In this document: in pieces, positions 1-64,000 of the stretch
Numbering within the stretch: the stretch's first letter is position 1
How the letters are laid out: every line of letters starts with the position of its first letter
Origin: a virus
Length of the DNA: 64,000 nt
Reading direction: 5' to 3' (one strand)
Virus record (IMG/VR): IMGVR_UViG_3300032053_000025
Coordinates: 24,622-88,621 of that record
The notes under the pieces: model-generated
The model's input: only the letters and a program-made list of their open reading frames with translations
Database searches by the model: none
Told to the model about the DNA's origin: nothing
Made by a program: the position numbers and the translations under genes

Positions 1-444
1 GGCGTAACCGATATAGATATTTTATCTTTTTCCGTAAAGGATACTCCTTATGATTCTTCCTCTATAGAGGCACTTAATAAAATTATGGATAAATTTCAAC
101 CTACACAAATCATAACCCACTGGCCATTTGATACACATCAATCTCATCGCAATACTGCATTGGCTTCTATATCAGCAGGACGGAACTTTAATAACATATT
201 AATGTATGAATCCTTTCCACCTAGCGGAAGAAGTTATGTAGCATTTAAACCTCAAGTATATTCGGATATTACCGATGTTTTAGCACTCAAGATGCAATCC
301 TTAAAAGCACATAAAAGTCAATATAAGAAATATGGAGAACTGTGGATAGATGCCGTAATTGGAAGAGCCCAATTAAGAGGGTGGGAATGTGGTAATAAGT
401 ATGCTGAATGTTTTGAATTATTAAGAAGCGACCTAATACTATGA
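1..444 (+). CDS. PIG-L/LmbE-family deacetylase (5' truncated)
   Basis: Frame open from base 1; IITHWPFDTHQSH, MYE, DITD..LK.QSLKAHKSQY and terminal AECFE motifs. Confidence 0.85.
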   Translation, partial: GVTDIDILSFSVKDTPYDSSSIEALNKIMDKFQPTQIITHWPFDTHQSHRNTALASISAGRNFNNILMYESFPPSGRSYVAFKPQVYSDITDVLALKMQSLKAHKSQYKKYGELWIDAVIGRAQLRGWECGNKYAECFELLRSDLIL

Positions 445-584
445 TACATTATTATCCTCATAATGATTGGATTGAACATAAATTAGAAGGCACTCAATGT
501 ATTTGCGAACCTAAAATTGATTGGCATTTAGGTATAGTTATTCATAATTCTGCCGATGGCAGAGAAGAGAAGGAGAGTATATGA
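441..584 (+). CDS. small His/Cys-rich hypothetical protein (47 aa)
   Basis: Hand-translated MIHYYPHNDWIEH..CICEP..IVIHNSADGRE; ATGA overlaps with both neighbours. Confidence 0.6.
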   Translation: MIHYYPHNDWIEHKLEGTQCICEPKIDWHLGIVIHNSADGREEKESI

Positions 585-1804
585 TAATTTCAATTCACCA
601 GCCCGAGGCTTTCTGTCATTTATCCCTTTTAGATACAATATCTAAATCTGAGTTGTTTATTATTGGGGACGATTTTCAATATCAGAAATCGTACTTTGAC
701 AATCGCAATAAAATTCGATCCAACTCTAAAGAAGGCTGGTCATGGCTAACTATCCCCGTTCAAGCTTCCAACAATCATATTGCTATAAAGGATATTAAGG
801 TAGCTTCGGGTGATTGGAAGAATAAATTACTCAATCAATTAACATCGAGCTATCAACATGCTCCTTATTTTAATGTTTATTTTCCTCAATTGCAAGAATT
901 ATTGAAGACACAAAGCGAATACCTTATTGATTATACTTTACCTATACTACAATGGTTCCTACTCCAATTTAAAATTTATACTCCAATTAAATTAATGAGC
1001 AAATTAAATATCCAATCTGATAATGGTTCTGATAAGGTTTTGGAAATTTGTAAAAAGGTGGGAACAAATACTTACTTATCGGGTCCAAGTGGGAAGGATT
1101 ATCTGAATTTAGCTTCCTTTAAGGAAGCAGGAATAGACTTGCAGTATCATAATTATTTACATCCTTATTACCAATCATTTCCAAAGGTAGATATGCTCCC
1201 AGGCTTATCTGCTTTAGATTGTTTATTCTCACATGGACCAAACTCAAACAATATTATGCAGGCTAAAGGTATAGGTAGCATGGCTACAATTATGGGGAAT
1301 ATTGAATATAAACATAGGTCCATTCTTGAGGTATTTGGCGGGGATGGTACGGGCCAATTATCATCATATGGTAACACAGTTGATTGTTCTAATTTAACAA
1401 TATGGGAATTAGATTTGCAAAATGTATATAAACTTAGGGATAAATATCCTCATGCTAATGTTAAGCATGTTGATTCTTTAATTGAAGCCAAAAAGACTAA
1501 TCAAACCTTTGATATTATTATAATTGATACTCCGGCATTGATGTCTAACAATAAATTATTACCTCAAATATCAAACTTACTTACCGAGGATGAGGATGGA
1601 ATACTTATATTTAGAGCAATTAAACAATCGTGGAATAATCATCCTTCAGTGGAAGTTGACCAACCCATTGAATATTGGAAATTAATTTTTCAACAGGACT
1701 TTGATATTATTAATATGAAAGAAGTGCAAAGAGAATATTTTTGGAGTGAAGGTAAGTGGAAATTATGGTTAAGCAATTACCTTTTCCAATTAAGGAGGAT
1801 ATAA
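581..1804 (+). CDS. WbqC-family protein fused to class I SAM-methyltransferase-like domain
   Basis: ISIHQP, DDFQY..NRNKI, WLTIPV, Y.HAPYF, YLSGPSGKDYL, LSALDCLF (WbqC); C-terminal ILEVFGGDG, IWELD, FDIIIIDTP. Confidence 0.85.
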   Translation: MIISIHQPEAFCHLSLLDTISKSELFIIGDDFQYQKSYFDNRNKIRSNSKEGWSWLTIPVQASNNHIAIKDIKVASGDWKNKLLNQLTSSYQHAPYFNVYFPQLQELLKTQSEYLIDYTLPILQWFLLQFKIYTPIKLMSKLNIQSDNGSDKVLEICKKVGTNTYLSGPSGKDYLNLASFKEAGIDLQYHNYLHPYYQSFPKVDMLPGLSALDCLFSHGPNSNNIMQAKGIGSMATIMGNIEYKHRSILEVFGGDGTGQLSSYGNTVDCSNLTIWELDLQNVYKLRDKYPHANVKHVDSLIEAKKTNQTFDIIIIDTPALMSNNKLLPQISNLLTEDEDGILIFRAIKQSWNNHPSVEVDQPIEYWKLIFQQDFDIINMKEVQREYFWSEGKWKLWLSNYLFQLRRI

Positions 1805-1805
1805 A

Positions 1806-2717
1806 ATGAGTAAAATATTCAAGCCTTTTAAACTCCCTAATGACTCTGTAGATGTAAATACTCTACAATTCCCTTTATTAGCCAGCAGAAAGCTGGATGG
1901 ATTGAGACTAGTTGTCAACAAGGGTGGTATGTTTACTTGTTCATTAAAACAATTTCCCAATGTGCAATTGCAGGGCAGGTTCGAGCATTTAATGAAGATT
2001 TCCAGAGGACTAAATTTACTCTTAGATGGAGAATTATTAGCTAAGAGTTTAACTTTCTATGAATTAAGTGGGCTTTGCAGGAGGCTAGACGCACCCTTAC
2101 CAGAGGATTTATATTTTTATGCCTTTGATGCGGTACAAAACGAGCAATATGATATGGAGTTTAGCAAGAGGATATCTTATTTAGACAATATAGCAAAATA
2201 TTCTTATGTTAAGGTTCTAGAACAAAGATTAGTTAAATCTATAGAAGAAGTCTGGGCATTTTATGAAGAGGCATTAAAAGAAGGTCATTGTGATGGGCTA
2301 ATCTTGAGAAGCCCAATGGGTAGATATAAATGTGGTAGAGCAACTATCAATGAAGGTTTGGGATATAAATTAAAGCCATTCGAGACAATAGACTCCGCAA
2401 TTATAGGGGTTGTACAAGCAACTGAGGTAGATCCAAGGGCAGAAAAGACAATCAACGAGCTGGGGCGGAGTACAACCTCTAAGAAATTAGGGGATAGAAT
2501 TTTAATTGAAAAAGCCTCTGCTTTTGTTGTCAAGTATGAAGGAAAAGATTTGAAAGTTACTATTGCAATGACTGATATAGAGAAAGAAGAAATTTGGAAG
2601 AATAAGGATTCTTATATTGGAAGATGGATTGAATTCAAAGCCATGAGGGTGGGAATGCTTGAAGATGGTTTGCCAAGGCACCCCACAACCCTGAGAATGA
2701 GAACCGATAAAGACTAA
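1806..2717 (+). CDS. lig: ATP-dependent DNA ligase
   Basis: SRKLDGLR, LDGEL, FYAFD, DGLILR, Y..GR, KLKP, IEFK..PRHP motifs. Confidence 0.92.
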   Translation: MSKIFKPFKLPNDSVDVNTLQFPLLASRKLDGLRLVVNKGGMFTCSLKQFPNVQLQGRFEHLMKISRGLNLLLDGELLAKSLTFYELSGLCRRLDAPLPEDLYFYAFDAVQNEQYDMEFSKRISYLDNIAKYSYVKVLEQRLVKSIEEVWAFYEEALKEGHCDGLILRSPMGRYKCGRATINEGLGYKLKPFETIDSAIIGVVQATEVDPRAEKTINELGRSTTSKKLGDRILIEKASAFVVKYEGKDLKVTIAMTDIEKEEIWKNKDSYIGRWIEFKAMRVGMLEDGLPRHPTTLRMRTDKD

Positions 2718-2718
2718 T

Positions 2719-2931
2719 ATGCACTATATGCCTAAAAATACCAACTATTTAGCGATACTCGATAAGACCGAATCCATAGGCAAACAAATTAACGCAAATA
2801 AAATGATTGATTTGCGTATAGCAAGGGGCGGTTGTTTTGTTGCCCGTTATTATATTAAGACTGCAAAAATTAAAGGTATTGAAGTAGACTTAATGTATGA
2901 AGTCAAGATTTATGACAATCTGAAATCATAG
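2719..2931 (+). CDS. hypothetical protein
   Basis: ORF tightly packed in operon. Confidence 0.5.
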   Translation: MHYMPKNTNYLAILDKTESIGKQINANKMIDLRIARGGCFVARYYIKTAKIKGIEVDLMYEVKIYDNLKS

Positions 2932-2941
2932 GAGAATAATA

Positions 2942-3637
2942 ATGGAAATTAAGCAATACAAAGACTATCAAATCCAACTTCGATCCTCCTCAGATGCAGG
3001 AGTATTCCAAGAAATTATCATTAACAATTGTTATGGTATTGATTTTAAATGGTTTGATAAAGTAAAGACCATCATTGATATTGGTGGCCATATAGGTATA
3101 TTTAGTTTATTTATTGCTCCTTATGTTGATAAGATTTATACCTTTGAACCTTATTGGCAAAATTATAGATTATTGGTAGAAAATGTAGACCAGAATAATT
3201 TACTATCTAAAATTAAATGTCATCAAAAAGCAGTTACCCATTATGAAGGAGTAATTGATTTTTATGAATCTAAACAAACCCATGTAAGACATACTATTGT
3301 ACCTCCGGGGCAATTAAAATTTTGCGACCAAGGGGAGAAAATAATTGTGCCTTGCACTTCTCTCTTCAATATTATGTCTACTATTGGGCATCCAACCTTA
3401 TTGAAAATAGATATTGAAGGTGGAGAATATTCCTTACTATTCAATACACCCGAGCAAGCATTTAAAAATATTACTTACATTGTTATGGAAACTCACCATG
3501 ACGAATCTTCCCTTTTCAATAAAGACGATCTTATCAAAAAATTAGAAAGTTATGGCTACAAAGTTTCCTGGAAATTTAACTGGAAAGACCCAGACTATAA
3601 AATGACAACCGGAGATTTAATAGCCATAAAAGAATAG
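2942..3637 (+). CDS. FkbM-family methyltransferase
   Basis: IIDIGGHIGIFS, FEP, LLKIDIEGGEY, IVMETH. Confidence 0.92.
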   Translation: MEIKQYKDYQIQLRSSSDAGVFQEIIINNCYGIDFKWFDKVKTIIDIGGHIGIFSLFIAPYVDKIYTFEPYWQNYRLLVENVDQNNLLSKIKCHQKAVTHYEGVIDFYESKQTHVRHTIVPPGQLKFCDQGEKIIVPCTSLFNIMSTIGHPTLLKIDIEGGEYSLLFNTPEQAFKNITYIVMETHHDESSLFNKDDLIKKLESYGYKVSWKFNWKDPDYKMTTGDLIAIKE

Positions 3638-3644
3638 GAGTAAA

Positions 3645-4520
3645 ATGAGTTATAAACTCCAATTATTAAAAGAAAGTTTAATACCAATTACTGCCCAAGA
3701 TTTAATTAATATAGGTGGAATTCCACCTATAGACCCCACCAAACAAGTGGCTATTGTTATTGATTCCTTCCTTAGAGATAAATGTTTATTAATCCTCCTT
3801 AAAAGTATATTTAAATTCGCACCTCATTATAAAATTTATATTACAGGCCAGGGCATCTATAGTAAAGAGAAAGATGCCCTTTTTTGTTTATTGAAGGTAG
3901 CAGGCCATACCATAATTAATTGTGGCTTTGATGCAGGATTAGGTCAATGTCACAAAAAGATAGTAGAATTTGTGACTGAGCCTTATATATTTTTCTGCCA
4001 TGAGGACGCTTTATTTACTGATAAAACTAACTTAGAATCAATGGTTAATATAATCAAACTTAATAGATATAGATTAGGTTGGCTATCTCCTTCTTCCTTA
4101 TTCAATCAACCTTCCCATTTATTATTGAAAAATTTAAATTTAGCTATTACTCCTCTTGAAGTAGAATTTAAAAATAGTCATAGAGATCCATTTATTTGCG
4201 ATATTGCAGGTACTCAAGGTTTAGTTAAATCAACCTTATTTAGTTCAATCCAATATGATGCTCAATTTAAAATGAATGAAACTTTAGACTTAATGTTAAA
4301 CATGAAATTTAATACTGTTAATAGAGTAGCAATCACCAACCAATCTATATTATGGCATCAAGAACCTTGTGAGCATCCTATCTATCTTCAATATAAGCAT
4401 AGGGAATGGTATTATGACCAATTATTAAGGACTAAATGGCAATTTACAAGTATTAATGGAAGAAAAATTAAAAGGGATAATACTAAGTTTCTTTATGTTA
4501 TGGAGGAAAATAATGGATAA
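3645..4520 (+). CDS. GT-A fold (GT2-like) glycosyltransferase
   Basis: VAIVIDSFLR..L..LLKSI, FDAGL, PYIFFCHED, YDAQFK..E; paralogous to next gene. Confidence 0.65.
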   Translation: MSYKLQLLKESLIPITAQDLINIGGIPPIDPTKQVAIVIDSFLRDKCLLILLKSIFKFAPHYKIYITGQGIYSKEKDALFCLLKVAGHTIINCGFDAGLGQCHKKIVEFVTEPYIFFCHEDALFTDKTNLESMVNIIKLNRYRLGWLSPSSLFNQPSHLLLKNLNLAITPLEVEFKNSHRDPFICDIAGTQGLVKSTLFSSIQYDAQFKMNETLDLMLNMKFNTVNRVAITNQSILWHQEPCEHPIYLQYKHREWYYDQLLRTKWQFTSINGRKIKRDNTKFLYVMEENNG

Positions 4521-5268
4521 ATCTATCGCAGTAATTATGCCCTGCTTTAAACGTAACGAATTATTAGCCCAAACTGTAGAAACATATAAGCAATTTATGC
4601 CTAAAGATTGGGTATTATTAATTGGGGATCAAGACCCTTCTGAGGCTAAATTTAAGCAATATAATGCTGGCAATATTCATTATTATCCCCTCCCCTATGA
4701 TTGCGGGATTAGCTTAGCCAGAAATATGTTGATTAAAGAAGCCTCTAAATCAGGCTTCGAATACGGATTATTATCTGCCGATAGTATACCATTAATTAAA
4801 ACGCCGGATTTAACTCCATATATTGAATTCCTTAAAATGGATCCTAATCATGGAATTATCGGGCTTCCTACGAGCGATAATTTAAAGAAAGAGGATTTAT
4901 GGAATGCTAATTTGTCCATTGATTCTGAGGGAATTCATTTATGGCCCGCTAACGAGTATACCGAGTTTAATGGGATTAAATATAAGAAATGCCAGATTGT
5001 TAGCAATTTCTTTTTGTTTAAATTGCAATTAGCACTTGAGAACCCTTGGAGGGAGGAATTAAAATTAGCAGAGCATGAATCGTTTTTCATTGACCTAATG
5101 CAGAAAACTTTATACAAGGTTTTCCATACTCCCTATAGGTTCGCTACATATATTCAATCTCGACCACCAGATTATGATATTTATAGGCGAAGGTTGTATG
5201 ATACTTATATCCCGTTGCTTCGTAAACTTTATGGGCTGAGGGCCTGGATAATTTACCATAATCGTTAA
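4513..5268 (+). CDS. GT2-like glycosyltransferase
   Basis: IAVIMPCFKR, LIGDQ, LPYDCGISLARN, NFFL, W.EELKLAEHESFF; start MDKSI after GGAGG. Confidence 0.75.
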   Translation: MDKSIAVIMPCFKRNELLAQTVETYKQFMPKDWVLLIGDQDPSEAKFKQYNAGNIHYYPLPYDCGISLARNMLIKEASKSGFEYGLLSADSIPLIKTPDLTPYIEFLKMDPNHGIIGLPTSDNLKKEDLWNANLSIDSEGIHLWPANEYTEFNGIKYKKCQIVSNFFLFKLQLALENPWREELKLAEHESFFIDLMQKTLYKVFHTPYRFATYIQSRPPDYDIYRRRLYDTYIPLLRKLYGLRAWIIYHNR

Positions 5269-5427
5269 CAGGAGGTTTAATGTTATTAGGAGCTCGAGTT
5301 CTAGCTAGGATTGACAATAAAGTCAAAGAATGTAGAGTAATTGATATTCAAGGGGACAATCTACAATTGGAAGCTGTTACCGGCGAAATTATAAGCCGAA
5401 AATATTGGCAAGTAAATGGGGTTAAAA

Positions 5428-6156
5428 ATGAGCAAGCCTAATCAGTTAATTATTCTTGGGGGAGGAGTATCGGTAACTGAAGGAATTGAATTAGGCCTTT
5501 GGGATAAAATTAAAGACCACTATGTTATGGGACTTAATTTTGCCTTCAAAACATTTAATCCAACCTTCACTTGTTTTGTTGACCCTATAAGTTTCTACCG
5601 AACATATAAGAGTGATATATTTAATCTGCCTTTAATTGTAGGTCGATATTCGAAAGATATTGTTAAGGATATTTGGCCCAATACAATTCTATTAAAGGAT
5701 ACTTGGATTTATAAGAGGGATTGCTCTGAGGGAGTTTACAATATATTTTTATGTGGAATATTTGGATTATCGTTAGCAATTTATTTAGCAGATAAGATAG
5801 ATATAAAAGAAATTTTCATGTTAGGGATAGATGGTGGAAACATAACTGGCAACCATGATAAATTTGGAAAATGGGAATCACATTACTATAGTTCAGAATT
5901 TACCCATAAGGGAACAGGTAAAATTAAGACCTATCATAAAGATGATGCTATACATAAAATGTATAAGGCTTTTGAGCAAGTTCAAGACATCAATATTTAC
6001 AATGTTTCGCCTTTAAGTAGGATTAAACAGTTTCCTAAGATTGATTATTTGACATTCTTCGATAAAATTGAGACTACAACTTATGACCAAAACTTACTTA
6101 GACTTGATATTAAACAACATTGCATAGATTTAGCAAACTTGCAAAAACAACATTAA
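5428..6156 (+). CDS. Maf/DUF115/sialyltransferase-like protein
   Basis: IILGGGVS, MGLN, GLSLA..L..KEIFMLGID, HYY, IYNVSP.S. Confidence 0.65.
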   Translation: MSKPNQLIILGGGVSVTEGIELGLWDKIKDHYVMGLNFAFKTFNPTFTCFVDPISFYRTYKSDIFNLPLIVGRYSKDIVKDIWPNTILLKDTWIYKRDCSEGVYNIFLCGIFGLSLAIYLADKIDIKEIFMLGIDGGNITGNHDKFGKWESHYYSSEFTHKGTGKIKTYHKDDAIHKMYKAFEQVQDINIYNVSPLSRIKQFPKIDYLTFFDKIETTTYDQNLLRLDIKQHCIDLANLQKQH

Positions 6157-6167
6157 TAGGTTATACT
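6139..6167 (+). promoter_or_regulatory. sigma70-type promoter
   Basis: TTGCAA-17 nt-TATACT. Confidence 0.5.
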
Positions 6168-6171
6168 AGAG

Positions 6172-6498
6172 GTGAGAATAATGTGGCTTAATTATTTATA
6201 CATTTTTGGCATTGCATTGATAGAATCCTTTGGATTAGGATTAAATGCTAAATTTCTCCAAAGGGGCAAGAAATTACCTTGCTATATTACATCCTCTATT
6301 AATGCTTTATTATATTTGACTGTGTTAGGCGTAGCAGTTGAGAATTTACACAACTGGCCCGCCAAGTTAGTGTATGTTCAGGGTTTTGCGATCGGGGACA
6401 TATTGACATTAATGTTTGATGCTAAATTAGAGAAACTTGCTAAGTCCAAAGGGATTAAAAATTTTAAGAAGAAATTAAAACGGTGGAGGGTTAAGTGA
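6172..6498 (+). CDS. small multi-pass membrane protein
   Basis: Three hydrophobic segments, YVQGFAIG, basic tail. Confidence 0.6.
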   Translation: MRIMWLNYLYIFGIALIESFGLGLNAKFLQRGKKLPCYITSSINALLYLTVLGVAVENLHNWPAKLVYVQGFAIGDILTLMFDAKLEKLAKSKGIKNFKKKLKRWRVK

Positions 6499-6716
6499 AA
6501 TATCTTAGCAATAAACCATTCTCGGTGCCTGTAGGCACCTTACCATTCAATATTAAGCCTAATTGCGATTCATGCTGGCATTTTAAACGTTCAAACTTCT
6601 TTAGTAAACATCAATGTAATAATTGCCATTCATGGAAAAACTTCCTCAAAAAGGAAGTTAATTTTAAACAGGTTATTGATAATTTTCTATATCAATTATT
6701 TTTGGAGAAGAAATAA
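6495..6716 (+). CDS. Cys-rich hypothetical protein
   Basis: CDSC and CNNC pairs. Confidence 0.5.
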   Translation: MKYLSNKPFSVPVGTLPFNIKPNCDSCWHFKRSNFFSKHQCNNCHSWKNFLKKEVNFKQVIDNFLYQLFLEKK

Positions 6717-6717
6717 C

Positions 6718-8286
6718 ATGGCAACCTTATTTACAGCAGATTTGCATGGTAATGATACAACGATTGCTCTTCTAAGAGGATTTAAGACTAAAGAAGAGCA
6801 TGATAGTTGGCTTATTCATTGTTGGAATCAACAAGTTAATAAAAATGATTTAGTATATGTATTAGGTGATTTTTGTAAAGGTAATCACCATGAAGTAAGA
6901 TCATTTAGAATGAAATTAAAAGGTAAAATTATTTTAATCCTCGGAAACCACGACCATTGTTTCTCTCTTGAAACCGAAATATTAACAACCGCCGGATATA
7001 AATCCTTTAAATATTTAAAAATGGGAGATATTATTCCCACAATTAATAAAGAACAAAATATTATAGAAATGAACCCCATCGAAAATATAATGCAGGCATG
7101 GGTAGATCAAGCATATATGTTTAACGGAAGGTCTGCTTCGGGGGTTTTCAGTAAAAATCACGAACATATAATTTTGCAAAATACTTATTTAAAAAATAAA
7201 ACCGAACCAATAGAACGTAAATGGGTTAAATTACCTTCTTCTACCATTTGGAATTATAAATCTCGTTTATTAATGCCCGCTTCATTTATAAGTGGCCAGG
7301 AAGATATTAATATTTCAGATAACTGGCTATCGTTTTTTGGATGGTTATTTAGCGATGGGGGATTTGATAAACAAGGGGCCATTACTTTATACCAAAGTAA
7401 ACCAAAAAATATACCAATTATTGAACATTTATTAACACAACTTAAATTAACATATACGACTACTATAAGAAAAAATAAAACCCCTAATTGGTATAATAAC
7501 AAACTCATTAAGGGCAATTATCCAGCATTTGAATTTAGAATAAAGAGCGTAATAGGAAAACCAATATTAGAACAATTTTCCATAACCCACCGCCACCAAT
7601 TACCTTCTTGGTTTTTTAATCTTTCTGATAGGCAAGTGCGGTTGTTCCTTACCTCTTATAAATTGGGAAACGGAAGCAAGGGTAATTCCCCCTCAGAGTG
7701 TGTATGGGGAACAAAAGAATTATTATCCAGTCTTATGGGACTGTGTATTACGCATGGAATAGATTGTAATCTAGTGGAGCAAAATACTAGAAAGGGGGTC
7801 TATTATTTATGTTTGCGTAACAGACCTTTTGTAAAAAATATGCAGTACAAAAGAAATTATGGCATTAGAGAGATACCAGTAACCAATAGACAAATTATTT
7901 CTTATAATAATATGATGTACGATATAGAAGTTAAAAATCACACCTTTTTTATTAGACACAATGGAAAATCTTTAATTACAGGAAATTCTAACCGTATCCA
8001 AAATTTACCAGAATTATTCACTGGGATTTATGATATCAAGGAAATTAAAATCCGGGGATTCAAAACCACATTATGCCATTATTCGTTACGGACATGGCCA
8101 TCATCAAATTTTAATTCATTTATGCTCCACGGGCATAGTCATGGAGGCTTATTACCTCAAGGCAAGCAACTTGATGTTGACATAGGTTCTAATCATGGAA
8201 TCTTATATACTGAGGATGATATCTTAGCTATTATGAAACTTCGTGGGGACAATTTTAATTACATCGATAAATCCATAACTCCTTAA
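6718..8286 (+). CDS. calcineurin-like metallophosphoesterase, intein-containing
   Basis: FTADLH, VYVLGDF, GNHD, CHY, LHGHSHG motifs split by a 343-aa insertion. Confidence 0.9.
   Translation: MATLFTADLHGNDTTIALLRGFKTKEEHDSWLIHCWNQQVNKNDLVYVLGDFCKGNHHEVRSFRMKLKGKIILILGNHDHCFSLETEILTTAGYKSFKYLKMGDIIPTINKEQNIIEMNPIENIMQAWVDQAYMFNGRSASGVFSKNHEHIILQNTYLKNKTEPIERKWVKLPSSTIWNYKSRLLMPASFISGQEDINISDNWLSFFGWLFSDGGFDKQGAITLYQSKPKNIPIIEHLLTQLKLTYTTTIRKNKTPNWYNNKLIKGNYPAFEFRIKSVIGKPILEQFSITHRHQLPSWFFNLSDRQVRLFLTSYKLGNGSKGNSPSECVWGTKELLSSLMGLCITHGIDCNLVEQNTRKGVYYLCLRNRPFVKNMQYKRNYGIREIPVTNRQIISYNNMMYDIEVKNHTFFIRHNGKSLITGNSNRIQNLPELFTGIYDIKEIKIRGFKTTLCHYSLRTWPSSNFNSFMLHGHSHGGLLPQGKQLDVDIGSNHGILYTEDDILAIMKLRGDNFNYIDKSITP
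6958..7986 (+). mobile_element. intein with LAGLIDADG homing endonuclease domain
   Basis: Begins CFSLETEILT..G; block B SKNH; FFGWLFSDG; ends MYDIEVKNHTFFIRHNGKSLITGN followed by extein Ser. Confidence 0.92.
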
Positions 8287-8291
8287 CTAAA

Positions 8292-8663
8292 ATGAAAATC
8301 CCATACATATCCAAACAATGCGGCAAAGTCTTACATATTTATGATCCTGTTTATCAGCAAAACTATTACTATTTTAATTGCAGAACTCATAAAGAATATG
8401 TGAAACTCCTAAAATCTAAATTTAATATCGATAGAGAGCCTAATGAAGATATAGGTGGGAATTGTTCTATACATGAGCATAGAGGTATATTTATCGTTTT
8501 TATATGGACAATTAGAAGAGGGCCGGATATTATTGCCCACGAAGTTTTACATGCAGTAAGTTGGATATTGAGAAATAGGGATATACCACTTAAAGATGAT
8601 ACCGAAGAAGCTTATGCTTATTTAACTCAATTTTTGATGAAGGAAATATTGGCTAAACGATGA
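8292..8663 (+). CDS. HExxH metallopeptidase-like phage protein
   Basis: IAHEVLHA...EEAYAYL. Confidence 0.6.
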   Translation: MKIPYISKQCGKVLHIYDPVYQQNYYYFNCRTHKEYVKLLKSKFNIDREPNEDIGGNCSIHEHRGIFIVFIWTIRRGPDIIAHEVLHAVSWILRNRDIPLKDDTEEAYAYLTQFLMKEILAKR

Positions 8664-8762
8664 CACATTCAGAAGCTTCACCACTATTCCGATTATTCGT
8701 TCTTTTATTCCTGCCAATTATAGGTTTAATTGGTATGTTTGTATGTTTATTTGAGGAGGTTT

Positions 8763-8927
8763 ATGATGGGCAATAGATATGAGTTTAAAATTGCAATATT
8801 AAATAAGGCATATACTAATCAACTTATAGTTGCCTTAGCACATCAAGGTTATGGTCCTTATTTAACTTCGGAAAATGAGGTAGGTATCACAATTTCTGAT
8901 AGCGAATTAACTAAAATAAAGGAGTAA
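8763..8927 (+). CDS. hypothetical protein
   Basis: ATG after GAGGAGG. Confidence 0.5.
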   Translation: MMGNRYEFKIAILNKAYTNQLIVALAHQGYGPYLTSENEVGITISDSELTKIKE

Positions 8928-8929
8928 TT

Positions 8930-9523
8930 ATGGTTTATCCCGAATTTCAAGCATTTAAAAAGATACCTAGATTAAATAGAGATATAACCATCACCGAAAA
9001 AATTGATGGTTCAAATATTGTGTTTTATATTGACGAAGTAGATAATTTATTTGTCGGTAGTCATAGAAGATGGTTAGATGAACACAATGACAACCACGGC
9101 TCATATAACTGGGCTATGGAATACAAACCAGAATTATTAAAACTGGGGGTGGGCTATCACTATGCTGAAATAATGGGGGAGGGAATACAAAGAACCTATG
9201 GTTTAAAAGAAAAAAGAGTATATTTATTCAACACGAGTCGCTGGTGTTTGCATGATGCCGAGCCCGGATTGGTCAGTATAGACCCAAAAACCAAAATAGA
9301 AAAGTATCAGGAGCGGGCTCCCAAGTGTTGTTATATCGTTCCTGTATTATATGAGGGTATTTTTAGTATGGATGCCATTGATTATTGTTTAGAATTTTTA
9401 CAAGATTTTGGGAGCCGGGCTGTAATGGGATTTAATAAGCCGGAGGGATTGGTAGTGTGGCATCATGCTGCAGGTCAATACTTTAAAAAAACCATTGAAA
9501 ACGATGAGGGCAAACATGGATAA
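8930..9523 (+). CDS. RNA ligase (Rnl2-like nucleotidyltransferase domain)
   Basis: ITEKIDGSN, YAEIMG.GIQ, YLFN, VPVLY, PEGLVV, YFK. Confidence 0.85.
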   Translation: MVYPEFQAFKKIPRLNRDITITEKIDGSNIVFYIDEVDNLFVGSHRRWLDEHNDNHGSYNWAMEYKPELLKLGVGYHYAEIMGEGIQRTYGLKEKRVYLFNTSRWCLHDAEPGLVSIDPKTKIEKYQERAPKCCYIVPVLYEGIFSMDAIDYCLEFLQDFGSRAVMGFNKPEGLVVWHHAAGQYFKKTIENDEGKHG

Positions 9524-10043
9524 CCTTAAAAAACTATTCAAACAGTTCTACCAAGGCTTAATAATAACCTTCTGTGGCCTTCTGGGGGCTCTAGGGGGCG
9601 TTGTAAACAAGGACTATCGTAGATTTGCCTTACCTGTAATCCTTACATTATATGTAATATTTAAGCTTCCTGATTGGAAAGTTTTATCAATGTTATTTAT
9701 GATGTTAGCATTTTCGATCGGATATGGAATCCCAGATTCCTTAGATTCTGGATCAGTCTTAGGTAGATTCTTTATGAATATATTCAATAACAATACAATA
9801 TTATCCAATTTAGCTTGCAGGGGCATAGTAGCTATAATTATAATCCTATCATGTCTTTCAATCCCTATTATCAAGCATAATTGGATACCTTATGGGGTAT
9901 ATTCAATAATATTTCTATGCTTATTTGCTTATATAAGCTTTCAATCATGGGGAATAATACCCTTTAGGGGTAAAGAACTGAATGTGGTTGATCTAATCGT
10001 TTATAGTTTGATCGGAATTTATGTAATTTTATTGGTTAAATAA
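9516..10043 (+). CDS. multi-pass membrane protein
   Basis: Several hydrophobic helices; ALGG...RRF..P, IGYG. Confidence 0.6.
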   Translation: MDNLKKLFKQFYQGLIITFCGLLGALGGVVNKDYRRFALPVILTLYVIFKLPDWKVLSMLFMMLAFSIGYGIPDSLDSGSVLGRFFMNIFNNNTILSNLACRGIVAIIIILSCLSIPIIKHNWIPYGVYSIIFLCLFAYISFQSWGIIPFRGKELNVVDLIVYSLIGIYVILLVK

Positions 10044-10053
10044 GGAGGATAAT

Positions 10054-10766
10054 ATGATAAAATTAAAAATAGGAGATAAAGTAGAAATATTGCAATGTTC
10101 TTGTCTAACTCACAATGCTTGTGAGCCTAATTGCATTGGCTGCTTAGGAAAAGTGATTGAGACACCTAAAGATTATCTAAACGATCCTCGCTATAAGAAC
10201 CGCAATATTACAGTGCGGTTTTCTCCTACCAGTTGGTGCATGTTTAATAGAAGTGAACTTACAATATTAAAATAAGGAGACTAAATGATTACAGTATCCA
10301 TATTTATTAACGGCAATCCAATATTAACCCGCTCTGCGGTAAATCAATTAAAAGACACCTTAAAAGGCGAAGCGACTTACAAGGTTGATGATGGTTCTAT
10401 TATTTTACATAAACGTAGTAAAGGTGCAATACCTTTAGCTATTAAGCTTCTTAAACTAATAAAGGAGATATAATGATTAAACATTTCTTAGTTACTATTG
10501 ATGACCATTCCAATGAATCTAATGATTATACTCCTGCCAAATTAGCCTCAATTATATTAGAAATTTTAAACGATCCCCATTGGATTATTAATGCTCTTTC
10601 AGTCGAACCTTTAGATATTGTAGACCATAATAAATATCCCTCAACATTATGTGAATGCTCTAATCATCAATCTGGTTATACCTGGACTCCCAACGACCTA
10701 CCACACTGTAATAAATGTGGCAAATTAGCCAGTCCTCCTACTAATACAACCAACAATAATCAATAG
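10054..10766 (+). CDS. three small hypothetical genes (10054-10275, 10285-10473, 10473-10766)
   Basis: Abutting ORFs each with AGGAG-type RBS. Confidence 0.55.
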
Positions 10767-10868
10767 TAACTATCCTACCTCTACAATGCCTCAAAATCGA
10801 GCGTAGAGGCATATCCTTGCCATTATTATTCATTGAAGCATACATTCCTACTAGGCAATTCCAATAAA

Positions 10869-10893
10869 AAGGGATAGTTATGAGCTATCCCTT
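10869..10893. terminator. hairpin terminator at convergence of + and - gene arms
   Basis: aagggatagt-tatga-gctatccctt with A-tract upstream (U-tract on - strand). Confidence 0.7.
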
Positions 10894-10920
10894 ATAATTG
10901 CAATCATTTATCTATTTTAT

Positions 10921-11178
10921 TTATGCGTCTCTCCAAATACCTAACTCCAAATAACCATGCCATGAGCCTCCCTTGCCTTTAACTAATATTGAACCTTCAA
11001 CTGTAATCGAATTATCCTCATGCTCAATAATCTTATGCAAACTTAAGGTTGATAGTCCATATCCAGCCTTAGGAGGCATAAACATCCATTTAATATCCTT
11101 ATCACCTTCTCTTATCCATTTTGAATATTCTCCTTGTTTAGTAGGAAATTTATTATTCTCTAGTCTTAAACCTTTCAT
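10921..11178 (-). CDS. hypothetical protein (DUF6527-like)
   Basis: H.I.EHEDNSITV.GSI...WHGYLE.G.W. Confidence 0.55.
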   Translation of the reverse strand: MKGLRLENNKFPTKQGEYSKWIREGDKDIKWMFMPPKAGYGLSTLSLHKIIEHEDNSITVEGSILVKGKGGSWHGYLELGIWRDA

Positions 11179-11190
11179 TATAATTCTCCT

Positions 11191-11568
11191 TTATTTAATT
11201 GAAGCTTGTGGCTTTAAACCTATCAAACCATCTTTCCAAAATAAATGTGGTTTACCTCTATATTCCTTCCCGAAAGTTGTAGGTTCGTATTCTATCTTTC
11301 CTTTAATAAAATTTAGGATTATATTTAATACATCATTATCTTTTCTCACCATTAAAATTACTTTGGCGATTATTTGCCTATTACCTTGAGGCAATATAGC
11401 ATGGACTACTACATGATTATATGATTGATAGTCTGTCAATGTGACGGTTTTACCCATAAAGGAATATTTTAATTGTTTGATATTCTTGTTAGGCATATTA
11501 AGCCATTTGGAATCTTCTGGAGATCCCCCGATAAATTCGGTTAAATCTTCAAATATAATGCTGTACAT
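11191..11568 (-). CDS. hypothetical protein
   Basis: ORF with GGAGG RBS in structural arm. Confidence 0.6.
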   Translation of the reverse strand: MYSIIFEDLTEFIGGSPEDSKWLNMPNKNIKQLKYSFMGKTVTLTDYQSYNHVVVHAILPQGNRQIIAKVILMVRKDNDVLNIILNFIKGKIEYEPTTFGKEYRGKPHLFWKDGLIGLKPQASIK

Positions 11569-11577
11569 TTTACCCTC

Positions 11578-12087
11578 CTAATTAAATCCCATTGCAACTT
11601 TTACTTGCAAATTAGTATAAATTGCAGGTTGATTCTCCCAAATATCATTAATGATTTCTATACCTACAAATAGATCCATATTGTATGATTCCGCAATTAT
11701 ATTTGATTTGGGGGAATGTTCGTGCATAATAAAGGTAGTATTAATCATAATTGCACTACAATTATCAAACCTTTGCAAATCGTCAATTAATTCTTGAGGC
11801 CCCTTAAAAATTAGATTTGTATGTATAGAAGGAATTTTACAAATTGGAATTCCTAGTATAGGCACACTAAAAGCAGAAATATAAGTGTCAGATCCCACGG
11901 ACCAATAATCTATAGTTTGCCAATCGCTTTCATAATGATTGGCTTTCTTCATATAATTAATTTCTAAGGTTCGGGTTTTCTTAGTTAATCTATCTTGGGA
12001 TTGTTTTAATTTACTTATTTCTTCTTTAGAAGTTATAGTTTTAACCCAAGTTTTATATATTTTGTTTTTAGTGGATTTATATTGCAT
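11578..12087 (-). CDS. putative tail-tip protein, paralog 3
   Basis: N-terminus YKSTKNKIYKTW shared with two upstream genes. Confidence 0.55.
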   Translation of the reverse strand: MQYKSTKNKIYKTWVKTITSKEEISKLKQSQDRLTKKTRTLEINYMKKANHYESDWQTIDYWSVGSDTYISAFSVPILGIPICKIPSIHTNLIFKGPQELIDDLQRFDNCSAIMINTTFIMHEHSPKSNIIAESYNMDLFVGIEIINDIWENQPAIYTNLQVKVAMGFN

Positions 12088-13126
12088 ATTTTTTGGACTC
12101 CATAAAAGTATTAGGGGCGGTTAAACTCACAATTAATTTAACTTTAGCTTGCATTAATTTAGTTTGATACCAAGGTAGATTAGTCGAGGTATCTATAGTT
12201 TTAGTCCAACTCACAGGCTCCACATTCTCATAATATACATCCCATAATGGAATCCAATCCTCCCAAACATCCCCACTTAATTCTAATGGAAATCTACATA
12301 TAGTCTGCCCCTCAACTATTAATCTATACCTATTATCCCCTGTTTTTACAAAATATTGATTAGACCAAATTGAATCTACAATTGAAGCCGAAGTTACCTC
12401 TTCGGATTCAGTATATAAAATACTTTTATACCTGCCAGTTCTATATACCTCCCCACCGGGGCCGGCAGATGTAAATCCACTATTATACAAATCATATATA
12501 GGTAAAGTTGAATCAAACGGGCGACGCACATGCACTGAAACCATACCCGCAAAGGAAAAAAAACCATCCTTTTCCTCCTGAGTCTGTAATCGCCAGCCCA
12601 CGTAGGGAGTCGTTGACCAATAAGGGAAAATAGGGTATTTGCAATAAGAATTTTCGTCCCAAGGATGATAATACAAAAAATGAGCAGTAGCAGTGCCAGG
12701 AACGGGGTGGTCCTGGCCTTTATAGATTAATTCTCCTTCGCTATAAAGCTCCATTTCATCATAATGATAAGTAAAGGTCCCTACATTATCGGCAATTCCA
12801 GAAAAAGGAAGTGCCCCCGGAATATTAAATATAGCTTTAGCATTAACATAAGGAAGCATATCTTCACTAATATCTAAATCAATAGAAAAAGTATATGGAA
12901 TCGGAGTATAAAATACCTTATTCATTATATCTGGCACATTCCTATAATCAATTGAAACTTGGGTGCCACCCACTTGAATAACCTGCCATGCAGTTTCATA
13001 AGCAGGTTTAGCAATTAAACTATCCTGGGTAAGAATAGGAGTAACCTTATGAATAATTTTATTAGTCTTATTCTTAATTGTCTGGGATTGCTCCCACATT
13101 TTAGCAATTTTATTTTTGTTTTGTTT
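12077..13126 (-). CDS. putative tail-tip/receptor-binding protein, paralog 2
   Basis: N-terminal region YKQNKNKIAKMWEQ; aromatic beta-rich C-terminus; exact start codon uncertain (ORF track 13135). Confidence 0.5.
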   Translation of the reverse strand, partial: KQNKNKIAKMWEQSQTIKNKTNKIIHKVTPILTQDSLIAKPAYETAWQVIQVGGTQVSIDYRNVPDIMNKVFYTPIPYTFSIDLDISEDMLPYVNAKAIFNIPGALPFSGIADNVGTFTYHYDEMELYSEGELIYKGQDHPVPGTATAHFLYYHPWDENSYCKYPIFPYWSTTPYVGWRLQTQEEKDGFFSFAGMVSVHVRRPFDSTLPIYDLYNSGFTSAGPGGEVYRTGRYKSILYTESEEVTSASIVDSIWSNQYFVKTGDNRYRLIVEGQTICRFPLELSGDVWEDWIPLWDVYYENVEPVSWTKTIDTSTNLPWYQTKLMQAKVKLIVSLTAPNTFMESKKYAI

Positions 13127-13565
13127 GTATAACACCTATGTCCCTCCAATTATTAATATACAAATAAAAATTTGCTAATAATGGGCCTTGACCTGCCCAG
13201 CTCCCAACAGAAATATAAACAAAGGCATAGAAATTATTATTCAATTCTCGAACAAACATAACAACAGAATTCATGCTTGGTTCTACCCCATAATCTGCTT
13301 TAGAAAAAGGAATAAATACAGGTACCAATTTTAAATCTGAACTATCAGAAGCTTCCCAATTATCTAATTTAATTTCAGCATAATAAGGAGCATCATAAAC
13401 CACATTATAATTCTCTTCAATTAGGTATATATTTTTCCCTTTTTGATAGTTGGCAGACTTATAATTAATATTCAATCGTTCAATTTGGGCAACTGTAAGT
13501 TCATTACGTTGGATTTGTTCCCAAATTAAAGATAATTTATTTTTTGTTTGGTTATAGTTTTCCAT
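13110..13565 (-). CDS. putative tail-tip protein, paralog 1
   Basis: N-terminus YNQTKNKLSLIWEQ. Confidence 0.55.
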   Translation of the reverse strand: MENYNQTKNKLSLIWEQIQRNELTVAQIERLNINYKSANYQKGKNIYLIEENYNVVYDAPYYAEIKLDNWEASDSSDLKLVPVFIPFSKADYGVEPSMNSVVMFVRELNNNFYAFVYISVGSWAGQGPLLANFYLYINNWRDIGVIQTKQK

Positions 13566-16500
13566 TATTTTATTTCTTCTCCAGTAGATACATCATATTT
13601 AGAACATTGCTTAATAAGTTTCTCTGGGATAGGTAAAGGTTCTACAGGATAATAATTATTCACCCCACCTGAAACGGGGATTGAATTTGCTTGTGTATCA
13701 AAAGGAACATTGTCTGCTTGAAGATCCGCAGACATGCTTGAAGCATCAATAGTTAAAGTCTTAACAATTAAAGGGAATCCATTATCATTCTTATAAATAT
13801 TTAGCATCGTGGTGTTGACCAAATTAATCCTGCTTAATAATGTTACCCCATAAAATTCGATTGCATCTAAAGTTAACTTAATTGAAGCTGAAGTTTCAAT
13901 TTTACTTGTATCCCCATTAGAATCACATAATAGTTTATATTCTTCTAAGGCTACGGCCTTGGCAAAAGCAACATTATCATAATGTTCGGCAATAACCCAA
14001 TATAAACCATCTTCCTTCTCTTCTAATTTAGCCTTAGCAATATATCTTCCATTTGCACAAGATACCTCTTTATAAGGAGCAGAGCCTACATAATAATATC
14101 CCAACTCAGTCTCTTTATTTTCGCGCACCGACTGCCTTTTGTAACCAGCATTTACAAACTTAAACAAACTATTAGCCACAGGCTGAAGAGAAGTTCCAAC
14201 ATAATAAGAACCCCAAACCCCATTAGGCATCCAACCATAACCAAAATCTCCAGGAAGGCCAAATTTTTCAATAGATACCCACCAAAAATAAGTAAAATTG
14301 GGTACAAATTCAAATGTACCATTATTCAATTTATCTATCTCATAAGTCCCGGGATTAAACGAACTCCATAAAGCTACTTGCTCCTCAATTTGAGTACCTA
14401 AATCAACCATTATACCTCTGCAATCTTCGTCAGAAGCCTGCTCATTAGTAGGAACTATAGTTTTGACTATAGGTTTATTTATTTTAATATTGTTTACAAT
14501 AACATCATACCAATGTAATTGAGAATTTAATGTAACCAAAGGAAGTTCAATAATATTAGCGTTTTTAGCAGCATAACCTAAACAAGAAAGGCTTATTAAT
14601 TCGGATTTACTATCCATATCAATATCATTAATATAACCATCAAAAACAAGCCTGCTTCTAATGTAAATTTTAATCCTATTCTTACTTGTTATAGGAGAAT
14701 CAACTCCTGCTAAAGTATGATTGGGGTCATCATGTTTCCTTATTAAATTAAAAGTAGCGGTAGCAGTAAATGCAGTTTCATCACCACTATCTTGATAAGT
14801 AACTTTAATTGAAGGTAATTGTACATCGCTTAATAAAACATCGGTACCCCCAACATCTAAATATACAGAAAAATCATCTAAAATAATATTATCGAAAGTT
14901 GAAGGAGATAAATTTGCGAGTTTGTTAAAACATAGTTTAGTATTAACAAAATAAACATACTTTTGTAAAAATGCAAGTTTAGTATTGATAATCTTCTTAA
15001 ATACAAAGGCTAATAATGTTTGAATCTTATATGAAGTTTCCTTAAGAAACGCTAATTTAGTATTGATAATTGAAGCTTCGCTTTCATCCAATAAATATAA
15101 ACTATCTTCCTCTGTATCCCCTACATAAGTAAAATTAAAATCCTCTTTGATACTTATTGAGTTTAATTGTATTGTATCTCCCGTAGGAAAAGTAGTTCTT
15201 ATTGAAGGATCTAATAAATCGAATTTGACTATATTTCCATTATCACAAGCAATATAACCTTGATGAGTGGTAAAATTAATTGCTATGGCTTTAGCCTTGC
15301 TTTCGGACAAAGTATAGGTTTCGGAAGTGGGAATAGCTTCATCAATATTTACTTTGATTAGGGTAGCTGGAGTTGTATCTGTAATTATATATAAACTATC
15401 ATCATGAATAAATTTAGATTCATATAAACTTCCAAATCTAATATTGGAAGTTATTGAAGCATTGGCAACCTTGTAAAATTGGATATTTGAGGTTATTGAT
15501 TCTTGAACATTAGACTTGTAAAATTTAATGTTTGAATTAATTAACTCTTGAATTCCTATTTTATAAAATGTAATATTAGAATTAAGAACTTCTTGGACTC
15601 CAGCTTTGTAAAATTTGATATTAGAATTAATAGAGGAAACTACTGTTTTATAAAATGTAATTAACGAGATTATACTCTCCGAATTAGTTGATCCATAAAA
15701 ATAAATATTAGAAGTTATAGTTTGATTGTTCGTCTTTTTAAATAGAACATTAGAATTAATTGATTCTGAGCCCCTTAAAGTAATAAATTTGATATTGGAG
15801 GTTATAGATTCAGTTGCAGTTTTATAGAATTTGATTAAAGAATTAATGCTTTGATTATTAATTTTCTTAAATAAAATATTAGATGTTATTGATGAGGTTG
15901 CTACTTTGAAAAATTTAATTATTGAGGTTATTGTTTGGGAATTAGTAACTACTTCATTAAACTCATAACATCCCATGTCGGGATTTGCCCCTGAATAAGT
16001 TTCTACATATCCGGAAACCACAACCCCTGCATTTTTACAGGGGGAATTTGTAGGCCATGTAGCTACAGTTGCCGAATCGAACAAAGGATTGGTAATTATA
16101 TCATTTGCTCCCAAATTACCATTGCTCCGATTTGTCGTATTATTATAAAAACAATTATAGTTTTCTGTTATTGTATTCCCATATAAAGCAACTCGATTGC
16201 CCTCAAATATACAATCATATGCTGTTATGGTTCCATTATCTGTTCTAAACGCCGAAGAATTGCTCCCCCCATATGTTACTCCAAAACCCCGTATTGTACT
16301 TTTATAACCTTTGGTTCCTCCACCTAAATTATATGTAGCAAAAACTATGTTTGTCCAGTTAATCGCTCGTATGAAACAATTTCTAATATAAACCAAATTT
16401 CCAGTATTGGTGCTTGTAGCAATAACAGTATTATATGTTTTTTCTCCAGCAATAAAATCCTTATCATAAATAATAGTTAAATCTTGTAATGTAATATTAC

Positions 16501-16795
16501 ATCCTGTTGCTGTAAAACCCAACCAAGTACCCCACGAAGAATTCCAACTCTGAACCGAAGTTGCGGGTTTAATAATTACTTTAGTCCAATCCCCCGAAGT
16601 ACCCCGTATAGTAAGAGTAGCTAAAGTAGATATCAACCCAACTTCATCGTCATATGTCCCATCTGCCAACCATATAGTGTCGGTGGTTGCAGCAACAGAG
16701 ACTGCCTTGCCAACAGTTTTGTATGGATGTGCCTGACTCCCATCACCCGGAGCGGCATCCAAACCATCTATGTCATCTACATACCAATTTGCCAT
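13565..16795 (-). CDS. large multidomain tail protein (beta-helix + repeats + propeller-like + hub-like)
   Basis: WYVD..GDGSQAHPYKTV..DTIWLADGTY..PDMGCYE beta-helix; 12 tandem 14-15 aa repeats; VFDGYINDID hub-like segment. Confidence 0.7.
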   Translation of the reverse strand: MANWYVDDIDGLDAAPGDGSQAHPYKTVGKAVSVAATTDTIWLADGTYDDEVGLISTLATLTIRGTSGDWTKVIIKPATSVQSWNSSWGTWLGFTATGCNITLQDLTIIYDKDFIAGEKTYNTVIATSTNTGNLVYIRNCFIRAINWTNIVFATYNLGGGTKGYKSTIRGFGVTYGGSNSSAFRTDNGTITAYDCIFEGNRVALYGNTITENYNCFYNNTTNRSNGNLGANDIITNPLFDSATVATWPTNSPCKNAGVVVSGYVETYSGANPDMGCYEFNEVVTNSQTITSIIKFFKVATSSITSNILFKKINNQSINSLIKFYKTATESITSNIKFITLRGSESINSNVLFKKTNNQTITSNIYFYGSTNSESIISLITFYKTVVSSINSNIKFYKAGVQEVLNSNITFYKIGIQELINSNIKFYKSNVQESITSNIQFYKVANASITSNIRFGSLYESKFIHDDSLYIITDTTPATLIKVNIDEAIPTSETYTLSESKAKAIAINFTTHQGYIACDNGNIVKFDLLDPSIRTTFPTGDTIQLNSISIKEDFNFTYVGDTEEDSLYLLDESEASIINTKLAFLKETSYKIQTLLAFVFKKIINTKLAFLQKYVYFVNTKLCFNKLANLSPSTFDNIILDDFSVYLDVGGTDVLLSDVQLPSIKVTYQDSGDETAFTATATFNLIRKHDDPNHTLAGVDSPITSKNRIKIYIRSRLVFDGYINDIDMDSKSELISLSCLGYAAKNANIIELPLVTLNSQLHWYDVIVNNIKINKPIVKTIVPTNEQASDEDCRGIMVDLGTQIEEQVALWSSFNPGTYEIDKLNNGTFEFVPNFTYFWWVSIEKFGLPGDFGYGWMPNGVWGSYYVGTSLQPVANSLFKFVNAGYKRQSVRENKETELGYYYVGSAPYKEVSCANGRYIAKAKLEEKEDGLYWVIAEHYDNVAFAKAVALEEYKLLCDSNGDTSKIETSASIKLTLDAIEFYGVTLLSRINLVNTTMLNIYKNDNGFPLIVKTLTIDASSMSADLQADNVPFDTQANSIPVSGGVNNYYPVEPLPIPEKLIKQCSKYDVSTGEEIK

Positions 16796-16796
16796 T

Positions 16797-17216
16797 TTAT
16801 TCTCCTACCATAAAGTTGCCAGTTAAATCGTCTATTTGAAATATAATCTTATGATTTTCATTGGTTATTGAATTATACTGTAACCCCAATATATGTTTAG
16901 TATTAATTATATCTTCTATTTGTTGCCCTACTGCAAGCAAGGTATCCCGTTTCCTATAATAAATTAATCTTATATTATGCTTGCCTTTATTAAATTCAAA
17001 TACTTCTTCCTGCCGTTCGCCAAATCCTATTATACCTAATAAAACATCAACCATAAATACTTTAGATTTATCCTTGTTTAATAATAAGAAATATGATATA
17101 TCGGAGAATCGTTCCCGTACTTCGGTCCAATGTATATCTAAACCGTCGGCCCCATGTTGTTCGATTGTGGAGTTATCCTTAAATATAACTATCCAATTAA
17201 AATTTAGTTCGTTCAT
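16797..17216 (-). CDS. hypothetical virion-module protein
   Basis: Start MNELNF after AAGGA; RLIYYR..ILGLQ. Confidence 0.55.
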   Translation of the reverse strand: MNELNFNWIVIFKDNSTIEQHGADGLDIHWTEVRERFSDISYFLLLNKDKSKVFMVDVLLGIIGFGERQEEVFEFNKGKHNIRLIYYRKRDTLLAVGQQIEDIINTKHILGLQYNSITNENHKIIFQIDDLTGNFMVGE

Positions 17217-17239
17217 TATATTTCCTTTTGTTAAATGGT

Positions 17240-18145
17240 TTACATCTTGTCTTGAAAAAAATTTACCCAATAAGTTCTATTATAATTGGCTCGGACATTA
17301 CATATAAGGCATAAAGTAAGCAAATTATTTTTATTACAATTGTCTTTGTTATAATCTATATGATGTACATGCAAAATCTCGTTAAATTAGGCTAAATGTT
17401 CTTCTTCGGTCATGCCACAATTCTGGCATTTGTAGTCGTCGCGTTTACGGATTAAATCTTTTAACTGGCAATTAAATTCATATGGATATTCTCCTTTAGA
17501 ACATCCACCCAACCAATTTGGGTTTTTATCTCCTCGGAATTTTTCACCATTACCATAATTCGGGTTGTTTGGTCCTTCCATATGTCTATTCAACTGGGCC
17601 ATACTGAATTTAGCTTTAACTTCGGGGCGTTTAGAGGAAGAACGATCCCCCCGTAATTTAAAATTAGGTCTATAGCCTTTAATATATTCAGAAAACCCAT
17701 ATAGATTTAAATATTTGCAGATAGTCCCATAACTCAACCCATACATCTTGGCAATATCAGTACTAGACTTCAATTCTACTACATACAATCTATATAAATC
17801 TTCTTTTTTAATTTTGACTTCGTTTCCCTTGCTTCCACAATTTCTAATAGAAACTCCTGCTTTTTTTAATCGAACTATAAGAGCACCACAAGACATATTA
17901 AATTGCTTAGATAACTCCGTTGTGGGTTTGCCTTCTTGGCAATACAATTTTATTAACAAATCAGAATCAATATACCTGCGTTCTTTACACAAATTATGAT
18001 GGCGAGGAATATCATATCTCCATAAATTTTTTATCACTGCTTTGCGAGTACAATTTAGGATAATGGAAACGTCTCCCGCTGAATTATTTTCTTCGACATA
18101 TAATTTATATAAAAGTTGTTTATCTAAAACTATTTTCTTGCTCAT
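17240..18145 (-). pseudogene. HNH homing endonuclease with HTH repeats, interrupted by in-frame TAA (17387-17389)
   Basis: IRKRDDYKCQNCG..EHLA*FNEILHVHHIDYNKDNCNKNNLLTLCLICN continues in the same frame to stop at 17240. Confidence 0.8.
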
Positions 18146-18226
18146 TAATGGCTCCTGGCGGTTCCATTGTATTGAACCCGCCTATCTATAACATTTTATT
18201 GTTATAACTACTTGCGATTAAACAAG

Positions 18227-18721
18227 TTACAACTCGTCCCATTGGACTTTGATGACCTTCTCATTTCCAACTCCTGTAGGCGTACTTACACTCGAACTAG
18301 TCTGCAAAACAATATACTTAGAATATCCAACTTCGGTAAATAAAGTCTCATCTTCAAGAGACTCATCTTCCAAGGATTGAATAGCCAAAGCACTTTCGAT
18401 AGCTGTAGGAATTGCACTTACAGCCTTAGCAGATTCAGTATTAACTGGTTGTGTATAAGTCTGATTAGCTATAGCCTTAATTAACTCATCCGTTTTGTAA
18501 GTTCCCGATAACTTAAACAATTTCATGTTTGATAATTCGGCAAATGTTCCACCAACCTTAATTTTAAGATATTTCTCAAACGAAAATTCTCCTACTGCAA
18601 CCTTATAGGTTGAAGTATTAAGATTAGGCGAATCGTTTGACCCGAAGTTTAAATTTGTTAAACTATCGGTAACTGATTGTCCAACACCATTTGCTTCCGA
18701 AAAACTCACGCTTGCTGGCAT
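18227..18721 (-). CDS. putative tail/baseplate structural protein
   Basis: NLNFGSND, SFEKYLK, YIVLQ, QWDE; position in tail module. Confidence 0.55.
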   Translation of the reverse strand: MPASVSFSEANGVGQSVTDSLTNLNFGSNDSPNLNTSTYKVAVGEFSFEKYLKIKVGGTFAELSNMKLFKLSGTYKTDELIKAIANQTYTQPVNTESAKAVSAIPTAIESALAIQSLEDESLEDETLFTEVGYSKYIVLQTSSSVSTPTGVGNEKVIKVQWDEL

Positions 18722-18759
18722 GGTTCTCACCCCCTTTCTTTAAATTGTTGTATATCTAT

Positions 18760-19323
18760 CTAACTAATTGTAAATATCTCATAACTATTCCCCGATTCGA
18801 TACTAACCTTCACCAAATCAATAGGAGTATTCGATGTATAAATCCATAAGTTACCACTTGCATCTAAATCGATCCTTTTAGCATTACTTACTAATTGCCC
18901 AGACTCATCTAAAGTTAATGTTGAAACAAATGTAAATGCAGCATAATCCACTAATATTATTGAGGTTATTGAACCTCCAATTAAAAAGTATAAGTAAGTA
19001 TCATCATTAATTAAATCTACCGAAGGTTCTGTAATTCCTAAAGGTAAAGCTAAGTATGTTGCAACCATTGTAGATATTACTACTTGGACGGCCAAATTAG
19101 TGTCATCATCTAAACATAAATATAGATTAAGCCCGCCAACCATAATCCTTGTAATTTCGGTGGCGGTTATTGCTAATTCATAGTAAACTATAGAAGGATC
19201 GAATGCGGAGCATTTTAATAAATAGCAAGTATCTTCTACAGAGTCTGTGACTCCTAAATAAAGATAATTGCCAGATATTATGCTGGCTGTTATTGTTCGA
19301 TTTGGATATGTATAATTTTTCAT
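18760..19323 (-). CDS. beta-propeller-like structural protein
   Basis: Repeated YLY blades; LWIYTSNTPIDLVKV resembles LYIITDTTPATLIKV in 13565-16795. Confidence 0.5.
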   Translation of the reverse strand: MKNYTYPNRTITASIISGNYLYLGVTDSVEDTCYLLKCSAFDPSIVYYELAITATEITRIMVGGLNLYLCLDDDTNLAVQVVISTMVATYLALPLGITEPSVDLINDDTYLYFLIGGSITSIILVDYAAFTFVSTLTLDESGQLVSNAKRIDLDASGNLWIYTSNTPIDLVKVSIESGNSYEIFTIS

Positions 19324-19343
19324 TTGATTGTCCTTTAATTAAC

Positions 19344-19979
19344 TCACGCTGTGGTAAATATCACTACCAGGCATGGCGTTTCTAACGCCCCTTCACTATT
19401 GGCTTTGATTATGCATTTAAGATTACAATATAAATCCTTTGCGGCCTCAAGAGGGCCCTTACCATCGTTCAAAAATAAAAAGTGCCCATCTGCGCTAGAA
19501 CCAAGCTTAGATCCAACCCAATGGTCTCCTGGAGGAGTTAAAGTAGTACAAATCCCCCACCAAAAACTTTGGGTCGGGTCACCCTCACCTAATGATAGAA
19601 AATCAATGGTATCCAAATCACTAGAATCCCATAACTCTAAAACCGGCTCACTACCAGTAATGCCTGAGAAGGCAAAACAGAATGGATATTGACCTGCCCC
19701 ATCAGCACTACCAAATCCTAACACTTCCTTCAATAAATTAGCATCATTATCGGCCAAGAAGCATTTTGGCACCTCTACAGCTATAGCACCAATAGGCACA
19801 CCAGCGGCCACTATCTTGGCCGTAATAGGCAAGGATTCTCCATCAGCAACACTTACACTACCATTACTAAATAACAAATAATCTAATACCAAAGAAAGTA
19901 ATGTAAATTCTACTCCACTTTCTCCTCTTGCAGAATCTATATCTCCAGTATTAACATATATTGAACACGTTGTAGACAT
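19344..19979 (-). CDS. putative tail structural protein
   Basis: Acidic, beta-rich ORF with GGAGG RBS after Dit-like gene. Confidence 0.5.
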   Translation of the reverse strand: MSTTCSIYVNTGDIDSARGESGVEFTLLSLVLDYLLFSNGSVSVADGESLPITAKIVAAGVPIGAIAVEVPKCFLADNDANLLKEVLGFGSADGAGQYPFCFAFSGITGSEPVLELWDSSDLDTIDFLSLGEGDPTQSFWWGICTTLTPPGDHWVGSKLGSSADGHFLFLNDGKGPLEAAKDLYCNLKCIIKANSEGALETPCLVVIFTTA

Positions 19980-20022
19980 TATTTATTCCTCCTTATAAAA
20001 TCTTTTAAACTACTATTATCTA

Positions 20023-20439
20023 TCACCAAGAATTGCAACGAAAAGTCAGTTTTAATTCAACTACATTCGTAATATTTCCATTAGGCACTCTTTCAATTGC
20101 TAGCAATCTTTTAACATTACAATCATAAGTAGCAATCGAAGATTTATCTATTTTTAATACTCCTGGATAATTAATTGGAATTGCCGACTCTAAAGTGTCT
20201 ATTAATGCCATTAAGGCTGTATAATTTGCGCCTTTAAGAAAGAAATGAATAGTTAAATCATAAGCTTTTAAACCACCATCAATAACTAAACTTCCTTTGG
20301 CCCTAGGATTTTCATGTTCTATAATATGCTTTTCCGTGTGAGGAAAAGGACCACTATCCTTTTGTACATATAGAAATGTATATACTAGCGTAGTGCCGTC
20401 TGCTTGAAATAACTTGAATGAAGGTTTCCAGTCTGCCAT
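20023..20439 (-). CDS. distal tail-like protein
   Basis: Directly downstream of tape measure; size and LTIHFFL..L..LE pattern. Confidence 0.45.
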   Translation of the reverse strand: MADWKPSFKLFQADGTTLVYTFLYVQKDSGPFPHTEKHIIEHENPRAKGSLVIDGGLKAYDLTIHFFLKGANYTALMALIDTLESAIPINYPGVLKIDKSSIATYDCNVKRLLAIERVPNGNITNVVELKLTFRCNSW

Positions 20440-20440
20440 T

Positions 20441-23158
20441 TTATCCTCCCTTACCACCAAAAGTTTGTTCTTTGATTCTTCTATTTAATGCTTGTGCGAT
20501 TCCCGAAGAAGGATTATCTATTGAATTTTTAAATGCAGATAGAACCTTATCAACTAAAGATTCAGAGTCAATATTTACATTGATTTGAGACTCTACTTGT
20601 ACAGGAATTGTTTGATTGATTATTGATGGGCTTCTTTTAGCCTCTTCAAAACCTTGAAAGATTGCATCCCTAATGCCAGATAAGCCACGTTCGCTGAAAT
20701 CCTGTGGAAGAGGATTTCCTGCTTCATCTCGTAAAGGAGATAATCCCCTGGGAGGCTCAATTCCCTTAGCCATAGGAGTAGTTAATTCGGGGGTTAATTT
20801 ATATTTGTCCCTAATCCCCATTAGATATCGTAAACTCGCAGTTTGGTCAGGAAACATAATATCTTCCAAAACCCCTGCGGTTTTGTAAAATTCTTTTGCT
20901 TGATAATCCTTAAACATATCTGCAAATTCGGCTTTAAAGGCATCTAAAGATTTGCCACTTAACGATTCTACTTTGCCCCCCTGTAAAACCTTAGCAATAT
21001 CAATTGCTACATCGGAACCATATTTTTGGGATACTTCAAAAATCTTCATTTGATCTGAAGTAACTTTATTTTGATGTAATTTTTCTCTCGTAATTTCCTG
21101 TTCTAAAGACAATTTTCGTTTCAACAAATCATTATTATCTAAAGTTATTCCTAAAGCATCATGCAATCGAGCTTCCTGTTCTAATAAGGTTTTGGCAGAA
21201 GCTCCCCTTAATTTCAATTTCTCCATTTCAGCATTAATTAACATATCGGTTAATTTAGTTTCTTCTGCTAAGGCCGCTTCGGCTTCTTCCTTAGTCAAAG
21301 CCAAGACTCCATTTTTATCAGTTAAACCTTTAACCTGTTTATCAATCTCAGTATTTTCTGCTTTGCCGAGTTCAATTATCTCTTGCTCCCATTTTTTATA
21401 TTGTATTTGAGAAGCAATAACATTCTGCAAACCAGAGTTGCCCTTAATTTCGGGATATTTTCCTTGGTCATACATCTGCATTTGGGATTTAATGGTAGCA
21501 ACTTCGGGGGCATATTTTTCCCTAACACTCAATACGATTTCTTTCACTCTCTCTAGTTTAGTAAATTCATCTAATTTTTTATTCGCAACCTCTAACTCCG
21601 TGAAATCTACCTTTCCTAAACGAGGATTGACTTGTGTTAAGTTATTTAAAGCTACATCAATAGCCTTCACCATAGCAATGGTAGAATTAGATTGTGGGGC
21701 TTTTGAATACACATCCCTTAATTTAATTAATTCCTTAAAATTAGCAATACTCGATAATTTGGTTTCTATATTGGTGCGTTCAATAGCATTAGCTTTAGCC
21801 ATTTCGGATTGATCGACTTTACTTCTATCAATTAAAGAAGAAATAACCAGGAGAATTTTAGACATCATGTCTAAACTTTCTTTAAAAGGAGCCGTATTTG
21901 CAACTACAGTAGTCAGCAAATTCCAAGAGGAGGTTAATTGTTTAGCTTTATAGGCAGTAGTGCCCATCATAATTTGCAGGGCCTTCTCAGCTTGTCCCGC
22001 TGAGGATAATGAGTCCACTCTAGCTAAAACTGCCCTATCATAATTCTGCATTAAAGCCATAAATGCAGTCATCTGCCTTCTTGAAGCTATCCCTTGTGCA
22101 ATATCCAATTTTTGTTTTTGAGTTAAATTATCCCATTTAGCGGCAACTTCATCTAAAATTGTTCCAGCACTTCTATATATGCCCGTATTTTGTTGTACTG
22201 CTTTGCCTGAAGCATCCATATAAACAGGAACCCTAGCTATACTTGATATTACTTTTGCCCCTGTAGTTAAAATTCGAGAATACATGAACTGTAAAGAATT
22301 GCCGGCTTCAGTGCCGGATTTTCTTGTAACTTCGATGATTCCAGTTACATGGCCTAAAAAGGAATCTATAGTTATACCCAACTGATTAGCGGTAGCTCCT
22401 GCACGTTTAGTTGCTTCTGCTAAATCAGTCGCAGTAACGGCATATTGCCGTTCAACATTAATCCATTTGTCTAATATTTGTGCACTCTCATTAATTGGGA
22501 GGTTGAAGCCTTCTATGGCTGCGGTTAAGGCATTGACCGTTTCTTTTAATCCCATACCCATAGTTACAGAACCTATCATAGCTAGACGGGTAAGTTGAAT
22601 CGTATCCGCAACTGTTCTTCCTTGCTGTTGGAAGGTTTTGGCTGCTTCAATAGCTTCAGAAGCAGAAGTACCATAAGCCTGCGCCAATCCAATTAAGGCA
22701 ATCTTCATATAACTATATTCTTGAGTTGTACCTTTACCTACAATTTGAATATGTGCTAACGCAGTTTCCATTTCAACTAAAAATTTAGATTGCTCTTGAA
22801 TTAATGAGAATACACCCATCATAGCCATCCTTAAAGCCATCCATACAGGGGCAACAATAGCAGCTCGCCTCAAGGCTCGTTCAAAATCACCCATTGCACT
22901 TGCGGATTTTGGTGCACCTCTATTAATCATTTCAAAAGTCTTACCAGAAGCAGTTGAAATTTTCAACATAGACTGCTCACTAACTTTTCCATATTTATCC
23001 ATAACAGGAATAGACATCCCTACAGCTTTGGTCACAGTTTCACTAGATTTCCCCATACCATTAAGATAAAGTTGAGCCTTGGTTAGGTCGGAATCTAACT
23101 TCTGCAAACCTGTAGTATCCGCAGTTACTTGTATAAGTTTTTTATACACATCATCCAT
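20441..23158 (-). CDS. tail tape measure protein (TP901-like core)
   Basis: Helical Ala-rich 905 aa; LAEATKRAGATANQLGIT, TRKSGTEAGNSL motifs. Confidence 0.9.
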   Translation of the reverse strand: MDDVYKKLIQVTADTTGLQKLDSDLTKAQLYLNGMGKSSETVTKAVGMSIPVMDKYGKVSEQSMLKISTASGKTFEMINRGAPKSASAMGDFERALRRAAIVAPVWMALRMAMMGVFSLIQEQSKFLVEMETALAHIQIVGKGTTQEYSYMKIALIGLAQAYGTSASEAIEAAKTFQQQGRTVADTIQLTRLAMIGSVTMGMGLKETVNALTAAIEGFNLPINESAQILDKWINVERQYAVTATDLAEATKRAGATANQLGITIDSFLGHVTGIIEVTRKSGTEAGNSLQFMYSRILTTGAKVISSIARVPVYMDASGKAVQQNTGIYRSAGTILDEVAAKWDNLTQKQKLDIAQGIASRRQMTAFMALMQNYDRAVLARVDSLSSAGQAEKALQIMMGTTAYKAKQLTSSWNLLTTVVANTAPFKESLDMMSKILLVISSLIDRSKVDQSEMAKANAIERTNIETKLSSIANFKELIKLRDVYSKAPQSNSTIAMVKAIDVALNNLTQVNPRLGKVDFTELEVANKKLDEFTKLERVKEIVLSVREKYAPEVATIKSQMQMYDQGKYPEIKGNSGLQNVIASQIQYKKWEQEIIELGKAENTEIDKQVKGLTDKNGVLALTKEEAEAALAEETKLTDMLINAEMEKLKLRGASAKTLLEQEARLHDALGITLDNNDLLKRKLSLEQEITREKLHQNKVTSDQMKIFEVSQKYGSDVAIDIAKVLQGGKVESLSGKSLDAFKAEFADMFKDYQAKEFYKTAGVLEDIMFPDQTASLRYLMGIRDKYKLTPELTTPMAKGIEPPRGLSPLRDEAGNPLPQDFSERGLSGIRDAIFQGFEEAKRSPSIINQTIPVQVESQINVNIDSESLVDKVLSAFKNSIDNPSSGIAQALNRRIKEQTFGGKGG

Positions 23159-23159
23159 T

Positions 23160-23513
23160 TTATTTATCCTTTTTCTTTGGAGTAAAGAAACTAATTCTTG
23201 CTTGTGGTTCTGGTCCTTGTTTAGATTTAGGATTATCTATTTCTTTTTGTTCTCTATCTATCTTCCCTACAAAATAAGCCTCAGATCTAATTTGGTCTTT
23301 AATAACTTCTTCACAAAGGTTAGGTTTTTTTATTGCCAAATCTTGGTATAATTGATGTATTTCATTCAGATACGACATAAAGAATAATTGCAATCTAGTA
23401 AAATCCGAAGTGTTATTAAATAATTGAACCCCATCAAGCTCCTTCGAGTTATTAAATAAACTCTGCCATTTATAAGACCTCGCCAGGATTCGTAGTGGCT
23501 CTTCTTTATACAT
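23160..23513 (-). CDS. putative tail assembly chaperone (pre-TMP)
   Basis: Position immediately upstream of tape measure. Confidence 0.45.
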   Translation of the reverse strand: MYKEEPLRILARSYKWQSLFNNSKELDGVQLFNNTSDFTRLQLFFMSYLNEIHQLYQDLAIKKPNLCEEVIKDQIRSEAYFVGKIDREQKEIDNPKSKQGPEPQARISFFTPKKKDK

Positions 23514-23742
23514 TTTTCGCCCTAATCTTTTTAATTATTCGGTTAAATTTTCGTTTAGTTTCTACAAACTCAATTTTGTCCTGCAAAAGCAGGAACCCTT
23601 GTAGTAGTATTTGTTCGGATAATATAAACTTCTGTTTAATCCCCGAGTGATTCTTAAACATAGATTTTAAAGTAGAATAATTCTTATCCATATCTGAATA
23701 AATTGTATTTAATATACGAATTTGCTGGGTTAATTTATCCAT
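23506..23742 (-). CDS. hypothetical protein
   Basis: ORF with GAGG RBS. Confidence 0.5.
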   Translation of the reverse strand: MDKLTQQIRILNTIYSDMDKNYSTLKSMFKNHSGIKQKFILSEQILLQGFLLLQDKIEFVETKRKFNRIIKKIRAKNV

Positions 23743-23753
23743 AGAAACCTCGC

Positions 23754-24437
23754 TTATTGCTCGTTGTCTTTATTAATCTTATATATCACCATAGAAAAAT
23801 AATTCGTGGCTTGCATTTTAATTTGTTCTTTAGCATTCATAAATAATTCATAACTATCAAACGCCTTAACCCACTTATCTTCTTGAAATTTTTCCAATGC
23901 AAGATATGTAGAAAAGGAAGTATTAAGGTAAACCAATTCAGACTCTATAGTATAAGATAAATGTTCAATCTTCTCTTCAGATATATTATTTATGTCCTGT
24001 TTTAATTGATAAATTTGACCCCTTAAATTGACAATCATTGGGTCGTCGTTATTAGAGACATCGCCAAACTCAGCTAATTTAAGCTGTAAATCTTTGATTT
24101 GTTCGTTGATTTGCAATTGTTCGTTTGTCATTGCCTCAATATCTACACCCTTAGCCTTCAGCAATATTATAACCTGCTTCCTGAATAGAAATTTACTATC
24201 CTTTAGAAGTTCAGTATGCCTTTTTAACATTGCTTCTCTTAACAATTGTTGTTTAGGATAATCTAAGGCTTTAACCTTATACTTAACTTCATTAAAATCC
24301 CATTCAATTTCATTATCCTTGAGCATTTGCTCAAGCCTTTGTAAATCTTCTTGCAATATTAATTTATCGGTTGCTTCTTGTGCAATTTGGTCTCTGTCTA
24401 AATTTTCCATTTTATTCTCCATAATTGGCGCGGCCAC
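23754..24437 (-). CDS. coiled-coil protein, putative tail assembly chaperone
   Basis: Between tail tube and TMP; heptad pattern. Confidence 0.45.
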   Translation of the reverse strand: MAAPIMENKMENLDRDQIAQEATDKLILQEDLQRLEQMLKDNEIEWDFNEVKYKVKALDYPKQQLLREAMLKRHTELLKDSKFLFRKQVIILLKAKGVDIEAMTNEQLQINEQIKDLQLKLAEFGDVSNNDDPMIVNLRGQIYQLKQDINNISEEKIEHLSYTIESELVYLNTSFSTYLALEKFQEDKWVKAFDSYELFMNAKEQIKMQATNYFSMVIYKINKDNEQ

Positions 24438-24453
24438 AAAAATAGCCAGTCCG

Positions 24454-24699
24454 TTACTTCGGCTGGCTCTGAGTAAAATCTATAATGGTCGGAATTTTAG
24501 CATTGATAATTCGTTTCAATCCCCGGGCATTCTCATATATAACGTTCCGGGCAATAGACAAATATACCTGCTTCAATTGATCTTGGGATAATGGAGGATT
24601 AGCAACTTGCAAATCTTCCAACCTCTTAATCAAAGTCCCGACTAAAATTCTTGATTGATCATCAATAAGATTAAATATAATTCCGAGTAAATTTTCCAT
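24454..24699 (-). CDS. hypothetical protein
   Basis: Start MENLL after GGAGG. Confidence 0.5.
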   Translation of the reverse strand: MENLLGIIFNLIDDQSRILVGTLIKRLEDLQVANPPLSQDQLKQVYLSIARNVIYENARGLKRIINAKIPTIIDFTQSQPK

Positions 24700-24739
24700 A
24701 CAGTCTATCCTCCGCATACATGAATATCTATGGGATGGA

Positions 24740-24761
24740 GGGAGAGCACCGAGGCTCTCCC
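24740..24761 (-). terminator. GC-rich hairpin after tail tube gene
   Basis: gggagagc-accgag-gctctccc; no clear U-tract, may be an mRNA-stabilising stem. Confidence 0.5.
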
Positions 24762-24781
24762 TAACACCAATCCCGATTATG

Positions 24782-25999
24782 TTATATGTCTCCTTCGGTC
24801 TCGCTGATTGTCAACGATTGCCCCGTAAGGGTATTTCCTTGTGATGTATAAGCCCCAACTGCGGTTGTACCTTTCAATTCAGATATTGCTAAATTAATCG
24901 CCTTATACCCTATTGAAAAAGTATCCTTAGTATTGTCGGTGTATATTTTTACCTTTATGGTGTTATCATCGGCAAAATCCCTTAATGATAATTTGCCGAA
25001 TCCTGCGGCTTGACCAGAAAGTGCTTCTTCCAATGTATAAGTTTCAAGCAACTTTCCTATTGTAATTGTAACTGTCTTTTTGTTTACCCCGAACAATATT
25101 TTTTCGGGATTGCCGATTTCTCCTTCATCGGCCCTATCTAATTTGACATCGATTGTAACACTCTGTATTCTTGTCAATCGACCACCAGTAACCAAGAATA
25201 AATCTGCACAATCGGCCTTTAAGGCTCCCACATCGGAAGTATTGGTAGTAAATACTGTTTGCCCGCCTATAAAGGTAGTTGCGGTATACCAATATTTTAT
25301 TGTTTCCCCAACTGCACAATCATCAACAGTTAAAACCCCACCAAGATAAGAATAATCCGTAACTTTTGTAAGTTCAGTGGCTACTCCTAGTGCAGTAATT
25401 TTAACTACTCTCAAAATTACATCTGCTGTTTTAGGGTCTGCAACTGCAACAGGGTCAGAAACCGTAATATCCACGTGGTCTAATGACTCGAGATCCCCAG
25501 ACTCTACAACTTTTTGTTTGAAAATTAAATACTTATTATCCCCTTGCCAGTTAATCCAGTCCTCACTAATAAAATCGAAACTACGTTCAATTTGAGCCGT
25601 AGGGCTTCCTATAGTGATTGAAAAACCAGACACTCTAGCTTTAGGAATCCATAAGGTGCCTAAAAAGGTGCCCCCATCTTTAGTTAAATAGCTTGCAAAA
25701 TCAAATACAGAAGTGGAAAAATCACTTAATGTTAATGTATCATCTGAATCTGCAACATTGGCTATTTTACGAAAGAAGTCTAACTTGCCATATTCTTTCT
25801 GTGTTAATCTAACAGGAACATTGGGAGTGCCTTCTACCCAATCTACTGTACCATCGGTACCTACTTCTTCAATTTCTTCTCTGTTGGATGTGCCTGTATT
25901 ATCGATATTTTGAACTCTATCGATTTGCGCCCAATCGCCTAAACCCATCACAGGTATACATCTTAATCCCACAGCCGAAAACCTGACCATATTACTCAT
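24782..25999 (-). CDS. major tail tube protein with inserted Ig-like domain
   Basis: Two RVQ/RIQ..E(V/I)G tube-like halves; position after tail terminator. Confidence 0.65.
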   Translation of the reverse strand: MSNMVRFSAVGLRCIPVMGLGDWAQIDRVQNIDNTGTSNREEIEEVGTDGTVDWVEGTPNVPVRLTQKEYGKLDFFRKIANVADSDDTLTLSDFSTSVFDFASYLTKDGGTFLGTLWIPKARVSGFSITIGSPTAQIERSFDFISEDWINWQGDNKYLIFKQKVVESGDLESLDHVDITVSDPVAVADPKTADVILRVVKITALGVATELTKVTDYSYLGGVLTVDDCAVGETIKYWYTATTFIGGQTVFTTNTSDVGALKADCADLFLVTGGRLTRIQSVTIDVKLDRADEGEIGNPEKILFGVNKKTVTITIGKLLETYTLEEALSGQAAGFGKLSLRDFADDNTIKVKIYTDNTKDTFSIGYKAINLAISELKGTTAVGAYTSQGNTLTGQSLTISETEGDI

Positions 26000-26122
26000 A
26001 TTTTTTGCCCTCCTTTGGCAAAAGCTAAATTTTATTAACCGTTTCTCTCCAATAGAATTGGTTAATGATATTTATTACAATTCTTTTTAAAATCATACGA
26101 TTATCTATAAGCACTTACTTAA

Positions 26123-26374
26123 TTATTTACCCAACTTGCCTCTGACATATCCGTTTAAGTCTGCTAAATCGACTTTAACCGAAGCAACATCATCCTTGAT
26201 ATTTCCCAGTTCTTTTGTATTCGCAGTGACATCGTCCTGCAAATGTTTTAAATGATTTGACTCTATTCTGCGAGTAACTAAAAAATTATATACCAATGCA
26301 ATGCCAGTGAAGCCGAACCCAGCTACCGTCAGTATTGATGGAAAAACAAGCATTCGAGTAAATGACCAGTCCAT
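26123..26374 (-). CDS. holin-like/membrane coiled-coil protein
   Basis: One TM helix, NHLKHL, coiled-coil tail. Confidence 0.4.
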   Translation of the reverse strand: MDWSFTRMLVFPSILTVAGFGFTGIALVYNFLVTRRIESNHLKHLQDDVTANTKELGNIKDDVASVKVDLADLNGYVRGKLGK

Positions 26375-26375
26375 A

Positions 26376-26900
26376 TTAATCCTCAACTTTCGTTTTTGTA
26401 ACATGCAAAGTTATCAAAGTTCTAAATCTATCATCGAGTTCCAATTGAGATTTATCAATATCCCCACCTACGGGAACATCATCAATTAAATCTACTATGA
26501 TTCTACCATCAGTATCAGGTCCCGATTCGAAACTTGCATCGGAAGAAACCCCACCAATAGTAGTATATTCGTAGTATGTAAATCCATTTTTTAAATAATC
26601 ACAAATCATATCCGTTAAATCTTCAACTTGTCCACCCGAAGTTCCTTTAACATGGATTAATATTAGACTTTTTCTTAATTTAGAATTAGATCCAACTTCT
26701 ACATTGTCTCGTATTGTTGACCCCAACAAAACGCAAATTACTGCGTTTTTAGTTTCTCTGCTTAAAGGAGTATTAGCAAATTCTTTGAAGGATTTTACAC
26801 ATGTAACATTAGTATAGGGATTTGGATTTGCAGTTAATCCTGCCGATATTGCAATTATACAACTCTTGATTATATTTCGTTTTTCTCTATAGATACCCAT
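26376..26900 (-). CDS. tail terminator-like protein
   Basis: Synteny between HK97 gp10-like and tail tube; EVGS motif. Confidence 0.45.
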   Translation of the reverse strand: MGIYREKRNIIKSCIIAISAGLTANPNPYTNVTCVKSFKEFANTPLSRETKNAVICVLLGSTIRDNVEVGSNSKLRKSLILIHVKGTSGGQVEDLTDMICDYLKNGFTYYEYTTIGGVSSDASFESGPDTDGRIIVDLIDDVPVGGDIDKSQLELDDRFRTLITLHVTKTKVED

Positions 26901-27266
26901 TTAGCTCTCCCGATAAAGTTGGATACGGCAATAAATACTGCTCAGGTCTTTTATTTGGCAACGACCGTCATTTGTTTTGTAGCCTACATACTCAACCCCA
27001 TCTATGACAAATTTCTGAGATAGTTTAAGTAGAGGTTTATAACGAATAAAAGTGATAATCTCCATTCCTTGGGATGTAGATATACCGCCCATCTTCCATT
27101 TAACTTGTTCAGAAGTTAAAGGGTTGCAGATAGCTTGAATTGGAATGGAACCTGTAAGGATAACTTTCTTATCCTGTTCTTCGGGGTCGCTTATAATACT
27201 GCGACCTACATATACTTGGATTTTTTTGCCTTGTTCGGACATTAAATCATCTAAAGGGTCGAGCAT
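26901..27266 (-). CDS. head-tail adaptor/stopper
   Basis: Size, FVIDGVEY, synteny. Confidence 0.5.
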   Translation of the reverse strand: MLDPLDDLMSEQGKKIQVYVGRSIISDPEEQDKKVILTGSIPIQAICNPLTSEQVKWKMGGISTSQGMEIITFIRYKPLLKLSQKFVIDGVEYVGYKTNDGRCQIKDLSSIYCRIQLYRES

Positions 27267-27278
27267 TTATATTACTCC

Positions 27279-27788
27279 TTATTTATTAAGTGTAGCCACC
27301 AATTGATTCACTTCATTAGTAATCTGAAAGGTTGCAACTTCGATGTAATTCATAGCTGTAATCGCCTTCCGGGGGGTCATGGGGTAAAACCCTTTTTCAA
27401 ATCTACCTATACCCGACCCAGGTTTGAATTCCCCTCTAATTTTAGGGTTTTCATCATATCCGGGAGGAATCGTTCTTCCGCTTTTTGCCACCCCCCAGTT
27501 TAACCATCTCCAAAAAGGGGCCATAGAGTTCATCTTATCAAGATCCCCAATCCAGAACCCATATCCCTTACCTAATTCATTAAAAAACTTATATTCAATA
27601 GCATTTTCTAATTTGCTATCGCTACCAGGACGAGTTTTCTTATTCTTAATAATGGAAATCATTAATTGATGAACTCGTTGGCCCAGCAAATCCAACTTAG
27701 CAGGTAACTCCTGCTCAAAAATCTTGTGCATCCTCGAACCAAAATCAATTAAATTCTCTCCGCTATCTATAACTCTAATGCTTATCAT
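27279..27788 (-). CDS. HK97 gp10-like neck/tail completion protein
   Basis: KLENAI, APFWRWLNWG, AMNYIE; synteny. Confidence 0.55.
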   Translation of the reverse strand: MISIRVIDSGENLIDFGSRMHKIFEQELPAKLDLLGQRVHQLMISIIKNKKTRPGSDSKLENAIEYKFFNELGKGYGFWIGDLDKMNSMAPFWRWLNWGVAKSGRTIPPGYDENPKIRGEFKPGSGIGRFEKGFYPMTPRKAITAMNYIEVATFQITNEVNQLVATLNK

Positions 27789-27795
27789 AAATCAC

Positions 27796-28137
27796 CTATA
27801 ACAAATCATTATCCTTAATCTCATATTCAAATCTGCCCAAGAAATAACTATTGGTGCCTATTATTGCTTTTAGAGTTAAATAATGAGATTCAAGAGCAGA
27901 CATATCATTAGTATTAGCTTTAGGAATATGAATTGACAATAGCCCCCCAGATTCAGCAACACAATCAGAACTTTCCAATAATTGTGAATCTGAAACTCCT
28001 AACTCTGCTTCAAATGTAAGATCAGTAAAATCCGTAACTAAATCTCCATAAGAGTCGTAGATAGCAAATGTTAAATATATATCCTCATTCTGGAAAAATT
28101 TAGATTTTTGCTCTAATAAAACTGCGGAATATTGCAT
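27796..28137 (-). CDS. BppU-like Ig-fold structural protein
   Basis: LTFAIYD..DFT..IHIPKANT..Y. Confidence 0.4.
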   Translation of the reverse strand: MQYSAVLLEQKSKFFQNEDIYLTFAIYDSYGDLVTDFTDLTFEAELGVSDSQLLESSDCVAESGGLLSIHIPKANTNDMSALESHYLTLKAIIGTNSYFLGRFEYEIKDNDLL

Positions 28138-28154
28138 AATTTACTCCTATCAAT

Positions 28155-28721
28155 TTAGCTTAAATCTAGTATAGTGTTACAACCTATTCTATCATGAGAA
28201 AATTTTAAGATTAGTTTTTCTATTCTTTCTTCTTTGGATAACTTGTTTGGGTATCTTACCGATACTGTGCCTGTACTATAAGAAACAAAATCGGGTCTAA
28301 TTAAAATTGAGGCTACCATTACAATTAAAGATTGTTCTTTGACTTGAGGTATTGGATATACTTCGGTTTCGTCTGCACTTAGATCGAAGTGTATTGAATA
28401 ATTATAGCTATCTAAATACACTAAAGCAGACTTGATAAAATCCAATAATTCGGCGGTTGAATATTTATAATAAGTAAAAGTTATACTTACTACATTCCCA
28501 CTTGCAACACTACCTACATTGATAGTTACTGTTTGTGAAGCATAAGTATAAAGATTGGTTGCTAAGGTAGTTCCGTTGACCGCCACCGAAGTAACCGCTT
28601 GAACGTTAGAGCAAGCTATAGTGAATGTTCGACCACTACCGGCCTCATAGACCTCAGTGTCCGTCCTTAATTTATCCTCCACAGTGCTACGGATTTTAGT
28701 CTCGATCTTGTTTATAGTCAT
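28155..28721 (-). CDS. head-tail connector-like protein
   Basis: Ig-like insertion, YSTAEL, VSYSTGTVSV; synteny. Confidence 0.5.
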   Translation of the reverse strand: MTINKIETKIRSTVEDKLRTDTEVYEAGSGRTFTIACSNVQAVTSVAVNGTTLATNLYTYASQTVTINVGSVASGNVVSITFTYYKYSTAELLDFIKSALVYLDSYNYSIHFDLSADETEVYPIPQVKEQSLIVMVASILIRPDFVSYSTGTVSVRYPNKLSKEERIEKLILKFSHDRIGCNTILDLS

Positions 28722-29295
28722 TTTTATCCCTCGGGTCATACTTCAATATTTTTGTTGGTTCATATATTATCTTAGCTAAAAGCAATTCATTTCCTCGTAA
28801 TCCTACACAAACCCAACCATTAATATAAAATACTTTTAATATAGGGTCAGCACTTTTCAATTTAACAAAAAGTGTGGAAACATTTATATTCTTTTTCCCA
28901 CCCTTATAATCATTGACTTCGATTGCCTCTTGAAATAACGTATCAATAACAAAATTCAAATATGTTAATAGTCTATTAGCCCCTTGAGGGGTTTTTGCCA
29001 ATAAAACTAAATATTTTCGAGTTGGAACCATCTTGGAGATATTGGTATTTATATCTGTAATTTCTACTTGTTTATCTGCGAAACCTGTAATAACTCCTAT
29101 TGCATCATTTTCGCCAAATATAACCTTATCCCCAAATTTTAACTTCTTAAATAATACATCTAAGTTAGATTTAATTGATAGGCGCAATCTTTGTTGAGTA
29201 ATGTAAAATTCACTGAATATGTCTGGAGTTTCTTTGATTTGGATTGCAATTTGAAGCTTTTCTTGCTTAGTTAATGTGCTTTTTAGTTTAAACAT
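28696..29295 (-). CDS. hypothetical protein
   Basis: ORF downstream of capsid gene. Confidence 0.55.
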   Translation of the reverse strand: MFKLKSTLTKQEKLQIAIQIKETPDIFSEFYITQQRLRLSIKSNLDVLFKKLKFGDKVIFGENDAIGVITGFADKQVEITDINTNISKMVPTRKYLVLLAKTPQGANRLLTYLNFVIDTLFQEAIEVNDYKGGKKNINVSTLFVKLKSADPILKVFYINGWVCVGLRGNELLLAKIIYEPTKILKYDPRDKNDYKQDRD

Positions 29296-29330
29296 GTGTG
29301 CCTCGGTTGTGGTAAATCATTGATTAAAAT

Positions 29331-29358
29331 AGGAACGGGGGAGCAATCTCCCGTTCCT
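29331..29358 (-). terminator. intrinsic terminator after major capsid gene
   Basis: aggaacggggga-gcaa-tctcccgttcct followed by ATTTT on - strand. Confidence 0.75.
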
Positions 29359-29365
29359 AACTTAC

Positions 29366-30400
29366 TCACGCATGAAGGTAGCTAGAAAGATCCCCGGACT
29401 TGATTATAGCATTGGGGAGGTTGCAAAACCATATAATGCTCTCGTAACCATACACACCAAAACCCAGAACTTCAGTACCAGCAACCTGAGTCGGTGCAGG
29501 GTCAACAAAGATAGCCCTATAGGTTTTCGCATCAATTTCGGCACCCATCATCTTCGCAATAGCGGGAGAAATCTTCCGTCTTACAAAGGTAATAGGTTTG
29601 CCCATTCCGATACGAGTATTCCGAGCCATAAAGATCATTTTGTTAGCATCCAACAGTGCAGTAACGGCACTGTCATCCGCATATCCACCGGAACCGATAT
29701 TATGAGCTCCACCGGTCCATTTTACTGTCCCGAAGATTTTCATAACATCAATGCCGAGTTCCTTGAGTTTAGCAAGCAACCCAACATTGTAATTCCAAGT
29801 GTCCGCATAATCTTTATCATAGGTGTCAATTTTTTCCTTTATCGTAGACCCACACAGTAAAAGATAATCGTTTCCGTAATCTTCAACTGCATGCTTCATG
29901 GCAAAAATTATGTCATAAATGTCGTCCGCCGATTCAGGAAGTACTGCCGCTATTGCATCTTCCAACGCATGAGTTCCACCAACCATTCCAGGAGTCTTGC
30001 CATCTATAATGGCGTTAAGAATCATGCGAAGCTCCAATTTATCAAGAGCCCCTATAATTCTTTCTTTCTTCCTAGAAAAGATTGTAGTGTCGGGAGAATC
30101 CATTACATCAGGCACCAACACATACTGCTTTTTGGAATTCAAATGCTTAAAAGTCAACAGCGTGTCCGCTACAGGACTCGTCTTTACAGCCGTAATAACG
30201 CCGGTGGAAGTGGCTACGTCCAATATTTCGTCCGCATCCGTATCCTGAGCATCATAACGGTACACATGTTCCCCGGGTTCGGCTTCATCCAAATTAGCGA
30301 GTGCGCTAACCTCAACAGGAGTGTTGAGTGACGGATTAACCGGAACGCCGATGGTCTTTGCTATTTTCAATACTAATTCTTCGTACATTTTTGTTACCAC
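29366..30400 (-). CDS. major capsid protein
   Basis: 344 aa after protease/scaffold, followed by terminator; C-terminal GFGVYGYESI; distinct GC3-rich codon use. Confidence 0.75.
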   Translation of the reverse strand: MVTKMYEELVLKIAKTIGVPVNPSLNTPVEVSALANLDEAEPGEHVYRYDAQDTDADEILDVATSTGVITAVKTSPVADTLLTFKHLNSKKQYVLVPDVMDSPDTTIFSRKKERIIGALDKLELRMILNAIIDGKTPGMVGGTHALEDAIAAVLPESADDIYDIIFAMKHAVEDYGNDYLLLCGSTIKEKIDTYDKDYADTWNYNVGLLAKLKELGIDVMKIFGTVKWTGGAHNIGSGGYADDSAVTALLDANKMIFMARNTRIGMGKPITFVRRKISPAIAKMMGAEIDAKTYRAIFVDPAPTQVAGTEVLGFGVYGYESIIWFCNLPNAIIKSGDLSSYLHA

Positions 30401-30465
30401 CTTTTTTGAGATTTGTTACATTTACTTTATCTTTTTATACAATCTATCTTTACTACATTATCTTC

Positions 30466-32214
30466 CTATTTTTTGGACCAGTGTAATCTTGCTACCATTT
30501 TATCGTCAACTTCTTTACGCACCTTTTTATAATGCTCATCATCCGCACTAGGTTTATCTCCCACATGAGTTGAGGCCGTTTTTAACACAACTTTCTTAGC
30601 TATTGCCAATTGATACTGAGCCTCATCAATCAACTGGTCATCAGTTAAATCCTTGGCTAAATCGCCAAGTTCACTACGCCTATCTCCAACCAATTTTGCT
30701 TGGGCAAAATATAATACTTTCGCTTCACCCAACTGCTTAGTTAAATCCACTATCTGAGTTTCTTGAGTTAAACTTGCAATTGCTAAAGTATCAACTTTAG
30801 TCAAAGTTTCAACTAAAGAAGCCTTCGCCAATTTTGAATCGTTCTTCGCTTTGCGGATTTTTTCCGCAGCCTTCTTCAATAATACCTGTATACTTGCCTT
30901 ATCCATCTTCCAAACCGCTGGATCCATTGCTAATTCCTCCTTATTAGGAATATGCTTCGCTTCCGCAAAGCTTTCAATTTCTCGTTTAGTATTGTGTGCA
31001 ATATCTAATGGTGTTTTTAATCCACATTTAGCACATTTTACTTCTATCTTATCCATGTCAGAGGAAATTGCATAGGGGTTTTCCATATTGCAAGCCAAAC
31101 ATCTGACAGTACCCTGACGTAAAAACTTCAACCTCTTTAATAATTCATTGGGAGTTTGATCTTTAAACTTTACATCATACTCTTTTGCACAGGATTGGCA
31201 TTTTAAAGTTGCCTCTAATGTGGCATTCTTTAAGATTAACCAATTGCTTCCTCTGCAATTTGCACATGAAAAATCGAAATCAATCTTCTGTGCAGGCAGT
31301 AATACTTTGCCTGCCTTGTCTACTATTGATAAACAATTTGGGCATTTTATTGGGCTTGTTGAGCCTTGTATGAATATTGACTCGAAGTTGCTTCCGCAAT
31401 GCGCACAGATTATTTTTATAGGCCCTTCGGGAGTTGGAGGCACAATTGGGGGAGGTACAATTGTTGCTCCTAATTGCTGGTCTGCTTGAGCAAATAACAT
31501 ACTTTTGCAGACTTCGTTACAACCACCTTCACCTTTACATTTATCACACATTAAAGTGTTGTCCTTTAAAAAGGAAGTATTTAATGATGCAACCGCCAAA
31601 TCACTCATCAATAAAGTATCATAATGCTGTTTTGCTACTTCTAATACTAACGCATCGGGAGAAGCCGCAATAGTGTTCCCATCTAAATTTAACAAAATAG
31701 CACAACCGGCAAACTGAAATTTCTCAATTATATAATTTCCATTAGCTAAATTTTTGACATCTTTTTTATTATGCCAGACTTCATAAGACACCTTAAGGGT
31801 TTTCTTCTTAAACATTTCCTGAACTTTAGCCCATTCAGTATTAAATATTTTTTTATAAAAGGTCCCCCAAATTATAACCTTTTTCTCCTTTTCTATGTAG
31901 CGAAATTCAATAACCGCCCCACAAACATAACGCCGCACGTGATCTATATTAACAGGCTTCGCAATAAGAGTGGGTAATTTGCGTAAAATCTCAACACTAG
32001 GCAAAATTTCTTTATTATTATTTGCCTTGTCTGCCCAACAATAAGAAGCCTTGAAAATAGCTAAATCTACGGAATCTTCAAGAACAATTCCCTTAGCTTT
32101 TGCAATTTGCAATATCTCACTACGCTCCTCAGCAGTTTCTAAGAATAATACCTCGGAATTTTCCTGCATTTCCATTAAAAAATTCTCTAATTCTATCATA
32201 TTATAATCCATCAT
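30466..32214 (-). CDS. prohead protease/scaffold with Zn-ribbon array
   Basis: ANNNKE, KPVNIDH, VSYEV, QFAGCAIL protease core; CxxC array; coiled-coil C-terminus. Confidence 0.75.
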   Translation of the reverse strand: MMDYNMIELENFLMEMQENSEVLFLETAEERSEILQIAKAKGIVLEDSVDLAIFKASYCWADKANNNKEILPSVEILRKLPTLIAKPVNIDHVRRYVCGAVIEFRYIEKEKKVIIWGTFYKKIFNTEWAKVQEMFKKKTLKVSYEVWHNKKDVKNLANGNYIIEKFQFAGCAILLNLDGNTIAASPDALVLEVAKQHYDTLLMSDLAVASLNTSFLKDNTLMCDKCKGEGGCNEVCKSMLFAQADQQLGATIVPPPIVPPTPEGPIKIICAHCGSNFESIFIQGSTSPIKCPNCLSIVDKAGKVLLPAQKIDFDFSCANCRGSNWLILKNATLEATLKCQSCAKEYDVKFKDQTPNELLKRLKFLRQGTVRCLACNMENPYAISSDMDKIEVKCAKCGLKTPLDIAHNTKREIESFAEAKHIPNKEELAMDPAVWKMDKASIQVLLKKAAEKIRKAKNDSKLAKASLVETLTKVDTLAIASLTQETQIVDLTKQLGEAKVLYFAQAKLVGDRRSELGDLAKDLTDDQLIDEAQYQLAIAKKVVLKTASTHVGDKPSADDEHYKKVRKEVDDKMVARLHWSKK

Positions 32215-32777
32215 TATTCCTCCAGAAGCCCAACCGCAATTAAAATATTAGTAATATCTTTCCGCCCCGTGCTAACAATCAGCCTATTTACTCCTATTTT
32301 TTTCACACCATTAAAATCCCTGCTTACTTGAATCTTGCCTAATTTTATTCCTTGTAAATTTCCTTCTATTAAACTTGTAAATCCCTTAATCCCACTTAGA
32401 AGTTTCTTTATTGAAATATTAAAATCCTTGATTCCTGATATTTGTTGGTCTTTTAAAACTGTAAATTGTTTGGTGCCTGTAAATTTTCTATCAATCTTAC
32501 CTTCACACAGTTTGTTGCCTACTAAACCAAACTGCAAACTTGAATCAAATCCTTTGCTTCCTAAAATGCTATATTCTAATTCAACTGGAAATTGTTTAAC
32601 CCCATTTAAATCAAACTCATATTTGAATGGTACGTATACTGCTAATTTCTTCCTCTTTTTTGTGGTGGTTCCTCCATGTCTTTTAACAACCGGAGGGATT
32701 ATAATTTCTTCAACCCCACCTAAACCCCAAGTAATTAATTTTTGTAAGTATCCTAAACCTCTTGTAATTAGGTTCAT
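32214..32777 (-). CDS. repeat-containing virion protein
   Basis: LITRGLG/LITWGLG N-terminus; ~14-aa G.K.F repeats. Confidence 0.5.
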   Translation of the reverse strand: MNLITRGLGYLQKLITWGLGGVEEIIIPPVVKRHGGTTTKKRKKLAVYVPFKYEFDLNGVKQFPVELEYSILGSKGFDSSLQFGLVGNKLCEGKIDRKFTGTKQFTVLKDQQISGIKDFNISIKKLLSGIKGFTSLIEGNLQGIKLGKIQVSRDFNGVKKIGVNRLIVSTGRKDITNILIAVGLLEE

Positions 32778-33229
32778 TAAATTATTGGCTCCCTCTTAAA
32801 AGGATCTGTCATTGTAGGTAATCCATTGGAATCTAAAAGATTAAATTGATATAAAACCGCTATTCCGTCCTCAGCATATAAAATAAGCTTATTTTCCTTG
32901 ATTTCCCATTTGCCCTTCTCGATATTTAAAATTGTAGTTACATTCAATCCAATTGTAGTTAAACTTGCTTGTTCGGCTAAACCACCTGTATTATTAGTAG
33001 CCGATTGGTATCGTTCGTAATTATTTAATGAGGCACCGCCATCGGTGCGTATTGCATAATCTTTGGTGTCATCATACTCGGCAAATTCATAGGAATAAAA
33101 TCCCTCGGCAACTTCATTCATTGAGGCATCAGTAATTACTAAAGAATTATCCGATAAATCTCTAATTCTGATAGTGGGAGTTAATCCGGTCTTAGGTATT
33201 CCATTATCTGTAAAGAATGAAGTTATTAA
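32777..33229 (-). CDS. structural hypothetical protein
   Basis: TGLTPTI..M.EVAEGFYSYEF; EKGKWEI..L.LY.ED..F.L. Confidence 0.55.
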   Translation of the reverse strand, partial: LITSFFTDNGIPKTGLTPTIRIRDLSDNSLVITDASMNEVAEGFYSYEFAEYDDTKDYAIRTDGGASLNNYERYQSATNNTGGLAEQASLTTIGLNVTTILNIEKGKWEIKENKLILYAEDGIAVLYQFNLLDSNGLPTMTDPFKREPII

Positions 33230-34932
33230 CATATTTTATCCTTGTCAGTATAAATATATTTTTTACCTGTTATTTTTTCAAGGTCTTTAACGGCATTAAA
33301 CATGTCTACAGTAATTTCTTTTTTTCCTTTTTCACTATGATATGACCAAGCCATTCCATCACTTTCTATTTGTGTCATCTCTATAATTTCTTTCGGAATA
33401 TTTTTAAAATTATGTGGTGAAATTGTAGTAATATTTCCTGCCTCATCTCTTACTCTACATTCTGCCAAACCTACTGAATAAAAATTATCAATATAAAATA
33501 TGTTTTCTGCATCGGCATTTAAAATTGTTATTATAATTGAATCAATAGCATCTTTATTTGCATCACTTACTGCAGAAATATCCCAAGTTACTGATTCCTG
33601 AGTATTTGCAACTAATACAGTATAAGTTTTTTCTGTAGTAGTTCCCCCACTATCATGTATTCCTATTTTTATATTCGCTCCAGTTCTTGAAGAATATATA
33701 TCGAATTTTAGAGTTTTTATTTTTGTCAAATCTATTACTGGAGATACTGTACGAGTAAGGGTTTTATTAAGACTGCCTGTTATCGCCGCCACTCCTTTTA
33801 ATGAATAAGAACCTTGAGTTTTGATGGTGACTTCGGAGTAGGATTGAAGAGAATGTAAATTTAACTCCATCATTTCTACTTCATTCATAAAAAATGCTGT
33901 TGTAGAATTATCATTACCAGCAGTTCCAATTATTCTATAATATCTATAAGAGGTGGAATTTGAAAAGGTAAATTCTTGCCATTCATACTTCCCCCCATCT
34001 CCATCACCAGAACTGATTGTAGTCCAATTAGAATTATCATTAGAACCATCAAAATTAAAATTACCAAAACAATATGCTACATTTTGTAAATTAATAAATC
34101 TTAACTTTCTTACCTTCTTTGTTACTCCGCTACCAAAATCATATTTCCACCAACCGCCATTAACCCCGTCATTTATTAAATAAGTAGCCGTATTACCATC
34201 TGCTGAAAGAGATGCTGGATTACCTACTCTTTCAGCATTTGATGTGGCAGTTCCACCAGTTACAACATTAGAACCATAAGTATCATTCAATCCATTACTC
34301 ACATACGCTGCCTGTGCCGCTCCATCAGAAGCATATTCCATATTATCTATTGCAATATCTGTAGCATCTGCATACAGCTGAACCTCATCTACCGGACTTG
34401 AACTCGGAATTGTTCCTTTTTTTATTGCTATAACACCTACTCCATTTGTACCTACAGTACCTCCATTTACTAAAATATTTATCAAACCTTGATATAAAGG
34501 ATCAAAATAAGTTTTTAACGTAGATTTTACAACACTCCATAGATTTTTCTTTAAAACATTTGAAGCGGCACTATCAATAATTGGAATTTCATCATTATCA
34601 GCAAAAGAGGTTTTATCCGTTGCTGCATGTAATAAAGTAGCTATTGTGGTCGCTGTTTCTACCGGAGACAATTCAGTCCAAGAAGAAATATATTTATAAA
34701 ATTTATCCTCGTCTTTAATATAAACTATCATTCCTTCTTTAGGGGTAATAAAATCCCAACCTGCACCATTGTCATCAACTATATAATTATCCTTTAAATT
34801 CCAAGCACCAGTCGCCCCAGCTCCAACAATATATCGTTTGCCTTTAGAATAGGCAGGAGGACTTGTTAAATCTTTGTCCTCTACTGCGGGTTGAAAAAAT
34901 GAAGTCTCTCGTGGGTCAACCTTGTACGACAT
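33226..34932 (-). CDS. DUF2793 + discoidin (F5/8C) + CBM-like fibre protein
   Basis: PP..G.RYIV..GATGAW..W.FITPKEG (DUF2793); ADG.T..WWKYDFG..GSNDNSNWT..YRYYRI (discoidin). Confidence 0.75.
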   Translation of the reverse strand: MSYKVDPRETSFFQPAVEDKDLTSPPAYSKGKRYIVGAGATGAWNLKDNYIVDDNGAGWDFITPKEGMIVYIKDEDKFYKYISSWTELSPVETATTIATLLHAATDKTSFADNDEIPIIDSAASNVLKKNLWSVVKSTLKTYFDPLYQGLINILVNGGTVGTNGVGVIAIKKGTIPSSSPVDEVQLYADATDIAIDNMEYASDGAAQAAYVSNGLNDTYGSNVVTGGTATSNAERVGNPASLSADGNTATYLINDGVNGGWWKYDFGSGVTKKVRKLRFINLQNVAYCFGNFNFDGSNDNSNWTTISSGDGDGGKYEWQEFTFSNSTSYRYYRIIGTAGNDNSTTAFFMNEVEMMELNLHSLQSYSEVTIKTQGSYSLKGVAAITGSLNKTLTRTVSPVIDLTKIKTLKFDIYSSRTGANIKIGIHDSGGTTTEKTYTVLVANTQESVTWDISAVSDANKDAIDSIIITILNADAENIFYIDNFYSVGLAECRVRDEAGNITTISPHNFKNIPKEIIEMTQIESDGMAWSYHSEKGKKEITVDMFNAVKDLEKITGKKYIYTDKDKIC

Positions 34933-34942
34933 ATATTTTCCT

Positions 34943-36370
34943 TTATTTTTTTATTGCATTAACCAAATAAATTATATTCCCAGTTGGATTATCTTGTAAT
35001 CGCCATTCACCCTGCCAACCAAATTTATATATATCTTGAATATCTATCAAACTACCCAATCTTTCCTTAATTACTTGCTCATTATAAACTCTTAAATGAC
35101 TTTCATCCAAAAAATTGGGTACTGAAAATATTAACCTTTTTTCTTTAGGTATATTTGATAAAATCTTATAATCATCTAAATGCTCTAATACTTCGGTGGC
35201 AATATAGGTATCATATTCGCCTTCATAATTTGATTTATCATAAGCATTACCCACAACAACTTGAGGACTATTGGCAATTTTAACTGCTTCGTGTGAGAAA
35301 TCAAACCCGTTATAATTTTTAATAAAATTTTTTAAATTTGCAATTCCACATCCGATATCTAAACATCTATCTTCGCCAACTAACTGCCCTATTTTATTGT
35401 ACAGATGGTAATACCTAGACATGTCTGAAGAATTTGCAAATAATTTGTCATAATAATCCGATTTTTTTTCAACTTTAGATCGTATAGTTAATACGTTATT
35501 ATTGGTTGCTAATTCTGCATATTCTAACCATTTAATCCGGTTATTCGGTCCACATAACTCTGCCATAAATTCTATGGCTTCTTTAAAATCTGCGTTTACT
35601 TTAATTGCTTGTAAGCAGGCATCCTTGGCCTCATCATTTTTGTTAAGTGCCCAATAACATCTAGCCAACATTAACCAGGCTTCTGCCCATTCGGGGGGCC
35701 AATTTGTCCGGGTCAAATAATCTTTATACCAGTAAATTGCAGTAATCCAATCCTTACGATACCAAAATTCCCGCGCCAGATAGAAACATTCACGAATCAG
35801 ATTAGGATTATTACTTAATTCTTGTTTCAATATCCTTAATGCTCTATCAGGATCGTGTTGATGTGCCTTGCTATAGCCAAAGGTAATTTTTATATCCGAC
35901 TTGTTATTATCGGTATAACTCAAATAATTATGAATGTTACCTTTCCAATATACTTCTGGGCATCGCTTGAATAATCGAGGAAAATAAAATTGGTCGCCCG
36001 TTATATTGGCTTCCATTATACAATTAATAGTTTTTTGATTGTGTGATTCCGCAAATTCTATTGCCTTGCGGATTTTTAGTAGCCCTCCGATTTCGAGAGA
36101 TTCATCTGCATCAATGCTAAGGATAAAATCGGTATCGGCTTTGGATAAAATAAAATTGCGGGCGGAACAAAATGAATCGTGCCAAACATCCTCGGTATAA
36201 ATATTATCGGTATATTTCTTTGCTATTTCAATAGTATTATCTTGGCTGCCGGTGTCTGAAATATAGAGTGCATCTGCCTCTTTTATACTTTCAAGGCACT
36301 TGGCCAGACATTCCGACTCATTTTTTACAATTAGGCACACACCAATAGTAAGCTTTTTATTTTGTTCCAT
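34943..36370 (-). CDS. GT2 glycosyltransferase + TPR + methyltransferase-like fusion
   Basis: CLIVKNE, DTGSQDNT, FCSARN, LSIDADE; TPR helices; LDIGCG, EVLEHL, FSVPN. Confidence 0.88.
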   Translation of the reverse strand: MEQNKKLTIGVCLIVKNESECLAKCLESIKEADALYISDTGSQDNTIEIAKKYTDNIYTEDVWHDSFCSARNFILSKADTDFILSIDADESLEIGGLLKIRKAIEFAESHNQKTINCIMEANITGDQFYFPRLFKRCPEVYWKGNIHNYLSYTDNNKSDIKITFGYSKAHQHDPDRALRILKQELSNNPNLIRECFYLAREFWYRKDWITAIYWYKDYLTRTNWPPEWAEAWLMLARCYWALNKNDEAKDACLQAIKVNADFKEAIEFMAELCGPNNRIKWLEYAELATNNNVLTIRSKVEKKSDYYDKLFANSSDMSRYYHLYNKIGQLVGEDRCLDIGCGIANLKNFIKNYNGFDFSHEAVKIANSPQVVVGNAYDKSNYEGEYDTYIATEVLEHLDDYKILSNIPKEKRLIFSVPNFLDESHLRVYNEQVIKERLGSLIDIQDIYKFGWQGEWRLQDNPTGNIIYLVNAIKK

Positions 36371-36448
36371 AAAATATTAAAGCATATATTGCCAATTATA
36401 GTTTTATAAAATTGTTCCCAATAAACACGATTCCGATTTGCTAAAGAA

Positions 36449-37024
36449 TTATGTGGTAGAAATAATTAAGCAGCCATAGTCAGAAGAATACGTAGCACCC
36501 GGCCCAGTTTGGCCTTGGGGCCCTGTAATACCAATAGTTCCTCGATCCCCTTTACTTCCTTTGGTACCCTGTATGCCCTGAGATCCTAATGTACCTCGAT
36601 CTCCCTTAGTTCCCTGAATACCTTGAGAACCCAAGGTACCTCTATCGCCCTTACTACCTTTGGTGCCTTGAATTCCGGCAGTCCCTTGTATACCTTGGGA
36701 CCCTAAAGTTCCTCTATCACCTTTGGTGCCTTGAATACCCTGTTGGCCCAAATATTCTGCCCAAGTAGTGCCACTAGTACAATGATAATACTTATCTTCG
36801 TCGTCTACCCATACTATCATACCTTCCAAAGGTGTGTCATAAAGAAAAGAAGTAGCCGCTACATTACAATAAGCTATCTGTCCTACATTTGCGCCATCAG
36901 TAAGTAAATACCTATCACCTTTTGCGGCTGCTCCAGTTAAACTAATTAATCCTGCCGCTGTAACTCTGTCCTTCACACTTGGTTGCCAAACAAAATTTTC
37001 TAAAACGGGTACTCTGTAACTCAT
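36449..37024 (-). CDS. DUF2793-like + collagen triple-helix protein
   Basis: GDRYL..PLEGMIVWVDDED; Gly-X-Y repeats GTKGDRGTLGSQGIQ. Confidence 0.85.
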   Translation of the reverse strand: MSYRVPVLENFVWQPSVKDRVTAAGLISLTGAAAKGDRYLLTDGANVGQIAYCNVAATSFLYDTPLEGMIVWVDDEDKYYHCTSGTTWAEYLGQQGIQGTKGDRGTLGSQGIQGTAGIQGTKGSKGDRGTLGSQGIQGTKGDRGTLGSQGIQGTKGSKGDRGTIGITGPQGQTGPGATYSSDYGCLIISTT

Positions 37025-37036
37025 ATTAATTCTCCT

Positions 37037-37234
37037 TTACTCCAAAATAAAAAACTTCAATATGGAATCATAGATTCCAGTTATCTTAGCATTCAAACTA
37101 TCTTTTACCAATTTTTCTGTAGGATAATGGGTATCATCTGGAGTGGCTTGGAAAGAAGAAACCTTGTTGGTTTTATCTTCCTTCCCATTAATATCCTGAA
37201 CTCCACTAGTTTTGCGAGTTAATATTGATTTCAT
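37037..37234 (-). CDS. small fibre-associated protein
   Basis: KEDKTNKV..DTHYPTEKLVK motif; C-terminus YDS resembles YSSDYG of collagen protein. Confidence 0.5.
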   Translation of the reverse strand: MKSILTRKTSGVQDINGKEDKTNKVSSFQATPDDTHYPTEKLVKDSLNAKITGIYDSILKFFILE

Positions 37235-37243
37235 TGATTATCC

Positions 37244-37573
37244 TTATTCGCACAAACCTTCACCAGCAATCTGGATTGAAGTTTTTGTAGATTTTAACCC
37301 TTGACGCAAGTCTAAACTTGCGTTCCATTGTAAGTCTATTTTAGCTTTACCTTCGGGAGGTAAAGATGTAGGTGCCGATAAAATTGAAATTTCGGCATTA
37401 TTTAACGTTACTTTGATATTGATAATTGGGATAAATTTACCTCTATCATCCTTTTCATCGTTTAGAATGTAGACTGACAAATTTGATTGAGTGCCTGCTG
37501 GCACTACACCAAATGTAATCTCATCATCTAAAGAGATTTCTTCAGTATATTGGCTGTCTTTATAGAGTTTCAT
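37244..37573 (-). CDS. Ig-like protein
   Basis: ITFGVVPAG..VYILN..P.SLPP..I.L.W. Confidence 0.5.
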   Translation of the reverse strand: MKLYKDSQYTEEISLDDEITFGVVPAGTQSNLSVYILNDEKDDRGKFIPIINIKVTLNNAEISILSAPTSLPPEGKAKIDLQWNASLDLRQGLKSTKTSIQIAGEGLCE

Positions 37574-39645
37574 TATTTGTCCTCTTTTTTATTCAAGGAT
37601 TGTAAATAGTCGATTAATTGGGTTTGTTTTGCCATTAATGCAGCCTTCGCCTTCTGGAACAATCCCGCTTCTTCCGCTTTCTTTAAATTTCTTACTTGGC
37701 TCCATGCAACCTTAAATGAATATGCCTCGATTTTCTTGTTGTTGCCGGGAAATTTCTTTTGAGCAGACTTCCATGCAGAATTAAATACCTGCATGAATTT
37801 TCGTTGGCCCTCAATTCCTAATTCGGTCTGAACTGCTTGAGGAAGCTCAGCAATATTTTGATATGGGGCTCCAGCAAGTTCCAACTCTTTCTGAGCCCGA
37901 TCTAATAACCATTTTTTAGCTTTTTTGATATCCCAATCATTCTGCTTATTGAAGATAAAAGACTGGATCTCAACTTTCTCCGAATCAATTCGTTTAGCGA
38001 CCAAGGCAGAAATTCCTAACTCTGCATCAATAACTTCGGTCTTAAATGATTCTTTGTCACATTCTTTTGGATCGATTTGTCGCACACGAATATAGTTGGT
38101 AGTGCTAAAATCTCTCTTCCATTTGGCGACTGAAAAATTCTCCTCAATCTCTTCATCACCATATAAAACATCATCGTCTAAATATTCTCCCTCAGAACTT
38201 TGAGGCTGTAAGGATGCTTGCTTAAAATTCATTTTTTCTGGGCCCTGCTTACTTTCGGGCATTTTCTCAACTTTATCGGGATACTGTTTTTGTCTTAATA
38301 TTTCCTCACCGGTAACATTTTGTTCGTTGTTCTGGGTAATCTTCGCGTACATAAAATATTCGTCCCCTTGCTTGGATTCCCTTAAACGATACCGTCTTTC
38401 CAACTCATAATCAACTTGTCCCTTAGAAGTAATAAAATCAGCAGTCTCATTAGAAATCAATCCTCTATCCGACATACTTCTCATCATTGTACAGAAAGCA
38501 TCCGACATAAATTCCGTAACCGGCTTATAGCCAACAATCCACTTCTTAGAATTAGATTTAGTCGAATTTACATTCTTCTCTTTAATCAACGATATTAAAT
38601 CATTTAAAATTGCGGCGAAATCTTTAATCCCAGTATTAACTTCTTTCATAAAAACTAAAGGCGATAATACACTTTCTCTTCGGCTTGCGGACGAAATATC
38701 CACGACCTCTACAAATCCGAACCCTGCCAATATATTCTTCTCAGCAGAAGTAAATAAAGCCTGTTTAAACATAGGTTCAACTTCGGGAATAATCTGATTA
38801 ATTTTCTCACCAAAATTCCCGACCCTTAATGGCATTTTATTCGATAACTGCAATCCATCGTTCCCATTAACATCAAATCGATTTACTTTATCCATCATTT
38901 CTTGTAAATCATTTTTGATTACTTTTAATTCTTCTTTACTCCAAGTAATCCCGGCCTTTAATAAATCGGGATCCCCCTCTAAAACCTGTAGCATATAAGG
39001 TATAACTTTTTCAACAAGATTTATTTCCTTGTCTTTTAACATATCTATAATTTTCCAGTTTTTATAAATGCCACGTCTAAATAAAAATGGTACTGGATAT
39101 TTATCGAAAATTCTAACCCCGGGCTTATATAAGAAGTGAGATTCTGCTTCAATTGGTTCTCTATCCTTAACATCTGAACCTATAAAATAATCGTAAGCAA
39201 ATAAATCCTGTTTGCCAGTTTTTTCCTTGTCCTCTGCATACACACTTCCACCATCTGCAAAAACCATAGAAACAGGTAAATTTATACCATCAATTTCTTC
39301 CCATTTAAGAATCTTCAATACTGGGAAGGATGCACATTTCCATAATTCTTTATAATACTCTTTCTGTAATCCTCTTAAACCAACTTCAATACCCATACCT
39401 CGATATTCTTTGTTAATTTTCTCCAACCAATTTTCATTTAAGGTTTTGTCTAAGGCTTGGGTATCAGTATCAATAAACATATCAACTGTAGCGCAACCAA
39501 CCATAAAATCGCATAAAGAATCTACAATCCCCGAAGTATCAGAAGAAGTCATGGCTAAAGCCAATTTGGCCTGGGCATGGAATTCCGTTTCCATCATCAC
39601 AGACCTAAACAATAAATGATACATTAATGATGCTAAATTTTGCAC
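37573..39645 (-). CDS. portal protein with C-terminal accessory and ChaB domains
   Basis: Follows large terminase; YPVPFL, DRGLISNET, YELE; C-terminal PYQNIAELPQAV..F..FNSAW..AWSQV. Confidence 0.75.
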   Translation of the reverse strand: MQNLASLMYHLLFRSVMMETEFHAQAKLALAMTSSDTSGIVDSLCDFMVGCATVDMFIDTDTQALDKTLNENWLEKINKEYRGMGIEVGLRGLQKEYYKELWKCASFPVLKILKWEEIDGINLPVSMVFADGGSVYAEDKEKTGKQDLFAYDYFIGSDVKDREPIEAESHFLYKPGVRIFDKYPVPFLFRRGIYKNWKIIDMLKDKEINLVEKVIPYMLQVLEGDPDLLKAGITWSKEELKVIKNDLQEMMDKVNRFDVNGNDGLQLSNKMPLRVGNFGEKINQIIPEVEPMFKQALFTSAEKNILAGFGFVEVVDISSASRRESVLSPLVFMKEVNTGIKDFAAILNDLISLIKEKNVNSTKSNSKKWIVGYKPVTEFMSDAFCTMMRSMSDRGLISNETADFITSKGQVDYELERRYRLRESKQGDEYFMYAKITQNNEQNVTGEEILRQKQYPDKVEKMPESKQGPEKMNFKQASLQPQSSEGEYLDDDVLYGDEEIEENFSVAKWKRDFSTTNYIRVRQIDPKECDKESFKTEVIDAELGISALVAKRIDSEKVEIQSFIFNKQNDWDIKKAKKWLLDRAQKELELAGAPYQNIAELPQAVQTELGIEGQRKFMQVFNSAWKSAQKKFPGNNKKIEAYSFKVAWSQVRNLKKAEEAGLFQKAKAALMAKQTQLIDYLQSLNKKEDK

Positions 39646-39657
39646 AATATACTCCTT

Positions 39658-39930
39658 TTAACGGCAATTATTGCAAACCGCTATTTCTTTTGCTATTTCA
39701 GATCCTTTAGTTACAAAATCTTTTAAGATTTCATATTTTAATGTTAAGAGTTCTGCCTTTGCTAAATTGCGTTCCTCAATAGAATTGAAATTGCTTACCG
39801 ATTTTTTATGAGTGAGGGGATGTTTGGTTACTAAATGGTAATAAATTTTGTTGCGAGTTTTGATAACTTTGCGAATTATTGGTGTATAATCTTCGACTAT
39901 GCTGGTGCAAGATTGACACTTGTAAGACAT
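39658..39930 (-). CDS. Zn-ribbon protein
   Basis: YKCQSC ... GSEIAKEIAVCNNC. Confidence 0.6.
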   Translation of the reverse strand: MSYKCQSCTSIVEDYTPIIRKVIKTRNKIYYHLVTKHPLTHKKSVSNFNSIEERNLAKAELLTLKYEILKDFVTKGSEIAKEIAVCNNCR

Positions 39931-39942
39931 ACAACCTCCATT

Positions 39943-41589
39943 TTAAACGCCCGTTTTACAGTGGCGTTTTTGTACTTCTGATTCCGGCGTTGAAAAGCCG
40001 GCGAATTCTATTAGGAATTCTGCGATGGAAAAAACTTCGATACTTTGATATAAATGGTCTTCTTTTGCTATACAAACAAAAACCACTCCATCTGATCGGA
40101 CCATCGATACTACTTTTTGAATTTGCTCATCAAATTTATAATCTAGAGGCATAAACAAAAATCCATTATAAGCCAAATGGCAGAATCGTTCATGAGCCCA
40201 AAATTTCATTTTCTCGAATCGCTTGATTAGTTGGTGATTCTCGTCCCGTTTAGGTTTTCCATCATCGTCAAGAACATAACCGACTTCAATGTTCTCATTA
40301 AATGAAACCCGGATTAATTTTTTATTATCAATTTCAGGGTCTGCCTCTAAACTATTTAATATGCTACGGCCACATCCATCAGTACTATCTATCGATATAT
40401 ACGGTGCCTTAAATTTCTCATATAAAAATTTAAAAATTGGTTCTTGCTCAACATTAGTAAGCCCACGTAAAGTTATATTATAAAGATATCTCCATTTCTT
40501 ATTTACTAACGCCCATACCATAATTTCTGTGATTCCAATATCACTAATATCGGCAGATACTATTATTTTGTCGGCATTGGGTGGTCGATCTACGATAATT
40601 CTATGTTTGTAAAGAAAAAAATTCTTTTTATTTAATTCATAGTTCTTTATTGTATTGGCTTCGTCTAATTCCCCGTTAGCTTTATGCGGATACACCAAAT
40701 CCCGCAACCTTTGCATATCAAAAGCTACTTCGGTATTTTGAATAACTTCTCCATCCACATATATCTTGAACGGAATACTTAATTCTCCACCATATTTTTT
40801 AATAGCATTTTGTCTTTGTTTCAAATTAAAGTCGGGATTTATCATCTGTGGAAGATTTAATACTCTTCCTTTTTTTCTATTCTCAACATCATAAAACTGT
40901 TTACCTGCTGGGGATAAATCCGTAAAATCGGTCATTCCACTTACTCGAAATACCGTTCCGGCAGAATGAATTGAATCTTGCCGTTTTTCATAAACTATAT
41001 CTGACTCTAAACTAGCTTCTTCGACCACAAGCCGTTTGAAATGTTTTTGCAAAAACTGGTCGCCTGCTCGGGTTCCACAAGCGACATTCATGTTTACACT
41101 TTGTAAAACCGTTCCTAATTTGGTGGTAATATAATAACTACGATCAATAGAAGCAATAAAATGCTCCAAAATTGGATGACTTTCAAAAGCTTTAACAATG
41201 GGTTCTAGTGCACCTTTTAAATGCCCCATATCAAAAGAACTGAACCCCATCGATTCGTTGACGGCAAATAAAATATAGAGGCAGGAATCTATTTTCGAAA
41301 TAAAGGCGGTCTTGCCGTAATTCCTAGCCGCAAAATTATAAATCGAACCACAATTACTCCGCATTTCCATTTTTTCTTGTTCGGATAAATTAGTGCCCTC
41401 TAAGGCCAAACCATACTCATGTGATAGCAATGGAAATTGACCTAAGCGAGTCTTAACAAATTTATCCTCGGAGAACGATGTAAGGTTATCTACACTTGAA
41501 AATAAAGTTTCAGCGAGTGCGATACTGTCGGTCATCGTTTCGATCATACGACGATCTTCGTCGGTCAAAATAATTTTAGGTTCAAGCAT
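39943..41589 (-). CDS. terL: terminase large subunit
   Basis: Walker A AARNYGKT, Walker B LVVEEA, nuclease VSADI, IDSTD.CG, EDHL. Confidence 0.8.
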   Translation of the reverse strand: MLEPKIILTDEDRRMIETMTDSIALAETLFSSVDNLTSFSEDKFVKTRLGQFPLLSHEYGLALEGTNLSEQEKMEMRSNCGSIYNFAARNYGKTAFISKIDSCLYILFAVNESMGFSSFDMGHLKGALEPIVKAFESHPILEHFIASIDRSYYITTKLGTVLQSVNMNVACGTRAGDQFLQKHFKRLVVEEASLESDIVYEKRQDSIHSAGTVFRVSGMTDFTDLSPAGKQFYDVENRKKGRVLNLPQMINPDFNLKQRQNAIKKYGGELSIPFKIYVDGEVIQNTEVAFDMQRLRDLVYPHKANGELDEANTIKNYELNKKNFFLYKHRIIVDRPPNADKIIVSADISDIGITEIMVWALVNKKWRYLYNITLRGLTNVEQEPIFKFLYEKFKAPYISIDSTDGCGRSILNSLEADPEIDNKKLIRVSFNENIEVGYVLDDDGKPKRDENHQLIKRFEKMKFWAHERFCHLAYNGFLFMPLDYKFDEQIQKVVSMVRSDGVVFVCIAKEDHLYQSIEVFSIAEFLIEFAGFSTPESEVQKRHCKTGV

Positions 41590-41597
41590 AATTATAT

Positions 41598-41759
41598 TTA
41601 GTCTTCTGAGCCGGCAAAGAGGTCCTTCAAAAATTGAGGTATCTCAACTTCACCGAATTGAGTATTGCAATTTAAGCATCTTCCATTAAAAAGAGTATGC
41701 TCTTGTTTACATCCTTTACATCTTCCGAAGCGATAATCGTTGTCTTTTTCTTTACACAT
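41598..41759 (-). CDS. small Zn-ribbon protein (53 aa)
   Basis: Hand-translated MCKEKDNDYRFGRCKGC..GRCLNC..; GGAG RBS. Confidence 0.6.
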   Translation of the reverse strand: MCKEKDNDYRFGRCKGCKQEHTLFNGRCLNCNTQFGEVEIPQFLKDLFAGSED

Positions 41760-41781
41760 CAAATTACTCCATTAATTGAGA

Positions 41782-42495
41782 TTATTGTAAAAGGTAAAAA
41801 TCTATAAGATCGTTATAAACTTTCCCAGTAACACTATCAGTAGCTAATTTAACAGTCAGCATATGCTTCCCATTCAATAAACCAGAAACATCAAATTCGC
41901 CATTTACCAACTCATAAACTAAAGACGAAGTTTCAACAGTCAGCCGAGGGGCAACTTCTGAATCAACAAATACTTTTAAATATCCAGTATCACCACTTTC
42001 TTGAACTTTCAATGAGGCGATTACTCTAACTTTTTTAGGTGCATATTTGCCCGTAACTTTAGATAAAGCAGTTTCAATAATTCCCACATCAGCAACACCA
42101 ATAACACACTGCTCCTCTTCTCCACCAACATAAGGTGTGGCTTTAACATCATCCTCACATTTAGCTAAGGTTACTAAACCATCTTTTAATTTTTCCACAT
42201 CATCAATGCGACCCAATTTGACATTCGGGAGTTCACCAGTAACTTTTAATGTAGCCAAATCCACCCCACCATCGGCTATTTTAGATCCACCAACGGCCCC
42301 ATCTTTAATTTTTGCAGCTTCTACTGCATCATCCGCTAATTTATCAACATTAACTGCACCATCGGCTAATTTTATTGCGGGCAATTCGCCCACAACTTTA
42401 ACTGAGGCCAAATCAATAGCACCATCAGCTAACATATCCGCGTTAATTGTTCCTGCCGCAATGAAGGCAGTTGAAACTTTTCTTAGATTTAACAT
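41782..42495 (-). CDS. repeat-containing fibre/decoration protein
   Basis: (K)LADGAV-type 10-aa repeats and beta-sandwich C-terminus. Confidence 0.65.
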   Translation of the reverse strand: MLNLRKVSTAFIAAGTINADMLADGAIDLASVKVVGELPAIKLADGAVNVDKLADDAVEAAKIKDGAVGGSKIADGGVDLATLKVTGELPNVKLGRIDDVEKLKDGLVTLAKCEDDVKATPYVGGEEEQCVIGVADVGIIETALSKVTGKYAPKKVRVIASLKVQESGDTGYLKVFVDSEVAPRLTVETSSLVYELVNGEFDVSGLLNGKHMLTVKLATDSVTGKVYNDLIDFYLLQ

Positions 42496-42519
42496 TTTAT
42501 TTTTCCTCCGAAAAATTTT

Positions 42520-42879
42520 TTATCCTATTGCCCACAATCTAATTTTTCCGTGGGACTTCAAATATATCTTATTTCTTTCAATCTGATTAAATGGCAATGC
42601 TTCACCGGCATATAAAACTCCGTCCACTTTGTTGCCATCCCAACTAAATAAAAGAACATTTGCCGAATCGTTTGATATTTGCACATTAGAAGCACTGAAT
42701 CCAAACTCAATTAATTGCCATTGAGGGCCTTCTAAGTTATTTTCATCATACATTTCAAAAAACCAATTGGTGCCTAATGCCTGTTTGAGTTGCAAAAGTT
42801 GAGAAGCTACATTTAAGCCTTTATAAGAGGCATTGGTATCAACTTGCAGATTTTTTAGCAACTCATTATTAAGTTCCAT
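42520..42879 (-). CDS. structural hypothetical protein (beta-sandwich)
   Basis: ISNDS..FSWDG..G.LYAGE. Confidence 0.55.
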   Translation of the reverse strand: MELNNELLKNLQVDTNASYKGLNVASQLLQLKQALGTNWFFEMYDENNLEGPQWQLIEFGFSASNVQISNDSANVLLFSWDGNKVDGVLYAGEALPFNQIERNKIYLKSHGKIRLWAIG

Positions 42880-43720
42880 CGGATTCTCTATCTGTAGATT
42901 CCATTAAAGGGTCTATATTCTCAGTGCAATAAAGCTTGCGTTCTAACCATTTTCCATAAGAGTCATCCTGGCATTGACTGCCAAGTAAAACTTTGCATAC
43001 ATCAAGTAAGGTTATTTTGGATTCTTTATATAAGTTCCACAGCCAATCATTAGCTAGAATTTTATCCCTGAAAAAACTGTGTTTGAGAACGTCGTATGCC
43101 TCTGGGCGAAGGAGAAATAATAATGGTTTCCCGCAACTTGGACACTCCTTGTATTTGGAAACCTGGTTCAGTTCTTCGCTCCAAATTTTCATTTTTTTCA
43201 ACCATTGATTCCACTCAACCAATGGATCGTTCTTCTTCTTCTCTTCCGATAGTCCCAACAATTTTTTAATTTCAATTACTTTAGTGGTAAGTTCGGCTAA
43301 CGATCTCAATTCATTAATTGGCACCCTGGGATTTGTACCATTTCTCTGTGCATCTATGGCTTCCCTATTAAGAAAAGTTTGAATTCTATGAATCTGGGTT
43401 TCAAAATTAATACATGATTTCAATAAATCTTTATCCGATTCATTGGTAATATTATTTCCAGTAATATATTTATTAAAAAGAGTTAACGCAAAGGCCGCCT
43501 CTTCAGAACCAACCCAAGTACCGACCTCATTAGTAACCATTTCAATAATCGTGGGTTCTGCCGGAGTTGCATTAACAATGGTTCCATATTTCATATTGAA
43601 TTTTTCTTTCGCCACTCGCTCAAATTCTTCTACCGGCAAATTTGCAAAGGCCGGGAACACTTTTAATTTGGCTTTATAAGATTCAAAACTAATATGGGCT
43701 TTTTCGATTTTTTTCTTCAT
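42869..43720 (-). CDS. putative terminase small subunit-like protein
   Basis: First gene of packaging arm; helical with LLGLSEE and CPSCG; function inferred from synteny only. Confidence 0.4.
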   Translation of the reverse strand: MKKKIEKAHISFESYKAKLKVFPAFANLPVEEFERVAKEKFNMKYGTIVNATPAEPTIIEMVTNEVGTWVGSEEAAFALTLFNKYITGNNITNESDKDLLKSCINFETQIHRIQTFLNREAIDAQRNGTNPRVPINELRSLAELTTKVIEIKKLLGLSEEKKKNDPLVEWNQWLKKMKIWSEELNQVSKYKECPSCGKPLLFLLRPEAYDVLKHSFFRDKILANDWLWNLYKESKITLLDVCKVLLGSQCQDDSYGKWLERKLYCTENIDPLMESTDRESDGT

Positions 43721-43754
43721 TTTAAACTTAAATAGTGCAATGGGTTATATAAAA

Positions 43755-43822
43755 TAAAAAAGCCACTAAATATGCAAATTGGCATAGTTTCTTCCTATGC
43801 TAATTCACAGATCAAGTGGCTT
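43755..43822 (-). terminator. long hairpin + U6 ending the large RNA
   Basis: AAGCCACT...AGTGGCTTTTTT with inner GCATAG/CTATGC stem. Confidence 0.65.
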
Positions 43823-44741
43823 ATACCTATTTAACTAAGTTTAACCCGGATACCGGAAACTCAATAATGCTAAATAGTAAAGTATTTGTCTGTTAGTTTG
43901 AACTCAATTGTAAAATCCTGTAAGAGTATGGTTAAAACCCGATTTTCCATCGGGACCCTAATTTAGTTTATGGTTGTTTTACCAGATTAAACTACCACAC
44001 CTTACGGTGCAGGATATTTAAGAACCGATTACGCGATGCCCTCGGTTCGGGCCTCGAACCCTCTTAACCATAATGGTTTGGGCAATCCCCATATTATGTA
44101 GTGATTACCCTAAAGTTTTAATATCCTTTGTCCGAATATCCACCTGTGGTGGGTTTAAACCAAGGATTTCGTTCTGCAAACCAAGAATCTTTTTCCATGA
44201 AATCTGCCTCCAAATTTAACGGGTTCTTTGGGGAGGACAACCCGTAAGACTCTGCAAATTAACCTAATCTACTCCTTTGGTTAATTATTCCAAAGTATCC
44301 TATTCGATTAAGCCTATCTTTTGACTACTCCCCTTCCTCAGTGGCGACCTGAATAGGAACGGTTCGGGTTTCGTCGGTATAATATTTCCGGCATAAGCCG
44401 GTACTACATCAAGTCCTCAGCCTAAAGAGTAGGCACCCAATTTTCGAGATTGGGGATCAGAACCGGGTTTTGGCAAGACCTGACTTAGGAGGTCCCGTTA
44501 TCTTGCCGAGGTGAGACTAAAAACCACCTTTGCGGTGGCAGAGGATAGTTTTATGGAACCCTTGGAAAGAATCCCTAACTATCCTTGGTTGATTATAACC
44601 CTCTTTATGCTTACCACTTACAAGTGGCAGATAATAAAGAAGGAGCAAATAATTGAGGACATCATACATCTATGAAAGATAGCATATTTGAGGGAATATC
44701 CCTGCCGAAATCTTAGACAATAGACACTCTATATGTCCTCA
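43755..44741 (-). ncRNA. large (~990 nt) highly structured RNA, family unassigned
   Basis: No ORF >=60 aa; consensus promoter upstream, terminator at end; >15 stems incl. nested multibranch domains; raised GC. Confidence 0.75.
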
Positions 44742-44746
44742 TTATA

Positions 44747-44775
44747 AGTATACCACATGAAACCTTAATTTACAA
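44747..44775 (-). promoter_or_regulatory. sigma70 promoter of the large RNA
   Basis: TTGTAA-17 nt-TATACT with extended -10 TG. Confidence 0.75.
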
Positions 44776-44930
44776 GTATTTTGCCCATTTATTTTCACCA
44801 ATAATAAACCTAAGTGCTATATAAGGTTAGGTGGAAAAGAACACATGGTAGTGAAAAATAGTTTATTTAAATATTACTGATTATTGATGTAAAGTGATTT
44901 TTTTGGCTTGAAAATTGTAGTTTACAAGGA

Positions 44931-45590
44931 TTATCTCTTTAATCTATCAGTTCCCTCCACCGTCACATTCCCCTGCGATTTTGGTAATTCTCCCACATAT
45001 GCACAAGGCCACGGAAGGCCGCAGACAACACAATAACCATGCAATTTTCCTTCTTGTGGGTTATGCTCACCCCCACAACAAGCTCGGTGAGCTATGGTCT
45101 GAGCAGTTCGCTCAATTAAGTTCCCTTGTGATTTCAGGGCGGAGAGTTCGTTGGATAAATCTATAACATTTTTCGCGTTTGCTCTTGCTTCTTTCCACGC
45201 TTCTGTTTCGTCTAATAATCGTTTTACATCTGCAAGCTCCGTATCCTTGGCGGAGAGTTCGGATTGGAGCTCCGCAATCTCATCATGCAACTCATCCACA
45301 ATCCCCACATGAGCAATCAGGGCGGCATCGAGAGATTTGTTCCAACTCTCTTGTTGTGGTGTTAACATTGTTTCTGGCGGTCTAATTTTCTCTTGCGAGG
45401 GCCAGTCCGATGATGCTGATAGGACGGCTTCGGTGAAGGAGAGTAAAATATTTCCATCATCAGATACAATAACCGTCTTATTACCTTTACAAGCTGGACA
45501 AGTTATCTTTGCTGATGATGACACACTCTCTGGGTTATCAATGGTTCCTAATCCCCTACAACTTGGACAAACAATAGGATATGTTCTCAC
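44931..45590 (-). CDS. DnaJ-type Zn-finger + coiled-coil protein
   Basis: CPSCRGLG, CPACKGNK, coiled coil, C-terminal CC..H..CVVC; GTG start after GAGG. Confidence 0.6.
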   Translation of the reverse strand: MRTYPIVCPSCRGLGTIDNPESVSSSAKITCPACKGNKTVIVSDDGNILLSFTEAVLSASSDWPSQEKIRPPETMLTPQQESWNKSLDAALIAHVGIVDELHDEIAELQSELSAKDTELADVKRLLDETEAWKEARANAKNVIDLSNELSALKSQGNLIERTAQTIAHRACCGGEHNPQEGKLHGYCVVCGLPWPCAYVGELPKSQGNVTVEGTDRLKR

Positions 45591-45636
45591 TTCCGCACCT
45601 CTCTTTTTAAATATGGTTAAAATAATCCTCACTTAT

Positions 45637-45665
45637 AGTATAACATAAGTTTACTTAGTTTGCAA
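45637..45665 (-). promoter_or_regulatory. sigma70 promoter
   Basis: TTGCAA-17 nt-TATACT. Confidence 0.7.
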
Positions 45666-45669
45666 GTTT

Positions 45670-47330
45670 TGTTCAGAAAAATAATATACCATTAAATCTC
45701 ATTTCTCCAAAATCCCTAGAAATTCATAAACCATCAAAATTTACACACCTTATATATACGCCAATTTATATCTTATTTTTTTCACCCTATTATATAGAAA
45801 ATATGTTATTTGTCTTTATTGATTATTTACCTATGTTACATAATATACTCTCCCTAGAGGGAGAGTTAATAGTTTAATTAAGGGATCTCTTTAATAGAGA
45901 TCCCTATTAACTCTTTTAGTTATATTATTGAAAAGCATAATATAACTAGGTATTTCTAATCGAAATACCACTTCTAGCTTTTTAAAATTATATAAATAAA
46001 AACAAGTAAAGATTTAATAATGGAGATAATAAAGTAGATGATATTAAAGTGATAATAAGCGTCGGCCTCAAAGCTGAATAAACCCAATATAATTTATGGG
46101 TGCCTTCCAGGATTAGAACAGGTACCTGCTAAATCCAACCTACCCGGGGTAGCTACTATCATTTCATACAATTCTATGTATAATAATCTACAACAATGAA
46201 GCTATTAATAAGCTTAATCAACTCATACTAATTTAGTATTAATTAGGAGTTTAATAGTAATTGAGCTTGATAAAGAATAAATACATAACAAAATTGATAA
46301 GTTAATGTATTGTTGGGTAATTACTGAATAGTACTTATTAGTAATTAACCGGTAATTAAAATACCATATTGTAGATTCCACGGAATGGTTTGATATAGGT
46401 TGATAAGGTTTGAATAAATAGTGATAATAAAATCAAATAAAGCATAAAATAACCCAAATGCCCAAATTAAGGCATAGGATAGGCAAGGTTGCATTATTAT
46501 TAAAAAGAGTATGGATATGGCTTAAAATAATTTAAATGGCAAGGACAAGCCTTAGAACGATAATTTGAGGCATTGTAGTAACCATAATTAAAGTTTGGCA
46601 TAGGAATTCCAGGAAGTATAATAATTAAGATTAGATTAAATAGCATAATTAATTGTCAGATAGATCAATAATCATAATAAAATGAGCAATTAATTGGAGA
46701 AAATAATGTAAAGGATGTTAAAGATTGCATAAGGATGGTAAGTAAAAGTAGATAAAAGTAAAGAATGTTAAGGTTAGCATATTGGTAGGGAAAGGATAGG
46801 ATAATATACACCATAAATAAGGCTATAAAATAGATTAAATACTGTAAGAGGCGGAGTCTTGCAAGGTTGGAAAATTTAAAGTAGAATATGAGTATGGAAT
46901 GAGTATGGTAAGGTTGGATAAATGCCGATAATTGGATGATTATTCATCGATAGAGTATAACCGTGGTATGTATTTTGAGGCAGATCGGCGGGCTTGCTAA
47001 AACGGACCCGCCGGGGGTAGGGTATAGGTAAACTATTGCAGTATAACATAATAGAGTCTTATAATCTAATAGAGATTATAATACAAACATGACTTTTTTC
47101 CACCACCATTTTTTAATGCAAATGATTGATAAATTATACCTATAAATTACAATAGTAAGTATGTTTTATACTCACTATTTAAGCATAAGTAAGTAGATAA
47201 ACTACTTACTTTTTAAGCATAGTTTGCCCCGTTTACTACTCATTAATAGAGGATATTATACCTGTATAATTAATGTTTCTAATCAATCTATTTAATGTTA
47301 TTTATTGTGATATTTTAGGTTAGTTATAAC
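45670..47330. other. AT-rich non-coding region with clustered palindromes (origin or genome-end candidate)
   Basis: No ORF; inverted repeats 45847-45866, 45881-45905, 45917-45948, 46140-46152; lies at the strand divergence. Confidence 0.5.
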
Positions 47331-47333
47331 AAT

Positions 47334-47451
47334 AAAAAAGCCTAAGTAATTAAACTTAGGCTTTCTTTTGACTCTGTAAAGGGGAAGGTTAACGCTCATT
47401 TTATGGTTGAGTAACCAGTTATTTTAGTCTGATACTTCCTATCCTTTACAG
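47334..47451 (-). ncRNA. candidate small RNA (~118 nt)
   Basis: Promoter TTGACA-17-TATACT (47484-47456), closing stem CTGTAAAGG/CCTTTACAG, terminator AAGCCTAAG/CTTAGGCTT+U. Confidence 0.6.
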
Positions 47452-47537
47452 TTAAAGTATACATCATACTTTACTATTTGTCAAGAAAATAACCAACTTT
47501 TCTTAGGCTTACCAATTAGATACTATTAGGCCTCTTA

Positions 47538-47804
47538 TTATCTATTACACCTAGGAATAAATGCTTTTACTCTTGCATGCCTGTATACTTGACTATAACC
47601 ATGCAAATACGCGTCTTCATGAGCCTTAGTACTATTAGGATAAATTTTGCCGTTCAATTCCCCGAATTGATAAACTGTTTTATTATGCAACTTACGCGGA
47701 ATAAATACCGATAGTTCCGCTTGGCCGTCAGGTAAACACCCAGTTGTACTACTTACGCTCCATTTACCTTGTGTTACTATTATGCTTGAATTATAGGGGA
47801 TCAT
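47538..47804 (-). CDS. hypothetical early protein
   Basis: GAGGAGG RBS. Confidence 0.6.
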   Translation of the reverse strand: MIPYNSSIIVTQGKWSVSSTTGCLPDGQAELSVFIPRKLHNKTVYQFGELNGKIYPNSTKAHEDAYLHGYSQVYRHARVKAFIPRCNR

Positions 47805-48077
47805 TTTAGCACCTCCTCTTATTGAATAGTTATTAATAAATTTTCGATCCTCCTGTTAAATTAGCCCTGCTATTCTTGCATTAGTCAAGTCAATTAATTC
47901 TTGATCTGTAATAAGTTTCATCATGTAAGATTTTTCAATAGTAATCTTACGGTGACAAATTGCCCATAAAACCAACTTATGTTGTAATCGTTCAACGCTC
48001 AAATTTTCTAAGATATTATTTTGAACCATTTTAAGCCTCCCTTTTTTCCTTCGGTTGCTTTTACCTTCTACAATTAA

Positions 48078-48105
48078 AGTATACCCTATTTTTTCTATTT
48101 GTCAA
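48078..48105 (-). promoter_or_regulatory. sigma70 promoter (inverted copy of 50644)
   Basis: TTGACA-16 nt-TATACT. Confidence 0.75.
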
Positions 48106-48167
48106 GCTTAAAATTAATAATAATTCCATTATTTTTGTAAACTTATAAACAAGGTTGCTATTTTACC

Positions 48168-48196
48168 TTGACATTTCAGAAATTCTCTGTTATACT
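48168..48196 (+). promoter_or_regulatory. sigma70 promoter
   Basis: TTGACA-17 nt-TATACT. Confidence 0.8.
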
Positions 48197-48351
48197 CAAG
48201 CTACAGTAAGCACCTTGTGCAATTGTGCAAAATACACTTTAAAAAATATTTTAAGAAGTATGAGGATATTGAAAACATCCCTATATAGAAACATAAAAAT
48301 TGGCAATGGAATTTTGATTATATGCTTAAACAATAAATTACAAATATTTTC

Positions 48352-48380
48352 TTGACAAAATTGAAAATGCAGGTTATACT
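48352..48380 (+). promoter_or_regulatory. sigma70 promoter
   Basis: TTGACA-17 nt-TATACT directly before RBS of 48402. Confidence 0.8.
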
Positions 48381-48401
48381 TTAAACACAAGGAGGAATAA
48401 A

Positions 48402-49048
48402 ATGGATATAAAAGAATTACAGAAAATCATCCCTGAAGCGCAAACAGTAAAAGATAATTTTGGCGGAGATTATTATTTTATCCCCGCTGAGATATTGAGC
48501 AAGCGGAAAGCTTGGAATAAATATTCAAAACTTGGTTTTATTCCTTGTTTAAATAGGCAATATTTGCAAAAAGGAAATATATATCTATACAATAATACTC
48601 TAAAGAATTACTTGGTTATTAACATTTCTTAAAAGGAGGCTTATGTATATCAAAATGATTATATCTATTGCAGGTGGCAAGATCAGAGCGGTCAAAAAGT
48701 TTCGAGATGGCCAAGGTATAGCAGTATTATTTAAGGAGTCTTCCGGCAATGTTGCAGTAATGACTAAACAAGGGAAAATAAAATTTTGTAATATTAACCA
48801 AGCAAATATGTTTTTAAGGAGGCTATAAAATGAAACAATGTAAACTATCACAAGAAACCCAGGCAATTTTAACCGCAATTTTGATCGAAATTGAGCATGT
48901 AAGAAACCAGGCCAACGAACGCCAGGACTTCCCACCTTCAGATTATCCTTACCGGCCTTGTCAAGCAATCATCGCCGGCCATCTAGGTTTTGAAAACCGG
49001 AACGAATGGCATACCACCGAATTTTTAGGATTTGAGGCTAAATTATAA
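48402..49048 (+). CDS. three small early genes (48402-48632, 48643-48828, 48830-49048)
   Basis: Each preceded by AAGGAGG. Confidence 0.65.
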
Positions 49049-49059
49049 AACAAATCTCC

Positions 49060-49088
49060 TTGACAAAATAACATCTATATGCTATACT
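49060..49088 (+). promoter_or_regulatory. sigma70 promoter
   Basis: TTGACA-17 nt-TATACT, extended -10 TG. Confidence 0.8.
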
Positions 49089-49419
49089 TCAAATGTATAA
49101 TGTAACAAACCTTAGTAAGCCTGTTAGTCAGGCGGGAGGTAATTATGCAAAGGAAAGTATAAAGCTCTTATTTTACCGGCAGCCGGGAGTTAAGCATTAA
49201 TAACAGATAAATCTTGTGCGGAGCCTTTAAGGGTGATGATAGACAAGATATTGATCTAAGCCTATACTCCCGGCCTTTTTAAATTAAGGATATTATTTAT
49301 AGGGAATTGTGGCGTGGTAGCCTGTCTTCCTGGTGGAATAGAAACTGTTCAATTCAGTTTCGAGGTGCAATGACCAGTTGCCTTTCCTTCTATAATTGGG
49401 GATATAAATAGGGGGGTTA

Positions 49420-49731
49420 ATGATGGAACGAAGAAAAAGGAAAAAATCAATATTTACACCTAATGATTTTGTAATGATTAAACAACGCGAGCTAGATAAA
49501 ATGGAAATTAAACGTACTAAAGATCAGCAATCTATATCTAAGGAATTTATAATAAGTTTAGATAAAAGCCCTATAGTAAAATTGGCTTATATGAGAATGT
49601 GCTTAGACTTTTCTTTGCCTATACCAGTTAATCGATGGGTTGAATTTGTAGATTTATTGGTATTGATTAGGCAGAAAATAATTGATCATCATTTACAATC
49701 GCAAATGAAAGATGTTTTTCAAACCGTTTAA
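49420..49731 (+). CDS. hypothetical protein
   Basis: GGGGGG RBS-like, 103 aa. Confidence 0.5.
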   Translation: MMERRKRKKSIFTPNDFVMIKQRELDKMEIKRTKDQQSISKEFIISLDKSPIVKLAYMRMCLDFSLPIPVNRWVEFVDLLVLIRQKIIDHHLQSQMKDVFQTV

Positions 49732-49745
49732 CTAAGGAGGCTCAA

Positions 49746-50392
49746 ATGAAAAAATATGAATTATTAAAAAATGACAGTATTGAAGTTAATGGAAAAAAGT
49801 TATTCGGATTAAAGCTTTAATTTCTTTTGGCTTTGTTGCAAAGGGAGACTTAGGGGGTTATATTGAATCCGAAAACAATTTAACACAATACGGTGGGGCT
49901 TGGGTGTCCGGTGAGGCTTCGGTGTACGGTAATGCTTCGGTGTCCGGTGAGGCTTCGGTGTACGGTAATGCTTCGGTGTCCGGTAAGGCTTCGGTGTACG
50001 GTAAGGTTCGGGTGTACGGTGAGGCTTGGGTGTTATTTGGCTATATAAACGGAAAATTTACTCTCAAATATTCTTTAGCTATGCAATTGGGATTATGTTT
50101 TGTTAATGAAAAAGTAATATTGTATAAAAGAGTAAACAAAATATCCAAAGGAAAATATAGCTCGTGCCATGATAGGAATTTTGTTTATGAAGATGGTAAG
50201 GTTGCTATTGCTAAGAATCCCGATATATCAGATGCTTCTTGTGCTTCCGGTTTGCATTTATCATTAGCATTATATTGGGAATTGGGGGATACTTTAATTG
50301 CATGCGAAGTGAAAGAAGAAGATGTAATAACAATTCAACAAGGAAAAGTAAGATGTAAAAAATGCAAAGTAATTGGAGAAGTTACTTTTTAA
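49746..50392 (+). CDS. hexapeptide-repeat (LbetaH) phage protein split by a -1 frameshift near 49793-49806
   Basis: Frame 0 MKKYELLKNDSIEVNGKK; -1 frame RIKALISFG..GDLGGYIESENNL..VSGEASVYGNA repeats..CASGLH..GKVRC. Confidence 0.75.
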
Positions 50393-50420
50393 GTATTACT
50401 CAAACAAGGAGGACAAAACA

Positions 50421-50588
50421 ATGAAATATGACATTCTGTTATCTGATTTAAAAAGCAAAGCCAAGAAAAGAGTGATGGAACAAATTAAAACTGAAAGGGA
50501 GCAGTTAGTTTGTCCTACATTATTGGGAGCCAAAATTGTAATTGGCATGACGTGTGAGCCTTATGATTTTCTATATTTGAAAGGATAA
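50421..50588 (+). CDS. hypothetical protein
   Basis: ATG after AAGGAGG. Confidence 0.5.
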   Translation: MKYDILLSDLKSKAKKRVMEQIKTEREQLVCPTLLGAKIVIGMTCEPYDFLYLKG

Positions 50589-50643
50589 CATGAAAAAATT
50601 ATACTGTATAAGAAATAATAACAGAATAATTATTAAAACTGCC

Positions 50644-50671
50644 TTGACAAATAGAAAAAATAGGGTATACT
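50644..50671 (+). promoter_or_regulatory. sigma70 promoter
   Basis: TTGACA-16 nt-TATACT. Confidence 0.75.
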
Positions 50672-50986
50672 TTAATTATAGGAGAGCCGGACATTAGGCC
50701 GGGTCCAAAAAACGGGAGGGAAATATGACAAGATATGAATACGAAGATAAAAATGGGGATTTTTTCCCGCTCAACGCCACTACCGATAGTAGAGCAAAAA
50801 AAGAAGCTAAAAAATATAAAGACGTAAAAAGAATAATTGCCTTACGGGAATCTGACGGCCAAAGATACACATTGTAAATAATAACTAATCTCTTCACCCA
50901 ACTAGGAGGTTTAAATTGGAACAGTAAATTTTAAAAAGAGGATAAATGGGTATATCAAGAACAATTCAAATCGGAGGGCAAATAAC

Positions 50987-51514
50987 ATGGAAAAAAAATT
51001 CCCATTTAATTTAAGAAAAATTCATCCCGGCATTGATTGGGTAATGAGAGCTGTAGCAGGTAAAAAAGAAGAACGCGAGGCTCTTAAATGTGTTTTGTAC
51101 GAGGAAAATACTTTGGTTGCCTGTGATGGCAAACGACTGCATATTTTAAAGGATGATGAGTTAAGCGGGGTTTTCCCGGAACCTGGGTTATATGAAATTA
51201 TTACAGCAAAAGACAACACAATTTTGCGCAAAAAAGAGGATTTAGAATTTCCTAAATATAAGCAAGTTATCCCAGAAACATCGAAGACGGAATTAAAATT
51301 GTTTATAGAGGATGATACTTTAAGTATTAGTAAGGCGATAATAATATTAGGCCGCTTACGCTTAGATTGGGGAATTAATTTTGATTATGTTAAGGCTTTA
51401 GCAAGTGATCAATGGGAATTAACTTGTGATGTAGAAAAATCAAATGGGTATAAATTAACTGCTGGAAATAAAATAGCAGTAATTATGCCTATAAACATGA
51501 AGGTAAAGGATTAA
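50987..51514 (+). CDS. truncated DNA polymerase III beta-clamp-like protein
   Basis: LVACDGKRL, FPKYKQVIP, INFDYV, AVIMPI motifs of DnaN domains 2-3. Confidence 0.7.
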   Translation: MEKKFPFNLRKIHPGIDWVMRAVAGKKEEREALKCVLYEENTLVACDGKRLHILKDDELSGVFPEPGLYEIITAKDNTILRKKEDLEFPKYKQVIPETSKTELKLFIEDDTLSISKAIIILGRLRLDWGINFDYVKALASDQWELTCDVEKSNGYKLTAGNKIAVIMPINMKVKD

Positions 51515-51515
51515 T

Positions 51516-52604
51516 ATGGCTACAATCTTTTTAGAATTATTGGTAATCTTGGCTATATGTTATTTATGTATGCCAAAAAAGCCACAGGAAGCTCCAAGCG
51601 GGGCTTGTTTTGATGGGGGTGTAATAACTATGAGACAAACTTCCGGGGCTCCCAAAGAGATTAAATCTGGTATTGATACAACTTTAATTAAGCCTTATGA
51701 TAAGCCTGTAAAAATCTATATATACCGGCCTCAGACGTTAGATCAATTTATAGGACAAGAACAGGCAAAGGATGAGATAAGATCCTTTGTCAAGGTTGTG
51801 CAGGAATTGAAACCCAATTCTCACCTTTTAGTTTCCGGTTGGGCAGGAACCGGAAAATCGACGATAGTATATGTTCTAGCTAATTTATTGCAAGCGAAAA
51901 TGTTTTATCGAACACCTCAACAATTAATGGATAATGATGCAGTAATTGAGATATGCAATAAGATAGGAGAAGCAAAAGAAAAACAAGTAATTTTGTTTTT
52001 GGATGAGATTCACGGTTTAGATTCAAAGGTTGCAGAAACCCTCTATATGGTGATGGAAGATTCGAAATTAGCAGGGGTTGATATTAGACCTTTTATATTG
52101 GCCGGGGCAACAACAGAATTAAATATTTTACAGAAAAAATTAAGCCCTTTGGTTGATAGATTTTCTACGAAAATAGTTTTAGATAGGTATAGCTCTGAGG
52201 ATCTTTATAAAATCATAACCCAATATAAACGGCAATTATATCCCGAGATTAAATTGGAGGATGAGGATTTAAGGACTATATCAAAAAATGCCAAACGAAC
52301 GCCAAGAATTGCAATAGGGCTATTAATGAAAGATTTGGTAGAAAAAGATATTGATAAAGTAATGAACCAAAGCGGGATTATAGTTGATGGTTTAACTAAT
52401 ATTGATATTAGGTTGTTACAAGTATTAAAGGATAATATTAAACCTATGGGGGCCGAGGCCTTGGCCCAAAGAGCATCTATACCCACGTCAGATTATTTAG
52501 TTGTTTATGAACCATTTTTAGCTGCGGAAGGTTACATCAATCGAACCCCTCGCAGGGTGCTCGGGGACAAAGGGAAACAAATTTTAGAGCAATTAGGGAG
52601 TTAA
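51516..52604 (+). CDS. ruvB: RuvB-like AAA+ ATPase with N-terminal hydrophobic segment
   Basis: RPQTLDQFIGQ, GWAGTGKST, LFLDEIH, MED, GATT, PLVDRF, TPRIA, EPFL..GYI.RTPR. Confidence 0.85.
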   Translation: MATIFLELLVILAICYLCMPKKPQEAPSGACFDGGVITMRQTSGAPKEIKSGIDTTLIKPYDKPVKIYIYRPQTLDQFIGQEQAKDEIRSFVKVVQELKPNSHLLVSGWAGTGKSTIVYVLANLLQAKMFYRTPQQLMDNDAVIEICNKIGEAKEKQVILFLDEIHGLDSKVAETLYMVMEDSKLAGVDIRPFILAGATTELNILQKKLSPLVDRFSTKIVLDRYSSEDLYKIITQYKRQLYPEIKLEDEDLRTISKNAKRTPRIAIGLLMKDLVEKDIDKVMNQSGIIVDGLTNIDIRLLQVLKDNIKPMGAEALAQRASIPTSDYLVVYEPFLAAEGYINRTPRRVLGDKGKQILEQLGS

Positions 52605-52618
52605 AAGGAGGTAATAAA

Positions 52619-52918
52619 ATGAATAAGAGAGAAGCAATTTTAAACGCAAAGTTGTTGTTGAAAAGAATGAAAACTTCGGGCTGGCAGATAAGAGTTTAGG
52701 AAAATTTAGGATGGCATTATGTTCTTACTAATCAAAGTGTCAGGATTGATAATGAGCATAGCAAACAGACTACGGCCATGCTTGCTCCTCATTATTCTTT
52801 TTGGGAAGTAATCCACCATAAGGATCCTAACGAGGCGGTTAAGATATTATTAAATCGTGCCCAAGAAGTTGCACTTGAGCATCTGGACATTGTTTTATCT
52901 GGTAAAAAGATAAGATAA
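52619..52918 (+). pseudogene. hypothetical gene with in-frame TAG at 52697-52699
   Basis: AGGAGGT RBS; GWQIRV*ENLGWHY..DPNEAV; frame stays open to TAA just before next RBS. Confidence 0.65.
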
Positions 52919-52929
52919 GGAGAAATAAA

Positions 52930-53262
52930 ATGAAGATCAACAAACAACTCAAAGACGGCAGTATAGAATCAATCAAGCAATGGTTAGCTCATCAAGTTAT
53001 TTTTAAGCATATTCCAAACAAGAAGGCACTCACTAATCAAGTCAATCGAATTATTGCAATCAAGCGTAAACGAAATTCAATCTATGCCCAGAAATTAATT
53101 GATAGTCCCCTATTTATTTTATCCTTGAAACAAACGAGGATCGATGTTAAACGGGACCAATTAACAGGCAGGCAAATTCCTTTAACTTGGAGTAAGAACA
53201 TCTCAAAGATCGCCCGGTATGTAAGATTAAATGAGCCTGGAGGCTTACAATGGCAGATATAG
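52930..53262 (+). CDS. basic hypothetical protein
   Basis: AAGGAG RBS; overlaps recombinase start. Confidence 0.55.
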   Translation: MKINKQLKDGSIESIKQWLAHQVIFKHIPNKKALTNQVNRIIAIKRKRNSIYAQKLIDSPLFILSLKQTRIDVKRDQLTGRQIPLTWSKNISKIARYVRLNEPGGLQWQI

Positions 53263-54029
53263 ATTTATTTAGAGATTGGTTATTATTGAATCGATTTTCA
53301 GTTACCCGCTACGCGGATAATATGCGAGTTTATTTCCGTCAAGAACCAATCTTTGATGAGGTTAGTTTTAACAGGTTTATTTTAAAACAAAGGCTTAATC
53401 ATTTGCCTGGCACTCTAAACAATTATATTAAGGCGGCTCAAGCATATAGTAAATTTGTTGGGGTACAGTTTAAATTGCCTCAGTATTTTGAGGTCACTGA
53501 TAAGTTACCTGCCTATATGTCATTTGAATTTTTTGAAAAGGAGATTATACCCGCACTACCTTTGATGTTTGAGCATCAACATTTAAAGATTAAAGCTCTA
53601 TTATATTTTATGTTTTTTTGCGGTCAGCGTAAACACGAAATTGAGGTTATGAAACGTTCGCAAATAAATTTTAAGGAGGGTACATTTTTAGCTTACAATT
53701 TAAAATCAAAGAATGAAAGATTAATACCATTGGCCTTCAAATTGATACCTATATTGAAGGAATATTTTGTTCAAGAACCAGAGGTTAATAATGCTTTCAA
53801 TTTGGGAGGAGGTTCATTGCAGTATATCTTCGATAAGTTAAAAACTAACTGGCCGGATAAACATATACATCCTCATATGTATAAACATTCTTGTGCTATT
53901 CATTTGCAAAGGAATGGATTTACTACGAGGGAAATTCAACATGTTTTGGGGCATCGATCAATTTTGACAACTGCGAAGTATGAACGAGTACACTTGGAAT
54001 TTTTGCAGAAGAAATTCAACCAACTTTAA
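53250..54029 (+). CDS. tyrosine recombinase (XerC/D-like)
   Basis: CGQRKHE, KSKNER.IP, HPHMYKHSCA, LGHRSILTTAKY. Confidence 0.88.
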   Translation: MADIDLFRDWLLLNRFSVTRYADNMRVYFRQEPIFDEVSFNRFILKQRLNHLPGTLNNYIKAAQAYSKFVGVQFKLPQYFEVTDKLPAYMSFEFFEKEIIPALPLMFEHQHLKIKALLYFMFFCGQRKHEIEVMKRSQINFKEGTFLAYNLKSKNERLIPLAFKLIPILKEYFVQEPEVNNAFNLGGGSLQYIFDKLKTNWPDKHIHPHMYKHSCAIHLQRNGFTTREIQHVLGHRSILTTAKYERVHLEFLQKKFNQL

Positions 54030-54042
54030 AAGGAGGAATAAA

Positions 54043-54933
54043 ATGAGAGATTTATTTAAGTTTGTATTGGTTTTAGTTTTATCTTTGCTTCTTACGATAT
54101 GGCTTTATGTTTTTTCCTTTGGTTGTGTCGGAGTTGATTGTGTCAAAGATTCAAATGTATTTGATTCCAATGATGGAAAAGCAGGCGATATTCTTGCTTA
54201 CTGCGGAGAAAAAGGAAATGATTCAATTGGAATTTGGACAGACCCGAAAGACATTACAGCATTAAGAGGAGAAGACGGTTCTGATGGTTATACGCCGATT
54301 AAAGGTGTAGATTATTTCGACGGAGTTGATGGTGTAGGCATGGATGGTATTAATGGCTATACCCCAGTCAAAGGCATAGACTATTTTGACGGTTTGAATG
54401 GTAAGGATGGCGTTGGGAAGGACGGGGCTAACGGAAGTGATGGCAAAGACGGGGTAGGTAAAGATGGAACCGATGGCAAGACTCCTATAAAGAATGTTGA
54501 TTACTTCGATGGGTTAAATGGTATCAACGGAACGAATGGAAAGGACGTTGACCCTAAGCTAGTAAATGCGCTGACAGAAAAAAATAACGAGCAAGATAAT
54601 AGGATTAACAGTGTTGAAAAGCAAGTTAAAGGATTATCACAAACACAATATAATATCAGAACAGAATTAAAGTTTATTAGGCAGAAGCATTTGGAAATGG
54701 GAATATATGGGGTTTACAATACTAATAGACGAATTTGTTCCGAGGTTGGAATCAATGTGGTTATTCCGGTGGGAGAAGGATACCAAGACAAAGAAAACAA
54801 ACGGATAAATAGGCGGCTGTCTAATATAGAAAAGCAAATAAGCAATGCCGTAGTACTTGAAAAGGTAATTGATAAATCTGGCAAGGTTTTAAGTATGGGT
54901 ATAAGCTCGTTAAAAGTAGAAAAAAGTTTTTAA
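54043..54933 (+). CDS. exported collagen-like protein
   Basis: N-terminal signal/TM; GKDG repeats; three TP.K..DYFDG units; coiled coil. Confidence 0.75.
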   Translation: MRDLFKFVLVLVLSLLLTIWLYVFSFGCVGVDCVKDSNVFDSNDGKAGDILAYCGEKGNDSIGIWTDPKDITALRGEDGSDGYTPIKGVDYFDGVDGVGMDGINGYTPVKGIDYFDGLNGKDGVGKDGANGSDGKDGVGKDGTDGKTPIKNVDYFDGLNGINGTNGKDVDPKLVNALTEKNNEQDNRINSVEKQVKGLSQTQYNIRTELKFIRQKHLEMGIYGVYNTNRRICSEVGINVVIPVGEGYQDKENKRINRRLSNIEKQISNAVVLEKVIDKSGKVLSMGISSLKVEKSF

Positions 54934-55423
54934 GTATAAGGAGGTAAATAATATGTCAAATATTGATGGTATCGACGAATGGCTAAGATCCGAATGTATT
55001 GATTTTTTAAGCAATAGAAATATTTTAGACTTATATGTAATGCCCATAGAAGAATTAAGAAAACAATGCCGAAGGGTTAAAGGGATAGGTATAGAGGCTA
55101 AAAGTGCCTCAAAATAGCCTTTAGAGTACCCTACAATCGATTATTATTGATTGGTAAGGATAATCTATGGCAACTCAAAATAGGAATATAATTAGTCTCA
55201 AACTTGCAAATTGAGAAATATTGTGTTATACTATGAGTACAGGGATATAATCCCGATTAGGACTATGGCGGTATGCAGGCTTTACCTAAAATAACCGCAT
55301 CGGATTAGTACGATTAGCATAACTAATTATTGTTATGGGCCGAGTAATGGATGACAAAAAGGAAGTTCCATCGAGGTTTTAAGTATGGGTATAAGCTCGT
55401 TAAAAGTAGAAAAAAGTTTTTAA
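54884..55423 (+). repeat. perfect 50-bp direct repeat (54884-54933 and 55374-55423)
   Basis: aggttttaagtatgggtataagctcgttaaaagtagaaaaaagtttttaa occurs twice. Confidence 0.9.
55204..55232 (+). promoter_or_regulatory. sigma70 promoter
   Basis: TTGCAA-17 nt-TATACT. Confidence 0.7.
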
Positions 55424-55603
55424 TATTGGGGGGGATTAAGAGAAGAGCTTTAGTGAAATTGAAGCTATCTCATTTAGCCGGAAAGCAAGAGCAAAATTAC
55501 GGATTGAGCCGTCCAAGAATATAAATCCGCATAAAGCTTGGTAAATCTTGCTAATCCCCTCTTTTAAATAGTAATTAATGCTATACTTTAATTAAGATTA
55601 AAT

Positions 55604-55673
55604 GGGGAAGATATGTGAATTGGGCTAAACTCTGAGGATACGCAGGATGTAGGTTCGAGTCCTGCTCTCCCCC
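55604..55673 (+). tRNA. degenerate tRNA-like element
   Basis: Acceptor GGGGAAG/TCTCCCC, T-arm GTAGG-TTCGAGT-CCTGC; no canonical D or anticodon arm. Confidence 0.35.
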
Positions 55674-55693
55674 AAAATTTAAAGGAGGAATAA

Positions 55694-55930
55694 ATGTTTA
55701 ATTTTTTAAAGGGATTATTTGAACAACCACAACAGAAAAAGAAAGAACCAGAAGAAGTTTTTTGTAATAATTGTTGCCATAATTATTGTGATGAATGTAG
55801 ACATGAAAATAATCTTCGAAAGAGAAGAACGCCTCAAGAACTTTTTTATGATTCTATAAAAACTCAAGATGAACTTAATGTAGACAACAAGTGTTTGTGG
55901 TTTGAAAAGAATTCCTGCTATCCCTATTAA
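55694..55930 (+). CDS. Cys-rich hypothetical protein
   Basis: AAGGAGG RBS; CNNC..C..C. Confidence 0.6.
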   Translation: MFNFLKGLFEQPQQKKKEPEEVFCNNCCHNYCDECRHENNLRKRRTPQELFYDSIKTQDELNVDNKCLWFEKNSCYPY

Positions 55931-56279
55931 AGTACAGCGCCGGAGGCTGGAACGAAGTCTCCTGCTTGGAGAAAGCCTCGGAGGTATATAGAGACCTAAT
56001 AGGGCAGTTGAAAATATGATCGATGGGCTTCATATGAAGCCAGGTAATAACCAATTATAAGGAAATTTATGATAGTCGGAATTAATTTGGCCGATAGCTT
56101 AGAGTGCAACAAGGTTGTTATTATTATTAAATTTTTGGGCCGGGATATTACTATTACAGGGAGAAAAGATTTTATTAACCTATAATCCTAATTTTATCAA
56201 ACAATATAGGAGATACCATGAGTAAAGAATTTTTAACTTATAATAATCCGGTATTTGAGTTACAAAGAAAGGAATAAAA

Positions 56280-56600
56280 ATGATTAAACCAGGCTTAGGT
56301 GGATTTTTAATTTTCAAGAAAGATATAGAGAACAAAACAGTGCAGATTAAGCATTATAAAGGTATGCAGGAATTCTGGGTATATCGAACAAAGAAAACCA
56401 AGTCTGATATTTATTTGGCGAATGGCAAAAAATTTGAGCATGAAGGTAATGTAGAGTTATTTTGCATTATTACTTGCAAAGAAAATGACTCAAATATGAT
56501 CGAACAAGATAAAGGATATTTAGTACACGGGATTAAGTTTACAAATCAGGAAACTCCTGATTTGGATAATTATTTAAGCAAGACTAATAGACACCAATAA
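56280..56600 (+). CDS. hypothetical protein
   Basis: AAGGA RBS. Confidence 0.55.
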   Translation: MIKPGLGGFLIFKKDIENKTVQIKHYKGMQEFWVYRTKKTKSDIYLANGKKFEHEGNVELFCIITCKENDSNMIEQDKGYLVHGIKFTNQETPDLDNYLSKTNRHQ

Positions 56601-56727
56601 GGAATCAAATGAATATAAATTACGATAGGGTGGCCTTTGGTATAGTAATGTTGGGAATTGTTTGCTATTTAGGTATAATGATAGCATTTTTAATTGCTAT
56701 TGGATTACAAGTATAAGTGAGGGATGT

Positions 56728-57164
56728 ATGGACGCTCTATCAACATTAAATCCAAAACAGCGTAAAATATACCTCGAACTTTTGCGTAATTTAATTACAT
56801 TCCAATTACCGGAAGCTGTTCAACAATTAGGATTAGAAGGGGCGGAAGAATCTGTATTAGAATTAATTGAGCAGAAGAAAATTATTGTTGCTTATAATGG
56901 TGAGACTAAAAGATGTTGGTTAGAAATGACCGAGGAGATTAAATGGTAGATAAAAAACGGATTAAAAGAATTATAGGTAAGATTGAAAAATTATGGTTGT
57001 CAAATCCAGATTTTAGATTTGGATCGTTGATAGTAAATATGGTTAATTTTTTCAATCAAGATGATGCCCAGATGAATATTGCAACTATAGAGGATTGGGA
57101 TTTGGAAGTAATTTTAGATAAGGTTGAGGTTGTTACTAAACAATTGAGGAGATTAAATGAATAA
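56728..57164 (+). CDS. two small hypothetical genes (56728-56949; 56943-57164 with W..PDFRFG motif)
   Basis: Overlapping ORFs with RBS. Confidence 0.5.
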
Positions 57165-57347
57165 ATCAATGGTTGGAACTATTCTATTTTGGTTGGGGGC
57201 TTGTTTTGGTGTGGGAGCGATCCTGAACGCTTTATTGAAAGATATACCATCTATATTAACACTAATTGTAGCCGGCTTTATGGTGGCTGGGGGGCTATAC
57301 ATACAAAATATTTTTAAAACCGAAAGTTGGAGATAAGGAGGAATATC

Positions 57348-57674
57348 GTGCCAGTATTTTTACTTAAACTATTACCATTTATTAGCGGATTTTTATGGAA
57401 GGCCATAAAGAGGTTCGGATCGGTTTTATTTGTGGGACTATTAATTTGGACCACATATTCTTATTGTCATAGAAAGTATGATAATTTTAGGATAACATTA
57501 ATTAATATGGGCCGAACTGAACAAAAGTCTATTGACGATGCTATATTGGCAAAATGGCAAAAAGAACATCCCCAGAATGTATATGGGGCCGGTAGTCAGA
57601 TTACCCAGAATGCGTGTGATAAAGATTTCAAGGCAATTGGTCTCTATATTTTTGGTTTCAAACTTGGGATTTAA
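57348..57674 (+). CDS. single-pass membrane protein
   Basis: GTG after AAGGAGG; hydrophobic N-terminus. Confidence 0.55.
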   Translation: MPVFLLKLLPFISGFLWKAIKRFGSVLFVGLLIWTTYSYCHRKYDNFRITLINMGRTEQKSIDDAILAKWQKEHPQNVYGAGSQITQNACDKDFKAIGLYIFGFKLGI

Positions 57675-57973
57675 CAAGGAGTCTTACATGCCAGAAGAAC
57701 AATTAAATTTCGATCAATTTCAAACTTCTTATGCTCCAAACTCGGAAATGTTTAGTATTCAGGATGCCTTAAGGCAAGAAGTAATAGTCATTCGAGCCGA
57801 CCAGCTTGCCGAGTTAGCTAAAGAGTATTGTTTAATTTTCGGCTACAAATTAGTTAAAAAGGAAGAATAAGGGAGGGCATTCCCAGCCCAATATAAAGCC
57901 GTTTTAAGGATGTAATAATCCTTGAACTACGATAGGGGAATACCTCCCTACCAATTAAATAAGGAGCAATATT

Positions 57974-58261
57974 ATGCCCTATATTTCTATAAGTTTGCGG
58001 AATAAATTGGAAAATTTCCCAGAGGCTCAAGATGAATGCCGAGGAAAAATTGTAGTATTGGCAGAACAAATTGATTCTGAAGGGGAGTTAAATTATGTTA
58101 TTACTCGCCTATGCCATGAATTTGCTCGTAAGAAAGGTATAAAATATGCTGTTTATAATACCATAATAGGGGTATTGGAATGTGCAAAGTTAGAACTATA
58201 TAGAAAATGGATTGCTCCTTATGAAGAAGAGAAGGAAAAAGCTAATGGCCCAGTAAACTAA
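57974..58261 (+). CDS. conserved phage hypothetical protein (DUF6899-like)
   Basis: MPYI..GELNYVIT..YN.IIGVLECAKLELYR..APYE..K..NG. Confidence 0.7.
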   Translation: MPYISISLRNKLENFPEAQDECRGKIVVLAEQIDSEGELNYVITRLCHEFARKKGIKYAVYNTIIGVLECAKLELYRKWIAPYEEEKEKANGPVN

Positions 58262-58365
58262 ATCGAGGTCGGGTAGCTCCCGACTAAACTGAGCACTGGA
58301 ATTGACCAGTGCAAGTGGAGTACCTCAGCCAATATTAACAATTACTCCACACAATTAATTAAACA

Positions 58366-59136
58366 ATGTCCAAGAATATATCATTACTCATAACCGAACT
58401 AACAAAGAAGTATGGGATTAATTATCAATCAAAAAATCCCGAGTATATACAACTATGTAAAGATACACATAGAATGCAAGAAATTTGCAGGTCCTTACGA
58501 GAAATGATGGGTGATCTTTCTGAAATCGAGGATAGACACGATTTGAATGGATTGGGCAAACTATTGGCAGATGATGTCAAAAAAATGGAAGTTTTATTGC
58601 ACGATTTAACCAAGATTTCTACCCATATCAAAGTTAAAGAAAATGAAACTTCTAAAAATTAATATCGCCAAATACCATTTATGGGAGCTTCATGGTAAAA
58701 ATCTAAGCTTTACTTTTTTTCATTTCAAGAATACCTTTGAACTTTCTTTAAGAATATTTGACAACCGATGGATTTTCCGAAGGGAGAACAATGAGAATTC
58801 GGCAGTTCGATTTTAGGTTTTATATTGATGATAATACGAAGAAGTCCGCATTTATTTGCAATTTATTTTCAATCTACACTCATCCTAAACCTTGGAAGTT
58901 TATCAGCAAAATTACAGTAGCAATTACAATATTAAACATTGAATTTATCTGGGAAATTAGAAAGGATTTATGTAATGGAAACTGTAATAAAAGATAGAAT
59001 GTTAGTTCATCTCAAACGAATGTTTGCTCTCTATGGAATAGAAGGCTCAGAGCAAAAGATATGCGAGATTTATAAGAATTTACCAATTATTAAGCAGAAG
59101 TATCTCGCACTTTACTGGAGTGTATTAAGAACATAA
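58366..59136 (+). CDS. small hypothetical genes (58366-58662, ~58791-58997, ~58975-59136)
   Basis: Packed ORFs on + strand. Confidence 0.45.
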
Positions 59137-59165
59137 GAAGGAACCAAATTAATAGTGAGGTAAAT

Positions 59166-59756
59166 ATGGATGAGAATAATGGATTAAATGCTTCAGAGAC
59201 AGATTATAAGTTTATGGTTTATTTGGTGGGTAGTATGGAAAAAACTACTGCAAATGATGACGGTACGGCCCAGCGGGTTGAAGTGGAAAAAGAATTATTA
59301 TTAAGAAATATTTTTCCTATTAATCCCGTTAAATTAGAGGCAATTAAAACAGGCAGACCCACAGATGAAATGAAAGAAAAAATGAGGGGATGGATAGCCT
59401 CGGGCAATTGGGAATTGTTTAAAGAAGCTTCTTATGAGATATGGAAAGGTCGGGATATTATCACCGAAGATAGTAATTTATATCATGTTCCTGGAGATAT
59501 TGATTATGTTGCTATGTCAGATTTTATTATTTTTACATATCATAAAGGATCAAAACCATGCGGATCTTTCGGCGAGAGTTATGATTGTATGAGGCAAGGC
59601 AAACCTATTTATTTAGTCACAGATTTTTTAAAGGCAGAGTTGCCTGTAAGTTTGCTTCAATGGATTATGGTTTCAGAAGGAGAAGTATTTAATTCATTGT
59701 CAAAATTGTTAGATTTTATCGATAAAAAATATAAATTGCACAGGAAGGAGAAATAA
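59166..59756 (+). CDS. nucleoside 2-deoxyribosyltransferase-like protein
   Basis: VYLVGSM, INP, D..V..SDFII, GSFGE, GKPIY. Confidence 0.65.
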   Translation: MDENNGLNASETDYKFMVYLVGSMEKTTANDDGTAQRVEVEKELLLRNIFPINPVKLEAIKTGRPTDEMKEKMRGWIASGNWELFKEASYEIWKGRDIITEDSNLYHVPGDIDYVAMSDFIIFTYHKGSKPCGSFGESYDCMRQGKPIYLVTDFLKAELPVSLLQWIMVSEGEVFNSLSKLLDFIDKKYKLHRKEK

Positions 59757-60085
59757 TGGAGTTTGAAACTTACCAATATTTTGCTCGTAAAACTGCGGTA
59801 TTTCCCAAAGAATTCACAGTTATATATCCTGCAATGGGGGTAGCAAGTGAGTCTGGAGAATGTTTAGAGAAAATTAAAAAACAATTAAGAGATAAAAACT
59901 GTAATTGGGAAGATGTTGAGTTTAAAGAAAAAGTTGCAAAAGAAATGGGAGATGTATTATGGTATCTTGCTAATCTTGCTGAAGATTTAGGGATGAATTT
60001 AAATGATATTGCAGAACTCAATTTAAAAAAACTTAAAGATAGGCAGGATAGAGGAGTATTAAAAGGGGAAGGAGATAATAGATAA
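59756..60085 (+). CDS. MazG-like NTP pyrophosphohydrolase
   Basis: YQ..A.KTA, GVASESGE..EKIKK, KEMGDVLWY, N..KL.DR..RG...G.GDNR. Confidence 0.9.
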   Translation: MEFETYQYFARKTAVFPKEFTVIYPAMGVASESGECLEKIKKQLRDKNCNWEDVEFKEKVAKEMGDVLWYLANLAEDLGMNLNDIAELNLKKLKDRQDRGVLKGEGDNR

Positions 60086-60456
60086 TGAAAAATTTTGACA
60101 AGGTACAAGATAGCGGTAACCGCCGGGAATTTAATACCGGAAGTGTAAGAGATACCCGGGAGGGTAAGGGTAGGTTTGATTTAATTACCCCCATAGGGCT
60201 TAAAAGATTGGCCAAGCACTATGAAAATGGTGCAAAAAAATATGGGGATCGAAATTGGGAAAAAGGTCAACCATTATCTTGTTATTTAGATTCGCTTATT
60301 AGGCATGCCTATTGTTTATTGGAGGGAAAAAAAGACGAAGATCATGCCGCAGCTATAGCATGGAATGCTTTAGCCTATATACATACAGAAGAAATGATAA
60401 GTCAAGAAAAACTGCCCAAAGAATTAGACGATATGCCTATGAATAAAAAGGAGTAA
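60085..60456 (+). CDS. dATP/dGTP diphosphohydrolase domain protein (DUF5664)
   Basis: TGSVRD..GKGRFDL, GAKKYGDRNWEKG, DS.IRH, EDHAAAIAWN. Confidence 0.85.
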   Translation: MKNFDKVQDSGNRREFNTGSVRDTREGKGRFDLITPIGLKRLAKHYENGAKKYGDRNWEKGQPLSCYLDSLIRHAYCLLEGKKDEDHAAAIAWNALAYIHTEEMISQEKLPKELDDMPMNKKE

Positions 60457-60459
60457 ACA

Positions 60460-60807
60460 ATGTCTCGCCCAGAAGTATTGCAAGGATATACCACTAAGGT
60501 TAAAACTGGATGTGGGGCCTTATTTTTAACTATTAATTTTGACCAAGATAGGCCTTTTGAGATATTTCTCAATTCGTCAAAGTTAGGAGGTTGCTCGGGC
60601 AACCAAAATGCTATTGCAAGACTATTAACTTTATGTTTTAAAAATAATGTTTCTATCGAAGATATTGTAGATCAATTGCAAGGAATTTCTTGTCCTGCCT
60701 GTACAAGGGCCAAGGCAAAATTGGGAAAAGACGAGATTGTGGATTACCCCACTTCCTGTCCTGACGCAGTGGCTAGATTTATCAAGAAAATGGTGAAACA
60801 TGATTAA
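60460..60807 (+). CDS. stand-alone TSCPD domain (class II RNR C-terminal)
   Basis: RPEVL.G.T.KVKTGCG.L..TIN, PFEIF, KLGGC, QL.GI.C, TSCPDAVA. Confidence 0.88.
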   Translation: MSRPEVLQGYTTKVKTGCGALFLTINFDQDRPFEIFLNSSKLGGCSGNQNAIARLLTLCFKNNVSIEDIVDQLQGISCPACTRAKAKLGKDEIVDYPTSCPDAVARFIKKMVKHD

Positions 60808-60946
60808 ATCTTATCCTATAAATAGCTCAATCGGTGAATCCTGGTGGCAGGATGAGGAAACTATTGGAGATAGGCAATTTAAAGATATAATGGATTCATT
60901 AGGCATATTGATGAACGCATATATGCTCCACTACTAAGGAATCTTA

Positions 60947-61693
60947 ATGGATAACAATATTCAATTATATTTAGGAGATTGTTTAAAAATTATGCCTTCT
61001 TTGGCAGATAAATCTATAGATATGATTCTATGTGACCTCCCTTACGGAACGACTGCTTGTAAGTGGGATACTATAATTCCATTTGAACCTCTATGGGAGC
61101 AATATAAGAGAATTATTAAAGATAATGGGGCGATAGTATTAACTGCGAGCCAACCTTTTACGAGTGCTTTGGTGATGAGTAATGTGAAGATGTTTAAGTA
61201 TGAGTGGATATGGGAGAAACACAAAGGAACTAATTTTTTTGCAGTAAAAAGAGAACCACTTAAAATACACGAGTCGGTTTTAGTTTTTGGGGGCAAAAAG
61301 TATAACCCACAAATGATAGATGGGAAATCGTATAAACCAAGAGGTTCACACAATATAGTTAGAAGTCATAGCATTGTAAATGCCAATAAGAACATAGGAT
61401 ATTCAAAAGAATTTGACCCGTCTAAAAGATACCCTGTATCAATTCAAAAATTTTCTAATCATAATCAGAAAGAAAATTGTTTCCACCCCACCCAAAAGCC
61501 AGTAGCCCTATTTGAGTATCTTATCAAAACCTACACCAACGAAGGGGACTTAGTTTTAGATAATTGTATGGGGTCGGGAACCACTGGGGTTGCCTGTAAG
61601 AATCTCAACTGTAAATTCATAGGTATAGAAATGGATGAAAATTATATGAAGATAGCCACTGAAAGAATTAAAAATACCATTAAAGGAGTATAA
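60947..61693 (+). CDS. N6-A/N4-C DNA methyltransferase (beta class)
   Basis: GDCL, DLPYG, HPTQKP, LDNCMGSGTT. Confidence 0.93.
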   Translation: MDNNIQLYLGDCLKIMPSLADKSIDMILCDLPYGTTACKWDTIIPFEPLWEQYKRIIKDNGAIVLTASQPFTSALVMSNVKMFKYEWIWEKHKGTNFFAVKREPLKIHESVLVFGGKKYNPQMIDGKSYKPRGSHNIVRSHSIVNANKNIGYSKEFDPSKRYPVSIQKFSNHNQKENCFHPTQKPVALFEYLIKTYTNEGDLVLDNCMGSGTTGVACKNLNCKFIGIEMDENYMKIATERIKNTIKGV

Positions 61694-62706
61694 TGGAACA
61701 AAAAATAATACTCGTGGATTTCGGGCATTTCCAGCACACGGCCATATTTGCTAAAGCCTCCGCCATAAGGCGGCAAGAAGACATGGCTTTAACCAATCCT
61801 CAATTAGCTGAGCAAATGTTAGTTTTACCTTCTACTTATACATCTATGATGATGATTTTAACTGTTTTATCTAAGGTAGGTGTAAACTGCGATGTCGACG
61901 ATAAAATAATTATATGCTGTGATGGCAGGCACTCATGGCGAAAAAATTTAGAAATTCAATATAAATTTATGAGGCAAACTGTAAGGGAGCAATGTACTGA
62001 AGTAAATTGGCTTAATGAATATGAATATCAAAACCAACTTCTACACACAATCGACGATAATACACCATTCTTCGTTATTCATGGACACGAAGGCTTAGAA
62101 GCCGATGATTGGATTGCTGAAGCTTGCAGAGTATTCAAAGACCAAGAAGTTGTAATTATAGGTAGAGATAGTGATTATCATCAATTATTAAATTTAGATA
62201 ATGTTAAAATTTATAATCCTCATGGTTCAGCAAAGAAATGTCCGTATAAAATTTTATCCTTAAATAGGGAGAAGGAAAAACAATTAGCATATAAATCCCT
62301 TATTCATAAAATTAAAAAAGAAGCTACAGATGGTTTAACTTCAGAAGTATTAACCGAAAAAGAAAATCAAATTAGAAGGCAGATTGTATCTTTATTGGAG
62401 TTACCTCAAGATATTGTAGATAGAATGAGACCTACTTTGGAAGATATTGGAAGGTCAACCAAAGAACATTTGAATTTAGAAGCATTCACTCCAGGTATAA
62501 GAAAATTATTCCCCAAGATTTGGGATGAAAAATATAAAATAACATACCATGATTGTTATCAGAGATTGGTTAATAAGCAGTTAAGGGAAGATAAAAAGAA
62601 GGCTAAATTAAAAGAGGATAAAAAGAAAGCTAAACTAAAGGAGAAATTATGTATGTTACAGGGGGCTTCGGAAATCAATGGACAGGCGACGAAGCAATTG
62701 ATTTAG
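61693..62706 (+). CDS. 5'-3' exonuclease / T4 RNase H-like
   Basis: ILVD, CCDG.SWRK..YK..R, LEADD, DSDYHQL. Confidence 0.85.
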   Translation: MEQKIILVDFGHFQHTAIFAKASAIRRQEDMALTNPQLAEQMLVLPSTYTSMMMILTVLSKVGVNCDVDDKIIICCDGRHSWRKNLEIQYKFMRQTVREQCTEVNWLNEYEYQNQLLHTIDDNTPFFVIHGHEGLEADDWIAEACRVFKDQEVVIIGRDSDYHQLLNLDNVKIYNPHGSAKKCPYKILSLNREKEKQLAYKSLIHKIKKEATDGLTSEVLTEKENQIRRQIVSLLELPQDIVDRMRPTLEDIGRSTKEHLNLEAFTPGIRKLFPKIWDEKYKITYHDCYQRLVNKQLREDKKKAKLKEDKKKAKLKEKLCMLQGASEINGQATKQLI

Positions 62707-62829
62707 TTATTTTGAGGATAGGATATAATAAAGAAGACCGAAGTTTGTATTTTACTTTGGGTGCGTTTGGAGTTGGATTTTCTATAGAGATAAACTTTGA
62801 GGAGGAGTAAAATAAAAAGGAGGAATAAA

Positions 62830-62994
62830 ATGGAAGATTTTATAAGAGGTATAGTAGTTGCTCATGAGAATGGATTAATGAGTCCTGCTTTAGCATCGTT
62901 TTATATCCGAATGAAAGCAGAATCCGAAGTGGACGGACTTGGGGTGAGTATGGCCGAATTAGAAATGATCGCTAAGAGAAATAAAGTATATTAA
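62830..62994 (+). CDS. hypothetical protein
   Basis: ATG after AGGAGG. Confidence 0.5.
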   Translation: MEDFIRGIVVAHENGLMSPALASFYIRMKAESEVDGLGVSMAELEMIAKRNKVY

Positions 62995-63006
62995 AAGGAG
63001 GATTAA

Positions 63007-63264
63007 GTGGAACTAAAAGAAGTATTAGCAAAAATAATAGCAATCATAGCAGAAGTAAAAGAAGCAGGATTAGATACAATCAAGCAAGAAATGAAATTAG
63101 ACGAATTGGGCATTGATATGCTTGATGGTACAGAAATTGCATTAATGTTGGAAGATGAGTTTCAACTTTCTATTCCCGTTGATGATGCTGAGGAGTGGAA
63201 AACTGTAATGGATATGGTTAATTATATTCAGGCTAGACAGAATAACGAATCTCCACATAATTAA
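63007..63264 (+). CDS. acpP: acyl carrier protein homolog lacking the phosphopantetheine Ser
   Basis: IIAE..ELGIDMLD.TEI.LMLEDEF..SIP.DDAE..KTV.D.VNYI; canonical DSL is DML. Confidence 0.8.
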   Translation: MELKEVLAKIIAIIAEVKEAGLDTIKQEMKLDELGIDMLDGTEIALMLEDEFQLSIPVDDAEEWKTVMDMVNYIQARQNNESPHN

Positions 63265-63297
63265 ATATTGAAATTTCAAGTTGAAAGGAGGAATCAT

Positions 63298-63411
63298 ATG
63301 GATGAAAAAGTAGTCGAGGTTAAGGAAGAAGTGAAAGTAAAAAGAGGAAGAGGCAGGCCTTCGGGATCTAAAAATAAGAAAGGAACTAAGGCGAATCCTA
63401 TAGTCGCCTAA
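63298..63411 (+). CDS. 37-aa AT-hook peptide
   Basis: AAGGAGG RBS; KRGRGRPSGSKNK. Confidence 0.65.
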   Translation: MDEKVVEVKEEVKVKRGRGRPSGSKNKKGTKANPIVA

Positions 63412-63634
63412 TCTAACGATTAATTAACAGTAATCTACCGATTAAAGGAGAAATAAATTGGATAACAAAACGATTAAAAATATAGCCATAGCAGTTGGGG
63501 CTATAGTGATAGGGTTGTTTTTGGTTATGGGCAGGCATTATGTAGTGTTGGTATTGGAATTGATATGTGCAGGAGTATATTTCGGTACCGATATATTTAA
63601 CAAATAAAAGCAAAATAAACAAGGAGGATTATAA

Positions 63635-64000
63635 GTGCTATTATTGAGGATAGGTAAGACAAAATTGGAATGTAAAAAGCAGGATAACACGGTAAAGCAG
63701 TTTAAGGCTAATGCGGCATCTATTGCTAAAGCCAAATCTGATTTTAAGATTGGAGATGCAATATTCTGCAAGTTTGATCCTACAACGTTCGAGATTATTG
63801 AAATTAGCAAGCCTGAAGCCAAAGGTACTTATAATGGCGGAAAAGGTGGCTATAATGGGAAGAAATCCTTTGGAGGAACCTATAATACTAAGCCTATGGT
63901 ATTTGGAAGTGTACTCAATCTAATTTCAAATTTTGTTGAGGCTAAGGTAATTAAGACTGTAAAAGAAGCTAAAGAAGCCATAACTGAGCTTATGGCTCAG
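63635..64000 (+). CDS. hypothetical protein (3' truncated)
   Basis: GTG after AAGGAGG; frame open to window end; Gly-rich linker. Confidence 0.55.
   Translation, partial: MLLLRIGKTKLECKKQDNTVKQFKANAASIAKAKSDFKIGDAIFCKFDPTTFEIIEISKPEAKGTYNGGKGGYNGKKSFGGTYNTKPMVFGSVLNLISNFVEAKVIKTVKEAKEAITELMAQ

Follow-up and report, generated by a model that had tools for sequence, protein, structure and literature searches.

The window, that is, the whole 64,000-nucleotide stretch of DNA analysed here (positions 24,622 to 88,621 of IMG/VR record IMGVR_UViG_3300032053_000025), comes from an uncultured sediment phage and encodes on its minus strand a strongly folded non-coding RNA of ~1,000 bases, which is real and belongs to no catalogued family. 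The element spans positions 43751-44775 and the RNA itself 43751-44745(-). It lies directly upstream of a terS-like gene, the large terminase gene (terL) and the virion genes, in an unbroken minus-strand gene run that continues to ~10.9 kb (a 33-kb late block), so the preliminary description of this DNA was right to place it at the head of packaging and morphogenesis genes. The first gene of the block (42869..43720, minus strand), whose ATG is ~30 nt past the U-tract of the RNA, encodes a conserved 283-aa protein with CPSC...C motifs and no Pfam or PHROG family. This protein is taken as the small terminase by position only; its homologs are found immediately upstream of terL in two related loci, L053 and L042. 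The large terminase (TerL; 39943..41589, minus strand) is identified through the naming of homologs and through Atlas clusters, because it has no Pfam, PHROG or PDB sequence match. It has 77 homologs, several with inteins and one named 'Terminase large subunit' in UniRef, and in the nearest Atlas clusters Terminase_6N is present in 91-100% of members.

The RNA is preceded by a sigma-70-type promoter (44747..44775, minus strand), located by promoter scan and regular expression, with the -35 box TTGTAA, a 17-nt spacer and the TG-extended -10 box TATACT. The promoter scan, which covers this promoter type and leaves phage-specific late promoters outside its scope, scored it at 9/12 matches plus the TG ahead of the -10 box. 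The TTGnnn-spacer-TGnTATACT type makes up six of the 20 regular-expression matches in the whole 88.6-kb record, including those at 45665(-), 48168(+), 49060(+) and 55204(+), and the motif and first transcribed bases are near-identical in L074, L042, L031 and L053, so that the promoter proposed earlier is borne out and recurs in related loci. The minus strand of the window has just two such promoters (45665 and 44775), and none was found within 10.9-43.7 kb or in the gap before terS, phage-specific promoters being beyond the scan; promoter-like and terminator-like sites in the late block are not above shuffles.

The ~990 nt that had been described as free of open reading frames indeed contain no usable frame in any code. 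Five ORFs only, of 39-54 aa, are present in 43721-44930, and between 43700 and 44800 each of the six frames carries 20-27 stops of all three kinds per 366-367 codons; because all three kinds of stop fill all six frames, no frame is opened by stop reassignment. In the homolog L074 the longest ORF of the RNA (50 aa, 44517-44669(-)) is broken by a frameshift and by a stop at its codon 2. Hidden coding, or coding under another genetic code, is ruled out by the stops in all frames together with the breakage of this ORF.

The G+C content is 0.41-0.45 over 43900-44649 compared with 0.29-0.32 in the immediate flanks, which agrees with the raised GC noticed previously. The minus strand has a minimum free energy (MFE) of -316.8 kcal/mol, compared with -254.5 +/- 7.2 for shuffles (z = -8.7, with 0/20 shuffles equally good), which is better than chance, and the plus strand folds at -274.8 kcal/mol (z = -4.4); the excess is strand-specific, placing the RNA on the minus strand. 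All eight stems read from the letters by eye proved complementary (7/8 up to 9/9 pairs), five of the eight are in the MFE structure, and the hairpin at 44523-39 is real. The 3' hairpin and U-tract, likewise anticipated, form a long-stem intrinsic terminator (43751..43822, minus strand), recognised by fold energy and by comparison with L074, in which an imperfect 25-bp hairpin (43760-43822; -28.5 kcal/mol, z -5.5) is followed by U6AU4 at 43751-43761. The stem persists in L074, with 26 bp, although none of the 7 loop bases is the same.

The preliminary description could name no family for this RNA, and it is absent from Rfam 15, which gave 0 matches in the window at gathering scores. A cmscan of 43400-45100 against all 4227 families at E <= 10 returned eight weak matches, none near gathering score and none of them the packaging RNA (pRNA) of phi29-like phages, and riboswitch and T-box families had no match even at this threshold. 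Of 12 candidates scored across the whole 88.6-kb record, none matched the GOLLD model (RF02032, gathering 150 bits) at E <= 10. The ROOL model (RF03087, gathering 99.1 bits) had no match at E <= 10 or in cmscan, a negative of limited power because the control genomes were likewise without a match. No match to the tRNA covariance model was obtained at E <= 10 in the window region or in L074. YrlA (RF02553) was considered and rejected, scoring 17 bits (E 2.9) in the window and 24.6 bits in L074 against a gathering score of 69, and Ro/TROVE and RtcB genes are absent from the phage. A literature search, supplements aside, found no description of a structured RNA upstream of terminase genes like the present one. 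To our knowledge, very few structured bacterial or phage RNAs of 0.5-1 kb exist beyond the classical ribozymes and rRNAs, and the function of GOLLD and ROOL is still unknown.

One full-length homolog was found, at positions 2300-3343 of a metagenome contig (L074), showing that the RNA is conserved in another phage contig. The promoter is common to both, and 206/227 nt of the 5' domain, 113/116 nt of the central core and 147/156 nt of the 3' block are identical. These three blocks thus have 91-97% identity, compared with 67.6% (DNA) for the adjacent terS-like gene. Further relatives were sought by blastn against 50,697 phage records and by nhmmer against 72 TerL-relative loci, neither of which gave a match to the RNA, by single-protein scans of viral contigs, which gave no useful homolog, and by a search of genome contigs with a TerL profile and a 20-nt core string, which gave no homolog. 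A sequence-pattern scan of viral contigs produced one match, judged to be chance, and a second produced no relative among at least 115 stretches listed, the one that passed a loose filter being no relative either. The claim of one giant RNA holds as regards a large structured non-coding minus-strand RNA, but only in part as regards a single unit: the RNA is modular, with three conserved blocks and exchangeable or dispensable inserts between them.

The RNA opens with a 5' hairpin domain (44654..44741, minus strand, as are all parts that follow) closed by GAGGACAU/AUGUCCUC, a stem that pairs 8/8 and is in the MFE structure. Compared with L074, one closing-stem pair (C-G to U-A) and two inner pairs are changed on both sides, and the inner pairs that a fold of the window sequence alone predicts are not preserved there. 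The conserved 5' core (about 44515..44655) is defined by three models (R1, R2 and R3) and an alignment of eight lineage rows; in these models a 10-bp helix, P-a (44634-44643 with 44599-44608), encloses the hairpin P-b, and two further hairpins lie at 44542-44585 and 44523-44539. At variable block 1 (44373..44514, 142 nt), L074 has 73 unrelated nt in the same place. Among the DNA contigs of runs X2, X3 and X4 that were compared with the element, the X2 contig has 74 other letters replacing 44375-44518, and the X4 contig has the window version with 10 substitutions and 2 one-base deletions; six of the substitutions fall in unpaired positions, one changes G-U to G-C and three break predicted pairs.

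The central conserved core (44257..44372, 116 nt), which has no Rfam match, is shared not only with L074 but with the X2 and X4 contigs. At variable block 2 (44068..44256) L074 has 309 nt, including a tRNA-shaped module, and within this block the window has a dispensable 99-nt two-hairpin module (44112-44210), the X3 contig joining 44111 to 44211. The semi-conserved block (43969..44067; 64/100 nt identical in L074) contains hairpins at 44049-44061 (UUCGAGG loop), 44022-44048 and 43969-43999. The pairing of the second is kept in L074 through 3 consecutive both-side changes, and the UUCGA-loop hairpin shows one G-C to A-U change. An insert (43915..43968) made up of the hairpin GGGUCCCGAUGGAAAAUCGGG and its flanks is missing from L074, and the 3' conserved block (43827..43914), with a hairpin at 43827-43877, leads into the terminator, which is included in the 147/156 count given above.

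RNAalifold on the two sequences identified 13 pairs with both-side changes between the window and L074, in a structure fitted to both. When the window-only fold was applied to L074, 33 changed pairs were kept and 59 broken, no better than slid controls; within the well-aligned blocks the figures were 14 kept and 21 broken, with 26 changes in unpaired positions. Structural support is therefore taken from individual helices and the 5' core, and not from full-length covariation, and the structure of the middle 700 nt is only weakly supported. In the 5' core, on the other hand, covariation is evident: in the eight-row alignment 96.5% of cells are paired compared with 77.9% in shuffles, and 24/34 pairs are changed on both sides compared with 3-4 in slid controls.

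The 5' core is also present in shorter RNAs (~200-500 nt) upstream of terS-like or terL genes at seven other loci. Model R2, built from 4 clade-2 sequences only, matches L042 (48.5 bits, E 8e-12), L031 (26 bits, E 9e-5) and L053 (21 bits, E 5e-4), and its best match in the whole 64-kb window is the core site (16.1 bits, E 0.043). Model R1, which rests on the window and L074, also picks out L042, at the position given by R2 (20.7 bits, E 5e-4). With the P-a and P-b pairing kept, model R3 scores 64.3 bits on the window, but the window is in its training set, and 62 bits on L074, which is outside the training set yet nearly identical to the window; the independent support from R2 for membership of the window's core is weaker than the R3 scores. 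Over the collected loci R3 found no new member, an opposite-strand match in L026 (E 0.05) being taken as chance. We propose the core, with P-a, P-b and the two hairpins, as a candidate new RNA family.

What relatives have in common is a 5' leader module of ~130-230 nt, which is followed, depending on the phage, by a terminator and terS, by small ORFs, or by ORFs and a tRNA array. The window, L074 and L053 share one order: promoter, core RNA, intrinsic terminator, ~30 nt, terS-like gene. L053 is a minimal version, with a 13-bp terminator stem and U7 and the core ~30 nt from the terminator, a distance that is ~700 nt in the window. In L042 the order is promoter, RNA, long hairpin, small ORF, terS and terL. 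The order of promoter, RNA, terminator and terS is not universal, because in L031 the core has no terminator after it and ORFs lie directly 3', and the clade-2 RNAs (L075-L079) come after small ORFs instead of a promoter, with terS having its own promoter.

Because its front part recurs in related phages, the RNA most likely gates transcription into the packaging and virion genes. Our tentative preference, to which we would give not quite an even chance, is that it is a new modular cis-acting late-operon leader controlling read-through, by analogy with canT, conAn2 and put, and carrying non-coding RNA cargo in the slot of its relatives' tRNA arrays. That the region is one transcription unit, with the RNA as leader of the 33-kb packaging and morphogenesis block, is put forward just as tentatively. 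On the sequence evidence, the host-type promoter with its extended -10 box starts an RNA comprising the 5' hairpin domain, the core, ~700 nt of blocks and modules, and the terminator. The nascent 5' core, either by itself or together with a phage or host factor, would act in cis on the RNA polymerase that is making it, and the polymerase would read past the terminator and on through the late block, while transcripts without the element would stop there; the central 700 nt may be extra cargo within the leader. Because the core is ~700 nt from the terminator in the window, a processive mechanism fits better than a local switch.

One feature of the antitermination-RNA class is present, namely a same-strand RNA heading a long operon. 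The window, L074 and L053 have an intrinsic terminator before the terS-like gene, and in the window no promoter of the scanned type lies after it, but a phage-specific late promoter may. The available portion of one source gives canT a length of 452 nt, describes it as cis-acting with terminator T1 after it, and has systems of this kind acting over up to ~30,000 nt (PMC11658703). Partial texts of two others give conAn2 regions as ~260-600 bp (PMC8191782) and put as acting on polymerase as nascent RNA (PMC9378689). Against the leader reading, the window terminator has a very long stem, which is the kind that resists antitermination for conAn, where an 'extraordinary long stem' has this effect according to excerpts of a further source (PMC10325885). 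The exceptions in clade 2 and L031 also count against it, as does the possibility of an unrecognised phage-specific late promoter in the 30-nt gap. A role for ~130-230 nt would leave 700 further kept nt unexplained, and of the 35 related virus records that R3 searched in full, no more than 2 have the core, both already known. As no internal late-block terminators are above chance, processive action may be needed at one site only.

The main rival, which we consider unlikely but deserving of attention, is a free-standing, stable, trans-acting RNA like GOLLD or ROOL, that is, a discrete 1-kb molecule ending at its own terminator and acting elsewhere, perhaps by scaffolding as a multimer or by serving a tRNA- or translation-related takeover of the host, with its position incidental or shared with tRNA islands. 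It would account for the RNA having a promoter to itself and ending in a very strong 25-bp, U-tract-tailed terminator, of the long-stem kind mentioned above, for the 97% identity of the 116-nt central core between two phages, and for modules that are swapped or deleted among variants, much as happens in the variable regions of large ornate RNAs. The middle part also folds better than shuffles by itself (window z = -4.4, L074 z = -2.9), but column-by-column covariation over this region is not above controls. In the TerL relatives the gaps upstream of terL hold same-strand tRNA arrays in 12/12 loci, which were chosen for having ORF-free gaps (96 tRNA matches), and this phage has 0 tRNA genes by ARAGORN in the window or the whole record, with 0 also in L074. 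The insert in variable block 2 of L074 further matches the tRNA-like part of YrlA (24.6 bits, E 0.013) and has a cloverleaf-like four-way junction in its own MFE structure. According to the consulted part of a preprint, GOLLD and ROOL are phage RNAs often near tRNA islands, the GOLLD linker sometimes having tRNAs, and they form RNA-only homo-oligomeric nanocages (bioRxiv 10.1101/2024.12.08.627333). However, neither model matched, and it is the 5' core that the lineages have kept in common, with ORFs directly after it in L031, L042 and clade 2, as for a 5' UTR. If transcription always ended at the terminator, the terS-like gene 30 nt on would moreover have no visible promoter. The same tRNA arrays, the gain and loss of modules and the negative whole-length covariation test could point to a functionless spacer, a decayed tRNA array or recombination scar that happens to fold well. 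This is very improbable in view of the absence of tRNA matches by either method, blocks better conserved than the neighbouring gene, a terminator stem kept while its loop changes, the covarying 5' core and the strand-specific fold.

A ligand- or tRNA-sensing attenuator, switching its own terminator as a riboswitch- or T-box-like leader does, would fit what the window, L074 and L053 show, where a structured leader runs into an intrinsic terminator right ahead of gene one. It is nevertheless improbable, given the lack of any match to those families, a core-terminator distance that varies between ~700 nt (window) and ~30 nt (L053) and so leaves no fixed expression platform, and, by eye, no conserved alternative pairing with the 5' strand of the terminator. 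The role in virion assembly or packaging suggested in the preliminary description is not supported: the link is positional, consisting of the location immediately upstream of the terS-like and terL genes, a feature shared with phi29 pRNA. The pRNA of phi29 is ~120-170 nt and unrelated to the window RNA in size and architecture, pRNA is not among the cmscan matches, and the element is missing from most relatives that share the TerL family (33/35 records), which makes a packaging or other virion-assembly RNA extremely unlikely. The conserved part is a 5' leader module, and because this module precedes differing terminator, ORF or tRNA content, control of late-block transcription is indicated over a role in the virion.

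The proposed cis-acting leader resembles canT and conAn2, in which a very long operon likewise begins with a same-strand structured RNA several hundred nt in length, and RNA-bearing transcripts have to get past an intrinsic terminator behind it. The likeness to these and to put is one of layout, with no sequence relation; canT and conAn2 belong to conjugative elements (Tn916 and pLS20), whereas the window RNA is from a phage and, at 1 kb, has ~700 nt of extra modules. No partner resembling ConAn1 is apparent, as neither the gene upstream nor the small ORF downstream is conserved among members: the 233-aa zinc-finger gene preceding the RNA is missing at that place in L074, and the window phage, L074, L031 and L053 lack the small zinc-ribbon ORF found after the RNA in L042 and clade 2. 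In HK022 put, which is ~70 nt with two stem-loops, and in the PR'-6S RNA-tR' late leader of lambda, a phage RNA or leader likewise runs from a promoter ahead of long gene blocks with a terminator to overcome. In lambda the protein Q acts at a DNA site, and no Q-like gene is conserved next to the window RNA.

If the core is an RNA antiterminator, the mechanism of HK022, pLS20 and Tn916 would extend to the late operons of uncultured phages, and the gathering of tRNA islands and large ncRNAs in the leader slot would be explained; if the RNA is free-standing, it would be a new large ornate RNA suited to structural work. The RNA comes with a testable context in its single strong promoter, covarying 5' core, terminator and 33-kb run of late genes for which no second promoter is visible. 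A more speculative and rather doubtful possibility is a third giant modular phage RNA class beside GOLLD and ROOL, whose 5' module would make RNA polymerase terminator-proof over the 33-kb late operon without a dedicated protein, and whose swappable central modules, tRNA mimics included, would be functional cargo replacing the tRNA island, for example as decoys or scaffolds acting on host tRNA-directed defences or translation machinery. Like the window RNA, GOLLD and ROOL are very large ornate phage RNAs, and their variable regions can hold tRNAs according to the same preprint in part (bioRxiv 10.1101/2024.12.08.627333), which the tRNA-shaped module of L074 and the position in the relatives' tRNA-array slot recall; unlike them, the window RNA has as its conserved part a 5' leader module common to much shorter RNAs. 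The L074 insert aligns to the T-arm, a closed acceptor-like hairpin and the D-arm of YrlA (model positions 27-81), and in contrast to YrlA this tRNA-shaped module is an insert within the L074 RNA and not the whole RNA.

The ~1-kb RNA at 43751-44775 (-), which lies ahead of the late packaging and virion genes, was claimed in the preliminary description to be an ORF-free, GC-raised and densely structured unit behind a consensus promoter. That promoter was recovered by a promoter scan at 44775-44747 (-), with a TG-extended -10, and from there to the ATG at 43720 only five ORFs of 39–54 aa are present. All frames over the region carry 20–27 stops each, of all three kinds, and the longest small ORF is disrupted in L074, a metagenome contig with a full-length homolog. 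The G+C content does climb to 0.41–0.45, all eight of the stems listed by eye are complementary, and the unit ends, as described, in a hairpin, here of 25 bp (-28.5 kcal/mol) and followed by U6AU4. The proposed comparison with dinucleotide shuffles also bore out the folding, with -316.8 kcal/mol (z = -8.7) for the - strand vs -274.8 kcal/mol (z = -4.4) for the + strand, an excess that is consistent with an RNA read from the - strand. Folded alone, the middle 684 nt gave z = -4.4, and the L074 counterpart z = -2.9.

No homologs of the RNA were found by blastn in phage records or by nhmmer in 72 loci around relatives of the large terminase (TerL). The 283-aa protein encoded at 42869-43720 (-), termed terS-like as it is taken for a small terminase by position only, was used as an anchor, giving six proteins in a large protein collection and, through a scan of JGI metagenomes, 31 loci. 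The RNA was found in one of the 103 loci compared (L074:2300-3343), directly 5' of its terS-like gene (68% identical); DNA identity between the window and L074 is 67.6% in this gene and 88.9% over the next 1.6 kb. The alignment of the two RNAs is a mosaic of conserved and replaced blocks. The promoter with the 5' domain (206/227 nt identical), the central core (113/116 nt) and the 3' block with the terminator (147/156 nt, with seven of the nine differences making up the entire terminator loop) are conserved. Lengths in the window and L074 differ elsewhere, at 142 vs 73 nt for variable block 1, 189 vs 309 nt for variable block 2 and 53 vs 5 nt for a window-only insert. The L074 insert is predicted to include a tRNA-shaped four-way junction. 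Variants on contigs from four sediment runs include one in which exactly 44112-44210 is missing, one with two RNA segments swapped for other sequence, and one with variable block 1 as in the window, with 10 substitutions.

Covariation over the full length, between the window and L074, is not convincing. RNAalifold gave 13 compensated pairs, in a structure chosen to suit both sequences, and the window-only fold was retained in L074 no better than slid controls, and only moderately within well-aligned blocks. The single helices that are supported are the 5' closing stem, the hairpin at 44022-44048 (three consecutive two-sided changes), the UUCGA-loop hairpin, and the terminator, of which the loop is replaced in L074 and the stem retained.

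On comparative sequence evidence, the 5' core (44515-44653, -), a helix enclosing a hairpin and followed by two more, is an RNA family across related loci. Four more distant, clade-2 loci (L075, L076, L077, L079; terS-like ~40% identical) possess an ORF-free RNA of 375–509 nt 5' of terS, with a fold z of -8.0 and eight compensated pairs among the four sequences. By eye, their core resembles that of the window in having the same 10-bp helix, made of different base pairs, that encloses a hairpin, then GUUAU. R2, a covariance model built solely from these four, matched the related loci L042 (48.5 bits), L031 (26.1 bits) and L053 (21 bits), and its top match in the whole window was the expected core site, if marginally (16.1 bits, E 0.043). 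R1, trained on the window and L074, recovered L042 (E 5e-4) at a site identical to that of R2, and L042, being found by both models, therefore bridges the window group and clade 2. In an alignment of the core that is model-fitted and so biased towards structure (eight true and two spurious partial rows), 96.5% of cells are paired vs 77.9% in shuffles, a level reached by 0/500 shuffles, and 24/34 pairs show two-sided changes vs 3–4 in slid controls. The core is rare, occurring in 2/35 related virus records searched whole. Weak, chance-level matches to R1 and R2 also fall on both strands of an AT-rich stretch, 45819-45929, which holds two perfect hairpins, CUCUCCCU.AGGGAGAG and AGGGAUCUCU.AGAGAUCCCU, within an ORF-poor region (45650-47500, 24–31% G+C); a similar hairpin pair lies at L074:463-589.

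L053 is a minimal version of the window layout, running from promoter (11/12 matches, TG) to ~200-nt core, 13-bp hairpin with U7, ~30 nt, terS-like gene and terL. The order in L042 is promoter, ~300-nt RNA, long hairpin, small zinc-ribbon ORF, terS and terL, and in L031 promoter, RNA, small ORFs, a tRNA array, then terS/terL; the L031 core has no terminator 3' of it. In clade 2 (L075-L079), small ORFs precede the RNA and terS has a second promoter. The zinc-ribbon ORF (~47–65 aa, with a Shine-Dalgarno) lies directly 3' of the RNA in L042 (1743-1940), L077 (1611-1751), L075, L076 and L079, and is absent from the window phage. Promoters of the RNA's type drive the + strand early region of the window phage, and on the - strand of the window occur at 45665 and 44775 only. 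The shared consensus (TTGnnn, spacer, TGnTATACT), present at these two sites, at 48168, 49060 and 55204 (+), at record position 13040 (+) and in related contigs, is conserved past the -10, where it runs on into (A/T)ATAAGT and a GAGG-like start of the transcript. In the region corresponding to the RNA, same-strand tRNA arrays were present in 12/12 relatives examined, which had been picked for ORF-free gaps (96 tRNA matches). Loci of the same TerL family with large arrays 5' of terS/terL include L006, L010, L012, L013, L029 (>20 matches alone), L031, L040, L041, L061 and L068, amongst others.

Searches of Rfam 15 at gathering scores gave no matches across the 64-kb window, and at E <= 10 eight weak matches in 43400-45100, the best at 23 bits vs thresholds of 35–160. 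Judged by sequence, the RNA is of no family catalogued in Rfam 15, and no description of a structured RNA upstream of terminase genes like the window's was found in the literature searched. Its kind is known, be it that of the large leader RNAs acting in cis in mobile elements or that of the large ornate phage RNAs. The recurrent order of promoter, core, terminator and first late gene seems to leave no space for a further promoter of this type and, with a layout like those of canT, conAn2 and put, favours a cis-acting leader conditioning read-through, a reading that we put forward tentatively. The nascent leader would condition, in cis, passage through the terminator into the late genes, and the 700 nt that the window clade has in addition would be cargo carried in the leader slot. 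That slot holds tRNA arrays in the relatives examined, and the L074 insert appears tRNA-shaped. Tn916 has Porf7, canT (a 452-nt cis-acting RNA) and T1 ahead of its operon, and a reach of up to ~30,000 nt is reported for systems of this sort (PMC11658703); the conAn2 regions of pLS20 are 260–600 bp (PMC8191782), and put is the phage counterpart of this arrangement (PMC9378689). The promoter, cis-acting RNA, terminator and operon of Tn916 come in the window's order, a likeness of layout that pLS20 conAn2 and phage put share.

The main rival, a free-standing RNA like GOLLD or ROOL, seems less likely than the leader. These are phage RNAs near tRNA islands (bioRxiv 10.1101/2024.12.08.627333), and a very long terminator stem is reported to resist conAn antitermination (PMC10325885), both of which favour this rival. 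A search of the entire record at E <= 10 gave no match to GOLLD (RF02032) or ROOL (RF03087), and ARAGORN detected neither tRNA nor tmRNA in the window or whole record. Readings of the RNA as riboswitch-like, as pRNA-like or as junk are weak.

The source record is an IMG/VR virus of 88.6 kb (completeness estimate 95%), of which the window is bases 24622-88621. Its late block is an uninterrupted - strand gene run from ~43.7 kb down to ~10.9 kb, closed by a clear terminator at 10893-10869, and promoter-like and terminator-like sites within it are not above shuffles. It opens with the conserved 283-aa protein, to which no Pfam or PHROG family was assigned, followed by two small genes and TerL (39943-41589, -), then by fibre, glycosyltransferase and further virion genes. 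TerL had no sequence match in Pfam, PHROG or PDB and was identified through homologs (n = 77, one a terminase large subunit per UniRef, several with inteins) and Atlas clusters, the nearest of which have Terminase_6N in 91–100% of members. Many of the homologs (P0007, P0011, P0012, P0020, P0022, P0024-P0026, P0049, P0060 and P0067) reach 700–960 aa and contain domains of inteins or homing endonucleases (PF14890, PF14528, PF05203), none of which occur in the window TerL. A GT2-TPR-methyltransferase fusion lies inside the virion block (34943-36370, -), and sugar and modification genes (WbqC-like, FkbM methyltransferase, GT2) at 581-5268 (+). The phage may be temperate, given its tyrosine recombinase (Phage_integrase, E 5e-20) at 53250-54029 (+); two related virus records are classed as provirus. 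A 536-aa metallophosphoesterase-domain protein (6676-8286, +) and a nearby 197-aa RNA ligase (PF09414; 8930-9523, +) are a possible pair for RNA (tRNA) repair; the phage itself has no tRNA genes.

Follow-up and report, generated by a model that had tools for sequence, protein, structure and literature searches.

We report a phage-encoded acyl carrier protein (ACP) in which the serine that normally receives the phosphopantetheine cofactor has been replaced by methionine, and comparison with its close relatives indicates that this substitution is fixed under purifying selection. The gene lies in a 64,000-nucleotide stretch of DNA, here called the window. It covers bases 24622-88621 of a virus record that is 88,621 bp long and whose completeness is rated at 95 %. 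Since no hydroxyl is left at the attachment site the protein is predicted to be non-modifiable, and because the site for cofactor attachment is lost, acyl carriage by this protein should be impossible. We infer that it acts by binding; that it has a partner, which protein this would be and how the host would be affected are put forward as proposals built on the sequence and its comparison with known ACPs.

Our preferred reading, to which we assign a probability of about 0.4, is that the protein is a carrier-dead ACP mimic that works by binding other proteins, the most likely targets being ACP-dependent enzymes of the host. We favour a mimic or decoy because the protein retains the ACP fold and an acidic helix II, whereas carrier function and phage-encoded loading enzymes are absent. 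The following sections present the gene and its predicted product, the maintenance of the methionine, the residue found at the same position in other phages, and the genomic setting, together with the alternative explanations on which each of these bears.

An ACP-like gene with methionine at the attachment site

The ACP-like gene occupies positions 63007-63264 on the plus strand of the window and encodes 85 amino acids from a GTG start. A Shine-Dalgarno sequence, AAGGAGG (62995-63001, plus strand), stands 5 nt ahead of this start. The predicted product has 20 acidic residues against 7 basic ones, a net charge of about -13 and a pI of 4.1, and contains no cysteine.

At the position of the phosphopantetheine serine the protein has Met38, encoded by the ATG at 63118-63120 (plus strand) within the peptide LGIDMLD. 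In the three HMMER alignments printed, Met38 faces the serine of LGADSLD in the ACPs of known structure 1x3o, 1hy8 and 2ehs. A preliminary description of this DNA had noted the change from LGxDSLD to LGIDMLD and had placed the ATG at 63118-63120, as the list of open reading frames (ORFs) and the alignments with solved ACPs now confirm; its further remark that ATG is two substitutions away from any serine codon (TCN, AGT or AGC) follows from the sequence. The same ATG was considered as the internal start of a shorter gene and rejected, since residues 1-37 match helix I and loop I of ACP in the profiles.

Family membership and predicted fold

Profile searches place the product among the ACPs. 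The Pfam PP-binding family (PF00550) matches residues 9-74 over profile positions 2-67 of 67, with an E-value of 1.7e-10 and 41.4 bits against a cut-off of 20.8. PHROG 5934, annotated as 'acyl carrier protein', matches residues 20-80 (E = 2.9e-10), and the only PHROG families matched are ACPs or families of unknown function. Sequence searches of the PDB returned 129 distinct chains at E <= 1, and the 60 listed are all ACPs. The best NCBIfam match, NF002150, reaches 57 bits against a cut-off of 66, TIGR00517 gives 50.3 bits against 70.45, and every curated NCBIfam ACP cut-off is missed. With 19.4 bits for the DltC model, the scores indicate that the protein is AcpP-like rather than DltC-like.

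An AlphaFold2 model computed from a 91-sequence alignment has a mean pLDDT of 82.3 and predicts the four-helix bundle of ACPs, with helices at residues 3-18, 38-52, 58-63 and 67-80. The DSSP assignment of the second of these makes Met38 the first residue of helix II, the recognition helix (residues 38-52; 63118-63162, plus strand). A Foldseek comparison of the model with the PDB gave 1x3o as the lead match (TM 0.84/0.89, rmsd 1.4 Å) and 36 matches at E <= 0.001, with only ACPs among the matches listed.

Column statistics were computed over 85 single-domain homologues, the methionine lineage being excluded. Their attachment column contains Ser in 77 cases, Asp and Glu in 3 each, and Leu and Thr in 1 each. 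Methionine occurs in none, and in this alignment it is confined to the window lineage; the protein thus departs from the PP-binding D-S-L pattern at the serine itself, where it has Met38. Elsewhere it carries the majority residue at D37, L39, D40, E43, E49, E51, F52, I56 and P57, and also at A61, E62, T66, V67, D69 and Y73. The acidic surface of helix II is present (D37, D40, E43, E49, D50 and E51), and on these grounds we consider that the ACP docking face is retained. Three residues are unusual: T42 stands where 67 % of the homologues have Val, L46 where 72 % have Met, and V58 where 81 % have Asp, which suggests that the area next to the lost attachment site has grown more hydrophobic. The protein had earlier been called an otherwise canonical AcpP. 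That wording holds for the first nine of the majority residues given above and fails at T42, L46 and V58 and in the score, which lies below every NCBIfam ACP cut-off.

Maintenance of the methionine

In an index of 5.8 billion proteins two clusters lie close to the window ACP, one at 98 % and the other at 95 % identity. The lineage comprises seven records, including the window's own, drawn from JGI, ENA and Logan and carried on contigs of 721 to 88,775 nt, the longest of which holds P0154. All seven read LGIDMLD in an intact frame. They represent five distinct protein variants, with the changes A20V, T24A, Q27R, T42A, A45S, E63G and N80K, and the alanine at position 42 is found in three of the seven (P0001, P0002 and P0156). 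A search of IMG/VR returned no close relative of the window ACP except its own record.

A metagenome scan found a single relative contig, L002, of 1,380 nt. The window ORF and this 95 % relative differ at 11 sites, 8 synonymous and 3 non-synonymous, and the resulting dN/dS of 0.08 (Nei-Gojobori) refers to this single sequence pair and its 11 differences. Under neutrality the binomial probability of at most 3 non-synonymous changes among 11 is 2e-4. Contigs from four other sediment-metagenome runs (X2 to X5) were also compared with the region. The codon at 63118-63120 is covered by contigs of X2, X3 and X4, whereas that of X5 does not reach it. The covering contig of X3 has six differences, all of them listed and none at the codon; those of X2 and X4 have one unlisted difference each, and since one change cannot turn ATG into a serine codon, the codon is not serine there either. 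These runs may share an origin with the protein records and are for that reason not counted as fully independent.

On this comparative evidence, both sequencing error and gene decay are effectively excluded. The preliminary description had judged a read error unlikely and had named two results as grounds for giving up the idea, namely serine in the raw reads or in all close homologues, and a dN/dS indicative of decay. Both came out in its favour: the homologues of the lineage have methionine (7/7 records), with the codon unchanged in X2, X3 and X4, and the dN/dS is low. It is accordingly very improbable that the gene is left over from a phage ACP that used to be functional and now decays or evolves neutrally. 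Such a remnant would account for the loss of the essential serine and for NCBIfam scores below the cut-offs, but not for a frame that is intact in seven of seven records and five variants, the low dN/dS, a confident model (pLDDT 82.3) or the strong Shine-Dalgarno sequence that has been kept.

Of still lower probability, and the least likely of the explanations considered, is that the protein remains a carrier by way of another residue or another chemistry. General similarity to ACPs is the one point in its favour. T42, the sole nearby hydroxyl, is replaced by alanine in three of the seven records, cysteines are lacking, and no transferase was found in the phage. The earlier characterization as a non-modifiable ACP follows from the sequence, given a site without hydroxyl and a substitution that is fixed.

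The attachment residue in other phage and metagenomic ACPs

Tabulating the residue in phage homologues, a check that had been proposed beforehand, was carried out on 22 deposited phage ACP homologues. Serine is present in 12, glutamate in 6 and aspartate in 4, so that 10 of the 22 lack serine. The first 15 were obtained by three tblastn searches and comprise 12 sequences with Ser and 3 with Glu. The three with Glu are from Serratia phage phiMAM1, Serratia phage KNP4 and an uncultured 636-kb phage (LR756504, L012), which at 109589-109738 encodes LNIDELD. One of the 12 sequences with serine, that of 'Acinetobacter phage MD-2021a', adjoins fabG and may be bacterial DNA.

The Ackermannviridae were sampled more widely. 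PhiSH19 and six further sequences, chosen from 25 spread records listed of 271, were aligned with phiMAM1, giving eight. With KNP4, all nine Ackermannviridae sampled lack serine, read D-[DE]-L-D and keep the acidic residues of helix II. Aspartate occupies the serine site in PhiSH19, Mutine, EP75 and CRW-SP2, and glutamate in phiD3, KpS110, CAU_YEP3, phiMAM1 and KNP4 (Miltonvirus); the records are JX878496, KX452697, JN126049, KM209228, NC_049428, NC_047932, OR464140, NC_049433 and PQ863687 (our L011, L013 and L022-L028). The PhiSH19 type occurs in 271 deposited phage records and the phiMAM1 type in 7. For seven of the ten Ser-less phage ACPs the gene is annotated as 'acyl carrier protein' or as 'hypothetical protein', and the remaining three, KNP4 and LR756504 among them, have no annotation at the gene.

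A representative search was evaluated over its best 150 matches, which contained 183 domains in 149 proteins. Serine was found in 159 domains and another residue in 24, two of them methionines of the window lineage; the sample is slightly biased because its ranking follows similarity to a query that itself lacks serine. Eight metagenomic proteins (P0061, P0075, P0081, P0093, P0095, P0114, P0118 and P0123) are single-domain ACPs of 78-92 aa with Asp, Glu, Leu or Thr at the serine site. P0093 is encoded on an 89,546-nt contig, close in size to the window phage, and P0075 and P0095 on contigs of 8-12 kb; P0075 and P0093 are likewise absent from IMG/VR. A quick tree of 91 ACP homologues places the methionine lineage in one clade (99 SH-aLRT, stem of 1.08 changes per column), and as 65 of its 88 inner branches are open it names no sister for this lineage and gives no count of serine losses.

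Published accounts of phage ACPs, in the parts available, describe them as rare and of unknown role (PMC7760394, PMC13573597) or merely tabulate them (PMC3220722, PMC10892097). The available text of this literature contains no statement of a missing serine and assigns no function. Serine loss in phage ACP homologues thus appears to be recurrent and unremarked.

Genome context

The ends of the record overlap by 143 nt at 98.6 % identity (contig G000:C1, 1-143 against 88479-88621, the latter being window 63858-64000). This overlap implies that the genome of about 88.5 kb, although classed as 'linear' in the record, is closed or terminally redundant. An ORF that leaves the window at 64000 resumes at the start of the contig.

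On the 5′ side of the ACP-like gene are genes for MazG, a dATP/dGTP diphosphohydrolase-like protein, TSCPD, an N6/N4 DNA methylase and a 5′-3′ exonuclease. Three small ORFs without a family match follow on its 3′ side, and across the junction come HNH, PD-(D/E)XK, intein-containing primase-polymerase, RecA, methylase, PolB, Dam and SbcCD-like genes. Tape-measure and tail genes form a block on the opposite strand. Directly 3′ of the ACP-like gene, a 37-aa ORF (63298-63411, plus strand) combines an acidic N-terminal half with a basic RGRGRPSGSKNKKG tail that bears an RGRGRP motif; it has no Pfam or PHROG match, is co-inherited with the ACP-like gene, and we label it AT-hook-like. A hydrophobic ORF of 49 aa (63458-63607, plus strand) also has no match in Pfam or PHROG. 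No terminator-like site was found on the plus strand within 61500-64000.

A mosaic breakpoint is located at 62992, just ahead of the ribosome-binding site of the ACP-like gene, with relatives alike to its right and different to its left. L002 aligns to the window from 62992 on only, the region 63298-63411 falling within the shared stretch of 95.5 % identity, and the contigs of X2, X4 and X5 show loose ends at 62992. To the left of this position L002 and the contigs of X2, X4 and X5 carry different genes.

Enzymes that would load or use a carrier were sought in the phage. The 88,621-bp record gave no match to phosphopantetheinyl transferase (PF01648) or to the AMP-binding/adenylating family (PF00501), and comparison of 50 ORFs with Pfam or PHROGs revealed no acyl-handling enzymes or fab genes. 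Clues to the host were also sought. No tRNAs were found, PolB is at most 25 % identical to its counterparts in deposited phages, a genome scan with the IspD-SDR fusion described below gave matches of 26-29 % only, and the Atlas look-alikes of the window ACP are generic ACP clusters. In the arm that holds the ACP-like gene, 14 of 18 plus-strand ORFs have a Shine-Dalgarno 5-mer within 20 nt 5′ of the start. This and a GC content of 34 % suggest a low-GC host that uses Shine-Dalgarno sequences.

Several other features of the genome were recorded. A sugar/polyol-phosphate cluster spans G000:C1 19062-24418 (L004) and window 581-5268 and comprises a fusion of an IspD-type cytidylyltransferase with a short-chain dehydrogenase, presumably CDP-ribitol-synthase-like, together with LicD, three GT2 glycosyltransferases, a WbqC-like protein and an FkbM methyltransferase. 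The cluster could serve modification of the host envelope or hypermodification of the phage DNA. Teichoic-acid-type enzymes are listed for DNA modification in Table 2 of the SP-15 paper, as far as its text was available (PMC5977210). The primase-polymerase (1,059 aa, G000:C1 1753-4932, L003) contains an intein with a LAGLIDADG endonuclease domain. MazG, the dATP/dGTP diphosphohydrolase-like protein (PF18909) and TSCPD are encoded in a row at window 59756-60807. A MazZ-like gene had prompted the idea of a Z-genome with 2-aminoadenine, which was dropped as the genome contains no match to a PurZ-type adenylosuccinate synthetase. Three DNA methyltransferases, two of N6/N4 type and one of Dam type, are encoded at window 60947-61693 and at G000:C1 8026-8889 and 11651-12103.

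This setting bears on a second explanation, in which the ACP fold serves as a small acidic structural module, as it does in the apicomplexan complex of mitochondrial ACP with Isd11 and Nfs1, and the protein would be an adaptor in, or a subunit of, a complex that the phage encodes or hijacks. Such a complex might be the replication, repair or modification machinery encoded alongside, or the virion. We regard this as a possible explanation, though not a probable one. The gene stands amid FEN-like exonuclease, HNH, PD-(D/E)XK, primase-polymerase, RecA, PolB and SbcCD-like genes and is co-inherited with the small ORFs downstream. The Ser-less mitochondrial ACP (mACP) of P. falciparum is, in the available text of its description, an essential binding subunit and no inhibitor (PMC8547962). 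Phage 'ACPs' have moreover been reported from virion preparations analysed by mass spectrometry, in Eneladusvirus (PMC7760394) and as Sajous1 gp186, the latter from one retrieved peptide (PMC10892097), both sources being available in part. Against this explanation, the phage genome has no LYR-type protein (PF05347, 0 matches at E <= 1), nor do Pfam and PHROG recognise an ACP-binding family among the neighbours. The gene upstream has been exchanged in relatives, which means that the ACP-like gene is not tied to one particular neighbour there.

The charge of the protein and the accessory character of the region raise a third explanation, which we consider unlikely, namely a small acidic nucleic-acid mimic or anti-defence protein that would bind a DNA-binding protein of the host, for example an SMC-type complex or a nuclease of restriction or defence. 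Phage DNA mimics and the contact between AcpP and MukB provide parallels. The pI of 4.1, the 20 acidic against 7 basic residues, the mosaic breakpoint and the three DNA methyltransferases would all fit. Yet the acidity is not new: it is at the level of an ordinary AcpP, and the homologues have the same acidic consensus. Known anti-defence families were also unmatched in the PHROG search. What probability remains is left to a reading outside those listed here.

Proposed mode of action

We return to the preferred reading, a carrier-dead mimic. A mimic or decoy had been suggested in the preliminary description, and the part of that suggestion that concerns the protein itself has held, with fold and helix II kept and loading enzymes absent, while the binding of a partner is carried forward here as a proposal. 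The mimic would be expressed from the arm of the phage genome given to replication and host interaction. Through its acidic helix II it would attach to at least one ACP-binding protein of the host, candidates being holo-ACP synthase, an acyltransferase of phospholipid synthesis and a Fab enzyme, and the mimic would then sit on its client as a dead-end competitor. Met38, with the unusual Val58 and Thr42, would form a small hydrophobic patch at the point where the phosphopantetheine arm leaves an ordinary ACP. By analogy with Phe113 of the parasite protein, Met38 together with Val58 may replace the arm by a hydrophobic contact. The outcome would be a block or a redirection of host lipid metabolism or other ACP-dependent metabolism during infection.

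A mosaic breakpoint and small unmatched ORFs are a setting typical of accessory host-interaction genes, and the position of the ACP-like gene at such a breakpoint, among such ORFs, was counted in favour of the mimic. Support also comes from what is reported of unmodified ACP. According to the available part of a review, apo-ACP inhibits glycerol-3-phosphate acyltransferase more than holo-ACP does and can stop growth, and unmodified ACP has been reported to be growth-inhibitory in E. coli (PMC3896788). The stronger inhibition of the acyltransferase by apo-ACP supports a toxic, apo-like decoy, and the P. falciparum mACP, which works without the serine and purely by binding, is a precedent for a protein that acts through binding only.

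Other observations count against the mimic. SpoT does not bind apo-ACP, as stated in the same part of that review (PMC3896788), so that binding can be lost together with the arm instead of being preserved, and SpoT, which had earlier been suggested as a partner, is an unlikely one. With V58, T42 and L46 and with NCBIfam scores below the cut-offs, the protein may no longer fit the canonical clients of ACP. In addition, the gene lies between the 5′-3′ exonuclease gene and the HNH, PD-(D/E)XK and primase genes, with no lipid-related neighbours.

Significance

ACP is among the most connected proteins of the bacterial cell. A protein that keeps the ACP docking face but is permanently unable to be loaded would lend itself directly to probing or inhibiting the ACP interactome, and would also represent a new type of host-takeover factor. 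The loss of serine is not a one-off, as the counts of 10 of 22 deposited phage ACP homologues and 9 of 9 sampled Ackermannviridae attest. The presence of Ser-less ACPs in cultured enterobacterial phages means that the question is directly testable in phages of E. coli and Salmonella.

A broader and more speculative proposal, which we hold to be doubtful, is that carrier-dead ACP mimics form a widespread and repeatedly arisen class of phage proteins for host takeover or counter-defence. Such a class would come in two flavours. One would have a hydrophobic plug, with Met in the present protein and Leu in one metagenomic protein; the other would be acidic, with Asp or Glu in the Ackermannviridae and several metagenomic proteins, and would imitate the phosphate of the missing arm. 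If this is true, each mimic would lock onto one particular host ACP client, whose activity it would either stop or divert. The first hydrophobic plug of this class would then be that of the window protein, and a model that can be cultured would be available in the enterobacterial Ackermannviridae.

Comparison with known systems

Bacterial AcpP (PF00550, TIGR00517) is similar in length and shares the four-helix fold, the D-x-L-D frame and the acidic helix II with loop II; the best homologues in this comparison are 35-49 % identical to the window ACP. It differs in having the cofactor serine in place of methionine. The window protein, in turn, scores under the equivalog cut-offs and is unusual at T42, L46 and V58, and its phage is without fab genes among the 50 ORFs scanned.

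Among phages, the Ser-containing ACPs of Ralstonia phage RP13 and Yersinia phage fHe-Yen9-04 belong to the same PHROG 5934 as the window ACP. Matches of this type are the best that it has in phages, with 39-44 % identity over 54-66 % of its length, and they differ in that the serine is kept (LGADSIE in RP13, LELDSLD in fHe-Yen9-04). The ACPs of the Ackermannviridae, represented by Salmonella phage PhiSH19 and Serratia phage phiMAM1, resemble the window ACP in being phage-encoded and without serine and in keeping an acidic helix II. They differ in their charged Asp or Glu and in their enterobacterial hosts, and the PhiSH19 type also has a greater length (103-113 aa) and diverges in its C-terminal half. 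Pairwise BLASTP between these two ACPs and the window ACP gives weak scores of 24.6 and 26.6 bits. With D-M-L-D in place of D-[DE]-L-D and no close relatedness, the window protein does not belong to the Ackermannviridae type.

A further parallel lies outside bacteria and their viruses. In the mitochondrial ACP of P. falciparum the serine is replaced by Phe113, and the protein is unmodifiable and essential; it binds Isd11, and Phe113 contributes to the interface together with conserved acidic residues (PMC8547962, eLife 2021, in the text available). The available part of that paper also states that its authors found no Ser-less ACPs outside Apicomplexa and Vitrella (PMC8547962), and in the literature available to us in part the apicomplexan mitochondrial ACP is the one described precedent that was found. 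Shared with the window protein are a hydrophobic, unmodifiable residue in place of serine and its retention under selection. The apicomplexan protein differs in being eukaryotic and organellar and in having the LYR protein Isd11 as its partner, while the window phage is without a LYR match. The losses of serine in apicomplexans and in this phage are probably independent. With the serine replaced and the replacement retained under selection, the window protein has, as far as sequence can tell, the marks of a phosphopantetheine-independent ACP, a kind of protein previously described in apicomplexan organelles only and here encoded by a phage.
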